Virus record (IMG/VR): IMGVR_UViG_3300033566_000060
Span: 1-64,000 of that record
Strand: one strand, 5' to 3'
DNA from: a virus
Length of the DNA stretch: 64,000 nucleotides
A program made the translations under genes and the position numbers. Shown here piece after piece: positions 1 to 64,000 of this stretch; positions within the stretch are counted from its first letter, which is position 1; every line of letters begins with the position of its first letter. The notes under the pieces are model-generated. The model searched no databases. It saw only the letters and a list, made by a program, of their open reading frames with translations, and was not told the DNA's origin.

Positions 1-3000
1 GAGCGCGCACAACAAGTAAGGGAAGCCGTGAAATCTTTTGAACCTTCCAACGAATACGAAGCAGCGTTACATTACATAGCATCCGGAGGTGGTATAAACA
101 CAGATTCTGCTTCTAAAGAAACCGGAGCTTCTAAAGAAACCGGAGTTTCTAAAGGAGAGGTGAAATGGGCTACAAATTTCAAGAAAAACGAGGATTTACC
201 ATCAGTGGAAAGAGCTTCGGAAATTATTGCCGAATCATCGTCAACACCTTTGGACCAACCATCCGTCCGAGATGCTATGATTGAAATCTTATCATCACAC
301 AAAAGTATTACTGAAGTACACGATAAGATTTTAGAGGCAAGAGAAGAAACAAATAAAAAACTAAAGGACGAAGAAAATCGTATCTTTATGGGTAGCTTAT
401 CGGAGCAGGAACGTACTTTTGTGGAAAGCAAATTAGCGGAAGATGATTATTTAAGTGAATTAAACGACGACGAAAAATTAGCGTATTATGAGCAACAATA
501 TGGAACAGAACAAGAAAGGAACCAATCAGAAAATAGATTGGACGGATCCGAGCAAACTAACGGACAACCAGAGAGCGGCAATCCAAGCGTACAAGAACGT
601 GAAGGAGCGCAACCAGGCAAAACAGCAACCGAAAAAATAACCGAAGACAATCTTCCGGACATCAACAAAAAAGGAGCGTCAAAAACCATTCCTTTGTCCG
701 ATGCTGTGGAAGCGAAAGTGTCCGTTCAGGAGTTTATGGACGGGGAAAACGGCTATTCCGTACAGCTTTTCAACAACGGAGAATTGGTGGAGGACAAACA
801 CGGCGATACCGAAACAGAATTCACTTCCGATGAAACTTCCGATTTGGTAAAATTCCTTGAATCCAAGAAAAAAGGGTATGCGTTAAGCCAAAAAGGTAAA
901 ACCGGAAAACCGGAAGGAATTAAAGTGGAGGTACCCAACCAAAAAAGAAGGGTTTCCTTCAATATGTTTGGTGTGGAGATGTTCGGGGAACAGCAGGAAG
1001 ACGGTTCGATTATTGCAGATGACAATTCAAAATACTCCAAAGGAATGCAATCCAATGGTGTGATTACCGATGTAGTGGGTATCGATGAAGGTAAAAACTA
1101 TCGAAATGAGGGTGATGTAGCCACACAGGGATTTGGTGGCGGACAACGTACCGACAGTTCGCTTTCCAAAGGAGGCGGTTCGATGTCCCGTAATTACTAT
1201 AAGAATAAAGTAAAAAGAGCATGGAACCGCTTGTTTAAAAGTAATGCAGGACTAGACCACAAATCAGGGGAAACATTACGTTCATTACAACGAGACATCG
1301 ATTACCTTCAGGATTTGATGGGTACCGACTCTGGTATTTTTAAAAACGTATTGAAAGCCACGCAAAAAGCATCTAAAAACAAAGAAGACTTCAGATTGAA
1401 GTTATTGGCTTTGAACCGTTACATGCAAGGTGGTGGAGGTAATCTTGACTTCTTAGGAAAGAACGAGAAAGCACAACTATCCTACCTTAGAGACAGAATC
1501 GATTCGTTAAGCGAACAGGTAATCAATACGTTGCAGGACCAAGCAGACGGTTTACCTGATGGGGATAAAAAAACTGCGTTATTAGAATTTATCCAAAAGT
1601 TAAAAGACAATAAAGGGAAATATGTCAACCGTTCGTATCAGATATTTCATGACGAAAAATACCGTGAGGGAATGGCGATGGCATATGACAAGATGCCTAC
1701 GGAATACCGAAAGCGCTACGATACGGCAGTGAATTTCATGATGCGTGAAGAAGGGATGACCAAAGAAGAAGCACAAAGCTATATTTCCGGTTATTTGGAC
1801 GATATTATCCGAAGTAAGAACGACATATCACAAGGATTTGCCGGACGTGCCGATGCGCCGTTTTTGAAAAAAAGAAAAGATTTGCCGATAGAATTTCAGG
1901 AATTATTAGGAGTCGTTCGTGATCCTTTGGAGAATTATTTACGCACGGTGGATAAAATATCGAGATACCTTGCCTCGTTGAAGTATCAGGAGAAAATGAA
2001 AAGCCATTTGTTGGAATCCGGAATTGGTATTACCGAACCGAAACAAGGTTATACCAAACTGACAAGTGACGTAAAAGAATGGGAAGCATTGAGCGACATG
2101 TACGTTCCAGTGGAATTCAAACAAGCCATGGAAGACATGTTACCATTGGATAAGGTAAACCAATACGTTTTCAGAAAATGGATTGAGTTTGCTTCCTTGA
2201 CTAAAGTAGGTAAAACGGTATTGAATCCATCAGGGGTATTCCGTAACTTTATGTCGGGTACGTTTTTAGGACTGAATGCCGGACACTTTACGTGGACCAA
2301 CCCAAAAACGATGGGAATGGCTTTCAACCAGGCGCTCAAAACAAACACCGCAAAAAAAGGAATGGCAGGACTCCGTAAAGAACTGATTGAACAAGAGATT
2401 ATCGGTTCCGGAGCCGACTCTCAGGAGATGCTTACCTTTATGAATGACTTTTCCAACAGCATCGACAGAAAACTGTCCACAAACCCGTTGGTGCCGATAA
2501 TGAACGGAATGCAAAAGGCGTATGCTTTTGGGGATGACTTTTATAAAGTGTCCGGGTACATGATTGAGAAAAAACGTTTGATAGACACCGGAGTTTCGGA
2601 AGCAGAGGCAACACGCATGGCCGGAGAAAGAATACGAGGCGGTTATCCTACATATTCGTATCTACCGAGAGCGTTCAAGGAATTACGCCGTATTCCGTTG
2701 GTGGGAACTTTTATTTCCTTTCCTTACGAAGTGGTGCGTTCCACAAAAAACAACGCAATGTATGTGCATGAAGACTGGACTGAAGGAAGAAAGGTGATGG
2801 CGATGCAACGTGCCGCCGGAATGATGGTGGCCAACGTATTACCAACCGCATTAGCAGCGTATGTGGCAGCGGGATTGGGTGTTGATGATGAAGATGACGA
2901 TAAAATCAGGGAATTGCTTCCGGATTACCAACAGGACGCTTTGTTGATGTATTACGGTAAGGACGAAAAAGGCTATCCTAAGTTTGTGGATTTAACCGCT

Positions 3001-3930
3001 TTTGCACCATCGGAAGTAATCGTGAAGCCGTTACGTATTGTGATGGAAGAAAGAGAAGGCAGGACTGCTAAAGAAAAAATGGAAAAATCCATTATAGAAG
3101 TATTAAAACCATATTTGGGTGCCGACCTTTCGTACAAGACCGCAAATGAGTTAATGACCAACAACGATGAATTCGATAAAAAGATTTATCAGGCGGACAG
3201 TTTTTATGAGGCATTGACCAATAAAAAAGACCTGACACAGATATTGAATTACTACGCCAAGAAAGCCGGTCCCGGAGTGTATTCCAATGTCAGCGACTTT
3301 TTAAGAGCGAACGATAAGGGAAGTGAAGTGTTGGGGGATAAGTTTACGGCGTATGGGAAAGAGTACACGAATTTCGATGCTACGTTGGGATTCTTTGGGA
3401 TTCGCACCTCAACTGTAAACTACTCACAAGCGATTGTGAACAACAACAAAAGAACCACCGCTGTACTTAACGACAACAAGGAGTTTTTAAGAAAAGCAAT
3501 GAAGTCAACCACTAAAATGGCGGATGATCGCTTACAAATGAATTTCGATAGTTATGTAAAAGGAGAAGACGAAGCGTACAAAAAAGTATTGCGTGGGGTG
3601 GAAATTGGATTTAAATTCAATATCAATAAAGGGGAGATGGCAACGCTTTTTGAAAGTTCCAACTATTCCAAGAAAGACATCGCATTTTTGGTGAACGGAT
3701 TCCAACCACCTTACGATTACATCACCAAGGAAACAGCAGTAAACAAGATTACAGAAATAAGGAGCAACTACGATGCGGAAAAAGCAAAAGAGGTTGTACA
3801 GAATTACAAAAGCAATATCGAGCGATTCAACGATATGGTGGATTCAAAAAACAGAGCGTTATACGAATCCAACGGAGAGATTTATAAAAAACTGTACGGC
3901 AGATTTGGAACAAAAAACCCACTTAAATAG
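1..3930 (+). CDS. large virion-associated protein, 5'-partial (open at window edge)
   Basis: Frame 1 has no stop from base 1 to TAG 3928-3930, so the listed GTG at 28 is not the real start. More than 1300 codons. One internal hydrophobic helix (MMVANVLPTALAAYVAAGLGV). No enzyme motif recognised. It would follow the late module if the genome is circular or permuted. Confidence 0.85.
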   Translation, partial: ERAQQVREAVKSFEPSNEYEAALHYIASGGGINTDSASKETGASKETGVSKGEVKWATNFKKNEDLPSVERASEIIAESSSTPLDQPSVRDAMIEILSSHKSITEVHDKILEAREETNKKLKDEENRIFMGSLSEQERTFVESKLAEDDYLSELNDDEKLAYYEQQYGTEQERNQSENRLDGSEQTNGQPESGNPSVQEREGAQPGKTATEKITEDNLPDINKKGASKTIPLSDAVEAKVSVQEFMDGENGYSVQLFNNGELVEDKHGDTETEFTSDETSDLVKFLESKKKGYALSQKGKTGKPEGIKVEVPNQKRRVSFNMFGVEMFGEQQEDGSIIADDNSKYSKGMQSNGVITDVVGIDEGKNYRNEGDVATQGFGGGQRTDSSLSKGGGSMSRNYYKNKVKRAWNRLFKSNAGLDHKSGETLRSLQRDIDYLQDLMGTDSGIFKNVLKATQKASKNKEDFRLKLLALNRYMQGGGGNLDFLGKNEKAQLSYLRDRIDSLSEQVINTLQDQADGLPDGDKKTALLEFIQKLKDNKGKYVNRSYQIFHDEKYREGMAMAYDKMPTEYRKRYDTAVNFMMREEGMTKEEAQSYISGYLDDIIRSKNDISQGFAGRADAPFLKKRKDLPIEFQELLGVVRDPLENYLRTVDKISRYLASLKYQEKMKSHLLESGIGITEPKQGYTKLTSDVKEWEALSDMYVPVEFKQAMEDMLPLDKVNQYVFRKWIEFASLTKVGKTVLNPSGVFRNFMSGTFLGLNAGHFTWTNPKTMGMAFNQALKTNTAKKGMAGLRKELIEQEIIGSGADSQEMLTFMNDFSNSIDRKLSTNPLVPIMNGMQKAYAFGDDFYKVSGYMIEKKRLIDTGVSEAEATRMAGERIRGGYPTYSYLPRAFKELRRIPLVGTFISFPYEVVRSTKNNAMYVHEDWTEGRKVMAMQRAAGMMVANVLPTALAAYVAAGLGVDDEDDDKIRELLPDYQQDALLMYYGKDEKGYPKFVDLTAFAPSEVIVKPLRIVMEEREGRTAKEKMEKSIIEVLKPYLGADLSYKTANELMTNNDEFDKKIYQADSFYEALTNKKDLTQILNYYAKKAGPGVYSNVSDFLRANDKGSEVLGDKFTAYGKEYTNFDATLGFFGIRTSTVNYSQAIVNNNKRTTAVLNDNKEFLRKAMKSTTKMADDRLQMNFDSYVKGEDEAYKKVLRGVEIGFKFNINKGEMATLFESSNYSKKDIAFLVNGFQPPYDYITKETAVNKITEIRSNYDAEKAKEVVQNYKSNIERFNDMVDSKNRALYESNGEIYKKLYGRFGTKNPLK
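109..162 (+). repeat. 18-bp in-frame tandem repeat (two exact copies plus one diverged)
   Basis: gcttctaaagaaaccgga occurs at 109-126 and 127-144, followed by gtttctaaaggagaggtg at 145-162. It encodes ASKETG-ASKETG-VSKGEV. Confidence 0.85.
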
Positions 3931-3945
3931 TGGGTTTTTTTCTTT
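3912..3945 (+). terminator. rho-independent terminator
   Basis: Stem aaaaaacccac / gtgggtttttt with the stop codon in the loop, followed by a T-run. Confidence 0.7.
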
Positions 3946-4122
3946 TTGTTAGGCCGCCATTCTTAATGGTTGTCCTAAAGTAATAACTTTTGCATTTATT
4001 GTTTTTGTTCTCCTTATTACCTAATATTCTATTGTCAAAGCCAAGCACCCCCAAATATTATAGTTTATTATTTGTTTCCCTGACTATAAAAGGGAATAAA
4101 GCAACTTTACACGTTTTACTTG

Positions 4123-4153
4123 TGGAGGTGGAGGGAGTCGAACCCTCGTCCAG
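4123..4153 (-). other. tRNA/tmRNA 3'-end-like fragment (T-arm plus 3' acceptor strand); candidate attP core
   Basis: The minus strand reads CTGGAC-GAGGG-TTCGACT-CCCTC-CACCTCC-A. That is a canonical T-stem/loop plus a 7-nt acceptor strand. No matching 5' acceptor strand (GGAGGTG) lies upstream, so it is a fragment and not a gene. Confidence 0.45.
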
Positions 4154-4282
4154 ATAGCGTTCAATAATACGTCAACGAACAGTTCAAATATACTTTTTTT
4201 TATTAAAAAAACAAAACTTCTTTTTTTCTTTACTCACCGGTTACGATTTCCGGATCGATGACTTCGATTTCTTTTACTTGTT

Positions 4283-4951
4283 TCATAAGTGGTATTTATT
4301 AAAAACACAGTACTCTTCGTTATAAATTCCCAATTCTAGGTTTATCTCATTTCGAAGCTCGATGCGTTGGTTGATATTGAACTTTTTTTGTGACTTTTTA
4401 AGTTTGTTTTTTATTTTACGGGCCTTCATGGTAAAATCCATAAAATCTTCCTGGTTGTAATTTAAAGTTTCGGTACGGCGTAATTCAGAAATAAAATTCA
4501 TATAATCTTGTCCGTATTCTTTAATCAATCCTTCCCTTAATAATCCATCGTCGTTTTGAAAATGGTTGGACTGCGCTGACTGCCGGTGAATATTATGCAA
4601 ATTGTACCGAATGGTTTGGTTACTCCCTCTGGAATACACATGACCGGCATGGAATTGTTTGGCCATGTAATCTCTCGCTAAACATTTTTGGCCGTAATCT
4701 AAAAAGCGAATTATGGCGTTTATTTCATTTTGAAGTTCCTCTTTCCAATTGGTTATTTTTTCGCGTAGTTTTTCTTTTTCGAGACGTTTTTCTTTTTTTC
4801 TTTCTAAGTCTTTTTTAGCAATGGATTTATTGGCTATTTTGGTAGCGTAGGCAACACGGCAATCGTATTGTTGACAAACGGGTTCGGTGGTTAATCTTAC
4901 CGGAGTAAACTCTTGTCCACATTCTTTACACTTCTTTTTTATTACCTTCAT
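4283..4951 (-). CDS. ninG: NinG/Rap-like recombination endonuclease
   Basis: N-terminal Cys-rich zinc finger (CKECGQEF...CQQYDC). HAGHVYSRGSNQTIRYNLHNIHRQSAQSNHF block typical of lambda NinG-family proteins. Confidence 0.7.
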   Translation of the reverse strand: MKVIKKKCKECGQEFTPVRLTTEPVCQQYDCRVAYATKIANKSIAKKDLERKKEKRLEKEKLREKITNWKEELQNEINAIIRFLDYGQKCLARDYMAKQFHAGHVYSRGSNQTIRYNLHNIHRQSAQSNHFQNDDGLLREGLIKEYGQDYMNFISELRRTETLNYNQEDFMDFTMKARKIKNKLKKSQKKFNINQRIELRNEINLELGIYNEEYCVFNKYHL

Positions 4952-5192
4952 ACTTTACTCCTTTTTTATCCAACAACCATTTCGGACAGTTTAAATAATA
5001 GACGTTGAATATAGGACTTTCTTTTGATATTTCGGTTTCGATGGTGCATATTTTTTTCGGGAACCATTCCAAACGTGAACCACTGGAGTAGCGTCCGTTT
5101 TCGTCGAAAATCAAATCCACCAAACAGCCGTAGCTTGTTTCACTTTCCCTATTCAAAGCCACTCGCACTCTTTTTATTTCTGAATTTTCCAT
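4926..5192 (-). CDS. hypothetical protein
   Basis: 88-aa ORF immediately downstream of the last cassette hairpin. It overlaps the ninG start by 26 nt, which suggests an operon. Confidence 0.6.
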   Translation of the reverse strand: MENSEIKRVRVALNRESETSYGCLVDLIFDENGRYSSGSRLEWFPKKICTIETEISKESPIFNVYYLNCPKWLLDKKGVKYEGNKKEV

Positions 5193-5220
5193 GATTAAAT
5201 CTATTTCAAATCTATTTTTT

Positions 5221-5319
5221 TACGCAATGCGTTTTTTTGAATAGATTTTAATTAATGACTTATTTCGCAATAAGTTACAAAATATATTTTTTTTGTGCAT
5301 TGCGTATATATGCGAGTTA
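5221..5319 (-). repeat. terminal hairpin closing the minus-strand cassette array
   Basis: After the TAAC of cassette E (plus-strand 5316-5319), a 10-bp stem forms between TACGCAATGC (5221-5230) and GCATTGCGTA (5297-5306). An inner hairpin ACTTATT/AATAAGT is present. No following GTTA box. Confidence 0.6.
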
Positions 5320-5328
5320 GCAGTAATA

Positions 5329-5586
5329 CTACTCAACATTGTCTATATCTCCGTAAGTTTCTAATTCACATTTTTTGTTTAGTAAAATTAAATCTTCCAT
5401 TTTACCAACTACATGAACAGTTTTCCATTTGTTATGATAGTCTTTCATGCTTTTTAATTTTACGTTAAATTCTTTATGATATTTTTTAACGCATTCGGCA
5501 AATTTTATCGGAACATTTGAAATTAAAGTACTACTGCTAACATCGGTTTTGTTCAATGCCTTGTTTTGGTCTTTTTCTGTATTCAT
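5329..5586 (-). CDS. hypothetical protein (cassette E cargo)
   Basis: Boxed by GTTAGCAGTAGTAC (plus coords 5528-5541) and GTATTACTGCTAAC (5316-5329). The ATG lies in the loop of the upstream hairpin. There is no ATG close downstream of the 5' box; the first is 27 codons in. Confidence 0.7.
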   Translation of the reverse strand: MNTEKDQNKALNKTDVSSSTLISNVPIKFAECVKKYHKEFNVKLKSMKDYHNKWKTVHVVGKMEDLILLNKKCELETYGDIDNVE

Positions 5587-5665
5587 TCCATTTAATTTTA
5601 AGTTAGTGTTTACTTGTTGTGTTCAGTTTTAAATCAACGGCACTAAACAAAGCCGAGAACCGTTA
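5538..5665 (-). repeat. attC-like imperfect hairpin element (between cassettes D and E), 128 bp
   Basis: Minus strand reads TAAC-GGTTC-TCGG-C-TTTGTTTAGTGCC ... GGCATTGAACAAA-A-CCGA-T-GTTA. About 18-bp stem with a C:A mismatch 6 nt from GTTA. The loop contains the start codon of the next ORF. Confidence 0.8.
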
Positions 5666-5672
5666 GCGGTAA

Positions 5673-6101
5673 TTATACATCAACTTCATGTGAAAAAGAT
5701 TCGTATAAATATCTTTGTCCTAATTTCGTTAAAGTCCATTTTTTAGTAACTAATCCTAATTCCTCAACAATACATTTTGCTGTATGACCTGTATAATATC
5801 CACCTGCGCATTTCAATAATGTGCTTCTTAGTACATCGCGTTTTTCACAATCACCAAAATTTGCATTACCCCAAGCATAAATCAATTGTTCGTCTGAAAT
5901 TATTTTTTTCAACTCGCCATTATAACTACCGCTAACATTGGTTTTATGCAATTGCAAGGCTTGGTCTTTTTCTGCCGTGATTATTTCTTTTGCCTTTAAT
6001 ACATCCTCTACAAGTTTTTTACCTGTTGTGGTTAATGAATCAGTCAAATTCCAATCAAATTTGTCATGCAATAGTTTTAAAATTTCTTCGTAATCTTCCA
6101 T
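5673..6101 (-). CDS. hypothetical protein (cassette D cargo fused to a hairpin-encoded N-terminal segment)
   Basis: Boxed by GTTAGCGGTAGTTA (5923-5936) and TAATTACCGCTAAC (5662-5675). The first ~45 codons lie inside the enlarged hairpin loop. The conserved LQLHKTNVSGS segment is encoded across the right arm and the box. Confidence 0.7.
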   Translation of the reverse strand: MEDYEEILKLLHDKFDWNLTDSLTTTGKKLVEDVLKAKEIITAEKDQALQLHKTNVSGSYNGELKKIISDEQLIYAWGNANFGDCEKRDVLRSTLLKCAGGYYTGHTAKCIVEELGLVTKKWTLTKLGQRYLYESFSHEVDV

Positions 6102-6157
6102 AATTTTTGTTTTGTTAAGTGATTAATCTTTGCAACTGCATAAAGCCTTTGACGTTA
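5933..6157 (-). repeat. attC-like hairpin element, enlarged (225 bp, between cassettes C and D)
   Basis: Stem formed by plus-strand 5940-5957 and 6130-6147 (ggttttatgcaattgcaa / ttgcaactgcataaagcc) with one G:T pair and the conserved C:A mismatch. The ~170-nt loop carries 45 codons of ORF 5673..6101. Confidence 0.7.
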
Positions 6158-6526
6158 GCGGCAATACTTGACGTGCTTCCGTAAATCATTCGGCAGTTGA
6201 TAAACGGTAATCAATCTATTGTCGCAAAAGAAAAATATGTTTTCACCATAAATTCTTACGTTGTTGCAATGCTTGTAATTGAACCAAAGTTTTGTCAGGT
6301 ATCTCATTAGACTGCCTTTTGTGTCCTTATGTCTTACACCTTCCAAAAAAGCCTTTTCAGCCATTTTATCCAAAACTTTTGACTTCCAATTCAGCCTTTC
6401 TTTTGCTCTTTCGTAGGCGTGTTCCGTGATTAGTACTGCCGCTAACACAGGTTTTGCGTCAGGCGGGCATACGTTGTTATCTTCAACTTTTATTTCTTCT
6501 ATCATCTTTTGTGGTTTTATGAACAT
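6155..6526 (-). CDS. hypothetical protein (cassette C cargo)
   Basis: Boxed by GTTAGCGGCAGTAC (6433-6446) and GTATTGCCGCTAAC (6154-6167). The stop codon lies inside the 3' box. Start moved to ATG 6526 in the hairpin loop, because the track start at 6577 lies in the previous cassette's 3' box. Confidence 0.65.
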   Translation of the reverse strand: MFIKPQKMIEEIKVEDNNVCPPDAKPVLAAVLITEHAYERAKERLNWKSKVLDKMAEKAFLEGVRHKDTKGSLMRYLTKLWFNYKHCNNVRIYGENIFFFCDNRLITVYQLPNDLRKHVKYCR

Positions 6527-6570
6527 TTGTAATTCTAATTCCCGCCCGAACGCAAAGCCTCGTAACGTTA
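6443..6570 (-). repeat. attC-like imperfect hairpin element (between cassettes B and C), 128 bp
   Basis: Minus strand reads TAAC-GTTAC-GAGG-C-TTTGCGTTCGGGCGGG ... CCCGCCTGACGCAAA-A-CCTG-T-GTTA. It has the same C:A mismatch position and one bulge. Confidence 0.8.
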
Positions 6571-6579
6571 GGAGCAAGC

Positions 6580-7029
6580 TTACGAGCGACCGTCAAAAAC
6601 GACAATCATACTATCTTTGGTCCCGCTTTGTTCCTTTCCATCTTTGTTTAATGGAATGTAAAAGTTTCTGTTTTCGTCTAACTTTCCAAATTTAATTCTA
6701 CCTTTTAAAAATTCTATTTCAGTTGCGTTTGGTTTGATCCATTCGTGAAATAATTTTGTGCTTGTAGATACCGGAATAAGGAAAACACAAACTTTTCCTT
6801 TATTCATTTCTTCAACTCCTTTTTTTACAAATTCCTCTTTTAGTTTTTGGCTATAAGGCGGATTTACAAAATTTGAGTTTCCCCATTCGATTTTCAAACC
6901 ATCATTTACAATTTCATTTTCATTGTAAGGACAAGGATCAAAATCAAAATTAAAACGCTTATTTAATTCCTCATATAATTTTGGAGGTGTAGCATAATTG
7001 TCATCGTTGTTTATGTGTATTTTTTTCAT
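6580..7029 (-). CDS. phage Dam-type N6-adenine DNA methyltransferase (cassette B cargo)
   Basis: YATPPKLYEEL...FDFDPCP...W...NSNFVNPPYS pattern (NPPY motif IV) typical of small phage N6A methylases. Boxed by GTTAGGAGCTGGCT (7052-7065) and AGCTTGCTCCTAAC (6567-6580). It has its own ATG 23 nt after the 5' box. Confidence 0.75.
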   Translation of the reverse strand: MKKIHINNDDNYATPPKLYEELNKRFNFDFDPCPYNENEIVNDGLKIEWGNSNFVNPPYSQKLKEEFVKKGVEEMNKGKVCVFLIPVSTSTKLFHEWIKPNATEIEFLKGRIKFGKLDENRNFYIPLNKDGKEQSGTKDSMIVVFDGRS

Positions 7030-7061
7030 TTCAAATTTTTAGTTGATAAAAAGCCAGCTCC

Positions 7062-7187
7062 TAACATCGGTTTGAAAGCAATGGCAAAATATGTGGTTTA
7101 ATCACGTTTATCTTTCGCAAGAAATTCATTAGTAACGGAAAATTTATCTTTCCGAAATTTGCCACTGCTTCAAGCCGAGTACCGTTA
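7062..7187 (-). repeat. attC-like imperfect hairpin element (between cassettes A and B), 126 bp
   Basis: Minus strand reads TAAC-GGTAC-TCGG-C-TTGAAGCAGTGGCAAA ... TTTGCCATTGCTTTCAA-A-CCGA-T-GTTA. About 22-bp stem with the C:A mismatch and one bulged C. Confidence 0.8.
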
Positions 7188-7196
7188 GCGGTAATA

Positions 7197-7472
7197 CTAA
7201 TTTACATCATCATTCCATAAAGGATGGTCGCAATTATCACAAAAACCAACTCTTATTTCTCTATTATCTTTCTTTACGTTTATTTCCTTACAATCTGTAC
7301 ATTCATAAATTTTGAATCCAACAGGTAAAGCACTACCGCTAACACTGGTTTTATGCAATTGCAAGAGTTGTTTTAATTCAGTAAGCAACTGTTCATTTAA
7401 TTTTGTTATCGAACCGTGTTCTTTTGATAATTCAAGAGCTGTTATTTTATCTTGTACTGTTTTAAATTCCAT
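7197..7472 (-). CDS. zinc-ribbon protein (cassette A cargo fused to an N-terminal leader)
   Basis: C-terminal CxxC...CxxC (YECTDCKE...FCDNCDH). Boxed by GTTAGCGGTAGTGC (7330-7343) and GTATTACCGCTAAC (7184-7197). The leader ends in LQLHKTSVSGS, nearly identical in DNA to the cassette D leader. Confidence 0.7.
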   Translation of the reverse strand: MEFKTVQDKITALELSKEHGSITKLNEQLLTELKQLLQLHKTSVSGSALPVGFKIYECTDCKEINVKKDNREIRVGFCDNCDHPLWNDDVN

Positions 7473-7493
7473 AATTTTTGTAATGTTTAGTGA

Positions 7494-7694
7494 TTAATTT
7501 TTAATCATTACCATTGTTCCATTGATACCGTTAACGGTTTTTATTTTTCCTTCGTTGTACAATTCCTGGAGGATAGGTCGGATTTCAGCATAGCCCATTT
7601 TGAATTCCGAGATAAGGTTTACCATGTAGGTTCCGTTGCTGCCCCCAGAGTTTTCGTGCCTATCCTTGATGAAGTTTTCGATTTTGTCTTTCAT
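7494..7694 (-). CDS. hypothetical small protein
   Basis: 66-aa ORF whose start overlaps the upstream stop by 4 nt (7691-7694), which suggests an operon. Confidence 0.6.
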   Translation of the reverse strand: MKDKIENFIKDRHENSGGSNGTYMVNLISEFKMGYAEIRPILQELYNEGKIKTVNGINGTMVMIKN

Positions 7695-8056
7695 CGTAAA
7701 AAAGAGTTAGTATGGTTAATAGTCATTTGCAACAAGTTGATTTCACTTACAACAACGTTTTTTTGATGTAGTTGTTCGTTTATTTTTTCTTTCAAAATCT
7801 CAATGTCGTTCTCTACACTTTTGTAAATCCGGCGTTCCGACTCCATTTTTTTTAATGAATGGGTAACGGAAGATATGTTTCGATTTACAATTTCACTGAT
7901 ACTCTCGTGGGTATAGCCCAATAACTTCCAAAGCATGTAAATATACATCCTCCTTGCCACCACAACTTCTCCGTTTCTTAATTTAGAAAAAAGCACATCT
8001 TCCTCAATCCCGTAGTAGGCACATACGATTGATAAAATTGTTTTTGGATTATTCAT
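7691..8056 (-). CDS. DnaA C-terminal (domain IV)-like HTH protein
   Basis: VVVARRMYIYMLWKLLGYTHESISEIVNRNISSVTHSLKKME resembles the DnaA DNA-binding-domain signature (R..AM.L.R.L...S...I.......HSTV.H...K). Confidence 0.6.
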   Translation of the reverse strand: MNNPKTILSIVCAYYGIEEDVLFSKLRNGEVVVARRMYIYMLWKLLGYTHESISEIVNRNISSVTHSLKKMESERRIYKSVENDIEILKEKINEQLHQKNVVVSEINLLQMTINHTNSFLR

Positions 8057-8927
8057 TTTTTATGAATTTTTCAAAATCAGTTTTTATATCAGCATGCTTT
8101 TTAAAGAATTCCATCAAGATATTTTTTTTAGCCCTTACTTGTGCTTTATCTGTATTTCCTGATTGAATTTTATTTAGCTCTTCTTTAAAATTAAGACGAT
8201 CTTGTTTGTTTACTGATGTGCTTTTCTGTAATTCTTCCTCTACCTGAATTTTGGCTTGTTCTAACTTTTTTAAAAAGTACATTTGAATTTCAGGCTCCTC
8301 TTTGGTTGGTTTTTTAATAATGTTTCGCTCGTAGAGTTCATCGAAAATATATACAAATGGCTCTTCAATATCTTTTAATTCAAGGTATTCATTGAATTTA
8401 CGAATAATAGCATTATCCATTGTTGTTTTCTCGTCTATTAAATTAGCATCGAGAGTTACCGTTTCTTTTTTAGGAGAAATATGATGCTGAAATTTAGTTT
8501 CTTGTTTCCATTTTTTGTACTTTTTTAAAATATCAGCCACATACTCAGCATTAAAAAGCTGAAAATGCTCTGTTTTTTTATCGTACACGCCATGTCTTTC
8601 CAATTCAAAGGCTTTGTATATCTCCTCAATAGATAGTTCAGAATAGACACTAAAAATCATATTTGTAATATCTTGGGATATTTCATCGCTGTCTGCAACT
8701 TTTAATCCGGACAAAGCGCAAATTTTAGTCCATGCGATAGAAAGAAGGAATCCAATGTTGATTTCTGTTTTTCGATCACGAAGTTTTTTAAAATCATAAT
8801 CTTTTTTTAAAAAAGCAATTGGAGATAGATTGCAACTATCAACCACTTGTTGAAACTCCTGTAGCGCAATTTGCTGTTTATGCTCAATTATCGCTAATTT
8901 ATCCATTTTGTAATCGTTACTCTCCAT
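8049..8927 (-). CDS. hypothetical protein (replication module)
   Basis: 292-aa ORF overlapping both neighbours by a few nt. No motif recognised. Confidence 0.7.
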   Translation of the reverse strand: MESNDYKMDKLAIIEHKQQIALQEFQQVVDSCNLSPIAFLKKDYDFKKLRDRKTEINIGFLLSIAWTKICALSGLKVADSDEISQDITNMIFSVYSELSIEEIYKAFELERHGVYDKKTEHFQLFNAEYVADILKKYKKWKQETKFQHHISPKKETVTLDANLIDEKTTMDNAIIRKFNEYLELKDIEEPFVYIFDELYERNIIKKPTKEEPEIQMYFLKKLEQAKIQVEEELQKSTSVNKQDRLNFKEELNKIQSGNTDKAQVRAKKNILMEFFKKHADIKTDFEKFIKNE

Positions 8928-9744
8928 GATTCGGTATGTTTTGTCCTGGTATTTTTACGTTGGCGAAAGAATTGAATGTCTTTTCTGCATTAGCTATTGT
9001 CATACGTCCTAATTTTTGTTCATCCGGATCTTTTTCTTTTTGCGCGGAACTTTTTTCTTTTTGAAAATTTTTATCGTTTTTAGCCCACGTGTTTAATCTT
9101 CGTTCTAAATCCCATGTTTTTTCAAGTTCTTGTTTGAATTTTGTTTTTGATTTATTTGGTTCTGTCCAATAAGCGTAAAAATCATTAAGTAAATCTTTTC
9201 CATAAGTTTTAAAAAAAGGTTGGAGTGTGGAAGCAAATTTTAATTTGCGACTATCTAAATCTTCTTTACTTTCGTTTAATATAGTTTCCTCTACTTTACT
9301 TTGTGTGTTTACGGGTACTATAGTTTGTAGTTTACTTTGTTTCCTCACCCCTAAACTAATTAAAAGTTGTATTAAACCTTCTAAACTAATACATTTATTT
9401 TTTCTCTTAAAATATGCGTCTTGAATACTATCAACAAAATCTTGACACCAAATTATTTTATTTTCCTCCCAAAGGATAGAATCAAATTTACCTAAATCAA
9501 CTAAATCTTTAATTATAGCTAAAAGAATTTCTTTGCTTATTTTACATTTAGCACTCAAAAACATTACGGTGGTAGGTTTGGATAAATCCAAATAATGATA
9601 GTTAGCTTTTGCTAATTCTCTTAATATTTTTATAAATGTAGCAAATCCGTCATTACCATAGGTTTCTTCTATGTAATACATTTTATTTCCTTCCTCACAA
9701 AAAAAAGGAAAATAATCTACGTTATTTCTTTCAGGTCTTGCCAT
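8917..9744 (-). CDS. DUF4373/Lin1244-like replication initiation (replisome organiser-like) protein
   Basis: N-terminus VDYFPFFCEEGNKMYYIEETYGNDGFATFIKILRELA matches the DYFPH-type N-terminal domain common in phage replication proteins. Confidence 0.55.
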   Translation of the reverse strand: MARPERNNVDYFPFFCEEGNKMYYIEETYGNDGFATFIKILRELAKANYHYLDLSKPTTVMFLSAKCKISKEILLAIIKDLVDLGKFDSILWEENKIIWCQDFVDSIQDAYFKRKNKCISLEGLIQLLISLGVRKQSKLQTIVPVNTQSKVEETILNESKEDLDSRKLKFASTLQPFFKTYGKDLLNDFYAYWTEPNKSKTKFKQELEKTWDLERRLNTWAKNDKNFQKEKSSAQKEKDPDEQKLGRMTIANAEKTFNSFANVKIPGQNIPNHGE

Positions 9745-9745
9745 A

Positions 9746-10396
9746 TTAGAACTTTTTATACTTGTTGTTATAAATTTTTCTCATTTCTCCTAAAAGTTGA
9801 CTATAAGAAGTAATGTAATTCATATCAATAGCAAAAGATAATTTAGTTTGAATATCATTAAGTTCTTGAAGTTCTTCCTGAGTAGCTGTCTGGCGTAGAT
9901 TTTTACCTGTTTTATTGTAAACAATCCATTGAAGTGCTTTAGCTACTTCTTGAAATGAATATCCTTTTAGTTTTACAACTGATGTAGCAAGACTTTTATA
10001 GTTATCCCCCGCATCGTTTCTTTGCTGAATAAGTTGATCGTAAACAAATTTTATAACTGACAATTTGAATTTTGGATTTAACCACATTGAGAAGTCGATA
10101 AATAAATATGGGTGCATCCAAACTTCATCTTTTGTTTTTCCTTTAGCAGTATTCCTTCCTTTTTTAATAGATAAAGCCATATCCGAAAATCCGGATTGGG
10201 CTATTTCTTCATTTAAGGCATTTAAAAATTCTCCAGTAGCTTTTGAATTTAAGAAATCTAACATTTGTCTTTTAGTATTAGACTTATTAGAATTCCATTG
10301 CGAAAGCAATTCATTAGCATTAAAATAACCGTCTTTAGTTCGCTGTAGTACTTCAAAACTACCCATTCTACGAACCATTGTAACACTTGTTACCAT
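9746..10396 (-). CDS. KilA-N domain DNA-binding protein
   Basis: FEVLQRTKDGYFNANELLSQWN ... WMHPYLFIDFSMWLNPKFK matches the KilA-N pattern. Confidence 0.6.
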   Translation of the reverse strand: MVTSVTMVRRMGSFEVLQRTKDGYFNANELLSQWNSNKSNTKRQMLDFLNSKATGEFLNALNEEIAQSGFSDMALSIKKGRNTAKGKTKDEVWMHPYLFIDFSMWLNPKFKLSVIKFVYDQLIQQRNDAGDNYKSLATSVVKLKGYSFQEVAKALQWIVYNKTGKNLRQTATQEELQELNDIQTKLSFAIDMNYITSYSQLLGEMRKIYNNKYKKF

Positions 10397-10420
10397 TTTA
10401 GTTTTAGATTAAATTAAAAA

Positions 10421-10469
10421 CCCCTCAATCGTTTGGACTTTTTGTGAGAGCGTCCGCCCGATTAAGGGG
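10421..10469 (-). terminator. terminator-like long hairpin between SSB and KilA-N genes
   Basis: 11-bp stem cccctcaatcg / cgattaagggg (one mismatch) followed by a T-run on the minus strand. The 27-nt loop is unusually large. Confidence 0.4.
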
Positions 10470-10621
10470 TAAAATGTTTTTTATGTTTTGTATTGGCTCT
10501 CACCTCAATACGAAAACAATATTAAAGCAATTTTTCTTACCAACAAAACATAAATTAACATTTTTTTGTAATACGGAATTAGTCTAAATAACCGATAAAA
10601 TGAACCGTTGGTCGATTTTTG

Positions 10622-10993
10622 TTAAAACGGCATATCTTCGAATTCTTCTGTATTGCTTTGAGGAGCTTCAAAAGCATCGCTTGGCGCTACCGGTTCAAAT
10701 GTAGGTGCTTGTTGTTGTGGTTCTGCTCTTTCTATTCTCCACCCGCGTATTGAATTAAAATATTTGGTTTCTCCTTGTGGATTTACCCACTCCCTACCCG
10801 CAAGATTTATTGACACTTTTACTGCATCACCGACTTTGTACGGATCAACTAAATCGGCTTTGTCCCCTGCAAACTCAATCATAATGTGTTGCGGATATTG
10901 CTCTTGAGTGGTTACTACCATTTCAGATTTCACGAATGTTGCAGAAACCTGAATATTCGGATTAATTGCTTTTACTTTTCCTTCTACTTGCAT
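10622..10993 (-). CDS. single-stranded DNA-binding protein (DUF3127/OB-fold type)
   Basis: OB-like N-terminal domain, Q/P-rich linker, and acidic C-terminal tail EEFEDMPF analogous to the SSB DDDIPF tail. Confidence 0.65.
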   Translation of the reverse strand: MQVEGKVKAINPNIQVSATFVKSEMVVTTQEQYPQHIMIEFAGDKADLVDPYKVGDAVKVSINLAGREWVNPQGETKYFNSIRGWRIERAEPQQQAPTFEPVAPSDAFEAPQSNTEEFEDMPF

Positions 10994-10997
10994 ATTA

Positions 10998-11414
10998 TTA
11001 TTGTATTAAATCGGTTAAATCTACGGGTTGGAATCCTTCTGGTTTTAAAATTTTACCATCTGGGTTTCGGATTACCTTGCCTTCAACTACTTTTGTCATG
11101 TTGTTGGTATGTACGCGGTTGAATGCCTCTTCGAATACATCGCCAAAACCATGTTGATTTATCGTGCCGGCTAAAATGTACATTTTATCTACTAAGGCAT
11201 CTAAAATCTCGATTTTATCATCAGCATCACACGCTACAATGTATTCCGTGTTTTCCTCTTTCATTAAATCGTAACGAAGTCGGTTTTCCTCAAAAGTTAG
11301 ATTGGTTGGTTTTTCATTCACCGGTTGTCCGGAAGCAATTTGGAACTCTTTTACGGATTCTAAAATTTGTTTCAGTTTCATTATTTTATTTGGTTTAAGG
11401 TTATTTATTTTCAC
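10998..11414 (-). CDS. MazG-like nucleoside triphosphate pyrophosphohydrolase
   Basis: All-alpha NTP-PPase pattern R..L..EE..E......D..E..DAL.D..Y...G. The true start may be the internal MKLKQ at 11381. Confidence 0.55.
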   Translation of the reverse strand: MKINNLKPNKIMKLKQILESVKEFQIASGQPVNEKPTNLTFEENRLRYDLMKEENTEYIVACDADDKIEILDALVDKMYILAGTINQHGFGDVFEEAFNRVHTNNMTKVVEGKVIRNPDGKILKPEGFQPVDLTDLIQ

Positions 11415-11425
11415 AGTAAATTTAA

Positions 11426-12274
11426 TTATACTTTATTAAGTGTTAATGTGGAGTAATATTCTAATGCCATTGGAATTACATCGAGAATTTTTTGTTCAAA
11501 ATCGCGATCTCTTTTTATTTTATAGGTTTTTACCCTTTCTTCTTTTGTGTAGTTAGGGTTGTCGCTATAAATCAGGTTTCTTCGTAACTGATCGAAAATA
11601 GGTTTAGCTTCTGGAGTGTCTGGATCGGTTATTCCGTATCTATTTCTAAGTTTCCAAACTTCACTCTCATAAATATGTGGTGGACAATCTACCAAACAAT
11701 AATGCAGGTGGAATTCATCAGCGTCATAAAGATACATATAAACTCTTCCTTGTATTTCGTACAAGGTTGAAAAATCAGCATTCATAAAAGTTTCAGCGTC
11801 AAAGTTACATTTAATATCTTTTATGATTTTCTTTCCTTCTTCAATATGTACAATATCACATTCTCCGCTAATGTTCCCTATTGTAATTCTTTCGTCGTTT
11901 TTAAGGTAAAACTGCCCTTCCACATCACAAAGAAGATCAATTCCGTCCTCTTCTGAAAACAAACCTTTCATAACATAACGATTTTCAAGGTTTTTTAAGA
12001 ATCCTTTTTCGTTAAAACGCCAAATTTTCTCTACCTCTTTTTTAGCTGTTAGTGATAATTCAGGTTTAGCATCTCTTTTTTTAATAAGAGTTTGTAGTTC
12101 AGATGCTTTTGTGTCGGTCCATTTTACCTTATTACCGTTTTTATTGAGTCCAAATTCCATTTCGTAATTTAATTCATCAATTCTATCTATTTGAACTGGA
12201 GTTATTTTAGTATCTCTATTTTCAACTAATAAGTTTGCGAAACTTGATGCACGGAATAATATTTTTTCTGTCAT
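11426..12274 (-). CDS. PD-(D/E)XK exonuclease (YqaJ/lambda-Exo-like)
   Basis: D...E.K-type block (CDIVHIEEGKKIIKDIKC). Sits immediately downstream of a RecT-like gene, the usual Exo/annealase pairing. Confidence 0.55.
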   Translation of the reverse strand: MTEKILFRASSFANLLVENRDTKITPVQIDRIDELNYEMEFGLNKNGNKVKWTDTKASELQTLIKKRDAKPELSLTAKKEVEKIWRFNEKGFLKNLENRYVMKGLFSEEDGIDLLCDVEGQFYLKNDERITIGNISGECDIVHIEEGKKIIKDIKCNFDAETFMNADFSTLYEIQGRVYMYLYDADEFHLHYCLVDCPPHIYESEVWKLRNRYGITDPDTPEAKPIFDQLRRNLIYSDNPNYTKEERVKTYKIKRDRDFEQKILDVIPMALEYYSTLTLNKV

Positions 12275-12324
12275 GTGGTATCTTTTTAAAAGCCGGATTT
12301 TTTAGGTTCCGGCTTATTGGTTGG

Positions 12325-13239
12325 TTACTTGGTTGCTTTTTGAAGTTCTTTTTCTTTATCGGAGTACGCCGTGAATAGGTTGTAATCCTCTTCAGGAGCA
12401 ATGTACTTCCCAAACGGACACGATTGCAATTCTGCCAAAGTAGCTGAAATCTCGATGTGTTTGTAGCAGTACAAATCTACCAATTCCACATCTCCTTCTT
12501 TAATAGCTGCAGCACATCGTTGTAACATAGCTACATCGCCTGAAGTTTCGATGTGTTTTTTTACCCGCGCTTGTTCTTTTTCGTTAGAAACCTCTTTGTG
12601 GTTTGGTTTTTTAGCACCTTCAATAATTGTAATGTCAGTAACATCACCATCAGTAACTTCAATTCCTGAGATAGCACTTACTAACCAAGCTCTTCCTTTT
12701 CTAGTTGCTTTACCCACTAGCGCATCTACAGAGGTGTACGCATCCAATTTTACTGAAATAGGAATATCTTGTTCTTTGGTTTCGTTATTGATAGTCCATT
12801 TGATGTTCACATCAACAACGGCAGATTTGTTGTCTGGTTGTGGTTTCGGAACTCCGCAAACTAAAGTATATTGAAGTCCTTTCCATGTCGCCAATAACCT
12901 TCCAAGTCCTTCCTTGGTTGCGTATGTATTACCTGCGATAATATTAAATTCATTACCATAAGGTTGTAATCCCATAAGCACCGCTTCGATAAGGCAGTTT
13001 TTAACAACATCTACAGGATAACCACCGGATTTGTCTTTGTCTGTTTTAAATCCGAGTCTGTTTCCCTGTAATTGCATGATTGGGGCCATGTACTCAGGAG
13101 TAAGTAATGTTTTCAAAACTTCGATTGACTGTGCTGTTTGGTAGGCCCTTTCAAATCCCTGAAGGTTTACCTGGTTTAAAACCGATCCTACGGCTTCGTT
13201 AAGTTTTAAAGCAACTGCTGTGTTTTTGTTTTCTGACAT
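12325..13239 (-). CDS. RecT/Bet-like single-strand annealing protein
   Basis: Central block VVKNCLIEAVLMGLQPYGNEFNIIAGNTYATKEGLGRLL resembles RecT-family cores. Paired with the exonuclease. Confidence 0.5.
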   Translation of the reverse strand: MSENKNTAVALKLNEAVGSVLNQVNLQGFERAYQTAQSIEVLKTLLTPEYMAPIMQLQGNRLGFKTDKDKSGGYPVDVVKNCLIEAVLMGLQPYGNEFNIIAGNTYATKEGLGRLLATWKGLQYTLVCGVPKPQPDNKSAVVDVNIKWTINNETKEQDIPISVKLDAYTSVDALVGKATRKGRAWLVSAISGIEVTDGDVTDITIIEGAKKPNHKEVSNEKEQARVKKHIETSGDVAMLQRCAAAIKEGDVELVDLYCYKHIEISATLAELQSCPFGKYIAPEEDYNLFTAYSDKEKELQKATK

Positions 13240-13242
13240 AAA

Positions 13243-13470
13243 TTATCGTTTTAAATAGTTGTTGAAATTTTCTTTGGTGACTACTTTTTTGCCGTTGTAG
13301 TATTCGTACTCCAATATCTTGTCCTTGACATGACGCTGGATGGTTCTGAGTGAGCTTCCGGACAGTTTGGCCACCTCTTCTAAAGAGAGTTTTTCGCTGT
13401 TCTCAATTTGGCTTTTGATATTGGCAGCTACTTCCGGAGTCACGTACAATTCGATTTTCTGTAATGACAT
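13243..13470 (-). CDS. excisionase/MerR-like HTH protein
   Basis: LSLEEVAKLSGSSLRTIQRHVKDKIL helix-turn-helix. Start moved to ATG 13470, which directly abuts the upstream stop at 13472. Confidence 0.55.
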   Translation of the reverse strand: MSLQKIELYVTPEVAANIKSQIENSEKLSLEEVAKLSGSSLRTIQRHVKDKILEYEYYNGKKVVTKENFNNYLKR

Positions 13471-13471
13471 T

Positions 13472-14965
13472 TTATTGTTGTTTTGGTTCTGGTACTTTCC
13501 AAGTTTCATCCATATATTCAATGAAACCATCTAAATTAGCGTCTTCTTTTGCTTGATGGCGATACCATTTTAAAATATGTTTCCATGTTATTGGTTCAAA
13601 ATTAGGTTCTGTTGTAACTTCTTCGAAACCTACTTCCATAGTTTTAATTTCTTCCTCAACACTTTCCGAAGTGGAATAACCGTCTGCTTTTATTGTTTCG
13701 GAATCTATTGCATCATCATAAGGATCATCGCTAAGAAACCCGAATTTTTCATCTATTTCAAATGTTTTGACAGTATTAATAACATCAAGACATTCCTCTT
13801 CTTTTTCGATTCCGTGTATTGTTTCTGGTAATGGTTGTTTTTTTAATTCATCCAATCTTTTTAATTCGTCTTGAATGGATTTTACTTCAATATCAAAGTC
13901 GTTGTCGGTTCCGTGAGCAATAACATTTAGCAAACTGCAATACCCAGAATTACCAAGTCTTTGTTCGACTACGGAATACGAAATTCCTAATAACTTTAGT
14001 TTTTCGTTTCTGGAATCTATTTTTACTTTCTTCTGTTTTTCTTCAAACTCCGCTTTTTCTTTCAGGAAGTCTTCACGTTCCAAACGTTGTTTTTCATCGG
14101 ATTTCAGTTTTTCAATCCGGTCATTCAATAATTTTTGAATGTCGGCTCTTTTTTCACCGAACTCTTTTTGTAGTTCCTGACATTCCAATGCTTTTTCGTC
14201 GATAAACTGTTTTGAGATAGCATCGATGTTACCAAATTCAAGGCGGTTGATATCTAAAATCCAATTATTAAACCAGTTTGAAATGGATTCACGTATTTGA
14301 TTCACTCTTTTTATGTCGGCCAAACGTTCTGCTTCGATACGATTGTTTTCTGCTTCGGTAAGTGATTTTACTTTGTTGGCTAAAATCTCGTTTAAAAGCG
14401 ACACTTCTTTACTGAATAACAATTCAAATTCAGCAAATTGCGTTCTATCTACAGATTCTACGGTTTCAGCAAAATCACGTTGTACAGTTTCAATGTCATT
14501 AAACTTTATTTTTTCGAATGCCGACTTCCAATTGGTGCCAAACTCATTGATAGAATTTCTAATCCCTGTAACACGTTTTTCCTCCGCAATACGGGCCGCT
14601 TCTTTTTTAGCTTCCACGGCATCTTCCCAAACTGTTACCTTTTCCTGACGTACAGTTTCAGCATCTTTTACCGTTTGTATTTCGACATCGTAGGCTTCGG
14701 AAACCGTTCCTAAAATCTTGGTTTTGATTTTATCCACCACTTCTTTTTTCTCTTTCTCCAATCCGGTACGCAAGGTTTTCACCGCCGTTCGGCTTTTCTT
14801 CATTACATCATAGGTAACATTATCAACGATGTCAATAATAGGGTTGGCATCAATTACAGATTTAATCTCCGCTTTCTTGTTCTGCAGTTCCGGAAGTTGG
14901 TTGACATTGAAGTCTTCCAAATGAATCAGTTGCGCTTCTTGTTTTGCTGTTTTTTGTGGAGTCAT
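13472..14965 (-). CDS. coiled-coil protein, first gene of the leftward operon
   Basis: 497 aa, K/E-rich heptad-like sequence. No catalytic motif recognised. Confidence 0.75.
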   Translation of the reverse strand: MTPQKTAKQEAQLIHLEDFNVNQLPELQNKKAEIKSVIDANPIIDIVDNVTYDVMKKSRTAVKTLRTGLEKEKKEVVDKIKTKILGTVSEAYDVEIQTVKDAETVRQEKVTVWEDAVEAKKEAARIAEEKRVTGIRNSINEFGTNWKSAFEKIKFNDIETVQRDFAETVESVDRTQFAEFELLFSKEVSLLNEILANKVKSLTEAENNRIEAERLADIKRVNQIRESISNWFNNWILDINRLEFGNIDAISKQFIDEKALECQELQKEFGEKRADIQKLLNDRIEKLKSDEKQRLEREDFLKEKAEFEEKQKKVKIDSRNEKLKLLGISYSVVEQRLGNSGYCSLLNVIAHGTDNDFDIEVKSIQDELKRLDELKKQPLPETIHGIEKEEECLDVINTVKTFEIDEKFGFLSDDPYDDAIDSETIKADGYSTSESVEEEIKTMEVGFEEVTTEPNFEPITWKHILKWYRHQAKEDANLDGFIEYMDETWKVPEPKQQ

Positions 14966-15012
14966 ATTTTATGGTTTAATTAAACTTAGTGTCGCAAAGT
15001 AAGGGATAAAAA

Positions 15013-15039
15013 ACGACAAAAACAAAGAAAAACGACAAA
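15013..15039. promoter_or_regulatory. two direct ACGACAAA boxes
   Basis: Copies at 15013-15020 and 15032-15039. They mirror two inverted TTTGTCGTG boxes at 15214-15232. Confidence 0.45.
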
Positions 15040-15093
15040 TAGTTAGTTTGTAGAATTTTACATAGAATGAGTCTAAATTGCAGTATATCAGCA

Positions 15094-15115
15094 CCGGACA
15101 AATGTCGGACAAATA
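15094..15115 (+). promoter_or_regulatory. tandem 11-bp operator-like repeat (C/T)CGGACAAAT(G/A) x2
   Basis: ccggacaaatg followed by tcggacaaata. The same tandem pair recurs at 28767-28787. Confidence 0.5.
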
Positions 15116-15213
15116 GAGGTGTTGCAAAATAAAACCGTAGTGTTTATTGGTGTTTGCGACGATTTGTTACAATCGGGGGGAGATTGTAACGGTAAAATCG
15201 TGTTGAAAATATT

Positions 15214-15232
15214 TTTGTCGTGTTTTGTCGTG
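15214..15232. promoter_or_regulatory. two TTTGTCGTG boxes (inverted relative to 15013-15039)
   Basis: tttgtcgtg at 15214-15222 and 15224-15232, just upstream of the rightward -7 box. Confidence 0.45.
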
Positions 15233-15245
15233 TAAAAATAAAATG

Positions 15246-15253
15246 TATATTTG
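15246..15253 (+). promoter_or_regulatory. Bacteroidota-type -7 promoter box (TATATTTG)
   Basis: Matches the TAnnTTTG consensus. Positioned to drive the plus-strand cassette array. Confidence 0.5.
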
Positions 15254-15261
15254 CTAAAGAA

Positions 15262-15387
15262 TAACGGTTCGCAGCTATACGAAGGGCGGGATTTAAAAAC
15301 AAAAATTTAATATGATGCAGAAAACTTTATTTGAAAACGAGAACTTGATTGAACCACTAAAACCCGCCTTTTGTATAGGTGCTGTTA
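15262..15387 (+). repeat. attC-like imperfect hairpin element H0 (head of plus array), 126 bp
   Basis: TAAC (15262-15265) plus GGTTC spacer. Stem 15271-15290 pairs with 15363-15382 (two G:T pairs, one G:G mismatch 5 nt from GTTA). The 72-nt loop contains ATG 15312. Ends in GTTA 15384-15387. Confidence 0.8.
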
Positions 15388-16346
15388 GCCGCAGTACTTT
15401 GTTGTTCGGGGATTGCTTGATTGAAAGCGATAAAATAGAAAGTGGCTCAGTTGATTTAATATTGACCGATTTGCCTTATGGAAATATGAAGGGATTAAAT
15501 TATAAAGTATTTAATAACCCCAGTAAAGATAACGGTGGTTTGATTTGGGATAATACGATTGATGCAAATAAAATAATGCAAATAGCAAACCGAATACTTC
15601 GTAAAAATGGTAAAATGCTTTTATTTGCTCAACAACCGTTCACGACTGAATTAATAAATGCACAAATACCAAACTTACCGCATTCTTATAATTTAATTTG
15701 GGAGAAAACAGACTTTGCAAACTGCTTATTAATAAATAAGTCTTGTGCTAATTTTTATGAAGATATTTTGATATTTAGTAAGAACCACCAAAAACACGAC
15801 TTTGAAGGAATGCACCCATTAAGACATTATTTTAAAAAAGTTATGGATTTTATAGGGCTTAATAAAAAAGCGATAGTTGAAAAGATAGGACAAAAGGCAG
15901 ACCATACATTTAGAACTGATAGTACTCAATACGGATTATGCACCGAAAAAACATACTTAGAATTGATTGAAGTATTTGGTATTGATAAAATAGAAGGATT
16001 TAAAACCTTTGCAGAATTAAAGCAAATTGATACTGAATATAGAACTGACTTATTAAAGCAAATGAATAACCAATACCCAAGTACTTTTAACCTTTGGGAG
16101 GGCAACAAATACAAAAGCAACATTTTGAAATACAAAAAGGATTACAACGGCTATCATCCTACTCAAAAACCTATTTTATTGCTTGAAGATTTAATAAAGA
16201 CTTTTAGTAACGAAGGTAATTTAGTAGTTGACTTAACAATGGGTAGCGGCTCAACTGGAGTTGCTTGTAAGAACACAAATAGAAACTTTATCGGAATTGA
16301 GAAAGATGAAAATTATTATAATGTCGCTGTACGGAGGTGTTCTTAG
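15312..16346 (+). CDS. DNA methyltransferase, N4/N6 beta-class (cassette 1 cargo)
   Basis: DLILTDLPYGN (motif IV, DPPY-like) precedes the C-terminal VVDLTMGSGSTGVAC (motif I). Boxed by GTTAGCCGCAGTAC (15384-15397) and GTATTGCGGCTAAC (16346-16359). The first 24 codons lie in the hairpin. Confidence 0.8.
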   Translation: MMQKTLFENENLIEPLKPAFCIGAVSRSTLLFGDCLIESDKIESGSVDLILTDLPYGNMKGLNYKVFNNPSKDNGGLIWDNTIDANKIMQIANRILRKNGKMLLFAQQPFTTELINAQIPNLPHSYNLIWEKTDFANCLLINKSCANFYEDILIFSKNHQKHDFEGMHPLRHYFKKVMDFIGLNKKAIVEKIGQKADHTFRTDSTQYGLCTEKTYLELIEVFGIDKIEGFKTFAELKQIDTEYRTDLLKQMNNQYPSTFNLWEGNKYKSNILKYKKDYNGYHPTQKPILLLEDLIKTFSNEGNLVVDLTMGSGSTGVACKNTNRNFIGIEKDENYYNVAVRRCS

Positions 16347-16355
16347 TATTGCGGC

Positions 16356-16481
16356 TAACGTCCTGCCACTTGGCGATGTGGCAAAAAAGTACGCCCGAAT
16401 TATCGGATTATTACAAGTGCGTAAGGCACAAAACCAATTATAAATTAAGCCTGAACTTGCCATATTGCCAAATGGCTGTTA
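16356..16481 (+). repeat. attC-like imperfect hairpin element H1, 126 bp
   Basis: TAAC plus GTCCT spacer. Stem 16365-16384 pairs with 16457-16476, with C16369 opposite A16472 and two G:T pairs. 72-nt loop. Ends in GTTA 16478-16481. Confidence 0.85.
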
Positions 16482-16512
16482 TGTGAGGTTGTGGGTTTTT
16501 AAAACAGATTTT

Positions 16513-16950
16513 ATGACAATAAACATTGATTTTGATGGAACTTGTGTTACTCACGATTTCCCAAACGTAGGAAAAAGTATTGGTGCTGAAAAAGTGCTAA
16601 AAAGATTAGTAGATAATGGACATCATTTGATATTATTTACAATGCGTTCTGATAGAAAAGAGGCAAAACCTGTAATTGACCCAACAATACAAAATGTAAC
16701 AGGTAAATTCTTAACAGAAGCGGTTGAATGGTTTAATAGAAATGATATTAAACTTTACGGAATACAGAAAAATCCAACACAATTAAATTGGACTACTTCG
16801 CCAAAAAGCTATGCTGAATTAATGATTGATGATAGTGCATTAGGTTGTCCGTTAAGATTTGATGCAGAAGTTTCAGAAAGACCATTTGCTTGTTGGGAAA
16901 CAATTGAGCAGTATCTGGAGAATATGGGTTGTTTTAAAACGCAATCGTAA
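16513..16950 (+). CDS. HAD-superfamily phosphatase-like protein (cassette 2 cargo)
   Basis: N-terminal DFDGT (DxDxT) motif. Boxed by GTTATGTGAGGTTG (16478-16491) and CAATCTCACATAAC (16951-16964). Start taken at ATG 16513, downstream of the box. Confidence 0.6.
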   Translation: MTINIDFDGTCVTHDFPNVGKSIGAEKVLKRLVDNGHHLILFTMRSDRKEAKPVIDPTIQNVTGKFLTEAVEWFNRNDIKLYGIQKNPTQLNWTTSPKSYAELMIDDSALGCPLRFDAEVSERPFACWETIEQYLENMGCFKTQS

Positions 16951-16960
16951 CAATCTCACA

Positions 16961-17076
16961 TAACGTTACCTCGCTTGGCTTAGTGCCGAGTTATGAAAAC
17001 AATAATTTATAATTTAAAATAAACGTGATGAAAAACGATATAAACGAAAATAAGGCATTGAGCCAAACGAGTGTTA
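16961..17076 (+). repeat. attC-like imperfect hairpin element H2, 116 bp
   Basis: TAAC plus GTTAC spacer. Stem 16970-16987 pairs with 17054-17071, with C16974 opposite A17067. The loop holds the GTG/ATG at 17025/17028. The arms resemble those of the minus-array element at 5538-5665. Confidence 0.85.
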
Positions 17077-17360
17077 GGCGTTGTTTTGCTAATTCATTGC
17101 CTTTTTACGAATACCCAATTCCAGAAGAAAACAGAATTAAAAAATTATTTTCTGAATTTGAAATTAGAGAAATTGGTATTAAAAAAGTTACCGATAGAAT
17201 TCGTAAAGAAATGGGTGCGAAATTTAATTGCAATAGAGTTGAAGTTGATTGGATTACTTCTGAATTAAAAAAACCAACCAAAGATACTTTAAAGGCAATT
17301 GAATGGTTTGACGATTATAGATTTCCTAATAAAGTTAGACGTCTTGAAAATAACGCCTAA
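17028..17360 (+). CDS. hypothetical protein (cassette 3 cargo)
   Basis: Boxed by GTTAGGCGTTGTTT (17073-17086) and AAATAACGCCTAAC (17348-17361). The stop codon is inside the 3' box and the start is inside the H2 loop. Leader NKALSQTSV parallels NKALNKTDV of ORF 5329..5586. Confidence 0.7.
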   Translation: MKNDINENKALSQTSVRRCFANSLPFYEYPIPEENRIKKLFSEFEIREIGIKKVTDRIRKEMGAKFNCNRVEVDWITSELKKPTKDTLKAIEWFDDYRFPNKVRRLENNA

Positions 17361-17486
17361 CGTTCGAGTGCTTGCAGAAGTTAGGGAAAAGTAAGTACTA
17401 ATTTTCGATTAAAAAACTAATAATAACAAACACAAACCAAGCCATCAAGTAAAGCCTAAAACCCTAATTTTTGCAAACACTTGTTA
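17358..17486 (+). repeat. attC-like imperfect hairpin element H3, 129 bp
   Basis: Stem 17366-17386 pairs with 17462-17482 (21 bp, several G:T pairs, C17371 opposite A17477). 75-nt loop. Ends in GTTA 17483-17486. Confidence 0.85.
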
Positions 17487-17508
17487 TGTGCTGTTAATTT
17501 ATCTACAA

Positions 17509-17739
17509 ATGAAAATAGTAAAAATTGAATTAAAAGACAGTATTTTTTATGTTACCAAAAAGCCTAATCTTTTAGAAAAAATATTTGGCAAAAAAGAAAA
17601 AGTTGAAAGATATAGAACAAACAACGATGTATTTCACTATTTCAATCACGTAACTGTTTTTTACAAAGAAGATGGTTCTATTGTTTCTATTAGCAATAAA
17701 ATGTGTGATGTTCTTAATAACTACTTACGTTCTTTTTAA
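17509..17739 (+). CDS. hypothetical protein (cassette 4 cargo)
   Basis: Boxed by GTTATGTGCTGTTA (17483-17496) and TAATAGCACATAAC (17737-17750). ATG 17509 chosen because the track GTG at 17488 lies inside the box. Confidence 0.65.
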   Translation: MKIVKIELKDSIFYVTKKPNLLEKIFGKKEKVERYRTNNDVFHYFNHVTVFYKEDGSIVSISNKMCDVLNNYLRSF

Positions 17740-17746
17740 TAGCACA

Positions 17747-17874
17747 TAACGTTCCGCAACTACACGTCTGTTGCGTAAAAGAACAAAACCATCTTTCAGT
17801 TTAACACGGATTTGAAAGGTACAAAACCAAATATAAATTAATCACAATGTAGCAATAGCGTGTAATTGCTGTTA
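17747..17874 (+). repeat. attC-like imperfect hairpin element H4, 128 bp
   Basis: Stem 17756-17766 pairs with 17859-17869, with C17760 opposite A17865. The loop shares ACAAAACCAAWTATAAATTAA with H1. Confidence 0.8.
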
Positions 17875-17889
17875 TAAGCAGAACGAGTT

Positions 17890-18291
17890 ATGAAAAATAA
17901 AATTTTTGTTTTAGAAGATTTAGATTTTTATTTACCTGATAGTTTTAAAGGAATGGGTAAGCAGTACTTATTAGATTGTATTTTTAACGATAAAATACAA
18001 CGTAAATGGTCGCCAAAAATAGGGGATGTTATGATTGGATGTACTGGAAATATATTTGTTGTTTCATCAGAACACAAACTCAAAGAAGTTTTAGGCGGAA
18101 ACTTATTCTTTTTTGGTGGAGGATTATGCAATAGAGATGGTGGATGTACTCTTAATGACACATATTCATTAACTATGAATAAAAGTGGAAAATGGATTCA
18201 ATACACTAAAGGAGGTTATGAAGAAACAAGCAATCCTTATCACAGTTCGTTTTCTGATTTCAGATATATTCCTTATCCACACGAATTGTAG
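17890..18291 (+). CDS. hypothetical protein (cassette 5 cargo)
   Basis: Boxed by GTTATAAGCAGAAC (17871-17884) and GTTTTGCTTATAAC (18291-18304). It has its own ATG 6 nt after the 5' box. Confidence 0.7.
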   Translation: MKNKIFVLEDLDFYLPDSFKGMGKQYLLDCIFNDKIQRKWSPKIGDVMIGCTGNIFVVSSEHKLKEVLGGNLFFFGGGLCNRDGGCTLNDTYSLTMNKSGKWIQYTKGGYEETSNPYHSSFSDFRYIPYPHEL

Positions 18292-18300
18292 TTTTGCTTA

Positions 18301-18356
18301 TAACGGCTATATGTACAAAACCTTCTAAACCATTAATAAAATAAACACTATACGCC
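18301..18356 (+). repeat. degenerate terminal hairpin abutting the recombinase start codon
   Basis: TAAC-GGCTATATG ... CACTATACGCC-ATG. Weak stem with bulges. The loop keeps the ACAAAACC motif of H1/H4. No GTTA box follows; the recombinase ATG takes its place. Confidence 0.5.
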
Positions 18357-19157
18357 ATGAAAAACTCAAACTTTGTACAAAAATATGAGAGAGATTTAAA
18401 AGTTAAAAACTACTCTCAGAATACTATTAAAAATTATGTTGCACAGATCAATATGTTTTTGGGCTATTTCAAAGAAAAGGATAGCCCGAAACATATCTCT
18501 TCAGACGACATAAAAAACTATCTTTTAACCGCCAAGGAAGTAAATAGTCAACGGCACATGCATTCGGCAATAAAACTGTTCTACAAGTTAACGGTACATC
18601 AGCCTAAAAAGTTTCAATTTATAGAGTATTCCAGGCGCGAAAAACGTTTGCCAAAAATAATCGATAAGGATTACATTATTCAACAGATTGGTAAAATTGA
18701 AAACGTAAAGCATAAAGCGATTATAACGCTTACTTTTTCCACCGGAATGCGTGTTTCAGAAGTATGCAATTTAAAAATAGAAAACATCGACAGCAAAAGA
18801 ATGTTGATTCTCATTAAAAACGCAAAAGGGAATAAGGACCGATATGTTCCTTTATCGCAAACAACACTGGAAACATTACGCATTTACTTCTTAGAATATC
18901 ACCCAAAAGAATATTTATTCAATGGCCAATTTGATTTACAGTATTCACACCGGAGCTGTAACCAGATTGTAAAGAAGTATCTCGGCAACGAATATCATTT
19001 TCACCAATTGAGGCATTCGAACGCTACCGCACTTCTGGAAGCCGGAACCGATTTGAGATATATACAGAAACATCTTGGACATTCGAACGTAAAGACAACA
19101 GAAATATATTGCCATGTATCAACCGCTATGCTTTCAAAATTAAATTTACCAATCTAA
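18357..19157 (+). CDS. small Xer/IntI-like tyrosine recombinase
   Basis: SAM-like N-terminal domain (YSQNTIKNYVAQINMFLGYF). Catalytic set: TGMRVSEV (R), GKGNKDRYVPL (K), HQLRHS (HxxR), GHSNVKTTEIYCHV (H...Y). At 266 aa it is shorter than canonical IntI. Confidence 0.85.
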   Translation: MKNSNFVQKYERDLKVKNYSQNTIKNYVAQINMFLGYFKEKDSPKHISSDDIKNYLLTAKEVNSQRHMHSAIKLFYKLTVHQPKKFQFIEYSRREKRLPKIIDKDYIIQQIGKIENVKHKAIITLTFSTGMRVSEVCNLKIENIDSKRMLILIKNAKGNKDRYVPLSQTTLETLRIYFLEYHPKEYLFNGQFDLQYSHRSCNQIVKKYLGNEYHFHQLRHSNATALLEAGTDLRYIQKHLGHSNVKTTEIYCHVSTAMLSKLNLPI

Positions 19158-19182
19158 TCAGTAAAATTCAATTTAAGAACCT

Positions 19183-20430
19183 ATGAATATCCGATATTAC
19201 ATAAGAGGCACCAAAGAGCTAAAAAACATTTATGTGCGTTTGGTTTCCAAAGGGATTGATGTTTCGGCTCCGGTGGGTATTTTCGTGCAAGAGTTTCAAT
19301 GGGATTCCAAAAAAGAGCTTTGCGATTCCAACCAAACCAACGCCAAATTGTACCAACTCAAAGCGGTATTGTTGGGCCGATACAACCAATCGTATGCCTC
19401 CGGAGAGGCCATCGATAAAAATTGGCTTTTGGAAACAATCAAATCGGTGTTCCAAAGACCGGCGCAAGAGGTGAAATTGGTATCGAAAGCACATACTATC
19501 TACCTGAGTGATTTTTGCAGTTTTTGGTTGCAGCAACACGCAAAGTCATGGAAAGTCTCGGCTTTGGAAACCATGGGAGAAACACTAAAAAAGCAATACG
19601 AGAATTTCGTGCTAATTTTGGAGGCTTACGAAAAATCGTTGGATAGCAAGATAAAACTAAAAGAAGCGGATTCCGACTTTATTTATGGGTTTGTGGGGTA
19701 TCTATCCAAAGAACAAAAGTTCTCACGGGAAACGGTAAAAAGAAGTGTAATCCGATTGAAATTCTTTTTAAAGCGCGCGGAAGAATTGCGTTTCGAGGTG
19801 AATAAGGATTATTTGAAACCGGTGTACCTTGAAAAACAACCCGAAATCCAGGACGTGTACCATAGCGAATCCGACATCCAAAAACTGTTCGCGTTGGATT
19901 TATCAGACGACTACAAAATGGAAGCCGCCAACGATAATATGATTATGACATGTTGGTTGGGATTACGTGTATCGGATTTTATGACGCGTTTCAATTTAGA
20001 CAGCATCAAAGACGGATATGTTTCCATCAAGACGCAAAAAACCGGATCATTCGTAGTTATTCCTTTGCACCCGATGGTAAAAGCGATATTAGCAAAACGT
20101 TTTGGACAACTCCCGCCTAAACTCTCGAATACGGAGTACAATTTACTGATAAAAAAGGTAGCGGAGAAAGCAGGACTTAACGAATTGGTGTACGGAAAGA
20201 AATACAACCCGGAAACGAACCGAAAGGAAATCGGATATTACAAAAAGTACGAATTGGTAACGAGTCACACTGGCCGAAAAAGTTTCGCAACAAACCTAAA
20301 AGGCAAGGTTCCGGACGATGTTATTATCAATTGTGCTGGCTGGACCTCACCTACGATGTTGGCTCATTACGACAAGAGAAACGGTAAACAATTTGCAGAA
20401 CAACTAAACGAATACTACAACGGAAAATAA
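19183..20430 (+). CDS. int: Bacteroidota phage-type tyrosine integrase
   Basis: 415 aa with an N-terminal arm-binding-like domain. Catalytic set: LGLRVSDF (R), SHTGRKS (HxxR), AGWTSPTMLAHYDK (W...Y). Confidence 0.85.
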   Translation: MNIRYYIRGTKELKNIYVRLVSKGIDVSAPVGIFVQEFQWDSKKELCDSNQTNAKLYQLKAVLLGRYNQSYASGEAIDKNWLLETIKSVFQRPAQEVKLVSKAHTIYLSDFCSFWLQQHAKSWKVSALETMGETLKKQYENFVLILEAYEKSLDSKIKLKEADSDFIYGFVGYLSKEQKFSRETVKRSVIRLKFFLKRAEELRFEVNKDYLKPVYLEKQPEIQDVYHSESDIQKLFALDLSDDYKMEAANDNMIMTCWLGLRVSDFMTRFNLDSIKDGYVSIKTQKTGSFVVIPLHPMVKAILAKRFGQLPPKLSNTEYNLLIKKVAEKAGLNELVYGKKYNPETNRKEIGYYKKYELVTSHTGRKSFATNLKGKVPDDVIINCAGWTSPTMLAHYDKRNGKQFAEQLNEYYNGK

Positions 20431-20454
20431 ATTTTGGTTTTAAAGAAAAATAAT

Positions 20455-20462
20455 TATCTTTG
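20455..20462 (+). promoter_or_regulatory. -7 promoter box TATCTTTG
   Basis: Perfect TAnnTTTG match 25 nt after the int stop. No ORF follows it. Confidence 0.45.
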
Positions 20463-20467
20463 TCTTA

Positions 20468-20570
20468 TCAATTCGGCTCGACACCTTATTGATTTAAGGT
20501 GAAGCTGTTTTGATGAAAGACACATTAACCCCTAATAAGAATCGTCGAGCCTTCTTGTTAGGGTTTTTGT
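20468..20570 (+). ncRNA. candidate ~100-nt small RNA (promoter to intrinsic terminator, no ORF)
   Basis: Closing helix GGCTCGAC (20475-20482) / GTCGAGCC (20544-20551). Inner hairpin ACCTTA-ttgatt-TAAGGT (20483-20500). Terminator CCCTAATAAGAA / TTCTTGTTAGGG plus TTTTT (20530-20568) overlaps the 3' strand of the closing helix. Confidence 0.4.
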
Positions 20571-20911
20571 TTTTGTCGTAAATCACGTTTGCGGAAACCT
20601 TTAAACTTCTTACAAAATGAATCGTTAGATTCGGGATGCTCGACAGGAAGTACCAGACTAAAGCACAATGGTAGAGCGAAGTTTTAAGACTTTAAAGTGT
20701 GCGAAAGTTGCTAACTTAAATAAAGTAGCTTACCTATTCGGGCGATGAAACTCAACGGAAGAAAGTAATAGTTCCCAATGGATTTAAGCTGTTTTTTAGC
20801 TTATTTCTGTTGGGATAATTATACCTACTAAACAATAAAATCTAACAAAAGAAAGTAACTTTATTTATAAGTATAATGAATAAAAAAACTTTATAAATAA
20901 TAATATAATAC

Positions 20912-20945
20912 AAAAAACCACTCCGATTAAGAGTGGTTTTTTTTT
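20912..20945. terminator. bidirectional terminator between convergent blocks
   Basis: A6-CCACTC-cgattaa-GAGTGG-T10. Confidence 0.7.
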
Positions 20946-21342
20946 AATGCTGTTTCACGAACCATTGCTTCCATGCATAGGTATTTGTTGGTTCAACCAA
21001 CTTGCTGCCTTTCTTACTGTATCGCTTCGGATTTTTAAACCCTTCCGGCTTGAATACGACTTGATGTACACAATAAACAGGGAATCCTAAAATATCAACG
21101 CCGGTCTGAAACTCAACAACGCGTTCTTCGTGTTTCTCAATTTCTATTTCTGCTTTCTTTGCATTAATTTCAAGATTTTTAACAAGCGTTGCTAAGTTGT
21201 TAATCGGTTTATCCAACCACGCCTCGTACAACGAGATTTTAATCTGCTCGGCAAATTTACGTCTTTCTGGATTGCGTTTTAGTGCCTGCTCGGTTAACCT
21301 GTCAATCAGTTCTTCGTATTCAGGAGTCTTTTTTTTCTTCAT
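20944..21342 (-). CDS. hypothetical protein
   Basis: 132-aa ORF, last gene of the leftward block, ending at the bidirectional terminator. Confidence 0.7.
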   Translation of the reverse strand: MKKKKTPEYEELIDRLTEQALKRNPERRKFAEQIKISLYEAWLDKPINNLATLVKNLEINAKKAEIEIEKHEERVVEFQTGVDILGFPVYCVHQVVFKPEGFKNPKRYSKKGSKLVEPTNTYAWKQWFVKQH

Positions 21343-21547
21343 CGTTGCTTAAAATTTCAGTGACTATATTAATTTGATTTTTAGTAAGCGTTGGCGGTAG
21401 TTGTCCTGTGGACCGGTGCATAATCAATGCCATGTCGATAATCTTGCGGTTGTCTCGTTTGAGAATTAAATCCCGAAGGTAGGTTTCTTTGATGGATTGG
21501 AAGGCGTTCGTGGCTTCTATCTCTTGTGCTGATATAATGTCTGCCAT
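21320..21547 (-). CDS. hypothetical protein
   Basis: 75-aa ORF, tightly packed and co-oriented with neighbours. Confidence 0.6.
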   Translation of the reverse strand: MADIISAQEIEATNAFQSIKETYLRDLILKRDNRKIIDMALIMHRSTGQLPPTLTKNQINIVTEILSNDEEKKDS

Positions 21548-21551
21548 AGCA

Positions 21552-21767
21552 TTATTGGTTGTAAAGTTTGGATAAATCGATGTTTAGTTTTTCAAAAATA
21601 ACAAAAAGATTGTCAATTCCCATATTTATCTTACTGTTTTCCAAATGGGAGATGTCTTTTTTAAGACTTTCGTTGCCGATGCACAGCATGGAAAGTTGGC
21701 GTATGGTTAGCCCGGCTTCCTTGCGTTTTTTCTTCACCAGTTCGGCGATTTGTTCTTTATGGCTCAT
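21552..21767 (-). CDS. XRE/Cro-type HTH regulator
   Basis: KKKRKEAGLTIRQLSMLCIGNESLKKDISHLENSK fits the XRE helix-turn-helix pattern. Confidence 0.65.
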   Translation of the reverse strand: MSHKEQIAELVKKKRKEAGLTIRQLSMLCIGNESLKKDISHLENSKINMGIDNLFVIFEKLNIDLSKLYNQ

Positions 21768-22026
21768 AATAGGAGAGTATTACATAAGTTATTAATAGTG
21801 CTTTCACGGTTAATAGCACAATAAAAATGGTTTTTGCTTGCTTGTCGGTTAGTCGGTGGCCAAAACTTTTAAATTTTCGGTCCAGATTTTTTATCATTCG
21901 AATCATGCTTTTGTGGTATTGGTTGGTTAAAAACGTCATCGTTCGGATCAATTGAGAAGTAGGCTTCCGGCAATTCACCTTCTTTGGGTAACAGACCGGA
22001 TAAAAGTCGTTTATTGTGTACGTCAA
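21757..22026 (-). CDS. hypothetical protein with C-terminal transmembrane helix
   Basis: 89 aa ending in IFIVLLTVKALLITYVILSYY. Confidence 0.5.
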   Translation of the reverse strand: MTYTINDFYPVCYPKKVNCRKPTSQLIRTMTFLTNQYHKSMIRMIKNLDRKFKSFGHRLTDKQAKTIFIVLLTVKALLITYVILSYYEP

Positions 22027-22297
22027 AAGAGTGAATTGCTGTCATAACTGATTAATTTGGGTTTAAGGTTTGTATTTGCTCTTGTGTCAGCCAATTATCT
22101 TCCGTTAATGGTTTAAAAGAAAACAGCATTTCGTCATAGGACGGCATCTGCTGAAAGGTTTTAAAGTTTTTTACAGAATAGCTTTTATCTAAATCTCGTG
22201 CCTAAAATTACCTACTCGTTCGTTCCTGAAAATTAAAAATACGGAAAGTCCGACTAAAACTGTGATTATTATTCTTAAAGTTTTCATGGTTAATGTT

Positions 22298-22501
22298 TTA
22301 AAGTTGAATAATTTCTTTTATTTCAAGCATTCTACCTTCGGCTTTCTCTTTAAAAAAATCGTCTGAGAATTCTTTTGCTATATCTTCCTGAGAAGTAAAT
22401 TGCTTTGCATTACTTATTCCAGAACTGAATCCAGCATCTATTCTGTAACTCCAATAATATTGCTTTGTGTCTGCGTCTTGTATTACCCAAAATGTTTTCA
22501 T
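22298..22501 (-). CDS. hypothetical protein
   Basis: 67-aa ORF in the co-oriented block. Confidence 0.55.
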   Translation of the reverse strand: MKTFWVIQDADTKQYYWSYRIDAGFSSGISNAKQFTSQEDIAKEFSDDFFKEKAEGRMLEIKEIIQL

Positions 22502-22505
22502 CGTT

Positions 22506-22691
22506 TTACTTTTTTAGGTTAGCTATAAATTCTTCGAGTGCCAATTGCTCGGCTATGGAATCGATTTTCACAACGGCTACTTTTACGAAAGCTATTGTAT
22601 AATCTTCGTCTTCCATTTGAATAGTCATTTCGTTTTCTGAAAAATCACCTCCAACGATTGTACCGTATTGGATTGGTTTAATTTGCGCCAT
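22506..22691 (-). CDS. hypothetical protein
   Basis: 61-aa ORF with 4-nt spacing to its neighbours. Confidence 0.55.
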   Translation of the reverse strand: MAQIKPIQYGTIVGGDFSENEMTIQMEDEDYTIAFVKVAVVKIDSIAEQLALEEFIANLKK

Positions 22692-22696
22692 GGTAT

Positions 22697-23488
22697 TTAC
22701 TTTTTAATTGTTCCTTCGATTGCTTTTTTGTCGTGGTTCCAGGCATCCACCAATTGTGAAATGACGGTGCGCTGTTCGGTTCGGGTGTCTTTTAAAAACG
22801 AAACAATCTTCTCGTACTCGAAAATTAGATCCAAATCAACCTCGGATTTGAATACCAATCGAAAATCTCGCTTTAAAACCGGCCTTAAATCATTCAATAC
22901 CTGATTAACAAATGCTTTCATCTTCACCTTGTCGTAGGTATGGACTTTGATGTTTGCCGTAAACTCTCGCAGAAAGATAAGATTCACCGTATAATCCAAT
23001 AAACGAAGGAAGTGTAATTGCTTTGTTGTGTATTTACTGCCTTCTGAATTCATCTCGGCTTTTTTAAGGCATTTTGTAGCGATTGACGACACTAACTTCG
23101 GATTGTCATTCCAAGCTCTTAAAATCTCGTTCAAAAGCTCTTTCTTTGGAATCTGTAATAAAGCGATGTGCCGTGTAAACAATTCCTCCTCGGATTGTAT
23201 CGCGTCCGTCTCGTTTTGTACGTCCTCAAAACCTTCTGCCGGATTTTCCATCGTATGTCTGTCTCTTCCCACAATGGGAACCACAAAATCATTTAGGTTG
23301 TTCATGGATTTTTTTAGCGACTGCTTGAAATAGCTCGTGCTTTTGATTAAATGAAAATTATCCACCACCAACGAATAATGCGTAATGGTATTTAAAATCT
23401 GGTTCAAATTTTCCGGGCTGTATTTCATCGCTTTGTGGATTTCGTTCACCGGTTGGAAATTGGTTTTGAAAATAGTTGCTTGTTTCAT
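22697..23488 (-). CDS. hypothetical protein
   Basis: 263-aa ORF. No motif recognised. Confidence 0.7.
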   Translation of the reverse strand: MKQATIFKTNFQPVNEIHKAMKYSPENLNQILNTITHYSLVVDNFHLIKSTSYFKQSLKKSMNNLNDFVVPIVGRDRHTMENPAEGFEDVQNETDAIQSEEELFTRHIALLQIPKKELLNEILRAWNDNPKLVSSIATKCLKKAEMNSEGSKYTTKQLHFLRLLDYTVNLIFLREFTANIKVHTYDKVKMKAFVNQVLNDLRPVLKRDFRLVFKSEVDLDLIFEYEKIVSFLKDTRTEQRTVISQLVDAWNHDKKAIEGTIKK

Positions 23489-23618
23489 GTTACTTTTTTT
23501 TTCGGTGTTCTAAATAAGATTCCAATACGGTAAAAATTATTACCATGATAAACATACTGACAAAGAAAAAGATTGCGGTATGGTTTTCTATTAAAACTAA
23601 AATATGTTTCATGTTTTC

Positions 23619-24389
23619 TTATTTTATTAGTCCGTGACGGGTTAAAAATCTGGTTACGCTTGGCTCGGAAACGTTGTATAGTCTTCCGATTGCAAATTTT
23701 GAATATCCCATTTTTATTAATTGCTGAATGTTGTCTTTGTGTTTTGCTTTTATTCTCGAATTTTGCTCGGCAATATCTGCAGTGTCTCTTCCTGTAAATT
23801 TAGAATCCTGTCTTTGGTTAAGTTCCTTTTGTGTCACCTCTTCCAAGTTATCGATGTTGTAATTTTCTGCATTTTTGTCTTTGTATGTGATACAATCTAT
23901 TTCTCCGTACTCTTTTTTTGAATGGTTCCCAAAATGCAGATAAACAAGTCTTGCAATTATATATCGGTCCCGATTTCTTAACGAATATTGATAAAACACA
24001 TTACCGTATTTGTTTTTCTTTGGCTGTGGCTTTAAAAAGCGGTAAAAATTCAAAGAATACAGCCGGCCATCTGGAAACAATATGTAATTTTCATCGAAAT
24101 ACAATTTTTTACCTCCTTGTGAAAGCATCTCGGACTCCGCTTTTTCTTTTTTGGCTTTGTATTTGGCTTGAAACAATCCAACTTTTGTTATTTTTATTGG
24201 AATTGTCATGTTCTCTTTTGGAATATTCACCTTTGCAGGTTTGAAAAAATCCTCTTCGGAATACAATCGCAATCGCTTTTTGAACTCGTCCTTACCTATA
24301 GCATTCATGGCTAAAACAGGAGTTTTAAATCCGATGTACTTGGCAAACTCCAATTGCTTTTCGTAGTCGTACTTGTTTTTTTTGCTCAT
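23619..24389 (-). CDS. NUMOD4/HNH_3-like homing-endonuclease-related protein with C-terminal HTH
   Basis: YILFPDGRLYSLN...YQYSLRN...IARLVYLHFGN, then IDCITYKDKNAENYNIDNLEEVT. The latter is HNH_3-like but has Y where the first catalytic H is expected. C-terminal HTH: KMGYSKFAIGRLYNVSEPSVTRFL. Confidence 0.5.
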   Translation of the reverse strand: MSKKNKYDYEKQLEFAKYIGFKTPVLAMNAIGKDEFKKRLRLYSEEDFFKPAKVNIPKENMTIPIKITKVGLFQAKYKAKKEKAESEMLSQGGKKLYFDENYILFPDGRLYSLNFYRFLKPQPKKNKYGNVFYQYSLRNRDRYIIARLVYLHFGNHSKKEYGEIDCITYKDKNAENYNIDNLEEVTQKELNQRQDSKFTGRDTADIAEQNSRIKAKHKDNIQQLIKMGYSKFAIGRLYNVSEPSVTRFLTRHGLIK

Positions 24390-24709
24390 AGTTTTATTTC
24401 TCCTTTAATGAATAGTTTTTGTTTGTATTGTCGGTGTTCCCTTTGGGTTTCGGTGTTTGTTTCTTTGTCGTAGTAAATTTTAGATCCACCTCGCTTGGCT
24501 CGTGCTTTTTTACAGGCTTCCAATGTTTCCGGTTTGATGATGAAAATAATACTACGTTTTGATACTCCGAATTGGTCTGCTAATTTTTGGTAACTCGTAC
24601 CTTCCTCTTCTCGTAAAAATCGGATATACTCTTTGTCTTGGTCAGTAAGTTTAATACGTCTGTCGTGTTTTGTGCCTTCTATTTTTATTTTTTCGGATAG
24701 GTATGGCAT
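24386..24709 (-). CDS. HTH DNA-binding protein
   Basis: EEEGTSYQKLADQFGVSKRSIIFI, a resolvase/terminase-small-like HTH. Confidence 0.5.
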   Translation of the reverse strand: MPYLSEKIKIEGTKHDRRIKLTDQDKEYIRFLREEEGTSYQKLADQFGVSKRSIIFIIKPETLEACKKARAKRGGSKIYYDKETNTETQREHRQYKQKLFIKGEIKL

Positions 24710-24715
24710 AGCTTT

Positions 24716-24901
24716 TTAGTTTTCGTGAAATTCAAAATAAACTTTTTCTGTTTTGGTTCTTAATTGGATCAGATAACGGAAGTCTCCCCGGACAAATGTG
24801 CTTATATGGTAAGTCGGCTTTAAAATATTATCTTCTTTAAGTAATTCTTCTGCGGTAATGTACATTGGATTTTCCATAACTTTTTTATTGTTTTTAATCA
24901 A
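24716..24901 (-). CDS. hypothetical protein
   Basis: 61-aa ORF in the co-oriented block. Confidence 0.5.
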   Translation of the reverse strand: MIKNNKKVMENPMYITAEELLKEDNILKPTYHISTFVRGDFRYLIQLRTKTEKVYFEFHEN

Positions 24902-25274
24902 TTCCGAATATGCGGCACATCTCTTTGTGTTCGGCCTCGGATATTGGAAATCTGTTGTTCATAATGTGCGACATCCTGGTGCTGTTTATATAGCACATTG
25001 GGGCCAGCTCTTCCTGTGTGATACCGATAAATTGCATTTCCTCTTTTACTCGGTTTAAAAACTGCTTTTGGTTAAAATCTTTTGGAGGGAACCGGCTTTT
25101 TATTTTGGCCGGTTTTTCTTTGGATTCCACAAAAAGCATTTTTTTACGGATAACTTCCTTCTGCTTTACTACGGATTCCGGAACTGCTTTTTTATTTATA
25201 CCGCTTTCTTTGAGTACGAAAATTTCATCCACTTCCAAAAACGGTACATTAATAGCTTGGTTTTTCAAACTCAT
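24894..25274 (-). CDS. hypothetical protein with C-terminal XRE-like HTH
   Basis: QEELAPMCYINSTRMSHIMNNRFPISEAEHKEMCRIFG. Confidence 0.5.
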   Translation of the reverse strand: MSLKNQAINVPFLEVDEIFVLKESGINKKAVPESVVKQKEVIRKKMLFVESKEKPAKIKSRFPPKDFNQKQFLNRVKEEMQFIGITQEELAPMCYINSTRMSHIMNNRFPISEAEHKEMCRIFGID

Positions 25275-25396
25275 GGTTGAAACATTTTAATTTTGGGTTG
25301 GCTGTTCGTTTTTCTGGGTGCGCCTCGGATAATCGAAATTTTAAGATCATACGGATTGCTTTTTGTAGTTTGTTGACTGTCTTCATGTCTTCGGGT

Positions 25397-25636
25397 TTAA
25401 AATTGGATTCTGTTTTCTTTAATAGTCAACATTCCCATAAAAAAGCAATTCATTTCGTCATAAGTCATGAATTTGGTTAATGTTGTTATACCTCCTAACT
25501 CACTTTGTTGCGCTATTGCGTATTTTTTGCTTCTGCCGTCCGCGGTGTTTTGGATAAAAATATTTTCTTTATCTGTGAAGCAATTTTTTAAAAAGTTGTT
25601 TAACGCTTCATTTTCTCGCTCTGTATTTCGTGCCAT
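25397..25636 (-). CDS. hypothetical protein
   Basis: 79-aa ORF. Confidence 0.55.
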   Translation of the reverse strand: MARNTERENEALNNFLKNCFTDKENIFIQNTADGRSKKYAIAQQSELGGITTLTKFMTYDEMNCFFMGMLTIKENRIQF

Positions 25637-25654
25637 AACTCTACAATTTAAAAG

Positions 25655-25861
25655 TTAAAATTTCAATTCGGTTCTTTCTATTCCCGTGCCGCGCAATACA
25701 AAAATTAACGTGCTGCTTTTGTGTAATTTCACGTAATTAAGCCCTTCTTTGTTTAGTCTTTTCTGTAATTCGTTCGGGGTTAAATAGCCGTTCAAATGAT
25801 TTTCGATAAAAATTTTCGCGGTGTTTATCTTTTCTTCGGGGTTGATTTGGATTTTTCGCAT
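25655..25861 (-). CDS. hypothetical protein
   Basis: 68-aa ORF. Confidence 0.55.
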   Translation of the reverse strand: MRKIQINPEEKINTAKIFIENHLNGYLTPNELQKRLNKEGLNYVKLHKSSTLIFVLRGTGIERTELKF

Positions 25862-25964
25862 GTTTTCGGATTTGTTTTTTCGTTTAAACTCTCGGATTAA
25901 AGGGCTAAGTACAAAGCAATCAATAAAAAGATGATTTGCACAATAAATTTCTTGTTCATAGGCT

Positions 25965-26156
25965 TTAAATATTTTGTAAAAATCTCGGTTCTATATCAAA
26001 ACAAACTTGAATAATACTTTTGTTTTTGAAGACGTTTTCGCGGGTGACTACTCCCGTGTTTAAGCGCTCGTCTTTTACGCGTTGCGGGGTTCGTAACGCT
26101 TTGTTAACTATTCCCTTTACGGTCACTTTTTTCGTGTATTTTGTTGGCTCTTGCAT
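25965..26156 (-). CDS. hypothetical protein
   Basis: 63-aa basic ORF. Confidence 0.5.
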   Translation of the reverse strand: MQEPTKYTKKVTVKGIVNKALRTPQRVKDERLNTGVVTRENVFKNKSIIQVCFDIEPRFLQNI

Positions 26157-26219
26157 AACTTACAAATGTTTTTGAATCATGTTAAAATTCGTGTTCCTGA
26201 TTGCGTTTATATATCCATG

Positions 26220-26621
26220 TTACTGGTTATTTTCAGCGTAACCCGACAACATTCGGTTAACTAATTCTTTTACTTCATCTATTTTAGAAATTGGAATACG
26301 AAAAGCCGTTGTTTTTGTTGGCTCATTGTATTTTGGCTTTGCTCCAGCACTTTCACGTTTTCCACCTCTTTTTTCGTTAACTGAAAATCTTTCTACTTCT
26401 ACCCAATCAAAATCAGGATATTGTTTTTTGTTTTCATAAATAATAACGTTAGATGTCACATCATTTCTTGTGGCTTGGTCGGTGTAAAATAAAGAGTTGT
26501 ACTTTACATCTTCCAATGTCATTGCTAATGCGGTTGATACACTTCCAATTTCAGGAAGTGCTTTTGAATAACTGATTGATGCTCTGAAAATGTTTTTCGG
26601 ACTGTTTTTTGAAACTTTCAT
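26220..26621 (-). CDS. hypothetical protein
   Basis: Start moved to ATG 26621 (MKVSKNSP), just downstream of the upstream gene's stop at 26641. Confidence 0.6.
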   Translation of the reverse strand: MKVSKNSPKNIFRASISYSKALPEIGSVSTALAMTLEDVKYNSLFYTDQATRNDVTSNVIIYENKKQYPDFDWVEVERFSVNEKRGGKRESAGAKPKYNEPTKTTAFRIPISKIDEVKELVNRMLSGYAENNQ

Positions 26622-26640
26622 AAGATTTATTTTTGAATTA

Positions 26641-26913
26641 TTATTTAGACCATTTTGAACCTCTTGCTTTTGCTCTGAAAGCATCGATTTCATCTTGAGC
26701 AACTAAATGTCTTTTGTTGTTTTCAGCTTTCAATCTATCGATAACATATTCTATTTCTTCAGAAATAGTGCAAGTCATATCAAAAGTATCTTTGTACATA
26801 GTCAACACTTCTTTTAAAGTAACATATTCAAAACCATTTTCTCTCATTTTCTCTTGAGCAATTTCGATTATCTCGTTTCTGTTTTCTGATAAAAAAGTTT
26901 CTTTAGTTGTCAT
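26641..26913 (-). CDS. hypothetical protein
   Basis: Start moved to ATG 26913 (MTTKETF), downstream of a minus-strand -7 box. Confidence 0.6.
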   Translation of the reverse strand: MTTKETFLSENRNEIIEIAQEKMRENGFEYVTLKEVLTMYKDTFDMTCTISEEIEYVIDRLKAENNKRHLVAQDEIDAFRAKARGSKWSK

Positions 26914-26940
26914 AATTTCTATTTGTTTTATTTTGTTATA

Positions 26941-26948
26941 CAAATATA
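26941..26948 (-). promoter_or_regulatory. -7 promoter box (TATATTTG on minus strand)
   Basis: The plus strand reads CAAATATA, which is the reverse complement of TAnnTTTG. Confidence 0.4.
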
Positions 26949-27284
26949 CGACATCTTTTTGATTGTGCAAACTTTTTCAAAAGAAATTTTAATTTATTTT
27001 TAAATACTTGGAAAACAAAGAAAAACAACCAGTAACAACATGTATAGTAAATGTGGGTTTTAGGCTTAATTTGGAGGTAATTTTGTGTTAGAGAAATAAG
27101 TCTTGAACTGAAATGTTCCGCTTGTTTAATCCCACACTTCCCATACACGCAACCGATAAGAAAATACGCTTTCGTTTTTAAAAATTTCAATGCAGTTTTT
27201 TATATACCAGTTCCTTTCCGTTTTACTGAAAGTTTTCGGAAGTTTTGAAAGAATTTGTCTTATACTGTTCCCGTTGTGTAGTGT

Positions 27285-27515
27285 TTAATTTATTATTTCT
27301 GCAATTCTGTAAATTATACCTTTGTTTTGTGGATTTTTGATATGGTTTTGTATATCTTCTTTTACTCCTTCAATGGTTTGCAAGTACATTGTTTTTAGAG
27401 GTAATGCAAAAACCCAGTTTAAACCTTTGATTTTAAATTGCATTATATACCTTTTATCATGTTCACGTATTAAAACATCATTTTTAATTTGAACGGTTGT
27501 AAATCTCTTTTTCAT
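27285..27515 (-). CDS. hypothetical protein
   Basis: 76-aa ORF. Confidence 0.55.
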   Translation of the reverse strand: MKKRFTTVQIKNDVLIREHDKRYIMQFKIKGLNWVFALPLKTMYLQTIEGVKEDIQNHIKNPQNKGIIYRIAEIIN

Positions 27516-27534
27516 AATAATTTGATTTAAAGAT

Positions 27535-27798
27535 TTATAATTGATTTTGTTTATAATATTGATTTAATGAACTATTATAATAGTCGTTAAAATACTTTCC
27601 TTTCTGTTTACGCCCTTCAATGAAAGGATTTATTATTTGTCTATCGTTTCGGTCTATTAATTCGCCCCTAAAGATTATAAAAGAATAATACAACCCTTTA
27701 TATTTATAACAAAACCAATGTTTTGTATCATTAACATTTAATTTGTATTTTATAAGGCGTTCACCTTCACGTCTGATAATGTTATAATCTACATTCAT
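27535..27798 (-). CDS. hypothetical protein, first gene of the leftward block
   Basis: 87-aa ORF with a promoter box about 45 nt upstream. Confidence 0.6.
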   Translation of the reverse strand: MNVDYNIIRREGERLIKYKLNVNDTKHWFCYKYKGLYYSFIIFRGELIDRNDRQIINPFIEGRKQKGKYFNDYYNSSLNQYYKQNQL

Positions 27799-27841
27799 AA
27801 TAATAAGTATTAAAGATTTATATTTCGTTTATTTTGATATT

Positions 27842-27849
27842 CAAATTTA
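27842..27849 (-). promoter_or_regulatory. -7 promoter box (TAAATTTG on minus strand)
   Basis: The plus strand reads CAAATTTA. Positioned upstream of the ORF starting at 27798. Confidence 0.45.
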
Positions 27850-27853
27850 GTTT

Positions 27854-27877
27854 ATTGTTTGTTAATACGCAAACAAT
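27854..27877. promoter_or_regulatory. operator-like palindrome ATTGTTTG-N8-CAAACAAT
   Basis: Perfect 8-bp inverted repeat (27854-27861 and 27870-27877) next to the leftward promoter. Confidence 0.45.
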
Positions 27878-28208
27878 TTAAAAGAAAATCGTCATTGAAT
27901 TTTCTTATAGGTATATAGATTTTATTTATAGTGTAGTGTTTATAAGGCTTTACAAAGGTTTTTAATCCAATAACGCAATGGTAAAAAAATGAAAATAATT
28001 GTATTGCAATTGTGAAATAGTCCGTTTTGAGGTGGTTTAATGTAGTGGATTGTACAAAGTTTATACTGGAACCAATTTAAAAAGTGACTAAAAATGTACA
28101 AGAAATAGAACAACCCAATACAGGAAGAAACACCCAGAGAGCAAAAAGGATCTTTTTAAAATTGAATTCCTTCACAAATAACAACAATATTAATTTCAAA
28201 TTATACAT

Positions 28209-28228
28209 AAACTGTCCGGAAAAGGAAC
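28209..28228 (+). repeat. AAACTGTCCGGAAAAGGAAC, copy 1 of a dispersed direct repeat
   Basis: Near-identical copy at 28456-28476. Lies in a purine/A-rich non-coding tract. Confidence 0.5.
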
Positions 28229-28455
28229 AAAGAAAAGAAGCAAAAGCCCAAAGAGAACAAACCAGGAATAAAACCAAAATACTAAATCGTTCAATCTGCT
28301 TTTTACATCCTACAAAATCGAATAATTAAGTAATAACCGAATAACCTATTTAATCAATTATAAAGAGTTAATTATATTACTATTAATAAATAGTGCTAAC
28401 TACATAAAAAGACGCTTTAAACCGCAGAAAAATAAAGGAATTTGAAAAGGTATTT

Positions 28456-28476
28456 AAACTGTACAGAAAAGGAAAC
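28456..28476 (+). repeat. AAACTGTACAGAAAAGGAAAC, copy 2
   Basis: Matches 28209-28228 except for 2-3 positions. Confidence 0.5.
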
Positions 28477-28766
28477 CCCCACGAAAGAAAGTAATACAAG
28501 AGAAACAACAAAAAAAAGATAAACAACAAACAATCAATCAAACATTCAAAACAATAATACAATCGTTCACTTTTGAAGAATACTATAATTTTAACTTTCT
28601 TACAAATTTAACACGCTTTTAAGCAATGTGAAAGTAATTTGATAGGAGTGTTATATAGTTGCTAAACCTTTGTAAATAAAGCGTTTCAGACGTTTATCGA
28701 GTGCAAATATAAACCAATAAATCAACTGTACAAATATTGAAATGTTAAAGTTATATGTAAGACTTC

Positions 28767-28787
28767 CGGACAAATAACGGACAAATA
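28767..28787 (+). promoter_or_regulatory. tandem CGGACAAATA x2 (same motif as 15094-15115)
   Basis: cggacaaata at 28767-28776 and 28778-28787. Confidence 0.5.
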
Positions 28788-29074
28788 CGCAACAGAATTT
28801 AAGAAACCCAGTAATAACAAGGCTTTACAATTGGTTTTTACAATCCTACTAAGAACGTAAAACGAATAGTAGTACACTATATTAAAACGGAAAACGGCAG
28901 TTAATACACTGATATACACCTAAATAACGGTAAAATCCTAAAACATTTTGAAAGTCAATTTGAAAAGCACACCCCCCACCCAAATTTGAACGCGTTTTCG
29001 TTCTGCCAGGTCGCCACCATATACCACTATATAACCCACTTCCCTGTCATTTCTCACTTAAAAACATTAAAAAA

Positions 29075-29279
29075 TGGACACTTAAAGTAAAAAAGTGGAC
29101 ACTTAGACATTTGGTTGTCAGCAAGTTATGATTTTTATATGTAAAAAAAGTGGACAGTAGTGATAAAAAAGGTGGACACTTTGTTGAAAAAGGGCAAAAA
29201 GTGGACAAAAGTGGACAGTTGGCAATAAAAAATGGACAGTAAAAATGGACACTTTATTTGGATATATGGACAGTGTCCA
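29075..29279 (+). repeat. array of nine direct A-tract-TGGACA boxes ending in the palindrome TGGACAGTGTCCA
   Basis: TGGACA starts at 29075, 29096, 29151, 29173, 29202, 29212, 29233, 29246 and 29267. An inverted TGTCCA lies at 29274-29279. Most copies are preceded by A4-7 and followed by C/G-T. Confidence 0.85.
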
Positions 29280-29320
29280 CTATCTTTATAATTAAGTTTA
29301 ATAAATTAAAAGCTATAGTT

Positions 29321-29650
29321 ATGAAAAACGATGTAAGAGATCAGAAGATTTTGGATTTGAACAATTCTGGAAAGAGCAATAGAGAGATTGCTTTGGAGTT
29401 GAATATTAGTAAGAGTACGGTGAACAAGGTGCTGAATGATTTGTTGTTAAAAGATGAGGGTGTTTCACCAAAAGAGGTTGTTCCGATAAAGTTGGATGGT
29501 GACGAGCAGAGGTTTACGTCATTTGTGGGATATGAGAGAGTTGATGTGAATGTTTATGTTCACAAGGAGACTGGCGAGATGGTAAAGGTTGCGTATGTAA
29601 GGGCGAAGAGTCCGGATGATTTTGGGTATTTTGTGAGATTGAAGGATTAG
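29321..29650 (+). CDS. HTH DNA-binding protein, first gene of the rightward block
   Basis: NNSGKSNREIALELNISKSTVNKVLNDL helix-turn-helix. Start moved to ATG 29321 because the track start at 29258 lies inside the TGGACA array. Confidence 0.65.
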   Translation: MKNDVRDQKILDLNNSGKSNREIALELNISKSTVNKVLNDLLLKDEGVSPKEVVPIKLDGDEQRFTSFVGYERVDVNVYVHKETGEMVKVAYVRAKSPDDFGYFVRLKD

Positions 29651-29777
29651 TTTGATTGTGAAAAAAAATCGACTGCAAAGCAGTAATGTATGATATAAGC
29701 CGGCGAGAGTCGGTTTTTATTTTTATATGGATTCGATATAAATAGTCATAAATTGTAAAATTTTACATAATTAGTTG

Positions 29778-29785
29778 TATGTTTG
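29778..29785 (+). promoter_or_regulatory. -7 promoter box TATGTTTG
   Basis: TAnnTTTG match about 40 nt upstream of ATG 29824. Confidence 0.45.
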
Positions 29786-29823
29786 TAGTAGATAAAATAA
29801 AACTAACACTAAAACAATAAACT

Positions 29824-30141
29824 ATGGAATTTAAAGGAACAAAAGGGAAGTGGCACTTAATGAAAAAAGGCTTTAGAAAAAGTGAAAACAATAATTTAAT
29901 TCAAGTTTATGCCACAAACGAAGATTTAGAATTGATTTGTGAAGTTTGGAAAGATAGATTATTACACGAGAGAGAACAGAACTTTGAAGCAAATGCATTA
30001 CTAATATCAAAAGCTCCTGAGATGCTTGAACTTTTACAGAATATTAATAATGGGACTACATTCGATAAAGAGACAGGATTGATGTGGTCTCATTGGGTAG
30101 AAAAAATACAAGAACTAATCAAAGAAGCAACAGAACTATAA
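29824..30141 (+). CDS. hypothetical protein
   Basis: 105-aa ORF. Confidence 0.65.
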   Translation: MEFKGTKGKWHLMKKGFRKSENNNLIQVYATNEDLELICEVWKDRLLHEREQNFEANALLISKAPEMLELLQNINNGTTFDKETGLMWSHWVEKIQELIKEATEL

Positions 30142-30256
30142 CTAAACAACAAGAACTAAACCTAATAAACGAGCAACTCAACGACCTGATGCAAAAAGGT
30201 TGCAACGATGAAAAACTCGTAACACGTAAAAGACAACTTGAAAAACTATTGAGATT

Positions 30257-30397
30257 ATGAAAGCACTATTGATTATATGGACAGCGAGCGATGTGTTGAC
30301 CTTGCTAATGGTGATTGTGGTTGGATTATGTGTGATTGTTTCCATGGCGAGACATTACCTCACTATCCTAATTAAAAAAATATTCAGCAAAAAGTGA
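30257..30397 (+). CDS. small membrane protein (46 aa, below the ORF-track cutoff)
   Basis: Hand translation: MKALLIIWTASDVLTLLMVIVVGLCVIVSMARHYLTILIKKIFSKK. Its stop overlaps the next GTG start. Confidence 0.45.
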   Translation: MKALLIIWTASDVLTLLMVIVVGLCVIVSMARHYLTILIKKIFSKK

Positions 30398-30915
30398 AAC
30401 GAGGACCATTACGATCACGAGAAAAAAAAGAAGCGCTTGGGTTTACTTCATTTCCTAAGCTAGAAGACTTGCAAGTAGGACATTATCTTCTTGACGGTAT
30501 GCACGGAGCCAATGCCTTGGTAAAGATAACCGGGATAAGCGAGTTCGGGCGCATCTACTTTTACGGACCTACCGGAACCAGACACGAGAGAATGGCCCAC
30601 AACATGATTCAGGTGCCGTTAAGTTTCGACGTACTCACCTTACTTGGTTTTGAGAATATAAAGCTGACACCTGAAGAACAAAGGGTGTTGTCGTTCCGGT
30701 TCCGGCTGAAATTGGAACATTACGAGATTATCGTTACCATGGCAGGAAAGGCCAAGAAGTATTTCCACGGAGAAGGTACGGTTCCATCTGCGGTAAACAA
30801 ATACACCGTCTATGTAAACGGAATGGAAATAGTGGGTTGTAATCGACTGCATAAACTCCAGACTTTATACAACGGACTTACCGGAGAGAAATTACAAATA
30901 AAGACAACAGCATGA
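30394..30915 (+). CDS. hypothetical protein
   Basis: 173-aa ORF with a GTG start and a 4-nt overlap with the next gene. Confidence 0.6.
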   Translation: MKRGPLRSREKKEALGFTSFPKLEDLQVGHYLLDGMHGANALVKITGISEFGRIYFYGPTGTRHERMAHNMIQVPLSFDVLTLLGFENIKLTPEEQRVLSFRFRLKLEHYEIIVTMAGKAKKYFHGEGTVPSAVNKYTVYVNGMEIVGCNRLHKLQTLYNGLTGEKLQIKTTA

Positions 30916-31343
30916 CAAAAAACGATAACGAAGCAGCAAAGCTAATTAATTGGAACGGCGTTTCCCGACTTTTAACCGGCGGAGATTCCAATGTGGTGCG
31001 AAGCAATAACGTGAAGATGGAACATCGGGATGCCGTGGAATCGCTTTTGACCTTTGTGGACAAGTGGATAAAAGACAACGGTAAAAATAGCGGGACACTT
31101 TCAATGACTGTGCCAAAAAATGTACAGCCAGGAAAACGAAAAAAAAGAACTACCGAAAAATTCTACACCATAATTGAAGAGGTACCAGAAGGAGCCGAAG
31201 TGGTTGATCCAAATTTATGGAAAAAAGGAGAACTGTTCTACACTACGATATTCACCAGTGGAGTTGGTTTTGAATCAAGGGAATGGAAGAATATCAGTAA
31301 GGCACGAATCTATTTAAGCATCAAAAACAGAGAAAATAAGTAA
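30912..31343 (+). CDS. hypothetical protein
   Basis: 143-aa ORF with overlapping stop/start codons. Confidence 0.65.
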   Translation: MTKNDNEAAKLINWNGVSRLLTGGDSNVVRSNNVKMEHRDAVESLLTFVDKWIKDNGKNSGTLSMTVPKNVQPGKRKKRTTEKFYTIIEEVPEGAEVVDPNLWKKGELFYTTIFTSGVGFESREWKNISKARIYLSIKNRENK

Positions 31344-31711
31344 TGGAAAATTTTTTAGATTTATTAAACAAGAAAGGCTATAAGCCATACCGATTTATAA
31401 AAAATAAATTCGTTGAAAACAAAGAAACTAGTTTCTCTTCCATGACAGAAGGTGGATTGGCTATTTTTTATGTAAAAGACAACGACTTCGATAATCCTAT
31501 AATATGGGGATTACACGAATATAAAAAACCGCCAACGCTTATTCGTCCAAGACCAAAAATAATAATGAATCAACTAAACCATAAAGGAGAGCAAACAATC
31601 ATTACAGAACAAATGGATGATGCAATGAATATAGTTCTTAAAAAAGAAACGGCACAAGATATTTTTGATGCTATATTTGATGGAAGACAATTTGATTACA
31701 CAAAAGAATAG
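31343..31711 (+). CDS. hypothetical protein
   Basis: 122-aa ORF with a TAATG overlap to the upstream gene. Confidence 0.65.
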   Translation: MENFLDLLNKKGYKPYRFIKNKFVENKETSFSSMTEGGLAIFYVKDNDFDNPIIWGLHEYKKPPTLIRPRPKIIMNQLNHKGEQTIITEQMDDAMNIVLKKETAQDIFDAIFDGRQFDYTKE

Positions 31712-31758
31712 TTCGCACCAAATAGAAATTAAATTAATTTAGACTAAATATAAATAGC

Positions 31759-32316
31759 ATGGCAATAACACAAGAAACAGTACGAAAGCATTTTGAAAAC
31801 GCCAAGACGGTAAAACGATTAAGCGATGGAGTTGAAATAGAAATCAAACATCCGATTAAAATACACAAAACGGTTCCCGGAGTATTCTGTGTAGAATCTA
31901 CTAACAATGAATTGGCTTGTGTTTTTAGTAATAACGAATATGCTTTTATTGTAGCTGAATTGGATGAACTGAACCAAAAAGAAGAAACAATAGTTTTAAA
32001 TAAAGAAAAACTATTCGAAGAAAACGTCGATAAAACGCTTGCTGAAATCAAAGAATTGCTTTTGGTAAAAGGAAAGGAATACCGAAGAAACAACAATCCG
32101 TACCACAATTTTGAAAGAGGCGCTGCAATGTCCGGTGAAATTCCGGAGAAAGTATTGTACGGGTTTCAACTAAAGCACGAAGTAAGCATGTCCGACATCC
32201 GAGACGACATTGAAAAAGGAATATTACCCACAGAGAAAATGGTGGTGGAAAAATGGAATGATGCGCTTGTCTATACATTGATAGAAAAATGCATGATACT
32301 AAATCGTATAAAGTAA
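31759..32316 (+). CDS. hypothetical protein, possible DUF1599/MazG-related C-terminal domain
   Basis: KGKEYRRNNNPYHNFERGAAMSG...VLYGFQLKHEVSMSDI is weakly reminiscent of nucleotide-pyrophosphohydrolase-like helical domains. Confidence 0.6.
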   Translation: MAITQETVRKHFENAKTVKRLSDGVEIEIKHPIKIHKTVPGVFCVESTNNELACVFSNNEYAFIVAELDELNQKEETIVLNKEKLFEENVDKTLAEIKELLLVKGKEYRRNNNPYHNFERGAAMSGEIPEKVLYGFQLKHEVSMSDIRDDIEKGILPTEKMVVEKWNDALVYTLIEKCMILNRIK

Positions 32317-32349
32317 TATTTTTTGTATTTTTGGTGAAAACCACCGTGT

Positions 32350-32658
32350 ATGACAGAACAATTATTTTGCTCCGTAATTGAAAATTTAAGACAGCAGTAT
32401 GCCGAAGACAAGAAGAATGGCGAGATTATTGCCGAAGCATTTTCCTGTGAGGGATTTGCTTTATACAACACAGAGAAATTGGTAAAAGCCATTTTCGACA
32501 TGTTGCATCTTTTTTTTCCGCCGGACGCGGACGGCCATTGCGAGATAACTTTTTATTGTTTTGTGCATAATTTCGGTAAGCCATCGACGGACTCCGAAAC
32601 GGAAACACCAGAGATGCTTTACCAAAGACTAACCAAATCCAAAACAGCATGCATTTAG
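32350..32658 (+). CDS. hypothetical protein
   Basis: 102-aa ORF. Confidence 0.6.
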   Translation: MTEQLFCSVIENLRQQYAEDKKNGEIIAEAFSCEGFALYNTEKLVKAIFDMLHLFFPPDADGHCEITFYCFVHNFGKPSTDSETETPEMLYQRLTKSKTACI

Positions 32659-32900
32659 AACTTGACCTACCGGTGTACCACATGACCGAAGAACAATTGG
32701 AGAAATACGAATTGGGATTGGAAGTGGATTTAAAGGACTGCTTTTTGGTGACGTACACTTTTTATACGATTGAAAACATAAAAGCTACGGACGAGAAGAC
32801 ATGTTCCATACAATCCGGAGGCTTACCATTTGTAATCAATATGACAGCCGACAAAGTAAAAGGGCTTGTCAGGGAAAAACGACTACCTTACTTAAATTAA
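32649..32900 (+). CDS. hypothetical protein
   Basis: 83-aa ORF with a 10-nt overlap to the upstream gene. Confidence 0.6.
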   Translation: MHLELDLPVYHMTEEQLEKYELGLEVDLKDCFLVTYTFYTIENIKATDEKTCSIQSGGLPFVINMTADKVKGLVREKRLPYLN

Positions 32901-32905
32901 ATACT

Positions 32906-33769
32906 ATGGCGAAAAGAAACCCAAAAAACGGGCGTTTCTCCGGGATGAAAGACAATCCGAAAAAAGACAATGGCGAACGATTGCGAAAGTACTACGCCAA
33001 ACTGAGAGAAGAGCGCGAGGCAGCAGGGATAAAAAAACCGATAGAAAGAGTACAGTTCAACCCATTGAAGCGATACGGGAGGAAGAACACCACAAAGATG
33101 CACAATCTTTTAAAGGTGAAGCCAAACGAAACGCATGAACAGTGGATGCGCCGTACCGCAAAATACCGATTGGCCACGGAAGAGGATTTCACCCGCACCA
33201 ACAAAGGCAAAAAGCAGTACAAGATTTATTCGAGTTCACTAAAAAAAGAACACGCCGAACGTTCTAAAAAGATAATCGACTCCCGATTTATTGCCAGACC
33301 AAAACTGTTCATCCAATACCTATGGGCGCTATTCGGATATTTTGAGGTGAAATACGGATTGGAACGCAACCATTTTCAGTTCATACTCTATTTGGATTCT
33401 TTGGAGCGTCCTTTCAGTAAGGACGAGTTTCTGTCAAAATGCGATGCCTTCGGGATAAAGCACGGTTCCTTTAAGGCGTGGGTAGAGAATCATATCATTG
33501 TGGACATAGCGATAAACGCCCCGAACATCCCTACGGAAAACACCGGTATGTACCGACTGTACCATGACATCACGCAGATATGCTATTTGTTTTACGTGTA
33601 CATCTCCGGAGACAAACTGCCACCGCAGTTGAAATTGGATCACGAGAAAAAAACGTCCGTAAATACGATGCTTTTGGAGATGCATGAGGAAATGAGTTTC
33701 TTTTTACAAGGATTGAAACCACAGGAATTAACCATCCGTTTCGATGAAAACGGTAACAGAATAACGTAA
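32906..33769 (+). CDS. hypothetical basic protein
   Basis: Start moved to ATG 32906 (MAKRNPKNGRF), just after the upstream stop. K/R-rich N-terminal half. Confidence 0.65.
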   Translation: MAKRNPKNGRFSGMKDNPKKDNGERLRKYYAKLREEREAAGIKKPIERVQFNPLKRYGRKNTTKMHNLLKVKPNETHEQWMRRTAKYRLATEEDFTRTNKGKKQYKIYSSSLKKEHAERSKKIIDSRFIARPKLFIQYLWALFGYFEVKYGLERNHFQFILYLDSLERPFSKDEFLSKCDAFGIKHGSFKAWVENHIIVDIAINAPNIPTENTGMYRLYHDITQICYLFYVYISGDKLPPQLKLDHEKKTSVNTMLLEMHEEMSFFLQGLKPQELTIRFDENGNRIT

Positions 33770-33789
33770 CCAATTAAAATTCATATATT

Positions 33790-33984
33790 ATGAGCAAACC
33801 AAGTTTAGAAAAACTGATTGTAAAGGGAATTAAAAATACGATTGTCAACGGAAAAACCATGTTCTACGTATCGGCAATTAAAAAAGCCTATCCGAAATGC
33901 ACCATCCACGATGCGGACATTGTAGTAACGGAAGTGGACGACAAAGAAATTAAGGTAGTCGATTTGGCGAACATCAAATTCTAA
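33790..33984 (+). CDS. hypothetical protein
   Basis: 64-aa ORF. Confidence 0.55.
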   Translation: MSKPSLEKLIVKGIKNTIVNGKTMFYVSAIKKAYPKCTIHDADIVVTEVDDKEIKVVDLANIKF

Positions 33985-33988
33985 AGCT

Positions 33989-34321
33989 ATGGGGAGGTCT
34001 AAATTGGAAAATAAGGTTTCCATAGACCGGCATCTATTCCGTGCTATGGCCGAAAAAGCCAGGATAACCGAAAAGGCTGCCGACATTATGTTTGATGGGT
34101 TTTTAAAATACATGATTGACGCGTACATGAACGACCAACCGATTGAGATTTCACGGATTGGGGTTATCACGCCCATACCGTTGGAAGAGAAATTGGGGTG
34201 GAACATCGCCAAGTTACGAACAGATTACATCGTTACCAACCGAAACCCAAAAATACGACTGTACACTACTTTAAAAACAAAGAAGCGATGTCAATTCAAA
34301 CAGAACCAAGAGCAAAAATAA
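33989..34321 (+). CDS. hypothetical protein, weakly HU/IHF-like
   Basis: 110 aa. IEISRIGVITP...NRNPKIRLY loosely resembles the DNABII arm region. Low certainty. Confidence 0.5.
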   Translation: MGRSKLENKVSIDRHLFRAMAEKARITEKAADIMFDGFLKYMIDAYMNDQPIEISRIGVITPIPLEEKLGWNIAKLRTDYIVTNRNPKIRLYTTLKTKKRCQFKQNQEQK

Positions 34322-34602
34322 ATTGTCTGACACATTTGTTGGAACTTTTAGGACAAGGCCACCGCTTTACGATTCTGTACAACGACAACCATTGCATCGG
34401 AGTGAATGAAAGCAAGATTTTTGAATTAGGGGAAACCTTTAAAAAAGATTTGTTGGCCGGGCATTCTTTGGATGGAGGGAACAAGTACATCCCGATTGAA
34501 GAGTGCTTGTCTTGCGAGGTAATCCAAAAAGTATTCAAGCTCAACAAACGGCATTCCGAGTTTTTGGAATGTTATTTTGAGACAATAAAAAAGCCGGCAT
34601 AA
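34288..34602 (+). CDS. hypothetical protein
   Basis: Start moved to ATG 34288. Ends in the terminator loop. Confidence 0.55.
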   Translation: MSIQTEPRAKINCLTHLLELLGQGHRFTILYNDNHCIGVNESKIFELGETFKKDLLAGHSLDGGNKYIPIEECLSCEVIQKVFKLNKRHSEFLECYFETIKKPA

Positions 34603-34620
34603 CAACCGGCTTTTTATTTT
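34587..34620. terminator. bidirectional terminator
   Basis: AAAAAGCCGG-cataacaa-CCGGCTTTTT between convergent genes. Confidence 0.7.
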
Positions 34621-34922
34621 TATAATATCATGGTGACATCGTTGAAGTACACGCAGTCGTACACTTCTGAATCTACCGTAATCGGACTGGTTTTATACCC
34701 ATCGTACATGATGGTATCTCCGGGTTGTAAAATGGTATTTCCGGAATCGTCTTTCGGACATAGATTACCCAAACTCTGCACAATCCCTTTACGGAATTTT
34801 TGGTTTTTGTCCTCTGCAGAAGTCAAATCCAATCCGGATCCGGTAACTTGCTTGTTCTCGATTTGCTTTACAATCACGATGGAATTTAAAGCCTGTCCTT
34901 TGAATTTAATTTCTTGGCTCAT
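34620..34922 (-). CDS. groES: GroES-like co-chaperonin
   Basis: 100 aa. IKFKGQALNSIVIVKQ...TGSGLDL...RKGIVQSLG...LQPGDTIMYDGYK...VYF.DV..IL follows the Cpn10 pattern. Overlaps the groEL stop. Confidence 0.75.
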   Translation of the reverse strand: MSQEIKFKGQALNSIVIVKQIENKQVTGSGLDLTSAEDKNQKFRKGIVQSLGNLCPKDDSGNTILQPGDTIMYDGYKTSPITVDSEVYDCVYFNDVTMIL

Positions 34923-36462
34923 ACTTCTCTCTTTTTAAAGTGATTACATTATCCGTCATCAGGATAGTTCCGGCCACAGAAATCGCATTGGTTAAAGCGG
35001 TCTTGATGGCTTTGGCAGAATCCACAATACCGGCATCGAACATATTGATTTCCTTGAATTCTTTTACATCGTAGCCAATTGGATATTTTGGAGTTCCTTC
35101 CAATTTAATTGAAGCATTGCTTAATATTTTAAGGAAAGGAGTTCTTAACGATATTCCAGAAACATCGTCCAAATCATCAAACAACACTTTTGAACATTCC
35201 AATAAAGCAGTACCTCCACCGGCAACCACACCTTCTTCTTTTGCGGAACGAACGGCACACACCGCATCTTCCACGCGCGCCATACGTTCTTTCAATTCCG
35301 ATTCTGTGTAACCACCTACTTTTATAATCGATACGCCACCGGAAAGTTTTGAAATACGATCACGCAGGTATTTCTTTTCCATGTTGCTGTTGGTGTTTTC
35401 GATGATTTCTTTTAACTCCGAGATTTTACCTTGCACGGCATCAATGGTTTTTTCCATTGCCGGGGTGATAATGGTATCGCTTTTACCAACCACCACTTTT
35501 TCCGCTACGCCAAGGAAGTCTTCGGCACGTCCGGAAAAATCATCTCCGGAAAGCGTAGTAACCGCCTGAGTACCGCAAAGGATAGCCAAGTCATTCAACA
35601 AGTCTTTTCGTTTTCCTCCGAAAGCCGGCGGTGTAACTACAGCCACTTTCAATGCGCCTTTCAGTTTGTTCTGCAGAATAACATTCTGTACCTGAAATTC
35701 CATTTCAGAAATAATCAATAATTCCCTTTGGTTTTCGGCAGCGTATGATAAAAACGGTTCAATCTGTTTTACGGTGCGGAAGTTGATATTGGAAATCAAT
35801 ACTAATGGGAAAGTATCGAGTACGGCAGTTCTATCCGAAGATACGTTTTGGTACAGTTCGTCTACATAACCGGATTCCAAAAGTGTACCTGGAATATGAT
35901 CCAAATACGTTTCTTCGGTATCGGAACGGAAATGCGCCACCGAACCGTTTTCACCTGCTTTGATAAAAGCATCGGCCACCACTTTGGCAATGAACTCGTC
36001 GGAGTTGGCAGAGGTTTTCGCTACGTCATAAATCAGTTTGTCGGTAGTCTCGATGGACATTTTTTCAATCTCCTTGATGATAAGTTCTTTGGAACGCTCG
36101 ATGTCGTTTTTAATATCGATGGCCGGCGTACCCTGTGCCAGTTTTTCGTGAGCGTATTTGATAAACATTTGGGCTAACAAAATAGTAAGTGTAGTATTGT
36201 CTCCGGCAATGTCAACTGTTTTTTGAGAAGCCTCTTTTAAGATTTGGCAAGCGGCGTTTTCCAAAGGATCTTCCAAGTGAATCGATTCCAATACGGTGAA
36301 TCCGTCTTTTGTGGAATCAATCAGGCCACCATGCTCTTCAATCAATACGGTACGGCCTCTGTAGCCCATTGTTGAAGTAACCACGTCAGCCACTTTGTTC
36401 ACACCGTCAATCAGTGCTTTTTTCGCCTCTTCTCCGGAGGTAATGTCTTTTAAAATGTTCAT
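34906..36462 (-). CDS. groEL: GroEL-like chaperonin
   Basis: EEAKKALIDGVNKVADVVTSTMGYRGRTVLIE at the N-terminus, AGDNTTLTILLA (GDGTTT equivalent) and VAGGGTALLE. Start taken at MNILKD (36462). Confidence 0.9.
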   Translation of the reverse strand: MNILKDITSGEEAKKALIDGVNKVADVVTSTMGYRGRTVLIEEHGGLIDSTKDGFTVLESIHLEDPLENAACQILKEASQKTVDIAGDNTTLTILLAQMFIKYAHEKLAQGTPAIDIKNDIERSKELIIKEIEKMSIETTDKLIYDVAKTSANSDEFIAKVVADAFIKAGENGSVAHFRSDTEETYLDHIPGTLLESGYVDELYQNVSSDRTAVLDTFPLVLISNINFRTVKQIEPFLSYAAENQRELLIISEMEFQVQNVILQNKLKGALKVAVVTPPAFGGKRKDLLNDLAILCGTQAVTTLSGDDFSGRAEDFLGVAEKVVVGKSDTIITPAMEKTIDAVQGKISELKEIIENTNSNMEKKYLRDRISKLSGGVSIIKVGGYTESELKERMARVEDAVCAVRSAKEEGVVAGGGTALLECSKVLFDDLDDVSGISLRTPFLKILSNASIKLEGTPKYPIGYDVKEFKEINMFDAGIVDSAKAIKTALTNAISVAGTILMTDNVITLKREKYEPRN

Positions 36463-36495
36463 ATAGTAAATGTTAGTGAATTGATTAAACTGAAA

Positions 36496-36503
36496 CAAAT
36501 GTA
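36496..36503 (-). promoter_or_regulatory. -7 promoter box (TACATTTG on minus strand) for groEL-groES
   Basis: The plus strand reads CAAATGTA, about 35 nt upstream of ATG 36462. Confidence 0.45.
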
Positions 36504-36554
36504 GGAAATTGGAATTTGATAAACAATAATTACCTATCGTATAGATAAAATTTA

Positions 36555-36562
36555 TATTTTTG
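36555..36562 (+). promoter_or_regulatory. -7 promoter box TATTTTTG
   Basis: TAnnTTTG match about 43 nt upstream of ATG 36605. Confidence 0.45.
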
Positions 36563-36604
36563 TTTAAAATAATAGATTTTTTCTATAACTATAAAAAGAG
36601 AGTC

Positions 36605-37309
36605 ATGGCAAAGTTCAATATTTCCACGGAAGGGAATTCGTTAAAAATAGATTTAGTGGTGACGCTTGGTGATTTCACGCCGAGTGGTAGTACTTTTATC
36701 GCGCCTTCTATTGAAATGGTAAAAGATAAATTCAAGTTTTACGAATACGGAGTCTATAGAACAATGCTTCCTTTTTATGAAATAGGAACTATCGATGGTG
36801 TGGTGCCTTCGGATATTGCCGATGCATACGCGAAGATAAACACGCTTATAGCAGGAATAGAACATGTACTTCAGATAACGGATTATTTTATACCGCTTTC
36901 TGGTACGATAGAAAACAAACCAGTAACCGGAACCATACTGTCGGAAGACGGAAATGGATCTTCGGTAGAGGTAAAAACATCTCAAATCGTAGTAAAGTAT
37001 GAAGATGATTCACCTGAAATTGATTTTACTAATGTCAATTCAGGTAATATACAATGTAGCTCTACTGTTGGAGGGGTAACTACTTCAGGCGGCATCAGTA
37101 ATCAAGGATTGCATTCAGAAGATCCTACTAACGGGAGCAGGACCAATACATACCCATTAGCTGACGGGAGATTAGCAGTAATAGGGCATACGGCTCCGGC
37201 ATCCGCCACAGCAGCAGGAAAACAAGGGGAGATAAGAGTAACTTCAACATTTATCTATGTATGTATAGCGACTAACACATGGGTGAGGTCAGTTATTGCT
37301 ACTTGGTAG
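36605..37309 (+). CDS. virion/tail-fibre-associated protein
   Basis: Start at MAKFNIS. First gene of the fibre cluster. G/T/S-rich C-terminal half. Confidence 0.65.
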   Translation: MAKFNISTEGNSLKIDLVVTLGDFTPSGSTFIAPSIEMVKDKFKFYEYGVYRTMLPFYEIGTIDGVVPSDIADAYAKINTLIAGIEHVLQITDYFIPLSGTIENKPVTGTILSEDGNGSSVEVKTSQIVVKYEDDSPEIDFTNVNSGNIQCSSTVGGVTTSGGISNQGLHSEDPTNGSRTNTYPLADGRLAVIGHTAPASATAAGKQGEIRVTSTFIYVCIATNTWVRSVIATW

Positions 37310-37347
37310 TAAATGAATAAAAAATACCACAAACACGACATTTACCC

Positions 37348-39807
37348 ATGACTAAAATAAGAAACCAAATCGCATATAAGCCTGATACCGAAATAAGCGG
37401 TAAGGATTATTTTATTGGGAGTGATTACGACAAGCCAAACAAAGACACGGTAAATTTCCGAGTAGAAGAACTTGGGGGTTATTACAACATGACCAACGGT
37501 ATTCGTAATTTCGATTATGTTTTTTATCAGCATGCCAGTCCGTCATCAACACCTACCGATGGTTATTTTTACGCTAATGACAATGAGCAGGATCCGAATT
37601 GGATAACACACTTTATATTCTCTAAAAAAACATTAAGAGGTAAGGAAGTTTCGCAGTTTTTCCAAAGCATAACGGCTGAAAATCCTTTCACTCTTATTAT
37701 TTCTCAGAAACAACACCTAAATTCAATTTTCTTTTTCAATATCGACGAGGTTATTGATTTAGGAAACTGCTACCAATTGAATGTTTCTAAGGTGTTTTTC
37801 CATGAAAACAAGGTTTTGGAATACACAGTAAGTTACGCAACATTTAATTTAAAATCGCAAGGGGCAACCATTGATCAAGACAATATAATTCGTTTTATAA
37901 ATGTAGGATATACTCCTATAATCAACTCGCTTAACTATCAACCTATTGATGAGAATTTAATAAGTGATTACTTTGATAGTTATTTTATGAACAACTCAAT
38001 TACAATTACTGATAAGCAAATTGTAATTTTTAAAATAGCTGTAGTGGTTGAGGTTGTAAATGATAATAATGATGTTATTAATAAATACATTCAAAACAGG
38101 AAATATTATACCACAAACGGGAAAGGAGTTTACGCTCCAATGTACCCAACATTTAATGGGAAAGGATTAGAATTGGATTATACGCAACAAGCGCCAAGCG
38201 CTCCTTCTGTAGAAAGCGTATTGAGTGATGTAAATAATATTATCTTTGATTTAGGTGATATTACAGGAAACGATTATTTGGAATTTATAAATACTATACC
38301 AAATATAGAATTCCCACAAGGCTATCCTTTAATAGAAAATTCAAAAATTTATTATTTTAAATTTATTGATAACGACATAACTTATCTTTATTATTTTGAC
38401 GAATTAAATTCTGTAAATAGTTATGGTACTTATGGTGTCGATGGTGATTTTACTTTTACTATTGATGAATTGGTGTTGTTTTACCAATCGGATATTACCT
38501 ATGAACTTCCATCAATAACAAATACTTCCGACTTAATCAACGATGGCGCTGACGGAACAAGCACTTATGTGGAGGCTGATGAAATTCCGGAATTGGTGCA
38601 AGATGCAATAGGGAATATTTTAGTAAATTCTGTTGCGATAACTTTTGATTACGATGATGATGCTAATACTATTACGGCAGATGTAAACCCTAATTCTATC
38701 ACATCAAATGAACTAGCCAATAATATAAACATTTCCGAGTTTATAAATAACGCTAATTACACAACCGTTGCAGCATCACAAGCGTATGCGGATGCATTGG
38801 TTGTTTCTATTTTCAGACCTGCAGGAAGTTGGGATGCTTCAGGTAACACATTCCCAACAACTGGAACCGGAACGGCGGGAGCAATTCGACAAGGAGACAC
38901 ATACAATACAACGGTAGCGGGAACGCCTTCTGGATTTGAGAAATTGGATATAGGAGATAATTTCTATGCCTTAGTTTCAAGTCCAGGACAGACGGCTTCC
39001 AACTGGGCTAAATTTGAAGCTAACACTCAACAAGCCACCGAAAGTTTCAGAGGTACTACTAAGATAACAACACAGGCTATTGTTGAGGACAATACAACCA
39101 CAAACGACACGGATAGCGTAACAGCTAAGAAGTTTTGGTTGGGGTGGACAAAAGGATTGACATTAACCACTTTTTTTAATGCGATATTAGGTACTGTTTT
39201 AAGTGGGCTTTCTGCTTCTTCGGGTACGTTTACGAGTACTGATACTATTCTTGTGGCTTTCAATAAAATTAAATATCTTATTGATAACATCGCTTCTATT
39301 TATTCGCCTATAGCCTCACCTACGTTTACAGGAACGGTAACAACGCCAGAAATTATAGTGAGTTCCGAAACCGCGTCAAGAGTAGCTATTATAGATGGGT
39401 ATAAAAAATTAAAGTCGGCTGATACAACTACTTATCCAAATTTAACAGAACTTTCCTATTTAAAAGGAGTTAATAGTGCATTACAAACACAAATAGACAC
39501 ACCTCAGATAACTATTACTACAGGGGTATCAATAGATACAACTACATTAGTTTCAGGTCTTTCTCAAAAAGGCAGAAATGTTGTGATATCCAATGGCGCT
39601 TCAGCTATAAATTACACTTGTAACGGAACAGATGGTTTTGCAGCATCTTATGTTAAGATAGGTTCGGCAGCAGTAACTTTTGTGGCAGGTAGTGGTAGGA
39701 CATTGGTTCAAATGGATGGTACAGCAATATTAAATGGAATAGCAGGTTCAAGAGCAGCAATAGCTTCTATAGGAACAGTAGATTATTTATATATAACAAA
39801 TTACTAG
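37348..39807 (+). CDS. tail fibre/spike protein 1
   Basis: 819 aa. Its N-terminal ~45 aa are shared with ORF 45203..46087. T/S/G/N-rich beta-type sequence. Confidence 0.7.
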   Translation: MTKIRNQIAYKPDTEISGKDYFIGSDYDKPNKDTVNFRVEELGGYYNMTNGIRNFDYVFYQHASPSSTPTDGYFYANDNEQDPNWITHFIFSKKTLRGKEVSQFFQSITAENPFTLIISQKQHLNSIFFFNIDEVIDLGNCYQLNVSKVFFHENKVLEYTVSYATFNLKSQGATIDQDNIIRFINVGYTPIINSLNYQPIDENLISDYFDSYFMNNSITITDKQIVIFKIAVVVEVVNDNNDVINKYIQNRKYYTTNGKGVYAPMYPTFNGKGLELDYTQQAPSAPSVESVLSDVNNIIFDLGDITGNDYLEFINTIPNIEFPQGYPLIENSKIYYFKFIDNDITYLYYFDELNSVNSYGTYGVDGDFTFTIDELVLFYQSDITYELPSITNTSDLINDGADGTSTYVEADEIPELVQDAIGNILVNSVAITFDYDDDANTITADVNPNSITSNELANNINISEFINNANYTTVAASQAYADALVVSIFRPAGSWDASGNTFPTTGTGTAGAIRQGDTYNTTVAGTPSGFEKLDIGDNFYALVSSPGQTASNWAKFEANTQQATESFRGTTKITTQAIVEDNTTTNDTDSVTAKKFWLGWTKGLTLTTFFNAILGTVLSGLSASSGTFTSTDTILVAFNKIKYLIDNIASIYSPIASPTFTGTVTTPEIIVSSETASRVAIIDGYKKLKSADTTTYPNLTELSYLKGVNSALQTQIDTPQITITTGVSIDTTTLVSGLSQKGRNVVISNGASAINYTCNGTDGFAASYVKIGSAAVTFVAGSGRTLVQMDGTAILNGIAGSRAAIASIGTVDYLYITNY

Positions 39808-39808
39808 T

Positions 39809-41749
39809 ATGAGTTTTTTTAATCCTATGCTATATTATTCCGCAGGAGATGGAAGGCATTTTATATCTACTTGGAATACAAACAACACTTCTACAGGTTC
39901 AAGTACGAGTACTCAGGTTAAACTGCCGTTGGTTTCATCGGGAACTTATAATTTTAGAGTAGATTGGGGAGATGGGACATTTAACAATATAACAGTTTGG
40001 AATGATGCAGCAACTACCCATACTTATTCTGTTGCAGGAACTTACACTATAAAAATAACAGGAACTTGTACAGGATGGCGGTTTGCCAATATTGGGGACA
40101 GGCTTAAAATTTTATCAATTTCCAGTTGGGGGAAGTTAAAACCAATAACATCTGCATCTGGTTTATTCAGAGGTTGTGGTAATTTAACACTATCGTCAGT
40201 TACAGATATACTAGATTTATCTGCAACTACGGGGATGATAGATGCTTTTAGGGATTGTACTTCTATAACGACAATTAATAGAATTAACGAATGGAATATG
40301 TCGAATAAAATAGACATAAACTCAATGTTTCAGAATTGCGTTAATTTCAATCAATCCCTAAATTCATGGGATGTAAGTAGCGTTACAAATTTCTCGACTT
40401 TATTTAGTGGCTGTAGTGCATTTAACGGAAGCATCGGTTCTTGGAACACCATTTCAGCTACAAATATGGGGTCAATGTTCAATAGTGCAACATCTTTTAA
40501 CCAATCATTGAATTCCTGGAATGTAAGTAATTGTCTAGCCTTTACAACTATGTTTAGTGGCTGTAGTGCTTTTAATGGAAATATCACTTCATGGGTATTC
40601 AAATCAACAGGTTCTATCAACGTAAATTCAATGTTCCTTAACTGTACAAACTTTAATCAAAATATTGGTTCTTGGAATACTGGGAGGTTTACAACAATGT
40701 CATCAATGTTTCAGAATTGTACAAATTTCAATCAAAACTTGAATAGTTGGGATGTAAGCAATGTTACAAATATGGCATCTGTGTTTAGATTATGTTCATC
40801 ATTCAATAGCAATATAACTTCATGGAACACAATTAGTGCTACAACTATGACATCAATGTTTAATAGTGCCTTAGTATTTAATCAAAATATTGGTGCTTGG
40901 AATGTTACAAAAGTTACTGATATGTCAGCCATGTTCAATAATGCTGCTCTTTTTAATAATGGTGGTTCGAATTCAATAAATACTTGGATTATAAATACAA
41001 CTACAGCGGTTAGTATGCAATTAATGTTTAATTCATCGTCTTTTAACCAACCTCTAAACTTATGGAATACATCTAAAGTAAATAATATGCAGTTGATGTT
41101 TTCATCAACCCCATTTAATCAAAATATTGGTGGTTGGGATACAAGTTCAGTTACTAATATGGCTTTAATGTTTTCATCTAATAATGCATTTAATCAAAAT
41201 TTGAATTCTTGGAATGTTGGGTTGGTAACTGTAATGAATTCTATGTTTGATGGAGCAACATCATTTAATAATAATGGTTCTACATTAAATAGTTGGAACA
41301 CTTCAAATGTATTAAACATGAGTGCCATGTTCAGAAATACTCCATTCAATCAAAATATAACAAGTTGGAATGTTGGATTGGTTACAAACATGAGTCAGAT
41401 GTTTTCATCTAATAATGCATTTAATCAGAATATAGGAGGATGGAATGTTTCTTCTGTTACTAATATGAGTACTATGTTCAATGGTGCAACAGCTTTTAAT
41501 CAGAATATAGGGTCTTGGAATATCATAAATGTTACAAACTTCTCATTATTTATGAATGGTAAAACACCAGCCACCTTTTCTACGACTAATTTAGATGCTA
41601 TTTATAATGGATGGTCAGCATTACCTTCATTACAATCAGGAATATCTATTACATTTGGAACAGCTAAATATACCGCAGCATCCTCAGCAGGTAGAGTAAT
41701 ACTAACAGGCTCTCCAAATAACTGGGTCATAACAGATGGTGGAATATAA
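39809..41749 (+). CDS. BspA-type leucine-rich-repeat (DUF285-like) protein, probable receptor-binding component
   Basis: About 16-17 units of ~26 aa of the form (M)F.(N/G)(C/A)..FNQ(N/S)(I/L).SW(N/D)(V/T)S.VT.M. Start overlaps the fibre gene stop. Confidence 0.8.
   Translation: MSFFNPMLYYSAGDGRHFISTWNTNNTSTGSSTSTQVKLPLVSSGTYNFRVDWGDGTFNNITVWNDAATTHTYSVAGTYTIKITGTCTGWRFANIGDRLKILSISSWGKLKPITSASGLFRGCGNLTLSSVTDILDLSATTGMIDAFRDCTSITTINRINEWNMSNKIDINSMFQNCVNFNQSLNSWDVSSVTNFSTLFSGCSAFNGSIGSWNTISATNMGSMFNSATSFNQSLNSWNVSNCLAFTTMFSGCSAFNGNITSWVFKSTGSINVNSMFLNCTNFNQNIGSWNTGRFTTMSSMFQNCTNFNQNLNSWDVSNVTNMASVFRLCSSFNSNITSWNTISATTMTSMFNSALVFNQNIGAWNVTKVTDMSAMFNNAALFNNGGSNSINTWIINTTTAVSMQLMFNSSSFNQPLNLWNTSKVNNMQLMFSSTPFNQNIGGWDTSSVTNMALMFSSNNAFNQNLNSWNVGLVTVMNSMFDGATSFNNNGSTLNSWNTSNVLNMSAMFRNTPFNQNITSWNVGLVTNMSQMFSSNNAFNQNIGGWNVSSVTNMSTMFNGATAFNQNIGSWNIINVTNFSLFMNGKTPATFSTTNLDAIYNGWSALPSLQSGISITFGTAKYTAASSAGRVILTGSPNNWVITDGGI
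40320..41565 (+). repeat. coding tandem repeats (~78-bp units) of the LRR protein
   Basis: Recurrent ttcaatcaaaatattgg / tcttggaatgt blocks. The boundaries are approximate. Confidence 0.7.
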
Positions 41750-41760
41750 TATTTATAACT

Positions 41761-42123
41761 ATGATAACATTAAAAACAAAAACACAATTTTTAGTTCCGT
41801 TTGGAAGAATTTTTAGAGAGGAATATATATATCTAACTGTGGAAAGGTTAGAAATTGATATTAACAATATAACACATATTGGGTTTTATTATTTTATTGA
41901 TGAAAATGAACAAGTACAAAAATTAGACGATATAAAAAGAAACCCTAAATTATGGACAACGGTAGAAGTAGCAGAGTTTGGACTATTAAGCAGTTTAGAG
42001 TCTTCTGTTCACTTAAAAGATAATCTTTTACAAAGAGTAATAGAGTTTACTTTTATACAACTAGAACAAGAAGCAAATTTAAACTATGGAACAATTGCAA
42101 GTGATTGGGAACTATTAGTATAA
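41761..42123 (+). CDS. hypothetical protein
   Basis: 120-aa ORF following the LRR gene. Confidence 0.6.
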   Translation: MITLKTKTQFLVPFGRIFREEYIYLTVERLEIDINNITHIGFYYFIDENEQVQKLDDIKRNPKLWTTVEVAEFGLLSSLESSVHLKDNLLQRVIEFTFIQLEQEANLNYGTIASDWELLV

Positions 42124-42200
42124 CTTTTTTAATCTATTTGGTAAACACGCAAAAAATAAAAATAAATAAATGAATTAGCTAATTTAAAAAAATAATAAAT

Positions 42201-42320
42201 ATGAGTTTAAAAATAAGACGACTTATAGGATATTGGATAATGTTATTGCTTGGTATATTCTTGCTAGTAACACAGTGTAGAAAGTATTTCTTAAATAACT
42301 TTTTAGAATATACTTGGTAG
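42201..42320 (+). CDS. small membrane protein (39 aa, below the ORF-track cutoff)
   Basis: Hand translation: MSLKIRRLIGYWIMLLLGIFLLVTQCRKYFLNNFLEYTW. Confidence 0.4.
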   Translation: MSLKIRRLIGYWIMLLLGIFLLVTQCRKYFLNNFLEYTW

Positions 42321-42414
42321 CAACTAACCGTAGAATTTGTAATTACATGTGTTGCTATATTAATGGTCTTACGACCAACTGGACGATATTTTTATTAACG
42401 GAAATTCATAAGTT

Positions 42415-42912
42415 ATGGAAAAACGTATCACAAAACTTGAAGTCCTTTTGGCGGTGTTTCTGCTATTGCTTCCACTTATTCTAATACTTGTAAATGGAGA
42501 AATAAGACCAAGTATCAGCAACTACGCCTATGCTAAACACGAAGATTCTTTAGTGGCATTTTTAACTATTGCTGGCTGCTTATTTCTGTACAACGGAACA
42601 ATTTATGGAAAGAAGTGGTATAACATCGTTTTAGGCTGTTCGTTATTTGGAGTTGCATTAACTCCGCATCTTGACTACCCGGTATTGCATTATTCTTTTG
42701 CGGGTTTGTTTTTTCTTGGAAGTGTGGCCACAATGATAATTTTTAGTTCACCGGCACAACGCGAATTGAAAATAGTACTCGGAACCTTAATTGTTTTGGC
42801 ATTACTAAATTACTACATAACCGAAATGTACAGCCTTTTAGTTGCTGAATGGATTGGCATACTTCCAATATCTATTCACTTTATTGGCGAGAGCCTAAAA
42901 AAATTCGATTAA
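42415..42912 (+). CDS. multi-pass membrane protein
   Basis: Four to five hydrophobic helices. Confidence 0.65.
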   Translation: MEKRITKLEVLLAVFLLLLPLILILVNGEIRPSISNYAYAKHEDSLVAFLTIAGCLFLYNGTIYGKKWYNIVLGCSLFGVALTPHLDYPVLHYSFAGLFFLGSVATMIIFSSPAQRELKIVLGTLIVLALLNYYITEMYSLLVAEWIGILPISIHFIGESLKKFD

Positions 42913-43021
42913 TCGTAAATACCATAAATACCATGAAAAACGGAATATTACCACAACCAAGACCAAGAACAACTGATAAAAATACAAGTAGTAAACCAAT
43001 AAAACCAAAACCAAAGAAATA

Positions 43022-43369
43022 ATGACGCTAAAAGAACACATAAAAAGTAGATCCTATGCCGTTCCAATCATAATGGTTTGGATGTGCATGGTTTGTTTTT
43101 GGTGTTCGTATGCAGATTTTTATTTTTATGGCTTTGAGATAATCACAAAATTGATAGACGTTTCTTTTCTGTTTTGTTTTTTTATGTACGGGCATAGTGA
43201 GAATTGGGGATTTGTTGCTAAAAAGTCGTTACTGACATTAGTGATGTTTAACGGAATTAATTTGATACATCAATTGTATTTGATTGAAAATTACTACTTT
43301 TATATCCTGATGACAATCGTAACTTATTTTTCAACCCTATTAATCTACAGTATATGCAAAAGTGGATAG
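43022..43369 (+). CDS. multi-pass membrane protein
   Basis: Three to four hydrophobic helices. Confidence 0.6.
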   Translation: MTLKEHIKSRSYAVPIIMVWMCMVCFWCSYADFYFYGFEIITKLIDVSFLFCFFMYGHSENWGFVAKKSLLTLVMFNGINLIHQLYLIENYYFYILMTIVTYFSTLLIYSICKSG

Positions 43370-43644
43370 ACTTATTTTTAGCTTTAATAAAGCAAACACC
43401 GAACAACAAGGTTTTTTCCATCATGTTTCTAATCACTGTTGCATTAAGTTATACCGCCTATTACAATGTACAAAATTACAGAAGAGATATTCACGATTGC
43501 CGGGATAGACTTGACAATAACACTCGTTATTATGAGGAAAAAATTGATGCAATTCATCAGGAAAACAAAGCAGAATATAGGGAATTATTACAATACTATA
43601 AAGATTTATCAAAAGAAACCGAACGATTAAAAAAAGAAATATAG
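43354..43644 (+). CDS. single-pass membrane protein with coiled-coil tail
   Basis: N-terminal helix FSIMFLITVALSYTAYY. Confidence 0.55.
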   Translation: MQKWIDLFLALIKQTPNNKVFSIMFLITVALSYTAYYNVQNYRRDIHDCRDRLDNNTRYYEEKIDAIHQENKAEYRELLQYYKDLSKETERLKKEI

Positions 43645-43848
43645 ATGAAGACAGTAAGTTATTTTTGCGTTGTAATTGTAGGGGCATTATTCCTTTATAA
43701 TCCAAAGCCGGAATCGAAGACCGTTTCTGTAAACGCGTTTGATTTTAACCATGTACGTCAACCGGAACTACAGGAATGCGATAAATACCGACAAAAAATA
43801 GAAAGCGATTTAAAGGAAATTAAAGAAAATATTAATTCTAAAAAATGA
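43645..43848 (+). CDS. small N-terminally anchored or secreted protein
   Basis: N-terminus MKTVSYFCVVIVGALFLY. The start abuts the upstream stop. Confidence 0.55.
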   Translation: MKTVSYFCVVIVGALFLYNPKPESKTVSVNAFDFNHVRQPELQECDKYRQKIESDLKEIKENINSKK

Positions 43849-43852
43849 GTGT

Positions 43853-44035
43853 ATGAGACTATTTGAACATTTTAAGACAACCATAATTGGATTGTTTTTT
43901 ATTGGTGTGGCGTTTTTTTACGAGTGGGAAAATTGGGTGATGTTCACTTTTATCGCAATCGGTATTTTGCTTTTATTTGCAAAAGACCAGGTTCCGGAAG
44001 TCATCACGAAACTAACCGATAAATTCTTGAAATAA
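43853..44035 (+). CDS. holin candidate (two TM helices)
   Basis: 60 aa with two hydrophobic helices and a charged C-terminus. Stop overlaps the endolysin ATG. Confidence 0.5.
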   Translation: MRLFEHFKTTIIGLFFIGVAFFYEWENWVMFTFIAIGILLLFAKDQVPEVITKLTDKFLK

Positions 44036-44535
44036 TGGATCCGATTACACTCACAAGAATAAAAGAAGCGCATCCGAAAGTTCGTGAAATGCTTTTAGTA
44101 CACTACAATGAGGCGAATAATTTATTAGGCAGAAATGTACGTTTGCGTTTTGCATACGTTTACCGTTCACCAGAACTACAGCATCAATTGTTTTTACAAA
44201 GACCAAAGGTAACAAATGCCGATTCATGGCAGTCTATTCATAACTTTGGTTTAGCATTCGACATCGTATTACTATATGACAAGGATGACGATGGAAACTT
44301 TGAAACCGCATCTTGGGACATGGTAAAAGATGGTGATGGTGATAAGATTGCCGATTGGATGGAAGTCACTAATTACTTTAAATCAAAAGGTTGGACGTGG
44401 GGCGGTGATTGGAAAAAATTTAAAGACGGCCCACATTTCGAAATGAATTTTGGTTTCGATTGGAAAACTTTAAAAGCAAGAGTTGAGAAAGGTATTACCG
44501 TGACTGACAACGGAATTGTTTATCCTAAAATTTAA
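44035..44535 (+). CDS. peptidase M15 (VanY / L-Ala-D-Glu peptidase-like) endolysin
   Basis: SIHNFGLAFD (SxHxxGxAxD) and WTWGGDW...DGPHFE zinc-ligand motifs of the LAS/M15 family. Confidence 0.85.
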   Translation: MDPITLTRIKEAHPKVREMLLVHYNEANNLLGRNVRLRFAYVYRSPELQHQLFLQRPKVTNADSWQSIHNFGLAFDIVLLYDKDDDGNFETASWDMVKDGDGDKIADWMEVTNYFKSKGWTWGGDWKKFKDGPHFEMNFGFDWKTLKARVEKGITVTDNGIVYPKI

Positions 44536-44538
44536 GAC

Positions 44539-45195
44539 ATGCAAATAAACTTAACTGAAGTACGCAGAAGAGCAGGAAAGATAATTTTATACGTTGTGAT
44601 TTTAGTTTTAGTAGCAATGCTATTCCAAAAATGCAACAATGAAACATCACTGAAAACCGCTTTATCTGCATCACAGAGCCAAACGACTTATTATAAGAAT
44701 CAGTTAGGCACTGTAACGGCGACGAACCAAGTATTACAGTTAAATAAAAAACAATTGGATGACTTGGTACTATCCAAAGACGCGGAATTAAAAGCGTTGG
44801 CCGATGAATTTGCAAAAGTAAAAACTATTGTGAAATGGAAAACACTAACCAAATTTGACAGTATTTTAGTGCCGTTTGAAACAAAGGCACCTTGCACTTT
44901 CGAACGTGAAGGGGAGGTAAAAAAAGAATGGTACGGATTAGGGTATAAAGTCAATCAAGACGGACTAAACATTACCGAATTTGAAACATGGAATGAAACA
45001 ACCGTGATTACCGGAGTCAAGCGTAAATGGTTTTGGGGTAAAGAAACCATCACTACCGACATCGCTAACTCCAATCCATTCCTATACAACGAAGACATGA
45101 AAACCATTGAAACAGTGGTGCCGAAAAAATGGTACGAATCTACTTTGTTCAAAGTCGGAATCGGGATTATCGGAGGATATTTAATAGCAAAATAA
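44539..45195 (+). CDS. N-terminally membrane-anchored protein (possible spanin-like lysis accessory)
   Basis: TM helix AGKIILYVVILVLVAMLF. Sits immediately after the endolysin. The function is inferred from position only. Confidence 0.6.
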   Translation: MQINLTEVRRRAGKIILYVVILVLVAMLFQKCNNETSLKTALSASQSQTTYYKNQLGTVTATNQVLQLNKKQLDDLVLSKDAELKALADEFAKVKTIVKWKTLTKFDSILVPFETKAPCTFEREGEVKKEWYGLGYKVNQDGLNITEFETWNETTVITGVKRKWFWGKETITTDIANSNPFLYNEDMKTIETVVPKKWYESTLFKVGIGIIGGYLIAK

Positions 45196-45202
45196 AAAAG
45201 CC

Positions 45203-46087
45203 ATGACAAAAATAAAAAACATAGTAGTTTACAATTACGACAATAACATCTCAGACGACGACTTTTTAGTAGGTTCTGATGCGGACACCCAAAACAAAGA
45301 AACGAAAAGCTATGCGATGGGTGCTGTTCGCCAATTCTTGTTGTCGGGACTTTCACCAGAAGTAGGCGGGACACTCAGAATGACAGAAGTGGTTTGTGAA
45401 GATGAATTGGTATTGACTCCGGAAGCGGTTTTAAACGCTTTGGATCCATCATTAACAGTATTACAATACCATTTGGTATTTGTGAAACTGAACGGACAGC
45501 AATTCTTATTCACAAAACAAGACATTGTGGTGGGAAATGGCGAAGACTATACTGTGGTAAATGAAGATTTTATTGAGTTTCCTGTTTCAGTTGGGCCACA
45601 AGGACCGCAAGGTGAAATAGGACCAAAAGGAGACCAGGGAGACCAAGGATTACAAGGAGAGGATGGACTTCCAGGAGAAGATGGTGCCGATGGTGTTTCT
45701 GTGGTAGCATCAGGAACAACCACTACTGTTACAGGAACCGGTACAGAATTGGATCCGTATAAAGTAGAAGAAGAAAACCTTCAAAAAACAATCAGTACAT
45801 TCCCTTATACACTTACCGATGCCGATGACAAGTACACTATTTTTGTGGATAACAGCGCTTCGAATATAACAATCAATGTTCCAGGTACTTTAAAGGCGAA
45901 ATTTGCTTGTGTTTTTGTACAATTAGGGACAGGATTGGTTAGCTTTACAGGAACAGCAAGTGCGACTCTGAAATTACCTACAGGATATGTGGCTGAAATT
46001 ATCGTACAGAACGGATGGGTTTTAGTTGAAAAAAGACTCACGAGTACCGATTATCATTTGGGCGGGTATTTAGCAACAACAATGTAA
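45203..46087 (+). CDS. collagen-like tail fibre protein 2
   Basis: N-terminus MTKIKNIVVYNYDNNISDDDFLVGSDADTQNKETK is homologous to fibre 1. Gly-X-Y run GPQGPQGEIGPKGDQGDQGLQGEDGLPGEDGADG at about 45593-45694. Confidence 0.8.
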   Translation: MTKIKNIVVYNYDNNISDDDFLVGSDADTQNKETKSYAMGAVRQFLLSGLSPEVGGTLRMTEVVCEDELVLTPEAVLNALDPSLTVLQYHLVFVKLNGQQFLFTKQDIVVGNGEDYTVVNEDFIEFPVSVGPQGPQGEIGPKGDQGDQGLQGEDGLPGEDGADGVSVVASGTTTTVTGTGTELDPYKVEEENLQKTISTFPYTLTDADDKYTIFVDNSASNITINVPGTLKAKFACVFVQLGTGLVSFTGTASATLKLPTGYVAEIIVQNGWVLVEKRLTSTDYHLGGYLATTM

Positions 46088-46093
46088 CTTATC

Positions 46094-46504
46094 ATGATAC
46101 GAAAACTTAAACGATTTTATGCAGCAGGAGGCCCTTTCGGAAGCGATGTTGGCGGCGGTGGCGGTCCAGAAATTACTTTAGAAATGACTTCCTCTGCTCC
46201 ATTAGCTGGAGAAGGGACGCTTGATTTTACAGGCGGAGAAGACAGCGAAGTGATAACATTGCTATTCACTATAACCGATTATCCGGAAGAACCATTGGTT
46301 TCTTTTTCTGCCCCAGTTAGTGTTGGCAGTTTGGAAAGTCTTCATTTAACCAGAACAGGAACAGTGACATTGGATGGATCAGGCAACGCCACATCAGATT
46401 ACACGATAACGGACAATACAAGATGTACGGTTCAGATAACGGCAAGAAGCAGTGGATTGGGTATTCCGGTAAGTGATACGACGATAATTTCCACATTATT
46501 GTAA
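46094..46504 (+). CDS. hypothetical protein
   Basis: 136-aa ORF following fibre 2. Confidence 0.6.
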   Translation: MIRKLKRFYAAGGPFGSDVGGGGGPEITLEMTSSAPLAGEGTLDFTGGEDSEVITLLFTITDYPEEPLVSFSAPVSVGSLESLHLTRTGTVTLDGSGNATSDYTITDNTRCTVQITARSSGLGIPVSDTTIISTLL

Positions 46505-46553
46505 TTGGTATAAAAATAAAAGTATTTTTGTTAAATAATTTAATCCAAATAAA

Positions 46554-46805
46554 ATGCAGGAAAATAAAGTACGAAGAGTAACGGTAGATAACGGGCGTTC
46601 CAATCCGATGAACTACGTTGTGGGGGGACAACACCCGATACCACAGAAAAACAATCCGATCGAAAAAGACATTTTAGTAGTCTTGGAGATTACGGAAACG
46701 GAAGCACATTTTTTAGTGTACCTGGTTCACAAAGACAATTCGGTGCAATTGTGGAAGAAAGTGCCGAAAAACGAGTACACCACACCGGAATACTTTATTG
46801 ACTAA
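46554..46805 (+). CDS. hypothetical protein
   Basis: 83-aa ORF. Confidence 0.6.
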   Translation: MQENKVRRVTVDNGRSNPMNYVVGGQHPIPQKNNPIEKDILVVLEITETEAHFLVYLVHKDNSVQLWKKVPKNEYTTPEYFID

Positions 46806-46808
46806 GCG

Positions 46809-47372
46809 ATGAAAAGCCCAACAAGTTTTTTGATTACTCCCAGAAATTCAGAACAGTATCTCAACACAAAAAAGATTGGAGATACTAAACTGATTGTCAA
46901 CACATCCATCGAAGACCACAAAGACGTACAAAGAGTCGGAGTGGTGCAAAGTGTACCGTTGACCTATAATGGAGAGATACGAAAAGGAGACGAAGTGGTG
47001 GTGCATCACAACGTATTTCGTATCACGTACAACGACAAAGGAATTCCAATGCAGTCCTTATACCATGTGGAGAACGATTTGTTTTCCATAACCAACGATA
47101 TGATTTACATGATTATCCGGGACGGTAAAAAGATTGCTTTTGACGATAATGTTTTTATCGAGCCGGTGAATTATAATGATAAGTGGGAAGGATTCAAAGA
47201 AATGCAACATACTGGAGTCGTTCGTTTTGCGAATGAAGCACTGAAACTGTCCGGAATAAAAGAAGGCGATTTGATTGCCTACAGACGAAATTGCGAGTAC
47301 GAATTCCTATTGGATAATGAACGTTTTTACAATATGAAAAACAAGCGTATTCTCGCAAAATTAAACCCGTAA
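46809..47372 (+). CDS. hypothetical protein, weak GroES-fold resemblance
   Basis: LITP...KLIVNTS...RVGVVQSVP...GEIRKGDEVVVHHNVF resembles the Cpn10/gp31-type pattern. Speculative. Confidence 0.6.
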   Translation: MKSPTSFLITPRNSEQYLNTKKIGDTKLIVNTSIEDHKDVQRVGVVQSVPLTYNGEIRKGDEVVVHHNVFRITYNDKGIPMQSLYHVENDLFSITNDMIYMIIRDGKKIAFDDNVFIEPVNYNDKWEGFKEMQHTGVVRFANEALKLSGIKEGDLIAYRRNCEYEFLLDNERFYNMKNKRILAKLNP

Positions 47373-47391
47373 CCAATTAATTTTTTATATC

Positions 47392-47703
47392 ATGTCCAGA
47401 ATCAAAACAGTAACGCAAGCAACATCGAAAACAACCGGTGTAGAGATTAACGCAAAAAATGGCGTAATCACGACTGTAGCTTTAACGGATGCCGCCGACA
47501 CCAAATTTGAGTTTACGGTGAGTAACAACAAAATCTACCCAACGTCAAACATTCAGTTGACAGCAAAATACGCGGGTACGACAGGAGTTCCACACGTATA
47601 TCTTAAATCAAAAGACCGTTTTTCGTGCGTGATCGTAGTAGCCAATGTAGGTGTAGCTGTTTTAAACGCAGCCGTTTCCATTGAAATGAACGTAGTAGGA
47701 TAA
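47392..47703 (+). CDS. hypothetical small beta-rich protein
   Basis: 103-aa ORF followed by a terminator. Confidence 0.65.
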   Translation: MSRIKTVTQATSKTTGVEINAKNGVITTVALTDAADTKFEFTVSNNKIYPTSNIQLTAKYAGTTGVPHVYLKSKDRFSCVIVVANVGVAVLNAAVSIEMNVVG

Positions 47704-47722
47704 CCAACCCTACTCAGGATTA

Positions 47723-47752
47723 AACCGATAGAAAATTTCTATCGGTTTTTTT
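47723..47752 (+). terminator. rho-independent terminator
   Basis: AACCGATAGA-aaatt-TCTATCGGTT followed by a T-run. Confidence 0.75.
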
Positions 47753-47755
47753 TGT

Positions 47756-47763
47756 TACATTTG
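47756..47763 (+). promoter_or_regulatory. -7 promoter box TACATTTG
   Basis: TAnnTTTG match about 20 nt upstream of ATG 47784. Confidence 0.5.
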
Positions 47764-47783
47764 TTTTTATTCAATCTAATTAA

Positions 47784-50432
47784 ATGAAAGACCTTAGTAA
47801 AGACATAGAAGTAGCGATTTCCGATGCGATAAACGGAATGACTTCCGACATTAACATTCTCGACGTGGATGACGACAAGTTGGGAAAGCTGATGAAATCC
47901 CGTATCGATTCCTTTGTTTCCATAAAAGAGATGATTGTATTATGGGAGTCTTCACAGAATTCACCGAGCAACGACAAATTAAGGACGTATGTAAAACGAC
48001 TGATAAAGTCCGGTGAAAATACCATTGATATTTTACGTCAAGCCCTTAGAAGAAAAATTGAGTTCAGTGAATTGGACGCGGAGAAACACGGTACGGCTAT
48101 TGCGAGTAAACCGGTATTGTTCCGCGCCATAAACGAGATAAATTCCGGAGTGATAGAATTAAAACTCCAATTGGATTCCGATAAGATTGACTTAAAATCT
48201 CGTGAATTCCAAAGAGGTTTCCCGGAGAAATTTGCCAATCAGGAATTCTTTCCAGAGAAAGATTATTACAAAGAATGGTACAATGAAAAGGAAGACGCAA
48301 TCCTGCTTTGTCCGAAAGGAACCAAAGGAGAGATAATCGTTTTGGACAATCTCAGAATCCAATTACCGCTACCACCAAAAAATAAAAAAGAGATATTGTT
48401 CCACGATTTACCCGAAGAAGAACAGTATTGGAGAAGACCGGAGCTACCTAAAGGATTATCACCTGAAACCGAAGATATGTACACTGAGTATATCTTGGGA
48501 GAGTTCCAAAGACGTAGGGAAGGCTGTTGGTTTATGAATAACGGAAAACCTATATGGTTAACTCCTGCACACTATATGGGATTAGTACATAATCAAATGC
48601 TTGATACTGGGGGATATAAAGACTTCCGTATGGCGCAATGTTTTATGTATTATTTCACTTTAGCGTGTATCGCAGACCCAAGAAGTGTAGGAGAACTCTT
48701 TATAAAAGGCAGGAGAACTGGATTTACTGAAGAGATTATAGATTACTTTGTTAACGACTCAACCTCATTTAAGAATTCCCTTATGGGTATGACTTCAAAA
48801 ACAGGAACAGATGCTCAGGAAGCCTTTTTAAAATATTCTTATGTAGTTCAAAATTTACCATTCTTTTTTCGACCTGTAATTAAAGGGAAGATTGATGATC
48901 GAAATAAAATGGAATTCGGAAAACCTTCCGATAATACTAAGAACGCTAAAAAATTAAGAGATACAAACACAAGCGATTACCTAAATACTAAAGTGGATTG
49001 GATGAATACAACTACACTTTCTTATGACTCAAAAAGATTAAAAAGATATTTAGGTGATGAATTTTCAAAATGGGAACGTCCGTTAAACTACATTGACCAT
49101 TGGGGAAATATTAAGCCGACAATGCTGCAGGGAGGTAATGTTGTAGGAAAAGCATTTCTTGGAAGCACGATGAACCCTCTATCAAAAGGCGGGAATGAGG
49201 CAATAACATTATATTATGGTTCTGACATAACAAAAAGAAATGCCAATGGAAGAACAGCAACAGGACTGTATTCTTTTTTCTTACCGGCCCATAAAAACAT
49301 GGAAATGTTTACAGATAAATATGGAATTTGCCATGAAATTGTAGCGCCTGGAGAATTTTTCTACAACAACCAAGGAGTAAAACAGACGCAAGGTTCATTA
49401 CAGTATTTGGAAAATGAGTTTCGTTCTGCAAAGTCTATGGGAAACAAAGCCTATAACAATGCTAGGCGTTTAGATCCGATAACTATTGAAGACGCATTCC
49501 GTGACGAAATTGCTTCACAGTTATTTGATGTGGAAAAAATAAACCAACAGATAAAATACAATAGAGACTTAAATATTTCGCATAATTTAGTTCGTGGGAA
49601 TTTCGAATGGCGAGACGGAATAAAAGATACCGAGGTTATTTGGAAACCTAGTGATAAAGGACGTTTCTTATTATCTTGGCTCCCACCAAAAGACATGACA
49701 AATAAGTGGGTTACTAAAAATATTTTCGGTCAAATAACAAAATGCCCGGTTAATGAAGATATTGGAGTTTTTGGAATAGATAGCTACGATCAGACGGCTG
49801 TAGTAGATGCTAAATTAATTTCAACAGATAACGGAACCGAATATGATTTAGGTTCTAAAGGGGCGATGCATGGTGTTACCGGATTTAACATTCAAGATGC
49901 GCCAAGTAATATATTTTTCCTTGAATATGTAGCAAGACCAAAGGATGCGGACACTTTTTTTGAAGACTGTTTGATGGCGTGTATATTTTACTCAATGCCT
50001 GTATTAGTTGAAAATAACAAGAAGATGTTATTGAAACACTTCAAGGTACGTGGGTATCGAGGATTTTCAATAACCCGTTTTGATAAAGACTCCAATCGAT
50101 TATCGGTAGATGAAAAAGAATTGGGAGGAATCCCAAATAACTCACAAGATATTATCAATCAACATTGGACCGCTATTGAAACTTACATTAACAATTATGT
50201 AGGGGAATACCAATGCGATGAAGATTCAACGCCACTACGAGAAATAGGTGAGATTGGATATATGCCATTTGACAGAACACTTTCAGATTGGTTGAAATTC
50301 ACGCCGGAAAACAGAACTAAATTTGACGCTTCCATTTCCTCCGGTTTGGCGCTTATGGCTTTGAACAGAAAGAAATACAAGCATGTAGCAGAGCAGAAAA
50401 CAATAGAGCTTAAATTTAAAAGATACAGTTAA
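47784..50432 (+). CDS. terL: terminase large subunit with long N-terminal extension
   Basis: P-loop-like KGRRTGFT near residue 305, Walker-B-like YLGDEFSKW, GSTMNP coupling motif, and nuclease-type FGIDSYDQ. Directly upstream of the portal gene. Confidence 0.7.
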   Translation: MKDLSKDIEVAISDAINGMTSDINILDVDDDKLGKLMKSRIDSFVSIKEMIVLWESSQNSPSNDKLRTYVKRLIKSGENTIDILRQALRRKIEFSELDAEKHGTAIASKPVLFRAINEINSGVIELKLQLDSDKIDLKSREFQRGFPEKFANQEFFPEKDYYKEWYNEKEDAILLCPKGTKGEIIVLDNLRIQLPLPPKNKKEILFHDLPEEEQYWRRPELPKGLSPETEDMYTEYILGEFQRRREGCWFMNNGKPIWLTPAHYMGLVHNQMLDTGGYKDFRMAQCFMYYFTLACIADPRSVGELFIKGRRTGFTEEIIDYFVNDSTSFKNSLMGMTSKTGTDAQEAFLKYSYVVQNLPFFFRPVIKGKIDDRNKMEFGKPSDNTKNAKKLRDTNTSDYLNTKVDWMNTTTLSYDSKRLKRYLGDEFSKWERPLNYIDHWGNIKPTMLQGGNVVGKAFLGSTMNPLSKGGNEAITLYYGSDITKRNANGRTATGLYSFFLPAHKNMEMFTDKYGICHEIVAPGEFFYNNQGVKQTQGSLQYLENEFRSAKSMGNKAYNNARRLDPITIEDAFRDEIASQLFDVEKINQQIKYNRDLNISHNLVRGNFEWRDGIKDTEVIWKPSDKGRFLLSWLPPKDMTNKWVTKNIFGQITKCPVNEDIGVFGIDSYDQTAVVDAKLISTDNGTEYDLGSKGAMHGVTGFNIQDAPSNIFFLEYVARPKDADTFFEDCLMACIFYSMPVLVENNKKMLLKHFKVRGYRGFSITRFDKDSNRLSVDEKELGGIPNNSQDIINQHWTAIETYINNYVGEYQCDEDSTPLREIGEIGYMPFDRTLSDWLKFTPENRTKFDASISSGLALMALNRKKYKHVAEQKTIELKFKRYS

Positions 50433-50490
50433 CAAAAAATATTTATCTTTACAGATGAAAAATACCACAACCTTATAATCCGTTGACAGA

Positions 50491-52908
50491 ATGGAAAATA
50501 CCAGACCGGAAATAAAAATCAAAGGCAATCATTCGTTTCCTTCACAACTTGATTCCTACGAAGAAAAAAAACAACCAAGTTGGGGATTGAATCTTGCCAG
50601 AGCGATTGAATCACAGTGGTTTTATAAAAATAATGGTGGGCACTGCCGTTTTTACACACAAAAAGAACAGATGGCAGAACGTAGATTGTACGCCAAAGGG
50701 CTGCAGTCTATGAAAAAGTATCGTGAAAAAATGGGTACCAATGGGGATTTATCGCTATTGAACCTTTCCGATAAACCGATTACACTTATTCCTAAATTGG
50801 TGGACGTGGTATGTAACGGAATGGCTAACCGTGATTATTCCATTCGCGCCAATGCGGTAGATAAACTGTCCATCGACGAAAAGATAAGCTACCGAAGACG
50901 TATCGAAGACGATATGCTGTCCAAAGATATTATCCTAAAAGCAAAGGAAACATTAGGTAAAGACATCGGGAACATGCCGATGGACAAACTTCCGGAAACC
51001 GAAGAAGAACTGAACCTACATTTGCAGTTAGAGTACAAACCGTCGATTGAGCTTTCAAACGAATTGGCTATCGATGTGGTATTCAAGGAAAACCGCTATA
51101 CGGACACCATTGAAAAACTCGTAAAAAAAGACCTTACTATTTTAGGAGAAGCATGGGTAAAACATTACTTCAACCCGCAAAGAGGGATTGTATTAAAATA
51201 TGTTGATCCGGAATACAAAATTCATTCGTACACCGACGACATGTTTTTCAGTAATTGTTTTTACCACGGCGAAGTGGAAACTGCATTAATTAGTGATTTG
51301 TTAGTAGAACACCAATGGCTAAACACCGCAGAGAACGAAGACCTTAGAAAACAGTTGGAATACTCTGGAGACAATTGGTACAAGTACCACAATATCAAGG
51401 AAGACCAACATATCAAAGGAACTACAACGATATTGAATTTCACGTACCGTACCACTCGTACCCGTGCAAAAAAAATAAAAGATAAAAAGTCCGGTTCCAA
51501 ATCGGTAATCCCGACTACTTTTAAAACAGGGGAAGCCAAACGGGACGATTTTAAAATTGTAACCATCCAGGAAGAGATTCTTTTTGAGGGAATTTTGGTA
51601 TTGGGTACCGACATTCTTTTAAAATGGGAGGTGGCTGAGAATTTGGCACGTCCAAAATCCAACAAACAAAAAGTAGTAGACCAATACATTGGTATCGCTC
51701 CAAACAAAGAACGCGGGTACATTGACTCTTTGGTACAACGAATGATACCGGTAGAAGATAAACTAAACGTCATCGAATTAAAAGCGGAACAGATTATCCA
51801 AAAGATAACGCCTGACGGATTCCAGATTGACGTTTCCGGATTAGCCGACTTGGATTTAGGGGAAGGGAAACTTACCGCAATGGACCACCTGAACATGTTG
51901 TTACAGACCGGTTCGATATTAACCAATAGCTACACGCAAGGCGGGGATTTTAATTACGCCAAAGATGTAATCAAGGAATTCAAGACCGGCGACTCGATAG
52001 GCAAGCTGAATGCATTGTCACAACAAAGGGAAGTGTATCTGAACATGATGCGTGATGTGATTGGATTGAACAAAGCCAGTGATGCATCCTCTCCGGACAA
52101 AGACTCTTTGGTGGGGTTGCAGAAAATGGCCGCTTTAAATTCCAATACCGCCACAAGACACATTTTGGATGGAGCCAACGATATTACCTTACGATTGGCA
52201 GAGGCAATCACCTATCGCTTTGGGGATGTGATGCGTTATTCGGAACTCAAAGAAGACTATGCGCGTAAAATCGGTGCTACTGCCGTAGTGGACTTGGAAT
52301 ACGCCAGTAAATTACACCTACATGATTTCGCTATCTTTTTGGAATTGGAGCCGGACGACGAGGAAAAAGCAAAATTGGAAGCGGATTTATCAGCAGAAGT
52401 ACAAGCCGGAACCATTGGAACCGACGACAAATACAAGGTGTTGAATATCAAAAACCGTAAATACTCGTACCAATACTTAGGCATCCTGAAAGAGAAACGC
52501 GCTAAAAAACAGCAGGAAATCAAAGCACAGGAGATGAAAATGCAAACCGAATCCAATATCCAATCCGCACAAGGAGCCGAAGCTGCCAAACAGCAGACGT
52601 ACCAAATGGAAGCGATGGTGAAGCAAGAAGTTCAAAAATTGGTAAACCAAGGGCTTATCGACAAAGAAATGGCAAAAGGAGAACAAGACCGATTGACGCA
52701 GGAGTTGAAAAACCAAGGGGCAGTGGAAGCGGCCAACGCGAATTTCGGAGGTGCGATGCAAAAACAGGAATACATCGAAGAGAAGAAAGACGCACGCGTT
52801 TTAAAACAAGGTAGCATCCAATCGGAAATATCGGACCAAAAGACCAACAATAAAGCGCCGAAAGATTTTGAAGCGGAAGATTTTGGACTACAGGAGTTCC
52901 AACCATAA
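50491..52908 (+). CDS. portal protein
   Basis: 805-aa ORF between terL and scaffold/MCP with a Q/E/K-rich C-terminal tail. The call rests on position and size. Confidence 0.6.
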   Translation: MENTRPEIKIKGNHSFPSQLDSYEEKKQPSWGLNLARAIESQWFYKNNGGHCRFYTQKEQMAERRLYAKGLQSMKKYREKMGTNGDLSLLNLSDKPITLIPKLVDVVCNGMANRDYSIRANAVDKLSIDEKISYRRRIEDDMLSKDIILKAKETLGKDIGNMPMDKLPETEEELNLHLQLEYKPSIELSNELAIDVVFKENRYTDTIEKLVKKDLTILGEAWVKHYFNPQRGIVLKYVDPEYKIHSYTDDMFFSNCFYHGEVETALISDLLVEHQWLNTAENEDLRKQLEYSGDNWYKYHNIKEDQHIKGTTTILNFTYRTTRTRAKKIKDKKSGSKSVIPTTFKTGEAKRDDFKIVTIQEEILFEGILVLGTDILLKWEVAENLARPKSNKQKVVDQYIGIAPNKERGYIDSLVQRMIPVEDKLNVIELKAEQIIQKITPDGFQIDVSGLADLDLGEGKLTAMDHLNMLLQTGSILTNSYTQGGDFNYAKDVIKEFKTGDSIGKLNALSQQREVYLNMMRDVIGLNKASDASSPDKDSLVGLQKMAALNSNTATRHILDGANDITLRLAEAITYRFGDVMRYSELKEDYARKIGATAVVDLEYASKLHLHDFAIFLELEPDDEEKAKLEADLSAEVQAGTIGTDDKYKVLNIKNRKYSYQYLGILKEKRAKKQQEIKAQEMKMQTESNIQSAQGAEAAKQQTYQMEAMVKQEVQKLVNQGLIDKEMAKGEQDRLTQELKNQGAVEAANANFGGAMQKQEYIEEKKDARVLKQGSIQSEISDQKTNNKAPKDFEAEDFGLQEFQP

Positions 52909-52916
52909 CATAAAAA

Positions 52917-52945
52917 AACCGAAGCGGGAACTTCGGTTTTTTTTA
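52917..52945 (+). terminator. rho-independent terminator
   Basis: AACCGAAG-cgggaa-CTTCGGTT followed by T8. Confidence 0.75.
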
Positions 52946-53088
52946 TTTCATACAGTTATCGTACCGCGAGACGTTCTTTCCTTACCATGAAGCGATAAAT
53001 ACCGATACATGCCGGCCAACGGAACTTGTTTTTGGTAAGGCACAGGCAGAACCCGAAAAGGTACTCTCTATGTCCGTTGATGATTTTG

Positions 53089-53182
53089 TGGTGTCATTGG
53101 GATTCGAACCCAAAAGAAGGACTTATTTTCGTTTGCCTCTAACCGAATTCGGTACACCGTTTAGCCGTTCCGGCATAACACC
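53089..53182 (-). ncRNA. tRNA-like element with aberrant anticodon region
   Basis: The minus strand has acceptor GGTGTTA/TGACACC, D-arm CCG-GAACGGCTAAA-CGG, and T-arm TTGGG-TTCGAAT-CCCAA. The middle 42 nt (containing the palindrome ACCGAATTCGGT) gives no 5-bp stem with a 7-nt anticodon loop. Confidence 0.4.
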
Positions 53183-53228
53183 AATTTCAAATATAAATAA
53201 ATTTTTAAACTTCCAATACTTTTTTTTA

Positions 53229-53236
53229 TAAATTTG
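53229..53236 (+). promoter_or_regulatory. -7 promoter box TAAATTTG
   Basis: TAnnTTTG match about 33 nt upstream of ATG 53269. Confidence 0.45.
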
Positions 53237-53268
53237 TAGGGCAACGTAGCAATAAAAAAAACAAAACC

Positions 53269-53757
53269 ATGGAACAACCAAACAAAGACAAAAAAAAATT
53301 AGCACTTAGTGTAAAAGTTATCGATCCGGATAAGGTGAAATTTACGGACACCGAATTGGCACAGCACAAAAAAGTTCAGAAAGACAACAAAACCGAAGCG
53401 AAAGCCAAGGTGATTTCTGAAAAATCAGGAATGGATTTAGATACCAAAACAGGTACTATGAATCCAAGACCGTATGAAAAAAGATTGATCAAAGCCAAGG
53501 AAGGTTCTGGAAAACAATCGATGGTTGTTGATGGCGGTGGTAAGGTATTATCGAAAGCAGTACCGGGAACGCGTCAGGCAGAAGAGCAGGAACGCAATTA
53601 CAAATCCGATAGTACGATGACGGTAAACGCCAGAAAGCGAAATTCCGAACTGAACGAAATTCAAATGGACCGAGGCACCAACACCAAAGAATTTAAAAAA
53701 AGAATTCAAAAAGCGGAAGCCGAGGAAAAATACAACCAAAAAAATTACAAAAAATAA
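53269..53757 (+). CDS. hypothetical lysine-rich protein
   Basis: 162-aa K/E-rich ORF, apparently low in hydrophobic core residues. Confidence 0.6.
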   Translation: MEQPNKDKKKLALSVKVIDPDKVKFTDTELAQHKKVQKDNKTEAKAKVISEKSGMDLDTKTGTMNPRPYEKRLIKAKEGSGKQSMVVDGGGKVLSKAVPGTRQAEEQERNYKSDSTMTVNARKRNSELNEIQMDRGTNTKEFKKRIQKAEAEEKYNQKNYKK

Positions 53758-53760
53758 AAA

Positions 53761-53788
53761 AAGAGGCGTTATGCCTCTTTTTTTTTAT
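53761..53788. terminator. bidirectional terminator
   Basis: AAGAGGC-gttat-GCCTCTT flanked by A- and T-runs, between convergent ORFs. Confidence 0.75.
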
Positions 53789-54168
53789 CTCATATAACTT
53801 GCTAATATGGTACCGCTTTCACTTCGGACAAATACCGCTTGTATTTTTTCAGTAAAATCAAACTCAATATAGTATTTTGTTTTGTTTTTCTCCACTAAGA
53901 AACTTTTGTAATCATTATAGTCATTTAAAGTCTCGATGATTTTGTATTCGGAATCTTTCACTACCTCTTCCGTAACATCCACATTGGTGATGATTACGTA
54001 CTTGTTTTTAATCTTCACCGCAATTGCTCTGTCCGGAGTGGCTACCACCATATCTCCCAAACGATTGTCGTTAAGCACTACTTTTTCCACATTCATGTAG
54101 GTTCCGTCTTTTTGAGCAAACGCAGTTAAAGACACGAATAAAACGAATAACATAAATAACTTTTTCAT
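53785..54168 (-). CDS. secreted protein (signal peptide), opposite-strand moron in the late module
   Basis: MKKLFMLFVLFVSLTAFAQ signal sequence. It is the only minus-strand ORF within the 47.8-64 kb module listed here that does not lie inside a longer plus-strand ORF. Confidence 0.7.
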   Translation of the reverse strand: MKKLFMLFVLFVSLTAFAQKDGTYMNVEKVVLNDNRLGDMVVATPDRAIAVKIKNKYVIITNVDVTEEVVKDSEYKIIETLNDYNDYKSFLVEKNKTKYYIEFDFTEKIQAVFVRSESGTILASYMR

Positions 54169-54275
54169 AATAAGGGTTTGTTTATTGGTTCATAGCTAAA
54201 CTACATAAAAATTTTGATAAAAAAAGTACTATAGAAAAATAATATAGGAATAGTTGTAGCAATAGATTTTTTTTA

Positions 54276-54283
54276 TACATTTG
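54276..54283 (+). promoter_or_regulatory. -7 promoter box TACATTTG
   Basis: TAnnTTTG match about 35 nt upstream of ATG 54318. Confidence 0.5.
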
Positions 54284-54317
54284 TTTCATTATACTATTTT
54301 AATTAAATCTAAATAAG

Positions 54318-55505
54318 ATGATTGACGATACGATTGGCAAACCAGAAGGCGCTGAAGAACAGAATCAGGACTTCAGTCAGGATACGGATAACGTAGAAAC
54401 GCAAGAGCCTGTTTTTACATTCAAGACCTTTGAAGACACTGCGGATTTAAACCAGAGAGTCAACGAAGAAGAAACCGATTTCGAAGAAGAGGAAGAAGAG
54501 CAGGACGAAATCGTGGATTTGGAAGCATTAAGAAATGATCCGGATTACGAGTTTGAAGAAGAATTCGAAGAAGAGGAGGAAGAAGAAGAAATTCCAACAC
54601 CAAGCCTTGACATCGAAACTGCTTTCAACTTTTTGAAAAAAGAAAAAAATATCGATGCTGAAAGTATCGACGAGTTCATTGAAAGAATACAGAACAATAG
54701 CAAGGAAACTTCGGAAGCATTACCGGAGGACGTAGCCAAGTTCATCGAGTTCCGTAAGGAAACCGGCAACACGAGTTACGAGGATTTCCTTGCCACACAA
54801 AAGGACTGGACGCAAGAGGATAGCGAAGTGGTTTTGAAAACCTATTTAAAATCCCAGAATCCGGGACTTACTGATAAAGAAATTGATTTCAAGTTCAGAA
54901 AGAACTATAGTTACGACGAAGACTTCGACGACGAAGACGTAGTAATGGAAAAAGAGATTAACAAAAAACAGGATTTGCAGAAAGCGTATCAGGTATTGGA
55001 CGCTCAAAAGGAAAAATACAAAGTCAACAGAGGTTCTGAAAACTTTATTCCGGAAGAGTATAAAAACGCCTACAAAGCGGTGGAGCAGATGCAACAACAG
55101 AATGCATTAAACCAAGAGTTTACCCAAAAGGTACGACAGGATTTTCTAAACAAGACGGAGCAGGTTTTTTCCAAAGATTTTGAAGGTTTCAAAGTCAACG
55201 CAGACGGAAAGGAATTTGTGGTAAAAGTAAACAATCTTGACGAGGTAAAATCAAGACAGTCCGATTTGGTGAATTTTGAGAAAAAGTTCTTTGACCAAAA
55301 CAACAATTGTATCGATCCGCAAGGGTACCATAAAGCGCTGTACGCAGCCTACGATCCAGACGGATTTGCAGAACACTTTATCAATATTGGTAAAGCGATG
55401 CAAGCCGAAGAAGACGAGCGCATCTCCAAGAACATAACCATGGACACAACGCAAAAGGTACCGCAGGGGAATCCGATGGGATTAACGGTTAAAGTAGTCA
55501 AATAA
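54318..55505 (+). CDS. scaffolding protein
   Basis: Highly acidic (E/D runs), helical, and immediately upstream of the capsid gene. Confidence 0.6.
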   Translation: MIDDTIGKPEGAEEQNQDFSQDTDNVETQEPVFTFKTFEDTADLNQRVNEEETDFEEEEEEQDEIVDLEALRNDPDYEFEEEFEEEEEEEEIPTPSLDIETAFNFLKKEKNIDAESIDEFIERIQNNSKETSEALPEDVAKFIEFRKETGNTSYEDFLATQKDWTQEDSEVVLKTYLKSQNPGLTDKEIDFKFRKNYSYDEDFDDEDVVMEKEINKKQDLQKAYQVLDAQKEKYKVNRGSENFIPEEYKNAYKAVEQMQQQNALNQEFTQKVRQDFLNKTEQVFSKDFEGFKVNADGKEFVVKVNNLDEVKSRQSDLVNFEKKFFDQNNNCIDPQGYHKALYAAYDPDGFAEHFINIGKAMQAEEDERISKNITMDTTQKVPQGNPMGLTVKVVK

Positions 55506-55560
55506 TCAAGGGTTTGATTTGTTCTAAACAATTTTGACTAACAAAAACCAATTTTAAATT

Positions 55561-56889
55561 ATGGCACTAGCAGCTATTCCGGGTGTTAAATTCACCCCAA
55601 CACCAACAGCAGTACCAACACCTGCTAACTATTTGGGAAGCGATGATTTCGACTTCTTGAATCAGTACTACCCAGAGTTGTACAACCAAATCCACAACCG
55701 TTTCGGATCGCAAGATATTACCGGGATGTTAGAGTTGATGGGTAAAGAAATGCCGTTTGAATCGGACGTAATCAAATGGACAGAAGAAGGACGTTTAGAT
55801 CAATTAGCTACAGGGGTGACTCGCGCGGCCAATGTGTTCACATTAAACGACCACACATTAAGAGTAAACGAGACTATCGACGTGCGTAACGCAGACGGTT
55901 CCGTGGAAAGAGCAGGTCTTATTACCGATGTGACTACCAACACGTTTACCGCTTTGTGTGGTGATGCGGCAGGATGGACAGCATTAGGGACTACCGCATT
56001 AACTCTTTTTGGTTACGGTACGGAGTTTAAGAAACGCACTTCTGGTATGGCTTCGTCTTTAAACTCTCAGGTAGAGTACTTCAACCAATCTCCGGTAATC
56101 ATCAAAGAGGTGGTGGATGAAAGCGGTTCGAACCTAGCGCAAAGAACGTGGTTACAGATTTCGGATGCTAACGGAAACTCCGGTTTCGTATGGTACTTCA
56201 AAAACTACAAAGACACCGAAAAACGTTTCAAAAACAAAATCGAGTCAGAGCTTATCAAAGGTAAGTTATGGGCGGGTGATTTGGCAGCCGCAGGGTACCA
56301 AGGTACACAAGGTATGTTCTCTGCAGCAGCAGAAGGAAACTTGTTTGCAGGACCGGCAACTGATTTGGCAGATTTCGACGAAATCATCGAAAGAATGAAC
56401 GCTCAGGGAGGTATCTCACAAAACTATTTGTACAACACTACTGCTCAGGGATTAGCCATCGACGACTTCTTAAAACAAGAACAATTGACAGGTTTATCGT
56501 GGGGAGCATTCGACAACAACAAAGACATGGCTTTGAACCTAGAGTTTAAAGGATTCCATAGAGGTGGTTTCGAATTCTACAAATCACGTTGGAGATTCTT
56601 GGATAACCCGACAGGAGAGGGTTCTAAAGTAGGTGCTTCTAAAGTACACGCGGTAATGATTCCTTCGGGTTCAAAAGCGGTGTACGATGTAATCAAAGGA
56701 GAGTCTGCAACACAACCGATGCTTCACGTTCGTTACCGTGCTAACAACAAAACCAACCGTAAATACAAAATTACGATGACTGGGGCTGAAGCGGGTAACT
56801 CACGCGTGGACGAACTAATCACGGATTTCATGACTGAAAGAGCATTATGCGCTTTGGGTAGAAATAACATGATGCTGTTCAAGGGCTAG
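55561..56889 (+). CDS. major capsid protein
   Basis: 442-aa ORF after the scaffold gene, followed by a strong terminator. Gene order is portal-scaffold-capsid. Confidence 0.7.
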   Translation: MALAAIPGVKFTPTPTAVPTPANYLGSDDFDFLNQYYPELYNQIHNRFGSQDITGMLELMGKEMPFESDVIKWTEEGRLDQLATGVTRAANVFTLNDHTLRVNETIDVRNADGSVERAGLITDVTTNTFTALCGDAAGWTALGTTALTLFGYGTEFKKRTSGMASSLNSQVEYFNQSPVIIKEVVDESGSNLAQRTWLQISDANGNSGFVWYFKNYKDTEKRFKNKIESELIKGKLWAGDLAAAGYQGTQGMFSAAAEGNLFAGPATDLADFDEIIERMNAQGGISQNYLYNTTAQGLAIDDFLKQEQLTGLSWGAFDNNKDMALNLEFKGFHRGGFEFYKSRWRFLDNPTGEGSKVGASKVHAVMIPSGSKAVYDVIKGESATQPMLHVRYRANNKTNRKYKITMTGAEAGNSRVDELITDFMTERALCALGRNNMMLFKG

Positions 56890-56911
56890 ACAACCCAAAA
56901 AATAAATCAAA

Positions 56912-56940
56912 GGCACAATGTAACCGTTGTGCCTTTTTTT
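56912..56940 (+). terminator. rho-independent terminator
   Basis: GGCACAA-tgtaaccg-TTGTGCC followed by T7. Confidence 0.75.
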
Positions 56941-56969
56941 AAATCAAATTTTAATTTAATCTATACATT

Positions 56970-57941
56970 ATGGCAGGAGCTAACAATACGGACGAAAAAA
57001 AAGTCCAAGAAGAAACCGTTGATGCGGCAAAAAACGTAGCAGCAATTACTACAAAACCGGAAGAAACACAAGAGAAGGAACCGATGATTCCTTTATCGGA
57101 AGTGGAAAAACTGATTGAGAAGAAAATGGCAGAGCGTGAAGCGCAAGCGCCACAATCGATTCAGAAAACACCGGTTTATGATAAGAAGATGACCAATCTG
57201 GATGATATTCCGGAATTGCGCGACTTCGAATTAAAAGACCGTATCTACGTTTTAGTGGACGGCACCAAACCACCATCTTACGGAATCCGATTACGTCACA
57301 AAACGCTATCTCCGTTACAGTATTACAATTCAGAAACCAACATCAACCATTCTTTGCGTTATGCTACCAACCAAAACTCGTTCTTTATGGACAAGCAGGA
57401 GGGGGAAGCAATGACCACCCACCTATCCATTAAAAACGGAATTATGCGATTGCCAAAAGAAGAGGCGAACTTGCAGAAATTCCTTCATATCCACCCGGAT
57501 AAAAACAATCTTTGGAAAGAGTTGGACGTGACCGTAGAGAACAATAAAATGATTGCGGAAGAAGACTTGCTTTTCGAAGCACAGAAATTGGCACGAGAGG
57601 TTAAGTACACGACCTTGGAAGCGGTAGCGCGAATTATTTGTCCTGCTTATGATGATACGTGGACAGTTTCAGAAGTGAAAGCACAAGTGTATCAGGAATT
57701 GAAAAAAGATCCGGCACGCTTCACGAGAATCGCCAACGACGAGAGCATCGAAATCAAAGGAAATGTAAAGACTGCTTTAAAACGAGGAATTATCTCGTAC
57801 AAAAACTTCAAGTACATTTCGGATAAAGGGGACGTTCTTTTGGAAGTACCGAGACACGAAGATGAATTGGACGCTTTTGTAGCGTGGACAGAAACCAACA
57901 AAGGGGGAATCTTCTACCAATACATTAAAGGACAGCTATAA
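56970..57941 (+). CDS. virion structural protein (unknown role)
   Basis: 323-aa ORF in the late module. Confidence 0.65.
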   Translation: MAGANNTDEKKVQEETVDAAKNVAAITTKPEETQEKEPMIPLSEVEKLIEKKMAEREAQAPQSIQKTPVYDKKMTNLDDIPELRDFELKDRIYVLVDGTKPPSYGIRLRHKTLSPLQYYNSETNINHSLRYATNQNSFFMDKQEGEAMTTHLSIKNGIMRLPKEEANLQKFLHIHPDKNNLWKELDVTVENNKMIAEEDLLFEAQKLAREVKYTTLEAVARIICPAYDDTWTVSEVKAQVYQELKKDPARFTRIANDESIEIKGNVKTALKRGIISYKNFKYISDKGDVLLEVPRHEDELDAFVAWTETNKGGIFYQYIKGQL

Positions 57942-57962
57942 CAAGCGAGAGTTTCAATGAAA

Positions 57963-57992
57963 AAGCCGACTGTAATTAGTCGGCTTTTTATG
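57963..57992 (+). terminator. rho-independent terminator
   Basis: AAGCCGAC-tgtaattag-GTCGGCTT followed by a T-run. Confidence 0.7.
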
Positions 57993-58049
57993 TTTTACGT
58001 GACACTATAACAAAATAATATTAAAACTCAATACCTTATAGATTTTTTT

Positions 58050-58057
58050 TATCTTTG
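58050..58057 (+). promoter_or_regulatory. -7 promoter box TATCTTTG
   Basis: TAnnTTTG match overlapping the track TTG start at 58055, which argues for the ATG at 58076. Confidence 0.5.
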
Positions 58058-58075
58058 TTTTTAAATCAATGTGTT

Positions 58076-58807
58076 ATGATAAGCATCAACAGGGTTCGAA
58101 ATACCGTAATGTTCCTATTAGAAAAAGAAAATAGGGGATATATTTCGCCAACAGCATTCGATTCGTACTGCGATTTGGCACAGATAGCAATCTTTGAGGA
58201 TTTGTTTTACGAGTACAATGCGTGGCTGAATAAAGAAAACAAACGGTTGACCGGTACGGAATTTGCCAATATCCCGAAAAACTTGCGCCAACAAATTGAT
58301 GTGTTCACCAACTACACTACCAACGCTAACTTCACCTACGACACGCCGAACAATCTTTGGGCATACACCGGAAGTGATTTGTACCGACCTATGGCATTTT
58401 CTTTGGTAACAACCGCCACTGGAAAAAAAGTAGATATTGAAGAGGTGAGCAAATCGGAACTGAACATGCTGATGAACTCCGACAAGGTAGCGCCGACAAC
58501 CACTTGGCCGGCGTATATAAAATTAGGGGATGCGTTTCGTATTTTCCCTACCGTTCCCGCAGGATATTCCGTGGAGATGTTCTACATCCGAAGACCGAAA
58601 ACTCCGAAGTGGACATTTACCAATGCGGGCGGTAATCCAGTGTACAATCCGAGTGCTTCCGATTTGCAGAACATTGAATTAGAAGAAAGCCTTTATCCGA
58701 AACTTATTGTTAAGGTAATGGGCTATTGCGGGGTTTCCATACGAGAAGCCGATGTAGTGAACATAGCATCCGGAGAAGAAGCAAAAACAACAGCAAAACA
58801 AAGCTAA
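58076..58807 (+). CDS. virion structural protein (adaptor/tail-proximal candidate)
   Basis: 243 aa. Start moved to ATG 58076. Role inferred from position after the capsid genes. Confidence 0.65.
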   Translation: MISINRVRNTVMFLLEKENRGYISPTAFDSYCDLAQIAIFEDLFYEYNAWLNKENKRLTGTEFANIPKNLRQQIDVFTNYTTNANFTYDTPNNLWAYTGSDLYRPMAFSLVTTATGKKVDIEEVSKSELNMLMNSDKVAPTTTWPAYIKLGDAFRIFPTVPAGYSVEMFYIRRPKTPKWTFTNAGGNPVYNPSASDLQNIELEESLYPKLIVKVMGYCGVSIREADVVNIASGEEAKTTAKQS

Positions 58808-58810
58808 AAA

Positions 58811-59662
58811 ATGGCACAGACAAATCCTTACGACTATTATACCAACGAAGAGAATCACGGAAATTTTCAGTACGTCGATTTGGTGAACCTGGTAAACAAC
58901 TTCATGCAACAATATACCGGCGACGATAAATTGTTGGGATATACCAAAAGACATAATGTGTTGTACTGGATGAAATCGGGGATTCAACAGTTCACTTTCA
59001 GCGCTTTGAAAGAAGTAAAAGCGGTGGAATTGGAATTGGGCGATGCCTACGATATTATCATGCCACCGGATTACGTCAACTACGTGCGTATCTCATGGCT
59101 GAATACCACCACCGGAGAATTACACCCAATGGGAGAGAACAGAAATCTTACCATGGCGACTTCCTACCTACAGGATCACGAAGCAAACATCTTATTCGAC
59201 AATGATGGCTATGTATTGGAAGGCACTTCGGCTACCGAGATTATCAATAAAAACCTGCCGGGGGCCGATGGGTACCGTTGTCTTTCGATTTGCGAAGACC
59301 AACAATGGCGATTGGACACGTCCAAGAATTATAACGGCAGTTTCAATATTGAAAAGCGCACCGGAAGGATTCATTTCAGTTCCGATGTGGCAAGCAAAAT
59401 CATTGTCTTGGAATACATTTCAGACGGATTGGAATACGAGTCGGAATCCAATATTATGGTACACAAATTTGCGGAAATCGCATTGTACGATTGGGTAAAA
59501 TGGAACCTGCTTACCAATAAAGTGGGAATGCAGGATTACGAAAAACGAAGAGCGAAGAGTGATTACGATACTTCGTTCAGAAACGCAAAGATAAAACTAA
59601 TGAATATCAAGATTGCAGAAGTAATGCAACAGTTGAAATTCAGAAACAAATGGGTGAAATAA
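58811..59662 (+). CDS. virion structural protein
   Basis: 283-aa ORF, tightly linked to its neighbours. Confidence 0.65.
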   Translation: MAQTNPYDYYTNEENHGNFQYVDLVNLVNNFMQQYTGDDKLLGYTKRHNVLYWMKSGIQQFTFSALKEVKAVELELGDAYDIIMPPDYVNYVRISWLNTTTGELHPMGENRNLTMATSYLQDHEANILFDNDGYVLEGTSATEIINKNLPGADGYRCLSICEDQQWRLDTSKNYNGSFNIEKRTGRIHFSSDVASKIIVLEYISDGLEYESESNIMVHKFAEIALYDWVKWNLLTNKVGMQDYEKRRAKSDYDTSFRNAKIKLMNIKIAEVMQQLKFRNKWVK

Positions 59663-59666
59663 GTTA

Positions 59667-62600
59667 TGGCAAAAATTCAAAACAGTTTCAGCAAAGGAAT
59701 TATCGACAAAGATAATGACGAACGTTATGTAGAAAACGGAGCGTTAATCGATGCCGAGAATTTTGTCGTATCAACCACTGAAGGTTCCAATTTAGGAGTT
59801 GGTAAAAATGTACCGGGCAATGTAAAGGTGTCTAACTTCAACATTCCTGGAGGAAAAAATGTCGGCACCGGAATAAACGAAAGAAAAAACAAAGTCTATG
59901 ATTTTGTAAAAGGCACATTGCACGATTACATCATCGAGTTCGACGTGGAAACAGAAACGCACGCCATCGTATTGCAGGATGTGACGGGTGGGGTATTAAA
60001 CTTTATTGAAGGAGAGCGCATTATAAATGTAAATATTATCTCTACCGGAGAAGAGCAGGATGATTTGTTGGCGTGGTCCGGAGACAGCAACCCGCCGAGA
60101 ATCGTGAATATCGAAAGAGCAAAGACGTGGAGTTTGGGTGGCTTTACCGAAGATGAAATCTCGGTAATGAAACCATCGCCTATTTTTGCACCAAGCGTTA
60201 ACCTTACCACAAGCCTTGACGGTTTGGAGAACAACTTTTTAGAGGACAAATTCATTTGCTTTGCTTACCGATACAAATATGCAGACGGATTTTATTCTGC
60301 TCCGAGTTCATGGTCGAGAGTTGCTTTCGAACCGAGACAGTTCAGAGTGGATTTTCAAACCTACGAGAACAACGGAATGCTCAACCTTTCCAACGCAGCA
60401 GAAGTAGGATTTAATGTAGGGCCAAGAGAAGTTTTGGAAGTGGAATTGCTTTTCAGGGAAAGCAACTCTCAGACCGTATATGTAATCGATAGTTTCAATA
60501 AAGAGAAAGAAGCATGGGCTAATAACACCACGCAGACTTTTGAGTTTTCAAAAAGTAAGGTGTTCAAAGTATTGCCGGAGGATCAGTTTTTCAGAAATTT
60601 CGACAATGTGCCGTTGAGCGCTTTTGCACAGACAATGATCGGAAATAGGATTGCGTATGCCAACTACATCGAGGGGTATGATTTAGGCGTGGATATTGAT
60701 ATGCTTGTGGAATTGGTATCTACTGTTCCGTTTTTATCCGAAAACAACGGCACTCCAAACAACTATGTGGACGTTACCGATTATTCAAACGTGGTGGATT
60801 TTGAAGATGGTAATGCGGACGGAGGGACTTCGCCGGTAAACCAAATGAACTACACCACCAATGTAGTAGAAATGGACTTGACGGGTGCTACCGGTGCTGA
60901 TTTCAGTATTAAAATAACACCAAAAGCCATTTATTCATCGGTGCCATATAATATATTGGTGAAAAGTGGCGCAACTACGGTAGCTACATTCTCCGGAGTA
61001 GGCACGGAAACAAAGATTTATACCAGAACAACCGATGCAGATATATCGGTTTATGTGATTTCTACACAAGGACTTATCTATGATTGTGAGTTAAAATACC
61101 AAATAAAGAACGGGGTTATATACATTTCAAAATACATTTACCAGGCGGTTCACCAATTGTCGTTTCCGAAATCCACCGGTTACGGAGCAACGCATGTTGG
61201 AGATACGATAATCGATTCAAGTATTGAATTTGATTTGACTGGATTTTTATATGAATCCGGAAATCAGATTCGTATCAACATGGAACTACAGTCTTCGTTG
61301 GAAGGGCAGACATCGCCATCGGTAACGTTTTTTTACAATCTTACCAATAATTATACTGATTTAACTGATTTTATTACTAATTCCGACTTCAAAAACTCGT
61401 TGGAGAATGTATTCTCAGAGAGCTTTAAACTATCAGAGATAAGCAACTCCGGTACTTTTGTTTCCTACCAAGGTTTCAAAGTTACTTATGTGGGAAGTAT
61501 TTTAACGATACGCACTCCAAAAGTAGTATATGATGTGACAGAACTATCTGCAATCACCGAGAATAAAAACGAATTCTTTATCGTTACCGAAGCGGAATTA
61601 TTGTCGGTAAAAAACGGATCGTTCACCAGTTTGCACAGCAACAGAGATGTGGAGGTGTGTCAGATTTATTTGGACGAGAAAGGACGTAAGACTACCGCAT
61701 TGGTTTCGCCAAATAACAGCGTACATATCCCGGCAGAAAAAAGCAGTTTTGTAAACAAACTGAAAGTAACGTTGAATCACCAACCTCCGGCATGGGCGAA
61801 ATACTATAAGTTCGGGGTTAAACAGGTGAAGAAGCAGTATGAAACCATTTATGGCAACCAAGTTTATAAAGATGGTATTTACCGTTGGATAAAATTGGTA
61901 GGTGAAAATAAAAACAAAGTCAAAGAAGGGGATTTACTTACTGTAAAATCCGATTATTCAGGACCGTTAGAATATTTGGTGAAAGCCAAAGTATTGGAGA
62001 TAAAAGAGCAAGACAAAAACTTTATTGTCGGCAACCTATTATCGGGAGGAAATGAATTAGTAGAGGAAAGCGGGCTTTACATGAAAATAAAGCAAGGGAA
62101 TTTCGACATCAACATAGATGAAAATTCCTTTATGACATTTTCAGGTAGTGGGAAAAGAAGATACGCTTCACGATCATTTGTATCGACTTCCCCTTTATTC
62201 GGGGAGTATTCAGGAATGACTTTCACCCCGATTGAGGTTAAAGCAGGTTCGCAGATACGTTTTTATGTGAGTATCAAGGCTTTTGGCGCTATTGCTTTCA
62301 ACCACGTATTTGAGGTAATCACCTATGCTCAGGAAGATTATGCAAGAGTACAGTATTGGTGGGAAGCGGAAATCGGTGTGTTGGACGGTTGGAACAACTT
62401 CCAAGCTAACTATTTAAAAGATTGGCAGTTTGGCACTGACGGTAGTGATTTTCAGGTAAAACCTTGGAGGGACGGTACTGCATCGAGAGATATAATGACA
62501 GACATTACTTTTGACATTAATTTCTCCGGCGGGACTTTGGTTTTTGAAACCGAGCCGTTTGAGAACCTGGCAACGTCCTTTTTTGAGACTCCGGAAACTT

Positions 62601-64000
62601 TCACTATTACCGATGGTGAGCATGAAGCACCATTCCACATCTTAACGGATGCATTTGATTGTTTTTCTTTCAACAACGGCGTGGAGAGTTTCAAGATACA
62701 GGACGCTTTCATCGGAAAATCATTTTCCATCGACGCGAATCCTACGGCAGTAAACCAAGAGGGGTATAAAAAAATCAACCGTTTTGCGGACATTACCTAT
62801 TCTGGGGTATTCAACAGCGACTCCAATGTAAATAAACTCAATGAGTTCAACTTATCGTTGGCCAATTACAAAAACGACATTGAAAAAATGTACGGGCCTA
62901 TCGTAAAGATAAAAGGAGAAAACACCAACTTGGAAGTGTATCAGGAAGATAAAGACTCTTTCGTTTTTTACGGTAAGGATTTGCTTTACAACGCGGACGG
63001 CTCTTCTAATTTATCAAGAATAGAAGACGTATTGGGACAACAGAAAACCTATCCGGGAGAGTATGGGATTTCCTTTCATCCGGACAGTTTCGATAACTAT
63101 GCCTACGACAGTTACCACACCGACGTGAAAAGAGGGGTAGTATTGAAGAAAAATGACAGTAACGGGTTGTTTGAAATCTCGTCTCAGGGAATGCGCAACT
63201 ATTTCAAAAAACTGTTCCGCGACAACACGATAACACACATCAACGGGAAATACGATCAGTTTCACGACTATTACATTCTGAACATCCAATACGGAGAAGG
63301 AGAATACGTGACTTGGGTGTATTCAGACAAGAACAACGGATGGTTGGGAAGAATGAAGTTCAATCCGGAAGACATGGTACGTATCAACAATCACTTTATT
63401 TCGTTCAAAAACGGAGAAGTGTACAAGCATAACCAAGCTTCGGTGTACAATACATTCTATGGCGTGGAGAGTCCGAGTAAATTCTCTTTCAATTTCAGTC
63501 AGGATCCGAGCATTCGCAAGAATTTCAAAGCATTGGATTCGGAAGGCACCGATGCGTGGAAGATAAACGTGAACACCGATTTGGATTCCGGCTACATCAA
63601 CAAGGAGGATTTCGTAAAAAAAGAAGGGGTGTTTTATGCTTACCTCAGAAACAATAATGATACGGTGGACACCTCGCTTTTAAGTTGTCAGGGAATAGGG
63701 GAAATCACAGCTATCAATAGTCTTGTACTTACCTTCGATTCACCTATCGACAGTGTAATTTCAGTAGGAGACGTGGTACGCAATACGGACTTGGAAGTGG
63801 TAGGAACTATTGTTTCCAAAACAGAGAATACCTTAACGTTAAATGCGGTAGCTAATGTGGTGGTGGGTGATTTTGTGATGTCCACAAAAAACCAAAGTAT
63901 TGAAAACCAATCACTGTTAGGATATTACATGCAGGTCGATTGTGAGCTTTCAAAAATCACCGCTACAGAAATTTACGCAATAGGATGTGAAATTTCTGAA
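59667..64000 (+). CDS. very large virion structural protein, 3'-partial (>1444 aa, runs off the window)
   Basis: Hand translation from ATG 59667 (MAKIQNSFSKGIIDKDNDERY...) finds no stop through base 64000. It is absent from the ORF track, presumably because it has no stop in the window. Confidence 0.85.

Follow-up and report, generated by a model that had tools for sequence, protein, structure and literature searches.

Hairpins resembling integron attC sites probably delimit gene cassettes in phages of Flavobacteriia

Integrons are regarded as a bacterial invention and are defined by a single clade of integrases. Short repeats that bracket single accessory genes, and that are thought to aid modular shuffling, also occur in the hyperplastic regions of T4-type phages (PeSL) and in the pdif modules of Acinetobacter. 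PeSL combine a promoter with a terminator-like stem-loop and act via homologous recombination, and pdif modules use 28-bp duplex XerC/D sites; to our knowledge, neither has covarying long AAC/GTT hairpins or an attI site beside a recombinase. The attC sites of integrons are imperfect palindromes with outer AAC…GTT cores, an inner stem and a variable loop, and the integrase IntI acts on their bottom strand (PMC2727003). The I2 helix of the integron integrases reads the extrahelical bases; it is held to be the innovation enabling single-strand recombination, and its gain by this clade to explain the shift to single-stranded hairpin substrates (PMC7790495). Xer recombinases also act on folded single-stranded DNA, that of the phage CTXφ: an I2-less Xer enzyme (XerCD) swaps one strand between attP, a hairpin folded from the single-stranded phage DNA, and a duplex site, and the whole phage enters chromosomal dif by means of host enzymes, neither cassette arrays nor a phage-encoded recombinase being described for it (PMC3442271).

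Among flavobacterial phages, attC-model (HattCI-type) hits have been reported in the virulent Polaribacter phage P12002L, and IntI1 recombines a hairpin of this phage in E. coli (Qi et al. 2023, PMC9892861). That study dealt with two sites per phage, read as stray integron parts, without linking them to a dedicated recombinase, to an attI or to arrays of 14-20 cassettes (PMC9892861). Apart from this two-site “CALIN”, we found no description of such a system in the searchable literature.

The 64,000-nt stretch of flavobacterial phage DNA analysed here (the window) contains ten site-like elements that cut the genome into swappable single-gene cassettes near a Xer-type recombinase, so that the phage appears to have an integron-like shuffling system whose enzyme is of another lineage than that of bacterial integrons. 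From the sequence we consider it quite probable that flavobacterial phages possess a cassette system of integron type, in which the hairpin at 16356-16481 (H1) and those related to it serve as attC-like recombination sites. As in integrons, the sites have AAC…GTT outer cores, an inner stem, a variable loop and a similar size, each cassette carries one ORF, and the cassette start complements its own site, so that a circle would rebuild the R box. The arrays likewise lie beside a tyrosine recombinase and a hairpin-less attI, and the crossover maps at AA|C in the 5′ box of the best-folding strand, with a G after AAC, which is also the geometry seen when IntI acts on the bottom strand of attC (PMC2727003). 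However, the system is not a canonical integron. The phage recombinase lacks the I2 domain of IntI, the R box has 15 bp instead of 7, and the two-armed spacer and extrahelical G/T of attC are replaced by a 4-nt bulge on the presumably cleaved arm plus a C×A mismatch. Moreover, the phage genes lie on the folding strand and read toward the attI site and the recombinase, contrary to the polarity of integron genes; the recombinase itself is co-directional with them at the 3′ end of the array, the Pc-type promoter found at attI in integrons is absent here, and the hosts of the system are phages of Flavobacteriia.

H1 lies on the plus strand, spans 126 nt between the cores TAAC (16356-16359) and GTTA (16478-16481), and scores 91 bits with a covariance model of these elements (R1). 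When folded as DNA it is predicted to contain, from 5′ to 3′, TAAC, a G, the 4-nt bulge, a 4-bp helix, the C×A mismatch, about 15 more pairs including G·T wobbles, a loop of about 66 nt, and a single T before GTTA. The mismatched C (16369) is the 10th nucleotide past TAAC and its partner A (16472) the 6th ahead of GTTA, just as a preliminary description made from the letters had placed them. That description took the C:A opposition to be constant; it is instead frequent, occurring in seven of the eight canonical copies of the window (P0 has G×G, one position earlier) and in only 25 of 48 family members. It also counted a spacer of 5 nt against 1 nt, which holds as long as the G after TAAC is unpaired; this G can wobble with the T before GTTA (46/48 members), and the asymmetry is therefore better called a 4-nt bulge of the 5′ arm. 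The two-armed, non-complementary central spacer of attC sites thus becomes here a one-sided bulge of 4 versus 0 nt, and the L stem has no single-base extrahelical bulge, its place being taken by C×A and the 4-nt bulge beside the R box. The rules of attC structure are followed in the AAC/GTT cores and the free-sequence L boxes, not in the extrahelical bases or the spacer. As for the loop, the 66-75 nt originally given agrees with H1, whereas no fixed loop length holds across the family, whose elements span 64-130 nt. The motif ACAAAACCAAWTATAAATTAA is, as described, common to the loops of H1 and H4. The length of about 126 nt and this partly conserved loop motif are left unexplained by an attC-like model.

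The ten elements of the window comprise eight canonical hairpins with TAAC…GTTA cores, a variant with a giant loop and a degenerate copy; the window was searched both with our own scan and with R1, with filters off. R1 gives the eight canonical copies 66-108 bits (E from 7e-11 to 5e-19), well apart from the best background match in the 64 kb, of 19 bits, and even H2, which was no part of the training set, reaches 73 bits. The plan proposed for H1-H4 and three minus-strand elements was recovered by both approaches. The plus-strand array starts with P0 (15262-15387, 90 bits) and continues, after H1, with H2 (16961-17076, 116 nt), H3 (17358-17486, 102 bits) and H4 (17747-17874, 108 bits); on the minus strand, our scan found M1 (5538-5665, 91 bits), M2 (6443-6570, 78 bits) and M3 (7062-7187, 66 bits). 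All copies in the R1 search are intergenic and run in the orientation of the ORFs, with close contacts between both: the ORF ahead of H3 takes its stop codon from the TAA of the H3 core, the methyltransferase ORF starts within the loop of P0, and a cassette ORF starts within that of M2. The giant-loop variant (5933-6157, minus strand) is not detected by the covariance model and was read from the sequence by eye; its arms, GGCTTTATGCAGTTGCAA on the 5′ side and TTGCAATTGCATAAAACC on the 3′ side, pair with each other, one C×A being mismatched and one G·T wobbling, and the ORF at 5673-6101 begins within its loop of about 170 nt.

Known RNA and transcription signals were also compared with the elements. 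Intrinsic terminators are short GC-rich hairpins with a T tract, and our copies are of another kind: a terminator scan flagged only minor sub-hairpins within them, and GTTA is followed by a cassette extension, not by a terminator-type T tract. At the gathering threshold, Rfam (where the attC model is not included) gives nothing at the elements and only a permuted tmRNA elsewhere. An integrated prophage at that tmRNA was considered for the window and rejected, since the source contigs are of about 70 kb, phage-sized and permuted, and the large ORF encodes a virion protein. A polycistronic transcript probably spans the hairpins, with promoter motifs of the type TANNTTTG (Bacteroidetes -7) at 15210 and 15246, only upstream of P0; the idea of such a promoter in every loop was dropped, as the loops of H1-H4 lack the motif.

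The thermodynamic z-scores of the window copies are modest (-0.5 to -3.8) and weak alone, so the weight is placed on covariation. Across 48 family members, TAAC and GTTA are invariant (48/48), and compensatory changes occur in 14 of the 15 variable pairs, in line with the earlier remark that the arms diverge in sequence yet remain complementary. Paired cells amount to 88.5%, versus 36-51% in controls with slid partners, which also reach a covariation score of only 0.12-0.14 compared with 0.538 for the true pairs; as the members were partly chosen by a scan for having the stem, the percentage of pairing is inflated, but the covariation is not. The structure of the arms is under selection. As in attC sites, the outer R″ and R′ boxes with their AAC…GTT cores pair, and the inner L″ and L′ boxes combine imperfect pairing and free sequence with a conserved structure. 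Outside the conserved mismatch, wobbles that exist only on the sense strand (G·T) are about six times as frequent as C×A or A×C, and the sense-strand fold is the more stable one in 6 of 8 copies; this bias fits an RNA structure equally well. All 60 R1 matches in related loci lie on the strand of the array and, in loci with a recombinase, upstream of it. Sister sub-families have CAAC/GTTG cores. R1 gives no matches on phages Freya, Ingeline, Leef and P12002L, where divergent hairpins, read by eye, have either those cores or a length of 56-58 nt. In P12002L our scan located two hairpins (38035-38090 and 38879-38936), which may correspond to attC1 and attC2 of the published study; as in our arrays, TAAC…GTTA hairpins there flank methyltransferase genes, in a flavobacterial phage without integrase.

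The plus-strand array comprises five single-ORF cassettes (15312..18291), the first with an N6/N4 DNA methyltransferase (15312-16346) and the others with ORFs ending at 16950, 17360, 17739 and 18291. In each of the five, the 11 nt that follow GTTA are complementary to the 11 nt that precede the next TAAC, except that position 7 is a T·G wobble. The same holds over 42 cassettes, where positions 1-6 and 8-11 are Watson-Crick complementary across the gene in 62-95%, compared with 19-50% in a control made of the two flanks of the same hairpin, and position 7 is T·G in 79%. Once a cassette is circular, its extensions would pair and restore a stem of 15 bp, a signature that supports a circular intermediate. 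The cassette unit would then begin with a hairpin and GTTA, run through an 11-nt R′ extension and a single ORF, and end in an 11-nt R″ extension followed by TAA(C). An alternative crossover at G|TTA, under which a cassette would, as in integrons, be a gene together with the hairpin that follows it, was rejected, because hairpins keep their downstream gene and never the upstream one.

An attI-like site closes this array at 18290-18330 (plus strand), about 55 nt upstream of the ATG of the recombinase. It contains the last R″ extension, TAAC (18301-18304) and the conserved GGCTATATGTACAAAACC, and has no hairpin. Its consensus, TAAC|TACTATATGTAAAAAA (TAAC|nnCTATATGTA), is kept in 13 related viral contigs with recombinases of 55-92% identity, and site and recombinase are also present in the Flavobacterium columnare prophage of CP197485.1, which has at least seven hairpins. 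A scan of viral contigs with the attI 15-mer gave mostly chance matches, with R1 hairpins in only 12 of 79 loci; in those 12, all R1 matches are on the strand of the motif and upstream of it. The minus-strand array ends in a second attI-like site (5295-5329, minus strand; GTATTACTGC TAAC TCGCATATATACGCAATGCAC), which has no adjoining recombinase and resembles the attI of phage Leef (GCTAAC GCCCCTATATACGCACC).

The presumed cassette recombinase is a 266-aa Xer/XerA-like tyrosine recombinase (18357-19157, plus strand; Pfam Phage_integrase, 1e-36). It aligns end to end and without gaps with the XerA structure 4a8e, and the catalytic residues are present; among NCBIfam models, XerA is the best (181 bits), and XerC, XerD and XerA all score below their cut-offs. 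The insert specific to IntI (the I2 helix) is absent, with 45 aa between the aligned blocks versus 93 in IntI4 (2a3v), and TIGR02249 gives 139 bits, in two stretches, versus a cut-off of 265. Homologues come mainly from metagenomes and Flavobacterium genomes, and the best-scoring 120 are named only ‘XerD’ or ‘tyrosine-type recombinase/integrase’. The association with hairpins is limited to recombinases at least 55% identical and to separate sub-families, and relatives in bacterial genomes at about 40% identity are mostly without hairpins.

Comparisons between genomes revealed the turnover of the cassettes. Homology between the window and one related contig (L058) begins at 18300, the TAAC of attI, and the upstream cassettes are unrelated; other related viral contigs similarly keep recombinase and attI and carry other cassettes. 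Phages sniff9-1 and hemulen6-1 differ by one unit bounded TAAC|…TAAC|, and the nucleotide similarity of the window to the whole sniff9-1 genome is confined to cassette pieces. P0 shares 94% identity with the hairpin that precedes this same methyltransferase in both phages, H4 is 89% identical to positions 5564-5690 of sniff9-1 next to different genes, H1 is 91% identical to positions 7675-7800 of contig L061 with different flanks on both sides, and cassettes of the H1 type have different neighbours in the window, in L061 and in L072. Cargo therefore varies among relatives, and the elements are not the fixed spacers that the preliminary description had named as an outcome against it. Among nine pairs of near-identical hairpins from different loci, the downstream flank is shared in five and the upstream flank in none; the four pairs that differ downstream too imply that exchange also takes place at GTTA or past it, and one crossover point alone does not account for this. 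In a sister sub-family, Polaribacter phage Freya_10 equals Freya_9 plus one cassette of about 300 nt, inserted exactly at CAAC|ACCCCTATAAC, the attI, 45 nt ahead of the integrase, which supports the view that new cassettes would enter at the attI beside the recombinase gene. Unrelated virulent Flavobacterium phages without the recombinase carry the same cassettes and keep long arrays, which presumably depend on a recombinase supplied in trans.

These data suggest the following course of events. A cassette would be excised as a circle, joining its R′ and R″ extensions, and the sense strand would adopt a fold made up of an R stem of 15 bp, one of them T·G, the 4-nt bulge, an L stem of 4 bp, C×A and about 15 bp with G·T wobbles, and the variable loop. 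The adjacent 266-aa enzyme would bind this folded strand and cleave after the TAA of the 5′ box. The crossover maps at the 5′ AAC of the sense strand in the sniff9-1/hemulen6-1 and Freya comparisons, which, like the wobble bias of that strand, is indirect evidence for a single-stranded reaction. We infer that the cleaved strand would be exchanged with attI (TAAC|nnCTATATGTA) upstream of the recombinase gene or with another hairpin, and that replication would resolve the product. Because attI lies just upstream of the recombinase gene, new cassettes would be added next to the recombinase, at the 3′ end of an operon whose promoter is upstream of the first hairpin, and the cargo would be phage accessory genes such as DNA methyltransferases.

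The same recombinase and cassettes could also work through double-strand exchange at the TAAC/GTTA cores, in the Xer/dif or pdif style, the hairpin being a by-product or having another role. The absence of the I2 helix counts against a single-strand mechanism, and a XerA/XerC/XerD-like enzyme, an attI without hairpin and the appearance of both TAAC and GTTA as exchange points would all suit a duplex reaction. Nonetheless, we judge it unlikely: fully divergent arms are still complementary, the bulge and mismatches are strand-specific and conserved, and the R extensions pair only when folded or circular, features that a duplex mechanism does not require. Sites for Xer/dif resolution are cargo-free duplexes of about 28 bp, with two 11-bp arms and a 6-8 bp spacer, one per replicon, and the window has ten structured sites with cargo. 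An even less probable view is that of hairpins acting mainly in mRNA processing, stability or translation control within an early operon, with polymorphism due to homologous or illegitimate recombination at repeats. It would account for the sense-strand wobbles, for the location in what is probably an operon, whose promoters are confined to the region ahead of P0, and for the several ORFs that start within loops. The cores, however, are invariant, C×A is not RNA-friendly, the 11-nt extensions pair across an entire gene, the hairpin-less attI adjoins a tyrosine recombinase, and terminator-type T tracts are missing from the hairpins; the break points fall exactly at AAC, Freya insertion included. 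Being at the DNA level, these break points make an RNA-only role, which the preliminary description had itself raised, insufficient as an explanation.

Two further readings have very little probability in our opinion, to about the same degree. Each hairpin might be an autonomous small mobile element (a MITE, a REP or an IS200/IS605-like element moved by an HUH or other nuclease) and no cassette boundary, as near-identical hairpins with both flanks different would indicate (H1 and L061 7675, H2 and L141 1653, H4 and sniff9-1). But the inverted repeats bracket genes, not hairpins, copies share one orientation and end at an attI beside a tyrosine recombinase, and the hairpin moves with its downstream gene in 5/9 pairs; the sniff9-1/hemulen6-1 and Freya sites differ by a whole hairpin-plus-gene unit, and among the annotated or called genes of the examined loci we noticed no HUH/TnpA gene. 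Alternatively, the hairpins might be ordinary attC sites (CALIN) derived from bacterial integrons and served by a host IntI, in keeping with their AAC…GTT cores and with the P12002L site, which attC-prediction tools picked out and IntI1 recombined (PMC9892861). Against such an origin, the arrays go together with an attI and a recombinase of their own, the latter lacking I2, the genes run with inverted polarity, the R box has 15 bp, a bulge replaces the extrahelical bases, and the names of the best-scoring 120 recombinase homologues never go beyond ‘XerD’ and ‘tyrosine-type recombinase/integrase’. The attC-like plan, R″-spacer-L″-loop-L′-spacer-R′, in turn fits the elements as first proposed, and finds support in the extended, cassette-specific R boxes around each gene, the variable cassette content of relatives, the attI-like site, the recombinase, the TAAC break points and the Freya insertion.

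In its full form, the preferred reading would be that an I2-less Xer/XerA-like family of flavobacterial phages and prophages runs a true cassette system on single-stranded DNA hairpins, a second, phage-borne ‘integron’ either convergent with the bacterial ones or near their ancestor. Temperate phages and virulent ones would exchange anti-defence and other accessory genes through it, the coding strand would bear the reactive hairpin, and cassettes would insert at the operon's distal end. Towards this extended proposal we lean only slightly. If true, a widespread phage system with integron logic and a Xer-like enzyme without I2 would challenge or refine the current view of integrons and offer a natural comparison for the evolution of hairpin recognition. 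It would also explain the exchange of methyltransferases and small accessory genes as discrete units among flavobacterial phages, strictly virulent ones included, and the ‘integrase’ genes of phages such as Freya, Leef and Ingeline, taken as a sign of a temperate lifestyle, may instead be cassette recombinases.

The tenth element of the window is a solitary, degenerate copy on the minus strand (27033-27158; 46 bits with R1, E 6e-7), in which TATC replaces TAAC. The sequence adjoining it (26910-27025) resembles a cassette of phage sniff9-1.

The hairpin H1 at 16356-16481 (+), TAAC-GTCCT-GCCA-C-TTGGCGATGTGGCAA…TTGCCATATTGCCAA-A-TGGC-T-GTTA, folds as the preliminary description had stated, and the evidence supports reading it as a site in an integron-like cassette system carried by phages. 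A simple search for TAAC…GTTA plus a stem found eight such hairpins in the window: P0 (15262-15387), H1, H2 (16961-17076), H3 (17358-17486) and H4 (17747-17874) on the plus strand, and M3 (7062-7187), M2 (6443-6570) and M1 (5538-5665) on the minus strand. All eight were recovered, at 66-108 bits, by a covariance-model search of the kind proposed earlier as a check; the model was trained on an alignment of 48 members of the long class, drawn from the window and related phages, H2 lying outside the training set. With filters off, nothing else in the window exceeded 19 bits apart from a degenerate ninth copy at 27033-27158 (-), with 46 bits. A tenth element, a giant-loop variant at 5933-6157 (-), was recognised by direct reading of the minus-strand array.

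RNAalifold predicted 20 pairs from the alignment of 48, and compensatory changes occur in 14 of them. With the structure imposed, 88.5% of cells are paired against 36-51% with slid partners, a percentage inflated by the choice of members partly for the presence of a stem; the covariation score, which is free of this inflation, was 0.538 against 0.12-0.14 for slid partners and was reached by none of 500 shuffles. The spacer asymmetry described earlier persists as a one-sided excess, not as 5 versus 1 nt but as a 4-nt bulge, where the G after TAAC wobbles with the T before GTTA (46 of 48 members). The C×A mismatch, present in seven of the eight window copies, turned out not to be invariant, as it occurs in 25 of the 48 family members, and a mid-stem G·T wobble in 33. 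In the 124-130-nt class total length is almost fixed, and the loops have in common A-rich conserved positions (…ACAAAAC…ATAAA-TTAA…, alignment loop columns ~70-100), which do not match the Bacteroidetes promoter motif. The cassette model accounts neither for a length that stays close to 126 nt nor for the partial conservation of the loop motif.

The window is part of a phage contig of ~70 kb; two JGI metagenome contigs, of 70,036 and 69,809 bp, carry an identical recombinase and have different start points. The hairpins form two arrays and lie between small ORFs, in every case in the orientation of the ORFs. The 11 nt 3′ of each GTTA (R′ extension) are the reverse complement of the 11 nt 5′ of the next TAAC (R″ extension), so that an inverted repeat brackets each gene, the classical signature of integron cassettes. 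Position 7 of this pairing is a T·G wobble without exception in the window and in 79% of 42 cassettes from many loci, in which positions 1-6 and 8-11 are Watson-Crick in 62-95% and complementarity ends past position 11; the two flanks of a single hairpin, taken as a control, pair in 19-50%. The extensions meet only in a circularised cassette, and the TAAC/GTTA stem would thereby reach 15 bp.

The plus-strand array ends in an attI-like site without a hairpin (18290-18330, GTTTTGCTTA-TAAC|GGCTATATGTACAAAACC), followed by the gene of a 266-aa tyrosine recombinase (18357-19157, +) and, directly after it, a 415-aa Bacteroidetes-type phage integrase (19183-20430, +). The ~460 nt 3′ of the integrase (20440-20900) are non-coding and may be attP; two integrases each have been reported for phages Ingeline and Leef (PMC8776804). 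A similar hairpin-less site ends the minus-strand array (5295-5329, -), with no recombinase adjoining. Among the cargo genes are two for DNA methyltransferases and others for small proteins of unknown function. Promoter motifs of the Bacteroidetes -7 type occur directly upstream of P0 and were absent from the hairpin loops in the motif scan, and a terminator scan found the window hairpins not terminator-like; the plus-strand array is therefore probably one operon with the recombinase as its last gene.

The same arrangement recurs in viral contigs with recombinases 55-92% identical, all of which have [variable 10-11 nt]-TAAC|TACTATATGTAAAAAA some 50-75 nt ahead of the ATG of the recombinase and 1-20 covariance-model matches, all upstream of the recombinase and on its strand. 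With the closest relative, L058, the window shares homology from 18300 onwards, starting at the TAAC of attI, and the cassettes upstream of it are unrelated. An exact search with the attI 15-mer gave many chance matches; 12 of the matched loci have hairpins as well, without exception on the strand of the motif and upstream of it. The recombinase family is large, and its 120 best-scoring proteins (259-279 aa, nearly all 266-267; 62-94% identical) are named, where at all, only 'XerD' or 'tyrosine-type recombinase'.

Several comparisons reveal the unit that moves. Compared with hemulen6-1, the virulent Flavobacterium phage sniff9-1 contains one more unit, with the bounds TAAC|hairpin-GTTA-ORF-TAAC|. 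Around the methyltransferase cassette, the upstream hairpin P0 is retained (94% identical) in the window and both of these Lillamyviruses, and the downstream hairpins differ; a cassette that begins with an H1-type hairpin (R′ TGTGAGGTTG … R″ CAATCTCACA) has different neighbours in the window and in loci L061 and L072. Similarity between the window and the whole sniff9-1 genome is restricted to cassette fragments, which indicates that cassettes pass between otherwise unrelated phages. The Polaribacter phages Freya_9 and Freya_10 belong to a sister sub-family, whose cores are CAAC/GTTG and whose recombinase shares 34% identity with that of the window. They are 99.7-100% identical either side of one ~300-nt hairpin-plus-ORF unit, which in Freya_10 is inserted precisely at the junction of …ACCAAC with ACCCCTATAAC…, 45 nt ahead of the integrase. 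Among nine pairs of hairpins at least 80% identical at different loci, five have the downstream flank in common and none the upstream flank. We conclude that a cassette is a hairpin with its downstream gene, that the crossover point on the coding strand is in, or directly after, AAC in the 5′ box, and that new cassettes enter at attI. Gene-bracketing inverted repeats, attI with its recombinase, and cassette mobility thus support the attC-like reading first proposed, and the hairpins are likely to be recombination sites on which the adjacent recombinase family acts. The model does not account for exchange that also parts hairpins from their downstream genes. Nor does it account for array upkeep in sniff9-1 and hemulen6-1, in which no tyrosine recombinase was found and which have 14 elements each, confined to one arm of the early region; the sniff9-1 array, too, terminates in an attI-like sequence.

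In the same Freya region, Freya_8 (L081) is without a 902-nt segment of Freya_10 (L003) ending exactly at …TTACCAAC, and in Freya_6 (L082) ~3.2 kb of Freya_10 are swapped for a different ~440 nt. Freya_10 also has an apparently empty cassette at 3755-3830 of L003 (GTTGGTAAAAGGCGGC…GCCGCTTTTTACCAAC), with a ~16-bp extended R pair, ~30 nt inside and no ORF.

With regard to the reactive strand, the coding-strand fold is the more stable in six of the eight window copies, and, with the conserved mismatch excluded, wobbles available only to that strand (G·T, T·G) are ~6x as frequent as C×A/A×C. In integron sites, the strand that folds and reacts is the bottom one; it is cut at AA|C in its 5′ box, and a G usually comes after AAC (PMC2727003). 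Both features also hold for the coding strand of the window hairpins, although the polarity of the folded strand relative to the genes is opposite. Fold bias and crossover position are independent lines that agree on the coding strand, whose folded form is slightly favoured as the substrate. The same strand bias would suit an RNA hairpin, and the elements may have an additional role at the RNA level.

The recombinase itself is a standard tyrosine recombinase by Pfam, with the catalytic Arg, Lys, His-x-x-Arg, His and Tyr all present. Its best NCBIfam models are XerA (181 bits), XerC and XerD, all below cut-offs, and the integron integrase model gives only 139 bits, in two pieces, also below cut-off. 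It aligns end to end with the XerA structure 4a8e (1.6e-32) and in two blocks with IntI4 (2a3v), between which it has 45 residues to the 93 of IntI4, and it therefore lacks the IntI-specific insert. The system thus works like an integron but without the IntI domain, the extrahelical bases and the two-armed central spacer, three features by which membership is judged, and differs further in its 15-bp R box, gene polarity and recombinase position. The switch of IntI to single-stranded substrates has been credited to gain of the I2 helix (Escudero et al., PMC7790495), which makes a hairpin system without I2 notable; recombination of folded CTXφ ssDNA by Xer shows that a hairpin is usable by an I2-less Xer enzyme (PMC3442271). 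A two-site 'CALIN', one site of which is recombined by IntI1, was reported in Polaribacter phage P12002L (Qi et al., PMC9892861), and our scan of that genome found two short TAAC…GTTA hairpins flanking a methyltransferase gene. The papers describing the Lillamyvirus and Freya phages mention neither hairpins nor cassettes, and literature searches turned up no account of such a system linked to a recombinase. A prophage in the Flavobacterium columnare chromosome (CP197485.1, 1227983-1248786; L202 5891-10000) has at least seven hairpins, attI (TAAC TACTATATGTATAAAAAA) and a recombinase 64% identical to that of the window, in this order; its host is a cultivable fish pathogen and a possible experimental model.

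Some cassette ORFs begin within a hairpin loop (15312, ~6510(-), 6101(-), 5586(-) and 17028) and read across the 3′ arm, GTTA (as Val) and the R′ extension. This segment encodes the peptide LQLHKT[SN]VSGS common to ORFs 7197-7472(-) and 5673-6101(-), and PHROG matches cover none of the part so encoded, beginning at residue 65 in 5673-6101(-) and residue 50 in 6155-6577(-). The stop codon of the preceding cassette ORF is supplied by the TAA of TAAC in at least two cases (17358-17360 and 6155-6157(-)). The first ORF of the minus-strand array contains, at 7330-7372 (-), a 3′-arm-like sequence with GTTA and R′ extension (CTTGCAATTGCATAAAACCAGT GTTA GCGGTAGTGC) and no matching 5′ arm upstream, which makes it a half-site at the boundary of the array or else a remnant. 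Elsewhere in the window, the surroundings are those of a phage genome: the 1300-aa ORF at 28-3930 encodes a virion structural protein, and its 3′ end is overlapped by ~70 nt by a permuted tmRNA-like gene at 3858-4214 (-), with tag peptide AKVITLGQPLRMAA, called by both ARAGORN and Rfam (RF04321, 65 bits).

Follow-up and report, generated by a model that had tools for sequence, protein, structure and literature searches.

Which of two tandem tyrosine recombinases, if either, acts on the array of hairpin-bounded gene cassettes that precedes them is the question raised by this viral locus, which we analysed within a 64,000-nucleotide stretch of the virus record IMGVR_UViG_3300033566_000060 (hereafter the window). 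Integrons are regarded as bacterial, and recently also archaeal, devices of chromosomes and plasmids whose integrases are defined by a specific insertion, and chromosomal integrons have recently been found to store anti-phage defence cassettes. A first-pass annotation of the locus had proposed that the smaller, Xer/IntI-like enzyme is the cassette recombinase and that the larger one is the integrase of lysogeny. Both genes were confirmed exactly as it had called them, on the plus strand at 18357..19157 (266 aa) and 19183..20430 (415 aa).

Hairpin-led cassettes end at a conserved attI-like site

Hairpin elements were identified with a detector for TAAC..GTTA boundaries and complementary arms, together with DNA folds. 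Array 1 contains five such elements, all on the plus strand, compared with 0–3 matches per 64 kb of shuffled sequence, and the remaining detector matches in the unshuffled window are short hairpins of terminator type. TAAC cores at 15262, 16356, 16961, 17358, 17747 and 18301 bound the cassettes, and in each of the five the bases after the starting GTTA complement those before the closing TAAC at 13 of 14 positions. The features of the locus are:

15262..18304, plus strand: cassette array 1, made of five cassettes in which an ORF follows a 5′ hairpin element
15262..15387, plus strand: hairpin element E0 (detector score 30), whose loop and 3′ arm encode the methyltransferase N-terminus (start codon and first 25 codons)
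15312..16346, plus strand: cassette 1 cargo, an N6/N4 DNA methyltransferase of 344 aa (Pfam PF01555, 2.8e-29; PHROG 67)
16356..16481, plus strand: hairpin element E1 (DNA fold −22.2 kcal/mol, z −2.6)
16513..16950, plus strand: cassette 2 cargo, a 145-aa ORF (PHROG 1238, labelled phosphoheptose isomerase; gene call in locus L115)
16961..17076, plus strand: hairpin element E2 (detector score 21), whose 3′ arm lies within the N-terminus of ORF 17025–17360
17025..17360, plus strand: cassette 3 cargo, a 111-aa ORF without family match
17358..17486, plus strand: hairpin element E3 (detector and DNA fold)
17509..17739, plus strand: cassette 4 cargo, a 76-aa ORF without family match
17747..17874, plus strand: hairpin element E4 (detector and DNA fold)
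17890..18291, plus strand: cassette 5 cargo, a 133-aa ORF without family match, in the cassette adjoining the attI-like site
18301..18356, plus strand: attI-like platform site of about 56 bp, TAAC|GGCTATATGTACAAAACCTTCTAAACCATTAATAAAATAAACACTATACGCC (opening TAAC|GGCTATATGTAC...)
18357..19157, plus strand: small tyrosine recombinase of 266 aa, proposed to act as cassette integrase
19183..20430, plus strand: large tyrosine integrase, 415 aa, of Bacteroidota phage type, outside the cassette platform
20431..20943, no strand: non-coding stretch of 513 bp downstream of the large integrase, a candidate attP by inference only

Element E0 is 87% identical to the element preceding a methyltransferase in Flavobacterium phage hemulen6-1, with homology that begins at the TAAC core; E1 is 91% identical to an element of locus L006 whose flanking genes differ, and E4 shares 89% identity with one from Flavobacterium phage sniff9-1. 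A shorter hairpin at 16961–16995 was considered for E2 and rejected, as only 16961–17076 meets flank complementarity with E3; the flanks of the chosen element are complementary to those of both E1 and E3 at 13 of 14 positions. Among the cargo, the 145-aa product of cassette 2 looks to have a HAD-like fold, and methyltransferases alone recur, with no homologues of the window's small cassette ORFs found in other arrays. Scans for tRNAs and Rfam families at gathering thresholds returned nothing at the recombinase locus or in the arrays.

The first-pass annotation had the last, degenerate hairpin of the array directly abutting the recombinase ATG and judged that no attI-like site was evident. Both statements need to be withdrawn: a distinct site of about 56 bp, 18301–18356, separates the last cassette from the ATG and is conserved in 17 loci (alignment A1), where it follows a cassette-specific flank and TAAC and precedes the recombinase start codon. 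The junction between cassette and platform falls after AAC, and we found no other copy of the site within the window. Homology of the window to two further loci (L003 and L113) begins at 18299/18300, and a sister metagenome contig starts exactly at 18301, the TAAC of attI. An exact-pattern scan for the attI/ATG junction gave no metagenome contigs, and the corresponding viral scan gave only one contig that was already known. The description of the small gene as co-oriented with and downstream of the array holds beyond the window, since every phage locus has its integrase at the distal end of the array.

Cassette ends covary and cassettes vary at the core

Counted over 14 loci, 52 hairpin elements precede the small recombinase gene and 0 follow it (88.7 kb searched upstream versus 93.2 kb downstream). 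TAAC and GTTA are invariant in these elements, which beyond AAC/GTT follow RYYYAAC/GTTRRRY only loosely. Flank complementarity reaches 7.24/10 between consecutive element pairs versus 3.07 across all pairs, with 31 of 39 consecutive pairs scoring at least 7/10. Positions 1–6 and 8–10 of the resulting outer stem are Watson–Crick, use all pair types and covary, and position 7 is T·G in 26 of 31. The hairpin arms behave similarly, with a score of 25.6 for cognate arms versus 11.0 for non-cognate ones, compensatory changes at 12 of 17 pairs in RNAalifold, and 87.3% paired cells versus 65.8% in shuffles (0/500) and 36–48% in slid controls. The elements are also asymmetric between strands: those of phages have 71 G·T on the sense strand versus 28 on the other strand and a bulge of 5 nt on the 5′ arm versus 1 nt on the 3′ arm, and their chromosomal relatives are the mirror image (G·T 6 versus 24, bulge 1 nt versus 5 nt).

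Natural variation falls at the same core. Contigs that share a 100% identical recombinase, P0022, which is 69% identical to that of the window, have five different cassettes at one attI, and a 338-nt cassette in this lineage is found at more than one place in the array, its breakpoints falling at TAAC. Among cultured Polaribacter Freya phages, whole cassettes are inserted or deleted exactly at AAC| beside their homologue: Freya_9/10 and Freya_5/6 each show one insertion difference at AAC|ACCCC, Freya_8 is missing an internal block between two AAC| cores, and Freya_1 is missing the entire 4.9-kb array. These cleanest polymorphisms carry the caveat that the Freya enzyme is only 34% identical to the small recombinase of the window. 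A pairwise comparison of IMG/VR loci at a threshold of at least 85% identity contained no near-identical pairs.

Together, these comparisons show how the locus is built, that its parts stay linked across loci, that paired sequences covary with a bias between strands, and that insertions and excisions at the core occur naturally as polymorphisms. From the 52-to-0 polarity, the attI-like site and the variation at TAAC/AAC, we consider it highly probable that the 266-aa recombinase of this flavobacterial phage serves an integron-like cassette platform as its integrase, as the first-pass annotation had suspected. Catalysis is inferred, with no biochemistry behind it: the 266-aa protein as catalyst, a single-stranded substrate and the resolution of products by replication are all inferences, and for folded single-stranded DNA as the substrate the evidence is only indirect, from the strand-specific G·T bias and the fixed T·G wobble.

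The small recombinase resembles XerA and lacks the IntI-specific insertion

The 266-aa protein has a two-domain fold and the SAM-like N-terminal domain and RKHRHY catalytic set that had been read from its ORF, with Pfam matches to Phage_int_SAM_4 (1.4e-11), Phage_int_SAM_1 (6.9e-10) and Phage_integrase (1e-36), and catalytic residues R132, K157, H216-x-x-R219, H242 and Y251 that do not change across 15 family members. The family is 266–267 aa long and has thousands of homologues. Its top NCBIfam models are XerA_Arch (181 bits), XerC (153.5), XerD (146.9) and the integron integrase TIGR02249 (139.5), the last match being split into two stretches, and the protein reaches none of their curated cut-offs (220, 335, 330 and 265, respectively). 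The nearest solved structures are those of XerA, 4a8e and 5hxy.

Alignment of the family profile with IntI4 (2a3v) pairs positions 9–176 with residues 8–179 and positions 208–257 with residues 259–308; in the intervening gap, profile positions 176–208 stand opposite IntI4 residues 179–259, and about 48 extra residues of IntI are missing from the family. An AF2 model (alignment A3), which is moderate (pLDDT 70, last 45 C-terminal residues poor) and was used for fold class only, has no extra helix between residues 182 and 197. The alignment and the model thus agree with the earlier inference that the protein is too short to contain the IntI-specific segment. Judged by its sequence, the protein is an intact XerA/Xer/IntI-type tyrosine recombinase without that insertion.

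Two features count against the cassette-integrase reading: the I2 insertion is missing, and the best matches are of XerA type, not IntI. The I2-helix insertion is held to be essential for attC recombination by IntI (PMC8138268, PMC4792948). Grouping with dimer-resolution Xer proteins had been named at the outset as grounds for abandoning a cassette role; such grouping is seen in part, at the sequence level, where XerA supplies both the nearest model and the nearest structure, but genomic context outweighs it, with enzymatic activity remaining an inference. No dif-like 11-6-11 site was recognised in 18301–18356, a search made by eye only.

The large integrase as a proposed separate lysogeny module

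Matches of the 415-aa protein to Phage_integrase (PF00589; 4e-5, 23.9 bits, Pfam cut-off 27.1) and SAM_5 (PF13102; 4e-4, 21.1 bits, Pfam cut-off 22.3) are weak, and R, HxxR and Y are discernible in its sequence. Its 187 homologues of about 415 aa with PF13102 and PF00589, a few of them also with the PF17293 arm-binding domain, are consistent with its description as a typical Bacteroidota phage integrase; the arm-binding-type N-terminus ascribed to it was not recovered, as no such domain was detected in the protein itself. Tandem pairing of the small and large recombinases is not conserved: tblastn found the 415-aa integrase in none of 18 viral loci bearing the small recombinase, and a search of related IMG/VR loci with the 415-aa integrase returned none. 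We propose that the 415-aa protein is an ordinary lysogeny integrase in a module separate from the cassette platform. The candidate attP stretch behind it, 20431–20943, has no ORF, no tRNA or Rfam match and no repeat elsewhere in the window, and self-comparison of the window revealed no terminal redundancy and no att duplication.

The gene order of a Flavobacterium columnare prophage (CP197485) is primase, array, site, small gene and then structural genes, with the attI-like site intact in the middle of the prophage. The small recombinase is therefore not the lysogeny integrase there, a result that, with the absence of the large gene from the 18 small-recombinase loci, supports the assignment of cassettes to the small enzyme and of lysogeny to the large one. 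The conserved 18301–18356 site was also considered as an attP and was rejected because it is intact mid-prophage. The small gene likewise lies between replication and structural modules in Ingeline, Leef, L113 and L121–128.

These observations bear on the alternative that survives best, very unlikely as we consider it to be, in which the small enzyme is an Xer/Cre-like resolvase or a second lysogeny integrase acting on the adjacent double-stranded site while homologous or illegitimate recombination between similar hairpins shuffles the cassettes, a hyperplastic early region. The nearest models and structures (XerA/XerD) and the missing IntI insertion suit this reading, a conserved site beside the gene would also suit a cre/loxP-type arrangement, and the authors who cultured North Sea flavophages took the small integrase, in their isolates and in related environmental phages, as a marker of temperate life (PMC8776804). 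However, near-identical phages vary from the AAC/TAAC core by whole hairpin-plus-ORF units, cassette ends covary with each other as would not be expected from homologous recombination, the F. columnare prophage retains both site and gene in its interior, so that the site is not an attP, and the window phage already has a conventional integrase. The temperate-lifestyle reading of the small integrase is probably wrong for this recombinase family.

Arrays without the recombinase and relatives in chromosomes

A second array in the window has no recombinase:

5300..7343, minus strand: cassette array 2, CALIN-like, without recombinase, with hairpins and an orphan junction
7187–7062, 6570–6443, 6157–5933 and 5665–5538, minus strand: hairpin elements of array 2 (arm detector)
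7029–6580, minus strand: Dam methyltransferase within the array
5329–5297, minus strand: orphan attI-like junction ending array 2, GTATTACTGCTAAC|TCGCATATATACGCAATGC

Array-bearing Lillamyvirus phages gave no tblastn match to the small recombinase at 1e-20, and in a relative of the window phage the gene is reduced to an N-terminal remnant of 96 aa. Recombinases about 40% identical to the small one adjoin arrays of classical polarity in Bacteroidota and other chromosomes (loci L060, L063, L066, L067, L072, L079 and L098, from Bacteroidota, Desulfitobacterium and Nitrospirae); these enzymes are annotated as XerA_Arch or 'integron integrase' (NCBIfam NF040815) and are also without the IntI insertion. 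Like the phage arrays, the chromosomal arrays have TAAC...GTTA sites of about 125 nt and the cassette flank signature, and like the phage platform they have an attI-like junction, ..TATATGTGA|GTTA. Unlike the phage arrays, they have the recombinase upstream, the hairpin 3′ of the ORF, and a bottom strand that folds.

Next in standing, and again very improbable, is that a host enzyme, either such a chromosomal relative or XerC/D, services the hairpins and that the phage gene of the window is dispensable or inactive. Arrays with the same elements but without the gene, in array 2 of the window and in Lillamyvirus, do count against the cassette-integrase reading, as another enzyme could be acting there, and both the related recombinases found with arrays in Bacteroidota and the 96-aa remnant point the same way. 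Against a host enzyme, the phage gene is strongly conserved in length, catalytic set and number of homologues and is strictly linked to its own attI-like site, and the phage sites are opposite in strand polarity to the chromosomal ones, which favours a dedicated platform.

The weakest alternative, likewise very unlikely, takes the hairpins as elements of transcription or of the RNA that are unrelated to the recombinase, such as attenuators, processing sites or regulators of early-gene translation (compare T4 PeSL). The G·T bias of phage arrays does lie on the transcribed sense strand and, taken alone, would also fit RNA structure, and A-rich motifs are conserved in the loops, some of which also hold the start codon of the following ORF, but chromosomal relatives with the same site type show the bias on the antisense strand, the outer stem pairs opposite cassette ends and includes the exact natural insertion/deletion breakpoints, no T-run terminator follows the hairpins, and the strict link to recombinase and attI would be left unexplained. 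Given these loop motifs and occasional start codons, the elements may also act in expression.

A proposed mechanism and its relation to known systems

For the phage-borne integron-like platform that we favour, we propose that the attI-like site 18301–18356 and the recombinase gene directly behind it form the receiving end, at the distal end of an early operon. Each cassette starts with an imperfect hairpin of about 125 nt, 5′-TAAC-G-NNNN-stem...loop...stem-T-GTTA-3′, followed by the ORF, and ends with about 10 nt complementing the bases after its own GTTA and then the next TAAC. The recombinase is envisaged to cut and exchange one strand at TAA|C. Recombination of a folded single-stranded cassette site with attI would insert the cassette next to the gene, and recombination of one cassette site with another would excise a circle, in which the joined cassette ends would close an outer stem of 14 bp that includes the fixed T·G wobble. 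It is the coding (sense) strand that would fold, as the equivalent of the integron bottom strand, so that the ORFs face the integrase and not away from it. Diverse and rich in DNA methyltransferases, the cargo could supply the phage with an exchangeable set of anti-restriction and accessory genes.

With integrons, the phage platform shares a tyrosine recombinase gene beside a primary site (attI) that accumulates cassettes, imperfect-palindrome sites with an inverse core ..TAAC and a core GTTA.. in which structure is conserved over sequence, crossover at AA|C, and cassettes whose start complements the inverse core at their end. In both systems bulged bases and G·T bias tell which strand folds, the array changes next to an integrase that stays conserved, its breakpoints falling at the core, some arrays lack a recombinase (compare CALINs), and the order along the folding strand, cassettes-AAC|attI-integrase (sense), is identical. 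The phage integrase differs in being 266 aa long, without the IntI-specific insertion and under the IntI model cut-offs, and it lies at the promoter-distal end in the orientation of the cassettes, whereas integron integrases are divergent, with Pc at the attI end. Phage ORFs lie on the folding (sense) strand with the hairpin 5′ of the ORF, where it may hold the start codon; the sites have one 4–5-nt bulge by the core and the fixed T·G wobble in place of two extrahelical bases; the outer stem of the cassette is 14 bp; and the platform resides in phage genomes.

XerA and XerC/XerD share the small two-domain architecture, SAM-like N-domain and RKHRHY set, but act at a single chromosomal site, whereas the small recombinase is tied to many-site arrays and a private attI. 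The CTX phage demonstrates that Xer-type enzymes are able to use a folded single-stranded hairpin; in contrast to such Xer-exploiting elements (CTX phage, IMEX), the recombinase here is encoded by the phage and not hijacked from the host. The pdif modules of Acinetobacter plasmids and the PeSL cassettes of T4-type phages are small gene modules bounded by short inverted sites or stem-loops and shuffled between related replicons. The former use double-stranded XerC/D sites and host enzymes, and shuffling of the latter is thought to occur by homologous recombination with no dedicated recombinase. An attI-like platform and long covarying hairpins are, to our knowledge, absent from both.

In the literature searched, which left most subscription journals outside coverage, we found no earlier description of such arrays or of a phage-borne integron. 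We think it likely that flavobacterial and other Bacteroidota phages carry a distinct class of integron, in which an I2-less XerA-like integrase captures hairpin-led cassettes at an attI immediately upstream of its own gene, the sense strand folds, and methyltransferase, anti-defence and accessory genes are kept as a stock that can be exchanged. Such a platform in a virus, with an integrase free of the insertion and cassettes of reversed polarity, would extend integrons to new hosts and broaden how they are defined mechanistically. If this is true, the IntI insertion is no prerequisite for hairpin-cassette recombination, small 'integrase' genes used to call phages temperate would say nothing on lysogeny, and the same enzyme family runs overlooked arrays of classical polarity in the chromosomes of Bacteroidota; IntegronFinder surveys have reported almost nothing in Bacteroidetes. 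The methyltransferase and other cassettes of phages would mirror the storage of defence cassettes in chromosomal integrons. In related Baltic Flavobacterium phages, efficiency of plating goes with whether or not a methyltransferase is present (PMC7077304), and because they differ by single cassettes, the cultured Freya isolates open the cassette mechanism to direct testing. Elsewhere in the window, the sole match of the tRNA and Rfam scans was a permuted tmRNA call at 3858–4214.

A hairpin-bounded cassette array precedes the small recombinase

The window is part of a 70-kb contig from a JGI metagenome, and its phage looks complete or nearly complete. The first-pass annotation had called two tandem tyrosine recombinase ORFs, and both are present and separated by 25 bp. 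A divergent promoter region (~14966-15311) and the smaller of these recombinases enclose five ORFs, each preceded by an imperfect hairpin element of ~125 nt, and the array has an integron-like build in which an element and the ORF behind it constitute a cassette.

Cassette array and adjoining recombinase genes in the window
15262-15387, plus strand, hairpin element 1, TAAC start and GTTA end
16356-16481, plus strand, hairpin element 2, TAAC start and GTTA end
16961-17076, plus strand, hairpin element 3, TAAC start and GTTA end
17358-17486, plus strand, hairpin element 4, TAAC start and GTTA end
17747-17874, plus strand, hairpin element 5, TAAC start and GTTA end
18301-18356, plus strand, attI-like site, TAAC|GGCTATATGTACAAAACC..., recognized by conservation across loci
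18357..19157, plus strand, small recombinase ORF, 266 aa
19183..20430, plus strand, large integrase ORF, 415 aa

In all five window cassettes, the ten bases after the starting GTTA are the reverse complement of the ten before the closing TAAC, a match at 13 of 14 positions. Across 39 consecutive element pairs from related loci, Watson-Crick pairing with all four pair types holds at positions 1-6 and 8-10 of this outer stem. Counting outward from the core, position 7 is occupied by a T·G wobble that is fixed in 26 of the 31 cases with good pairing (for example window 16350/15394 and 18294/17881), with covarying Watson-Crick pairs on either side. The covariation between cassette ends implies that they pair in an outer stem. 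Inner-stem arms also covary, with a cognate score of 25.6 compared to 11.0 for non-cognate arms, and 44 elements aligned with plain MAFFT gave 17 pairs in RNAalifold, 12 with compensatory changes. Hairpin cells were paired in 87.3% of cases, versus 65.8% in shuffles (0/500) and 36-48% with the partner slid. The phage hairpins are asymmetric: TAAC on the 5′ arm is followed by ~5 unpaired bases, and GTTA is preceded by one. G·T pairs in these hairpins number 71 on the sense strand versus 28 on the other. We also observed an A(C)CTAAT motif after an A-rich AAATTAA stretch immediately ahead of the 3′ arm in many hairpins (alignments A1 of attI-like sites and A4 of elements; window 16449-16458 and 18333-18343), which resembles ACACTAATAAA within the attI-like site and could be a second recombinase-binding box or else an expression signal.

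A conserved attI-like site marks the crossover point

The ~56 bp from the TAAC of the last cassette to the recombinase ATG, where the first-pass annotation had missed any attI-like site, are conserved in the window and 16 other loci (consensus TAAC|TACTATATGTAnAAAAAATnTGTAAACACTAATAAAnTTAAnACTTnACAA-ATG) and occur in the window as a single copy. Homology between the window and its closest platforms (L003, and L113 with 94% protein identity) begins at 18299/18300, which is the core, and upstream of the core the window is unrelated to either. Position 1 of a 69.8-kb contig from sister sample 3300033569 (L116) is the T of the attI TAAC, window 18301, suggesting that cassette heterogeneity at the attI junction in the population caused the contig break. 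Over the 14 loci whose flanks were good, the small recombinase gene has 52 elements upstream and 0 downstream, and the order of replication genes, array, site, small recombinase and structural genes recurs in a Flavobacterium columnare prophage, Cellulophaga phage Ingeline, Polaribacter phage Leef, L113 and L121-L128. Two other roles, the site as attP and the small enzyme as the F. columnare lysogeny integrase, were rejected because site and gene both lie intact in the middle of the integrated prophage.

Natural variation defines the mobile unit. At least 24 contigs encode, in identical form, P0022, a recombinase of the window's own subfamily that is 69% identical to the window enzyme. At the eight places fetched, identity is 97-100% from TAAC|GAATATATGTAC... 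onward, and five different cassettes adjoin that TAAC. One 338-nt cassette, whose ORF encodes 66 aa, occupies the penultimate place in one P0022 array and a place near the start in others, with BLAST breakpoints at TAAC cores. Cultured Polaribacter Freya phages encode a 271-aa homologue that is 34% identical to the window small recombinase. The Freya_9 junction reads ..ttaccAAC|ACCCCTATAAC..ATG, and Freya_10 has a 307-nt hairpin-plus-ORF unit inserted exactly at this AAC| point, which is also where a 472-nt insertion distinguishes Freya_5 from Freya_6. Freya_8 lacks an internal block of ~890-900 nt bounded exactly by two AAC| cores in Freya_10, and in Freya_1 the 4.9-kb array is absent and attI is joined straight to the left boundary. 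Together, P0022 and Freya variation puts the crossover at or within AAC and shows that the mobile unit is a hairpin followed by an ORF. With the hairpin first, its 3′ arm or loop often bears the start codon of the next ORF, as for the window methyltransferase at 15312. Where the cargo is a methyltransferase, the coding sequence begins within the hairpin, whose loop and 3′ arm take in the start codon and ~25 N-terminal codons (window 15312-15387; phage hemulen6-1, L001, 9076-9130, 10142-10190 and 10954-11022), an overlap of recombination site and 5′ coding region that may couple site structure to translation.

The small recombinase and large integrase are independent modules

The small recombinase contains Phage_int_SAM_4/SAM_1 and Phage_integrase domains, and all 15 members of an alignment share residues R132, K157, H216, R219, H242 and Y251. 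None of its best NCBIfam matches reaches the curated cut-off, with XerA_Arch at 181 bits, XerC at 153, XerD at 147 and integron integrase at 139.5 over two stretches. Structurally it is closest to XerA (5hxy and 4a8e), with IntI4 next. The family is large (7565 proteins, E<=1e-10) and uniform in length, with the best 120 of these spanning 259-279 aa. In agreement with the first-pass proposal that the extra IntI-specific segment is lacking, the family is without ~48 residues of IntI4 (2a3v), with the I2 region among the missing residues, and the enzyme is by definition no IntI.

The large integrase matches SAM_5 and Phage_integrase near threshold. The integrases of its family measure ~415 aa, and some of them carry an arm-binding domain. 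It was not found in any of 18 viral loci with the small recombinase. Relatives of the window phage of ~69-72 kb have the large integrase in unchanged position and have not kept the small gene, which is missing in one and, in another of ~69 kb, cut to a 96-aa N-terminal SAM-domain ORF, with a NUMOD4/HNH endonuclease between this ORF and the large integrase (remnant region L118 6089-6925, L119 472-1308). The tandem is therefore two independent modules side by side. Behind the large integrase, a 513-bp non-coding stretch with several short hairpins (20431-20943) contains no tRNA and has no matching repeat elsewhere in the window, and is a candidate attP by inference only. In Freya phages, an HNH endonuclease gene lies directly behind the small integrase (L102 4969-5592).

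Chromosomal relatives carry mirror-image sites

A genome scan identified relatives of ~40% identity on Bacteroidota, Desulfitobacterium and Nitrospirae chromosomes, which score above the NCBIfam XerA_Arch/'integron integrase' cut-off and likewise lack the IntI insertion. ORFs around the recombinase match measure 281-558 aa, and these relatives may carry N-terminal extensions. Several precede arrays built from the same TAAC...GTTA sites in the classical arrangement (L060, L063, L066, L067, L072, L079 and L098), with Bacteroidota, a Desulfitobacterium and others among the carriers; for most of the 80 relatives fetched, no such array was found within 10 kb. In the chromosomal arrays, an attI-like ..TATATGTGA|GTTA junction lies ~100 nt behind the gene, the ORF precedes the hairpin, and the cassette flank signature is present. 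The sites are mirror images of those in phages, with unpaired stretches of 1 nt and 5 nt and with 6 G·T pairs on the top strand versus 24 on the bottom. The phage sites are thus of the same kind, with ORFs placed on the folding strand. Classical integrons and the phage platform share the order cassettes-AA|C-attI-integrase(sense) along the folding strand, whereas the phage cargo is inverted.

We rate the system as a platform of the integron type that differs in its integrase subtype, in the inverted polarity of its cargo and in having a virus as host. No description of such a phage cassette system was found in full-text literature; subscription journals were thinly covered, and an earlier description is not excluded. 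IntegronFinder 2 found Bacteroidetes nearly devoid of integrons, and papers on cultured phages read lysogeny from the small integrase or left the hairpins unmentioned (PMC8776804, PMC7077304).

Recombinase-less arrays and the proposed mechanism

Arrays also occur without a recombinase:
7343-5300, minus strand, second cassette array of the window, at least 4 hairpin elements plus a Dam methyltransferase

There is no recombinase gene at this array, which ends at an orphan attI-like junction GTATTACTGCTAAC|TCGCATATATACGC, also written TAAC|TCGCATATATACGCAATGC. The cultured Lillamyvirus Flavobacterium phages hemulen6-1 and sniff9-1 (L001, L002) carry 14-16 of the same elements flanking small ORFs, with up to five DNA methyltransferases in their arrays, and tblastn at 1e-20 found no small-recombinase homologue in either. 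Both kinds of array are the counterpart of integrase-less attC clusters. Plating efficiency of Lillamyvirus phages correlated with whether they had a particular methyltransferase (PMC7077304).

These arrays are the main reason that recombination in trans or by another enzyme remains possible. Cassette recombination by a host enzyme accounts for part of the data, as does an Xer/Cre-like resolvase or alternative integrase working on the adjacent site, but neither covers, in combination, the polymorphisms exact to the core, the covariation of cassette ends, the opposite strand bias in chromosomal relatives and the strict linkage of array, attI and gene. Action of the hairpins at the RNA level, again a partial explanation, fails on the same combination. 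The same four observations support the first-pass assignment of the small enzyme as the cassette recombinase, and we consider it very likely that this protein is the cassette integrase, with catalysis inferred.

For this proposed cassette integrase, we infer a mechanism in which the sense strand of the cassette site would fold during phage replication and the recombinase would bind the TAAC/GTTA box and bulged stem. Cleavage at TAA|C and exchange of one strand would result in insertion with attI or excision with another site, and replication would then resolve the product. In the excised circle, the cassette ends would meet and complete the outer stem of 14 bp, T·G wobble included.

The orphan junction of the second window array resembles ATATACGCAATGCGTA, a motif that is repeated ahead of the array at chromosomal locus L063. 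A permuted tmRNA gene was called on the minus strand at window 3858-4214 (ARAGORN; Rfam RF04321, 65 bits, E 2.6e-10), overlapping the 3′ end of a 1300-aa ORF with no Pfam match (28..3930), and G+C content shifts at about 4000.
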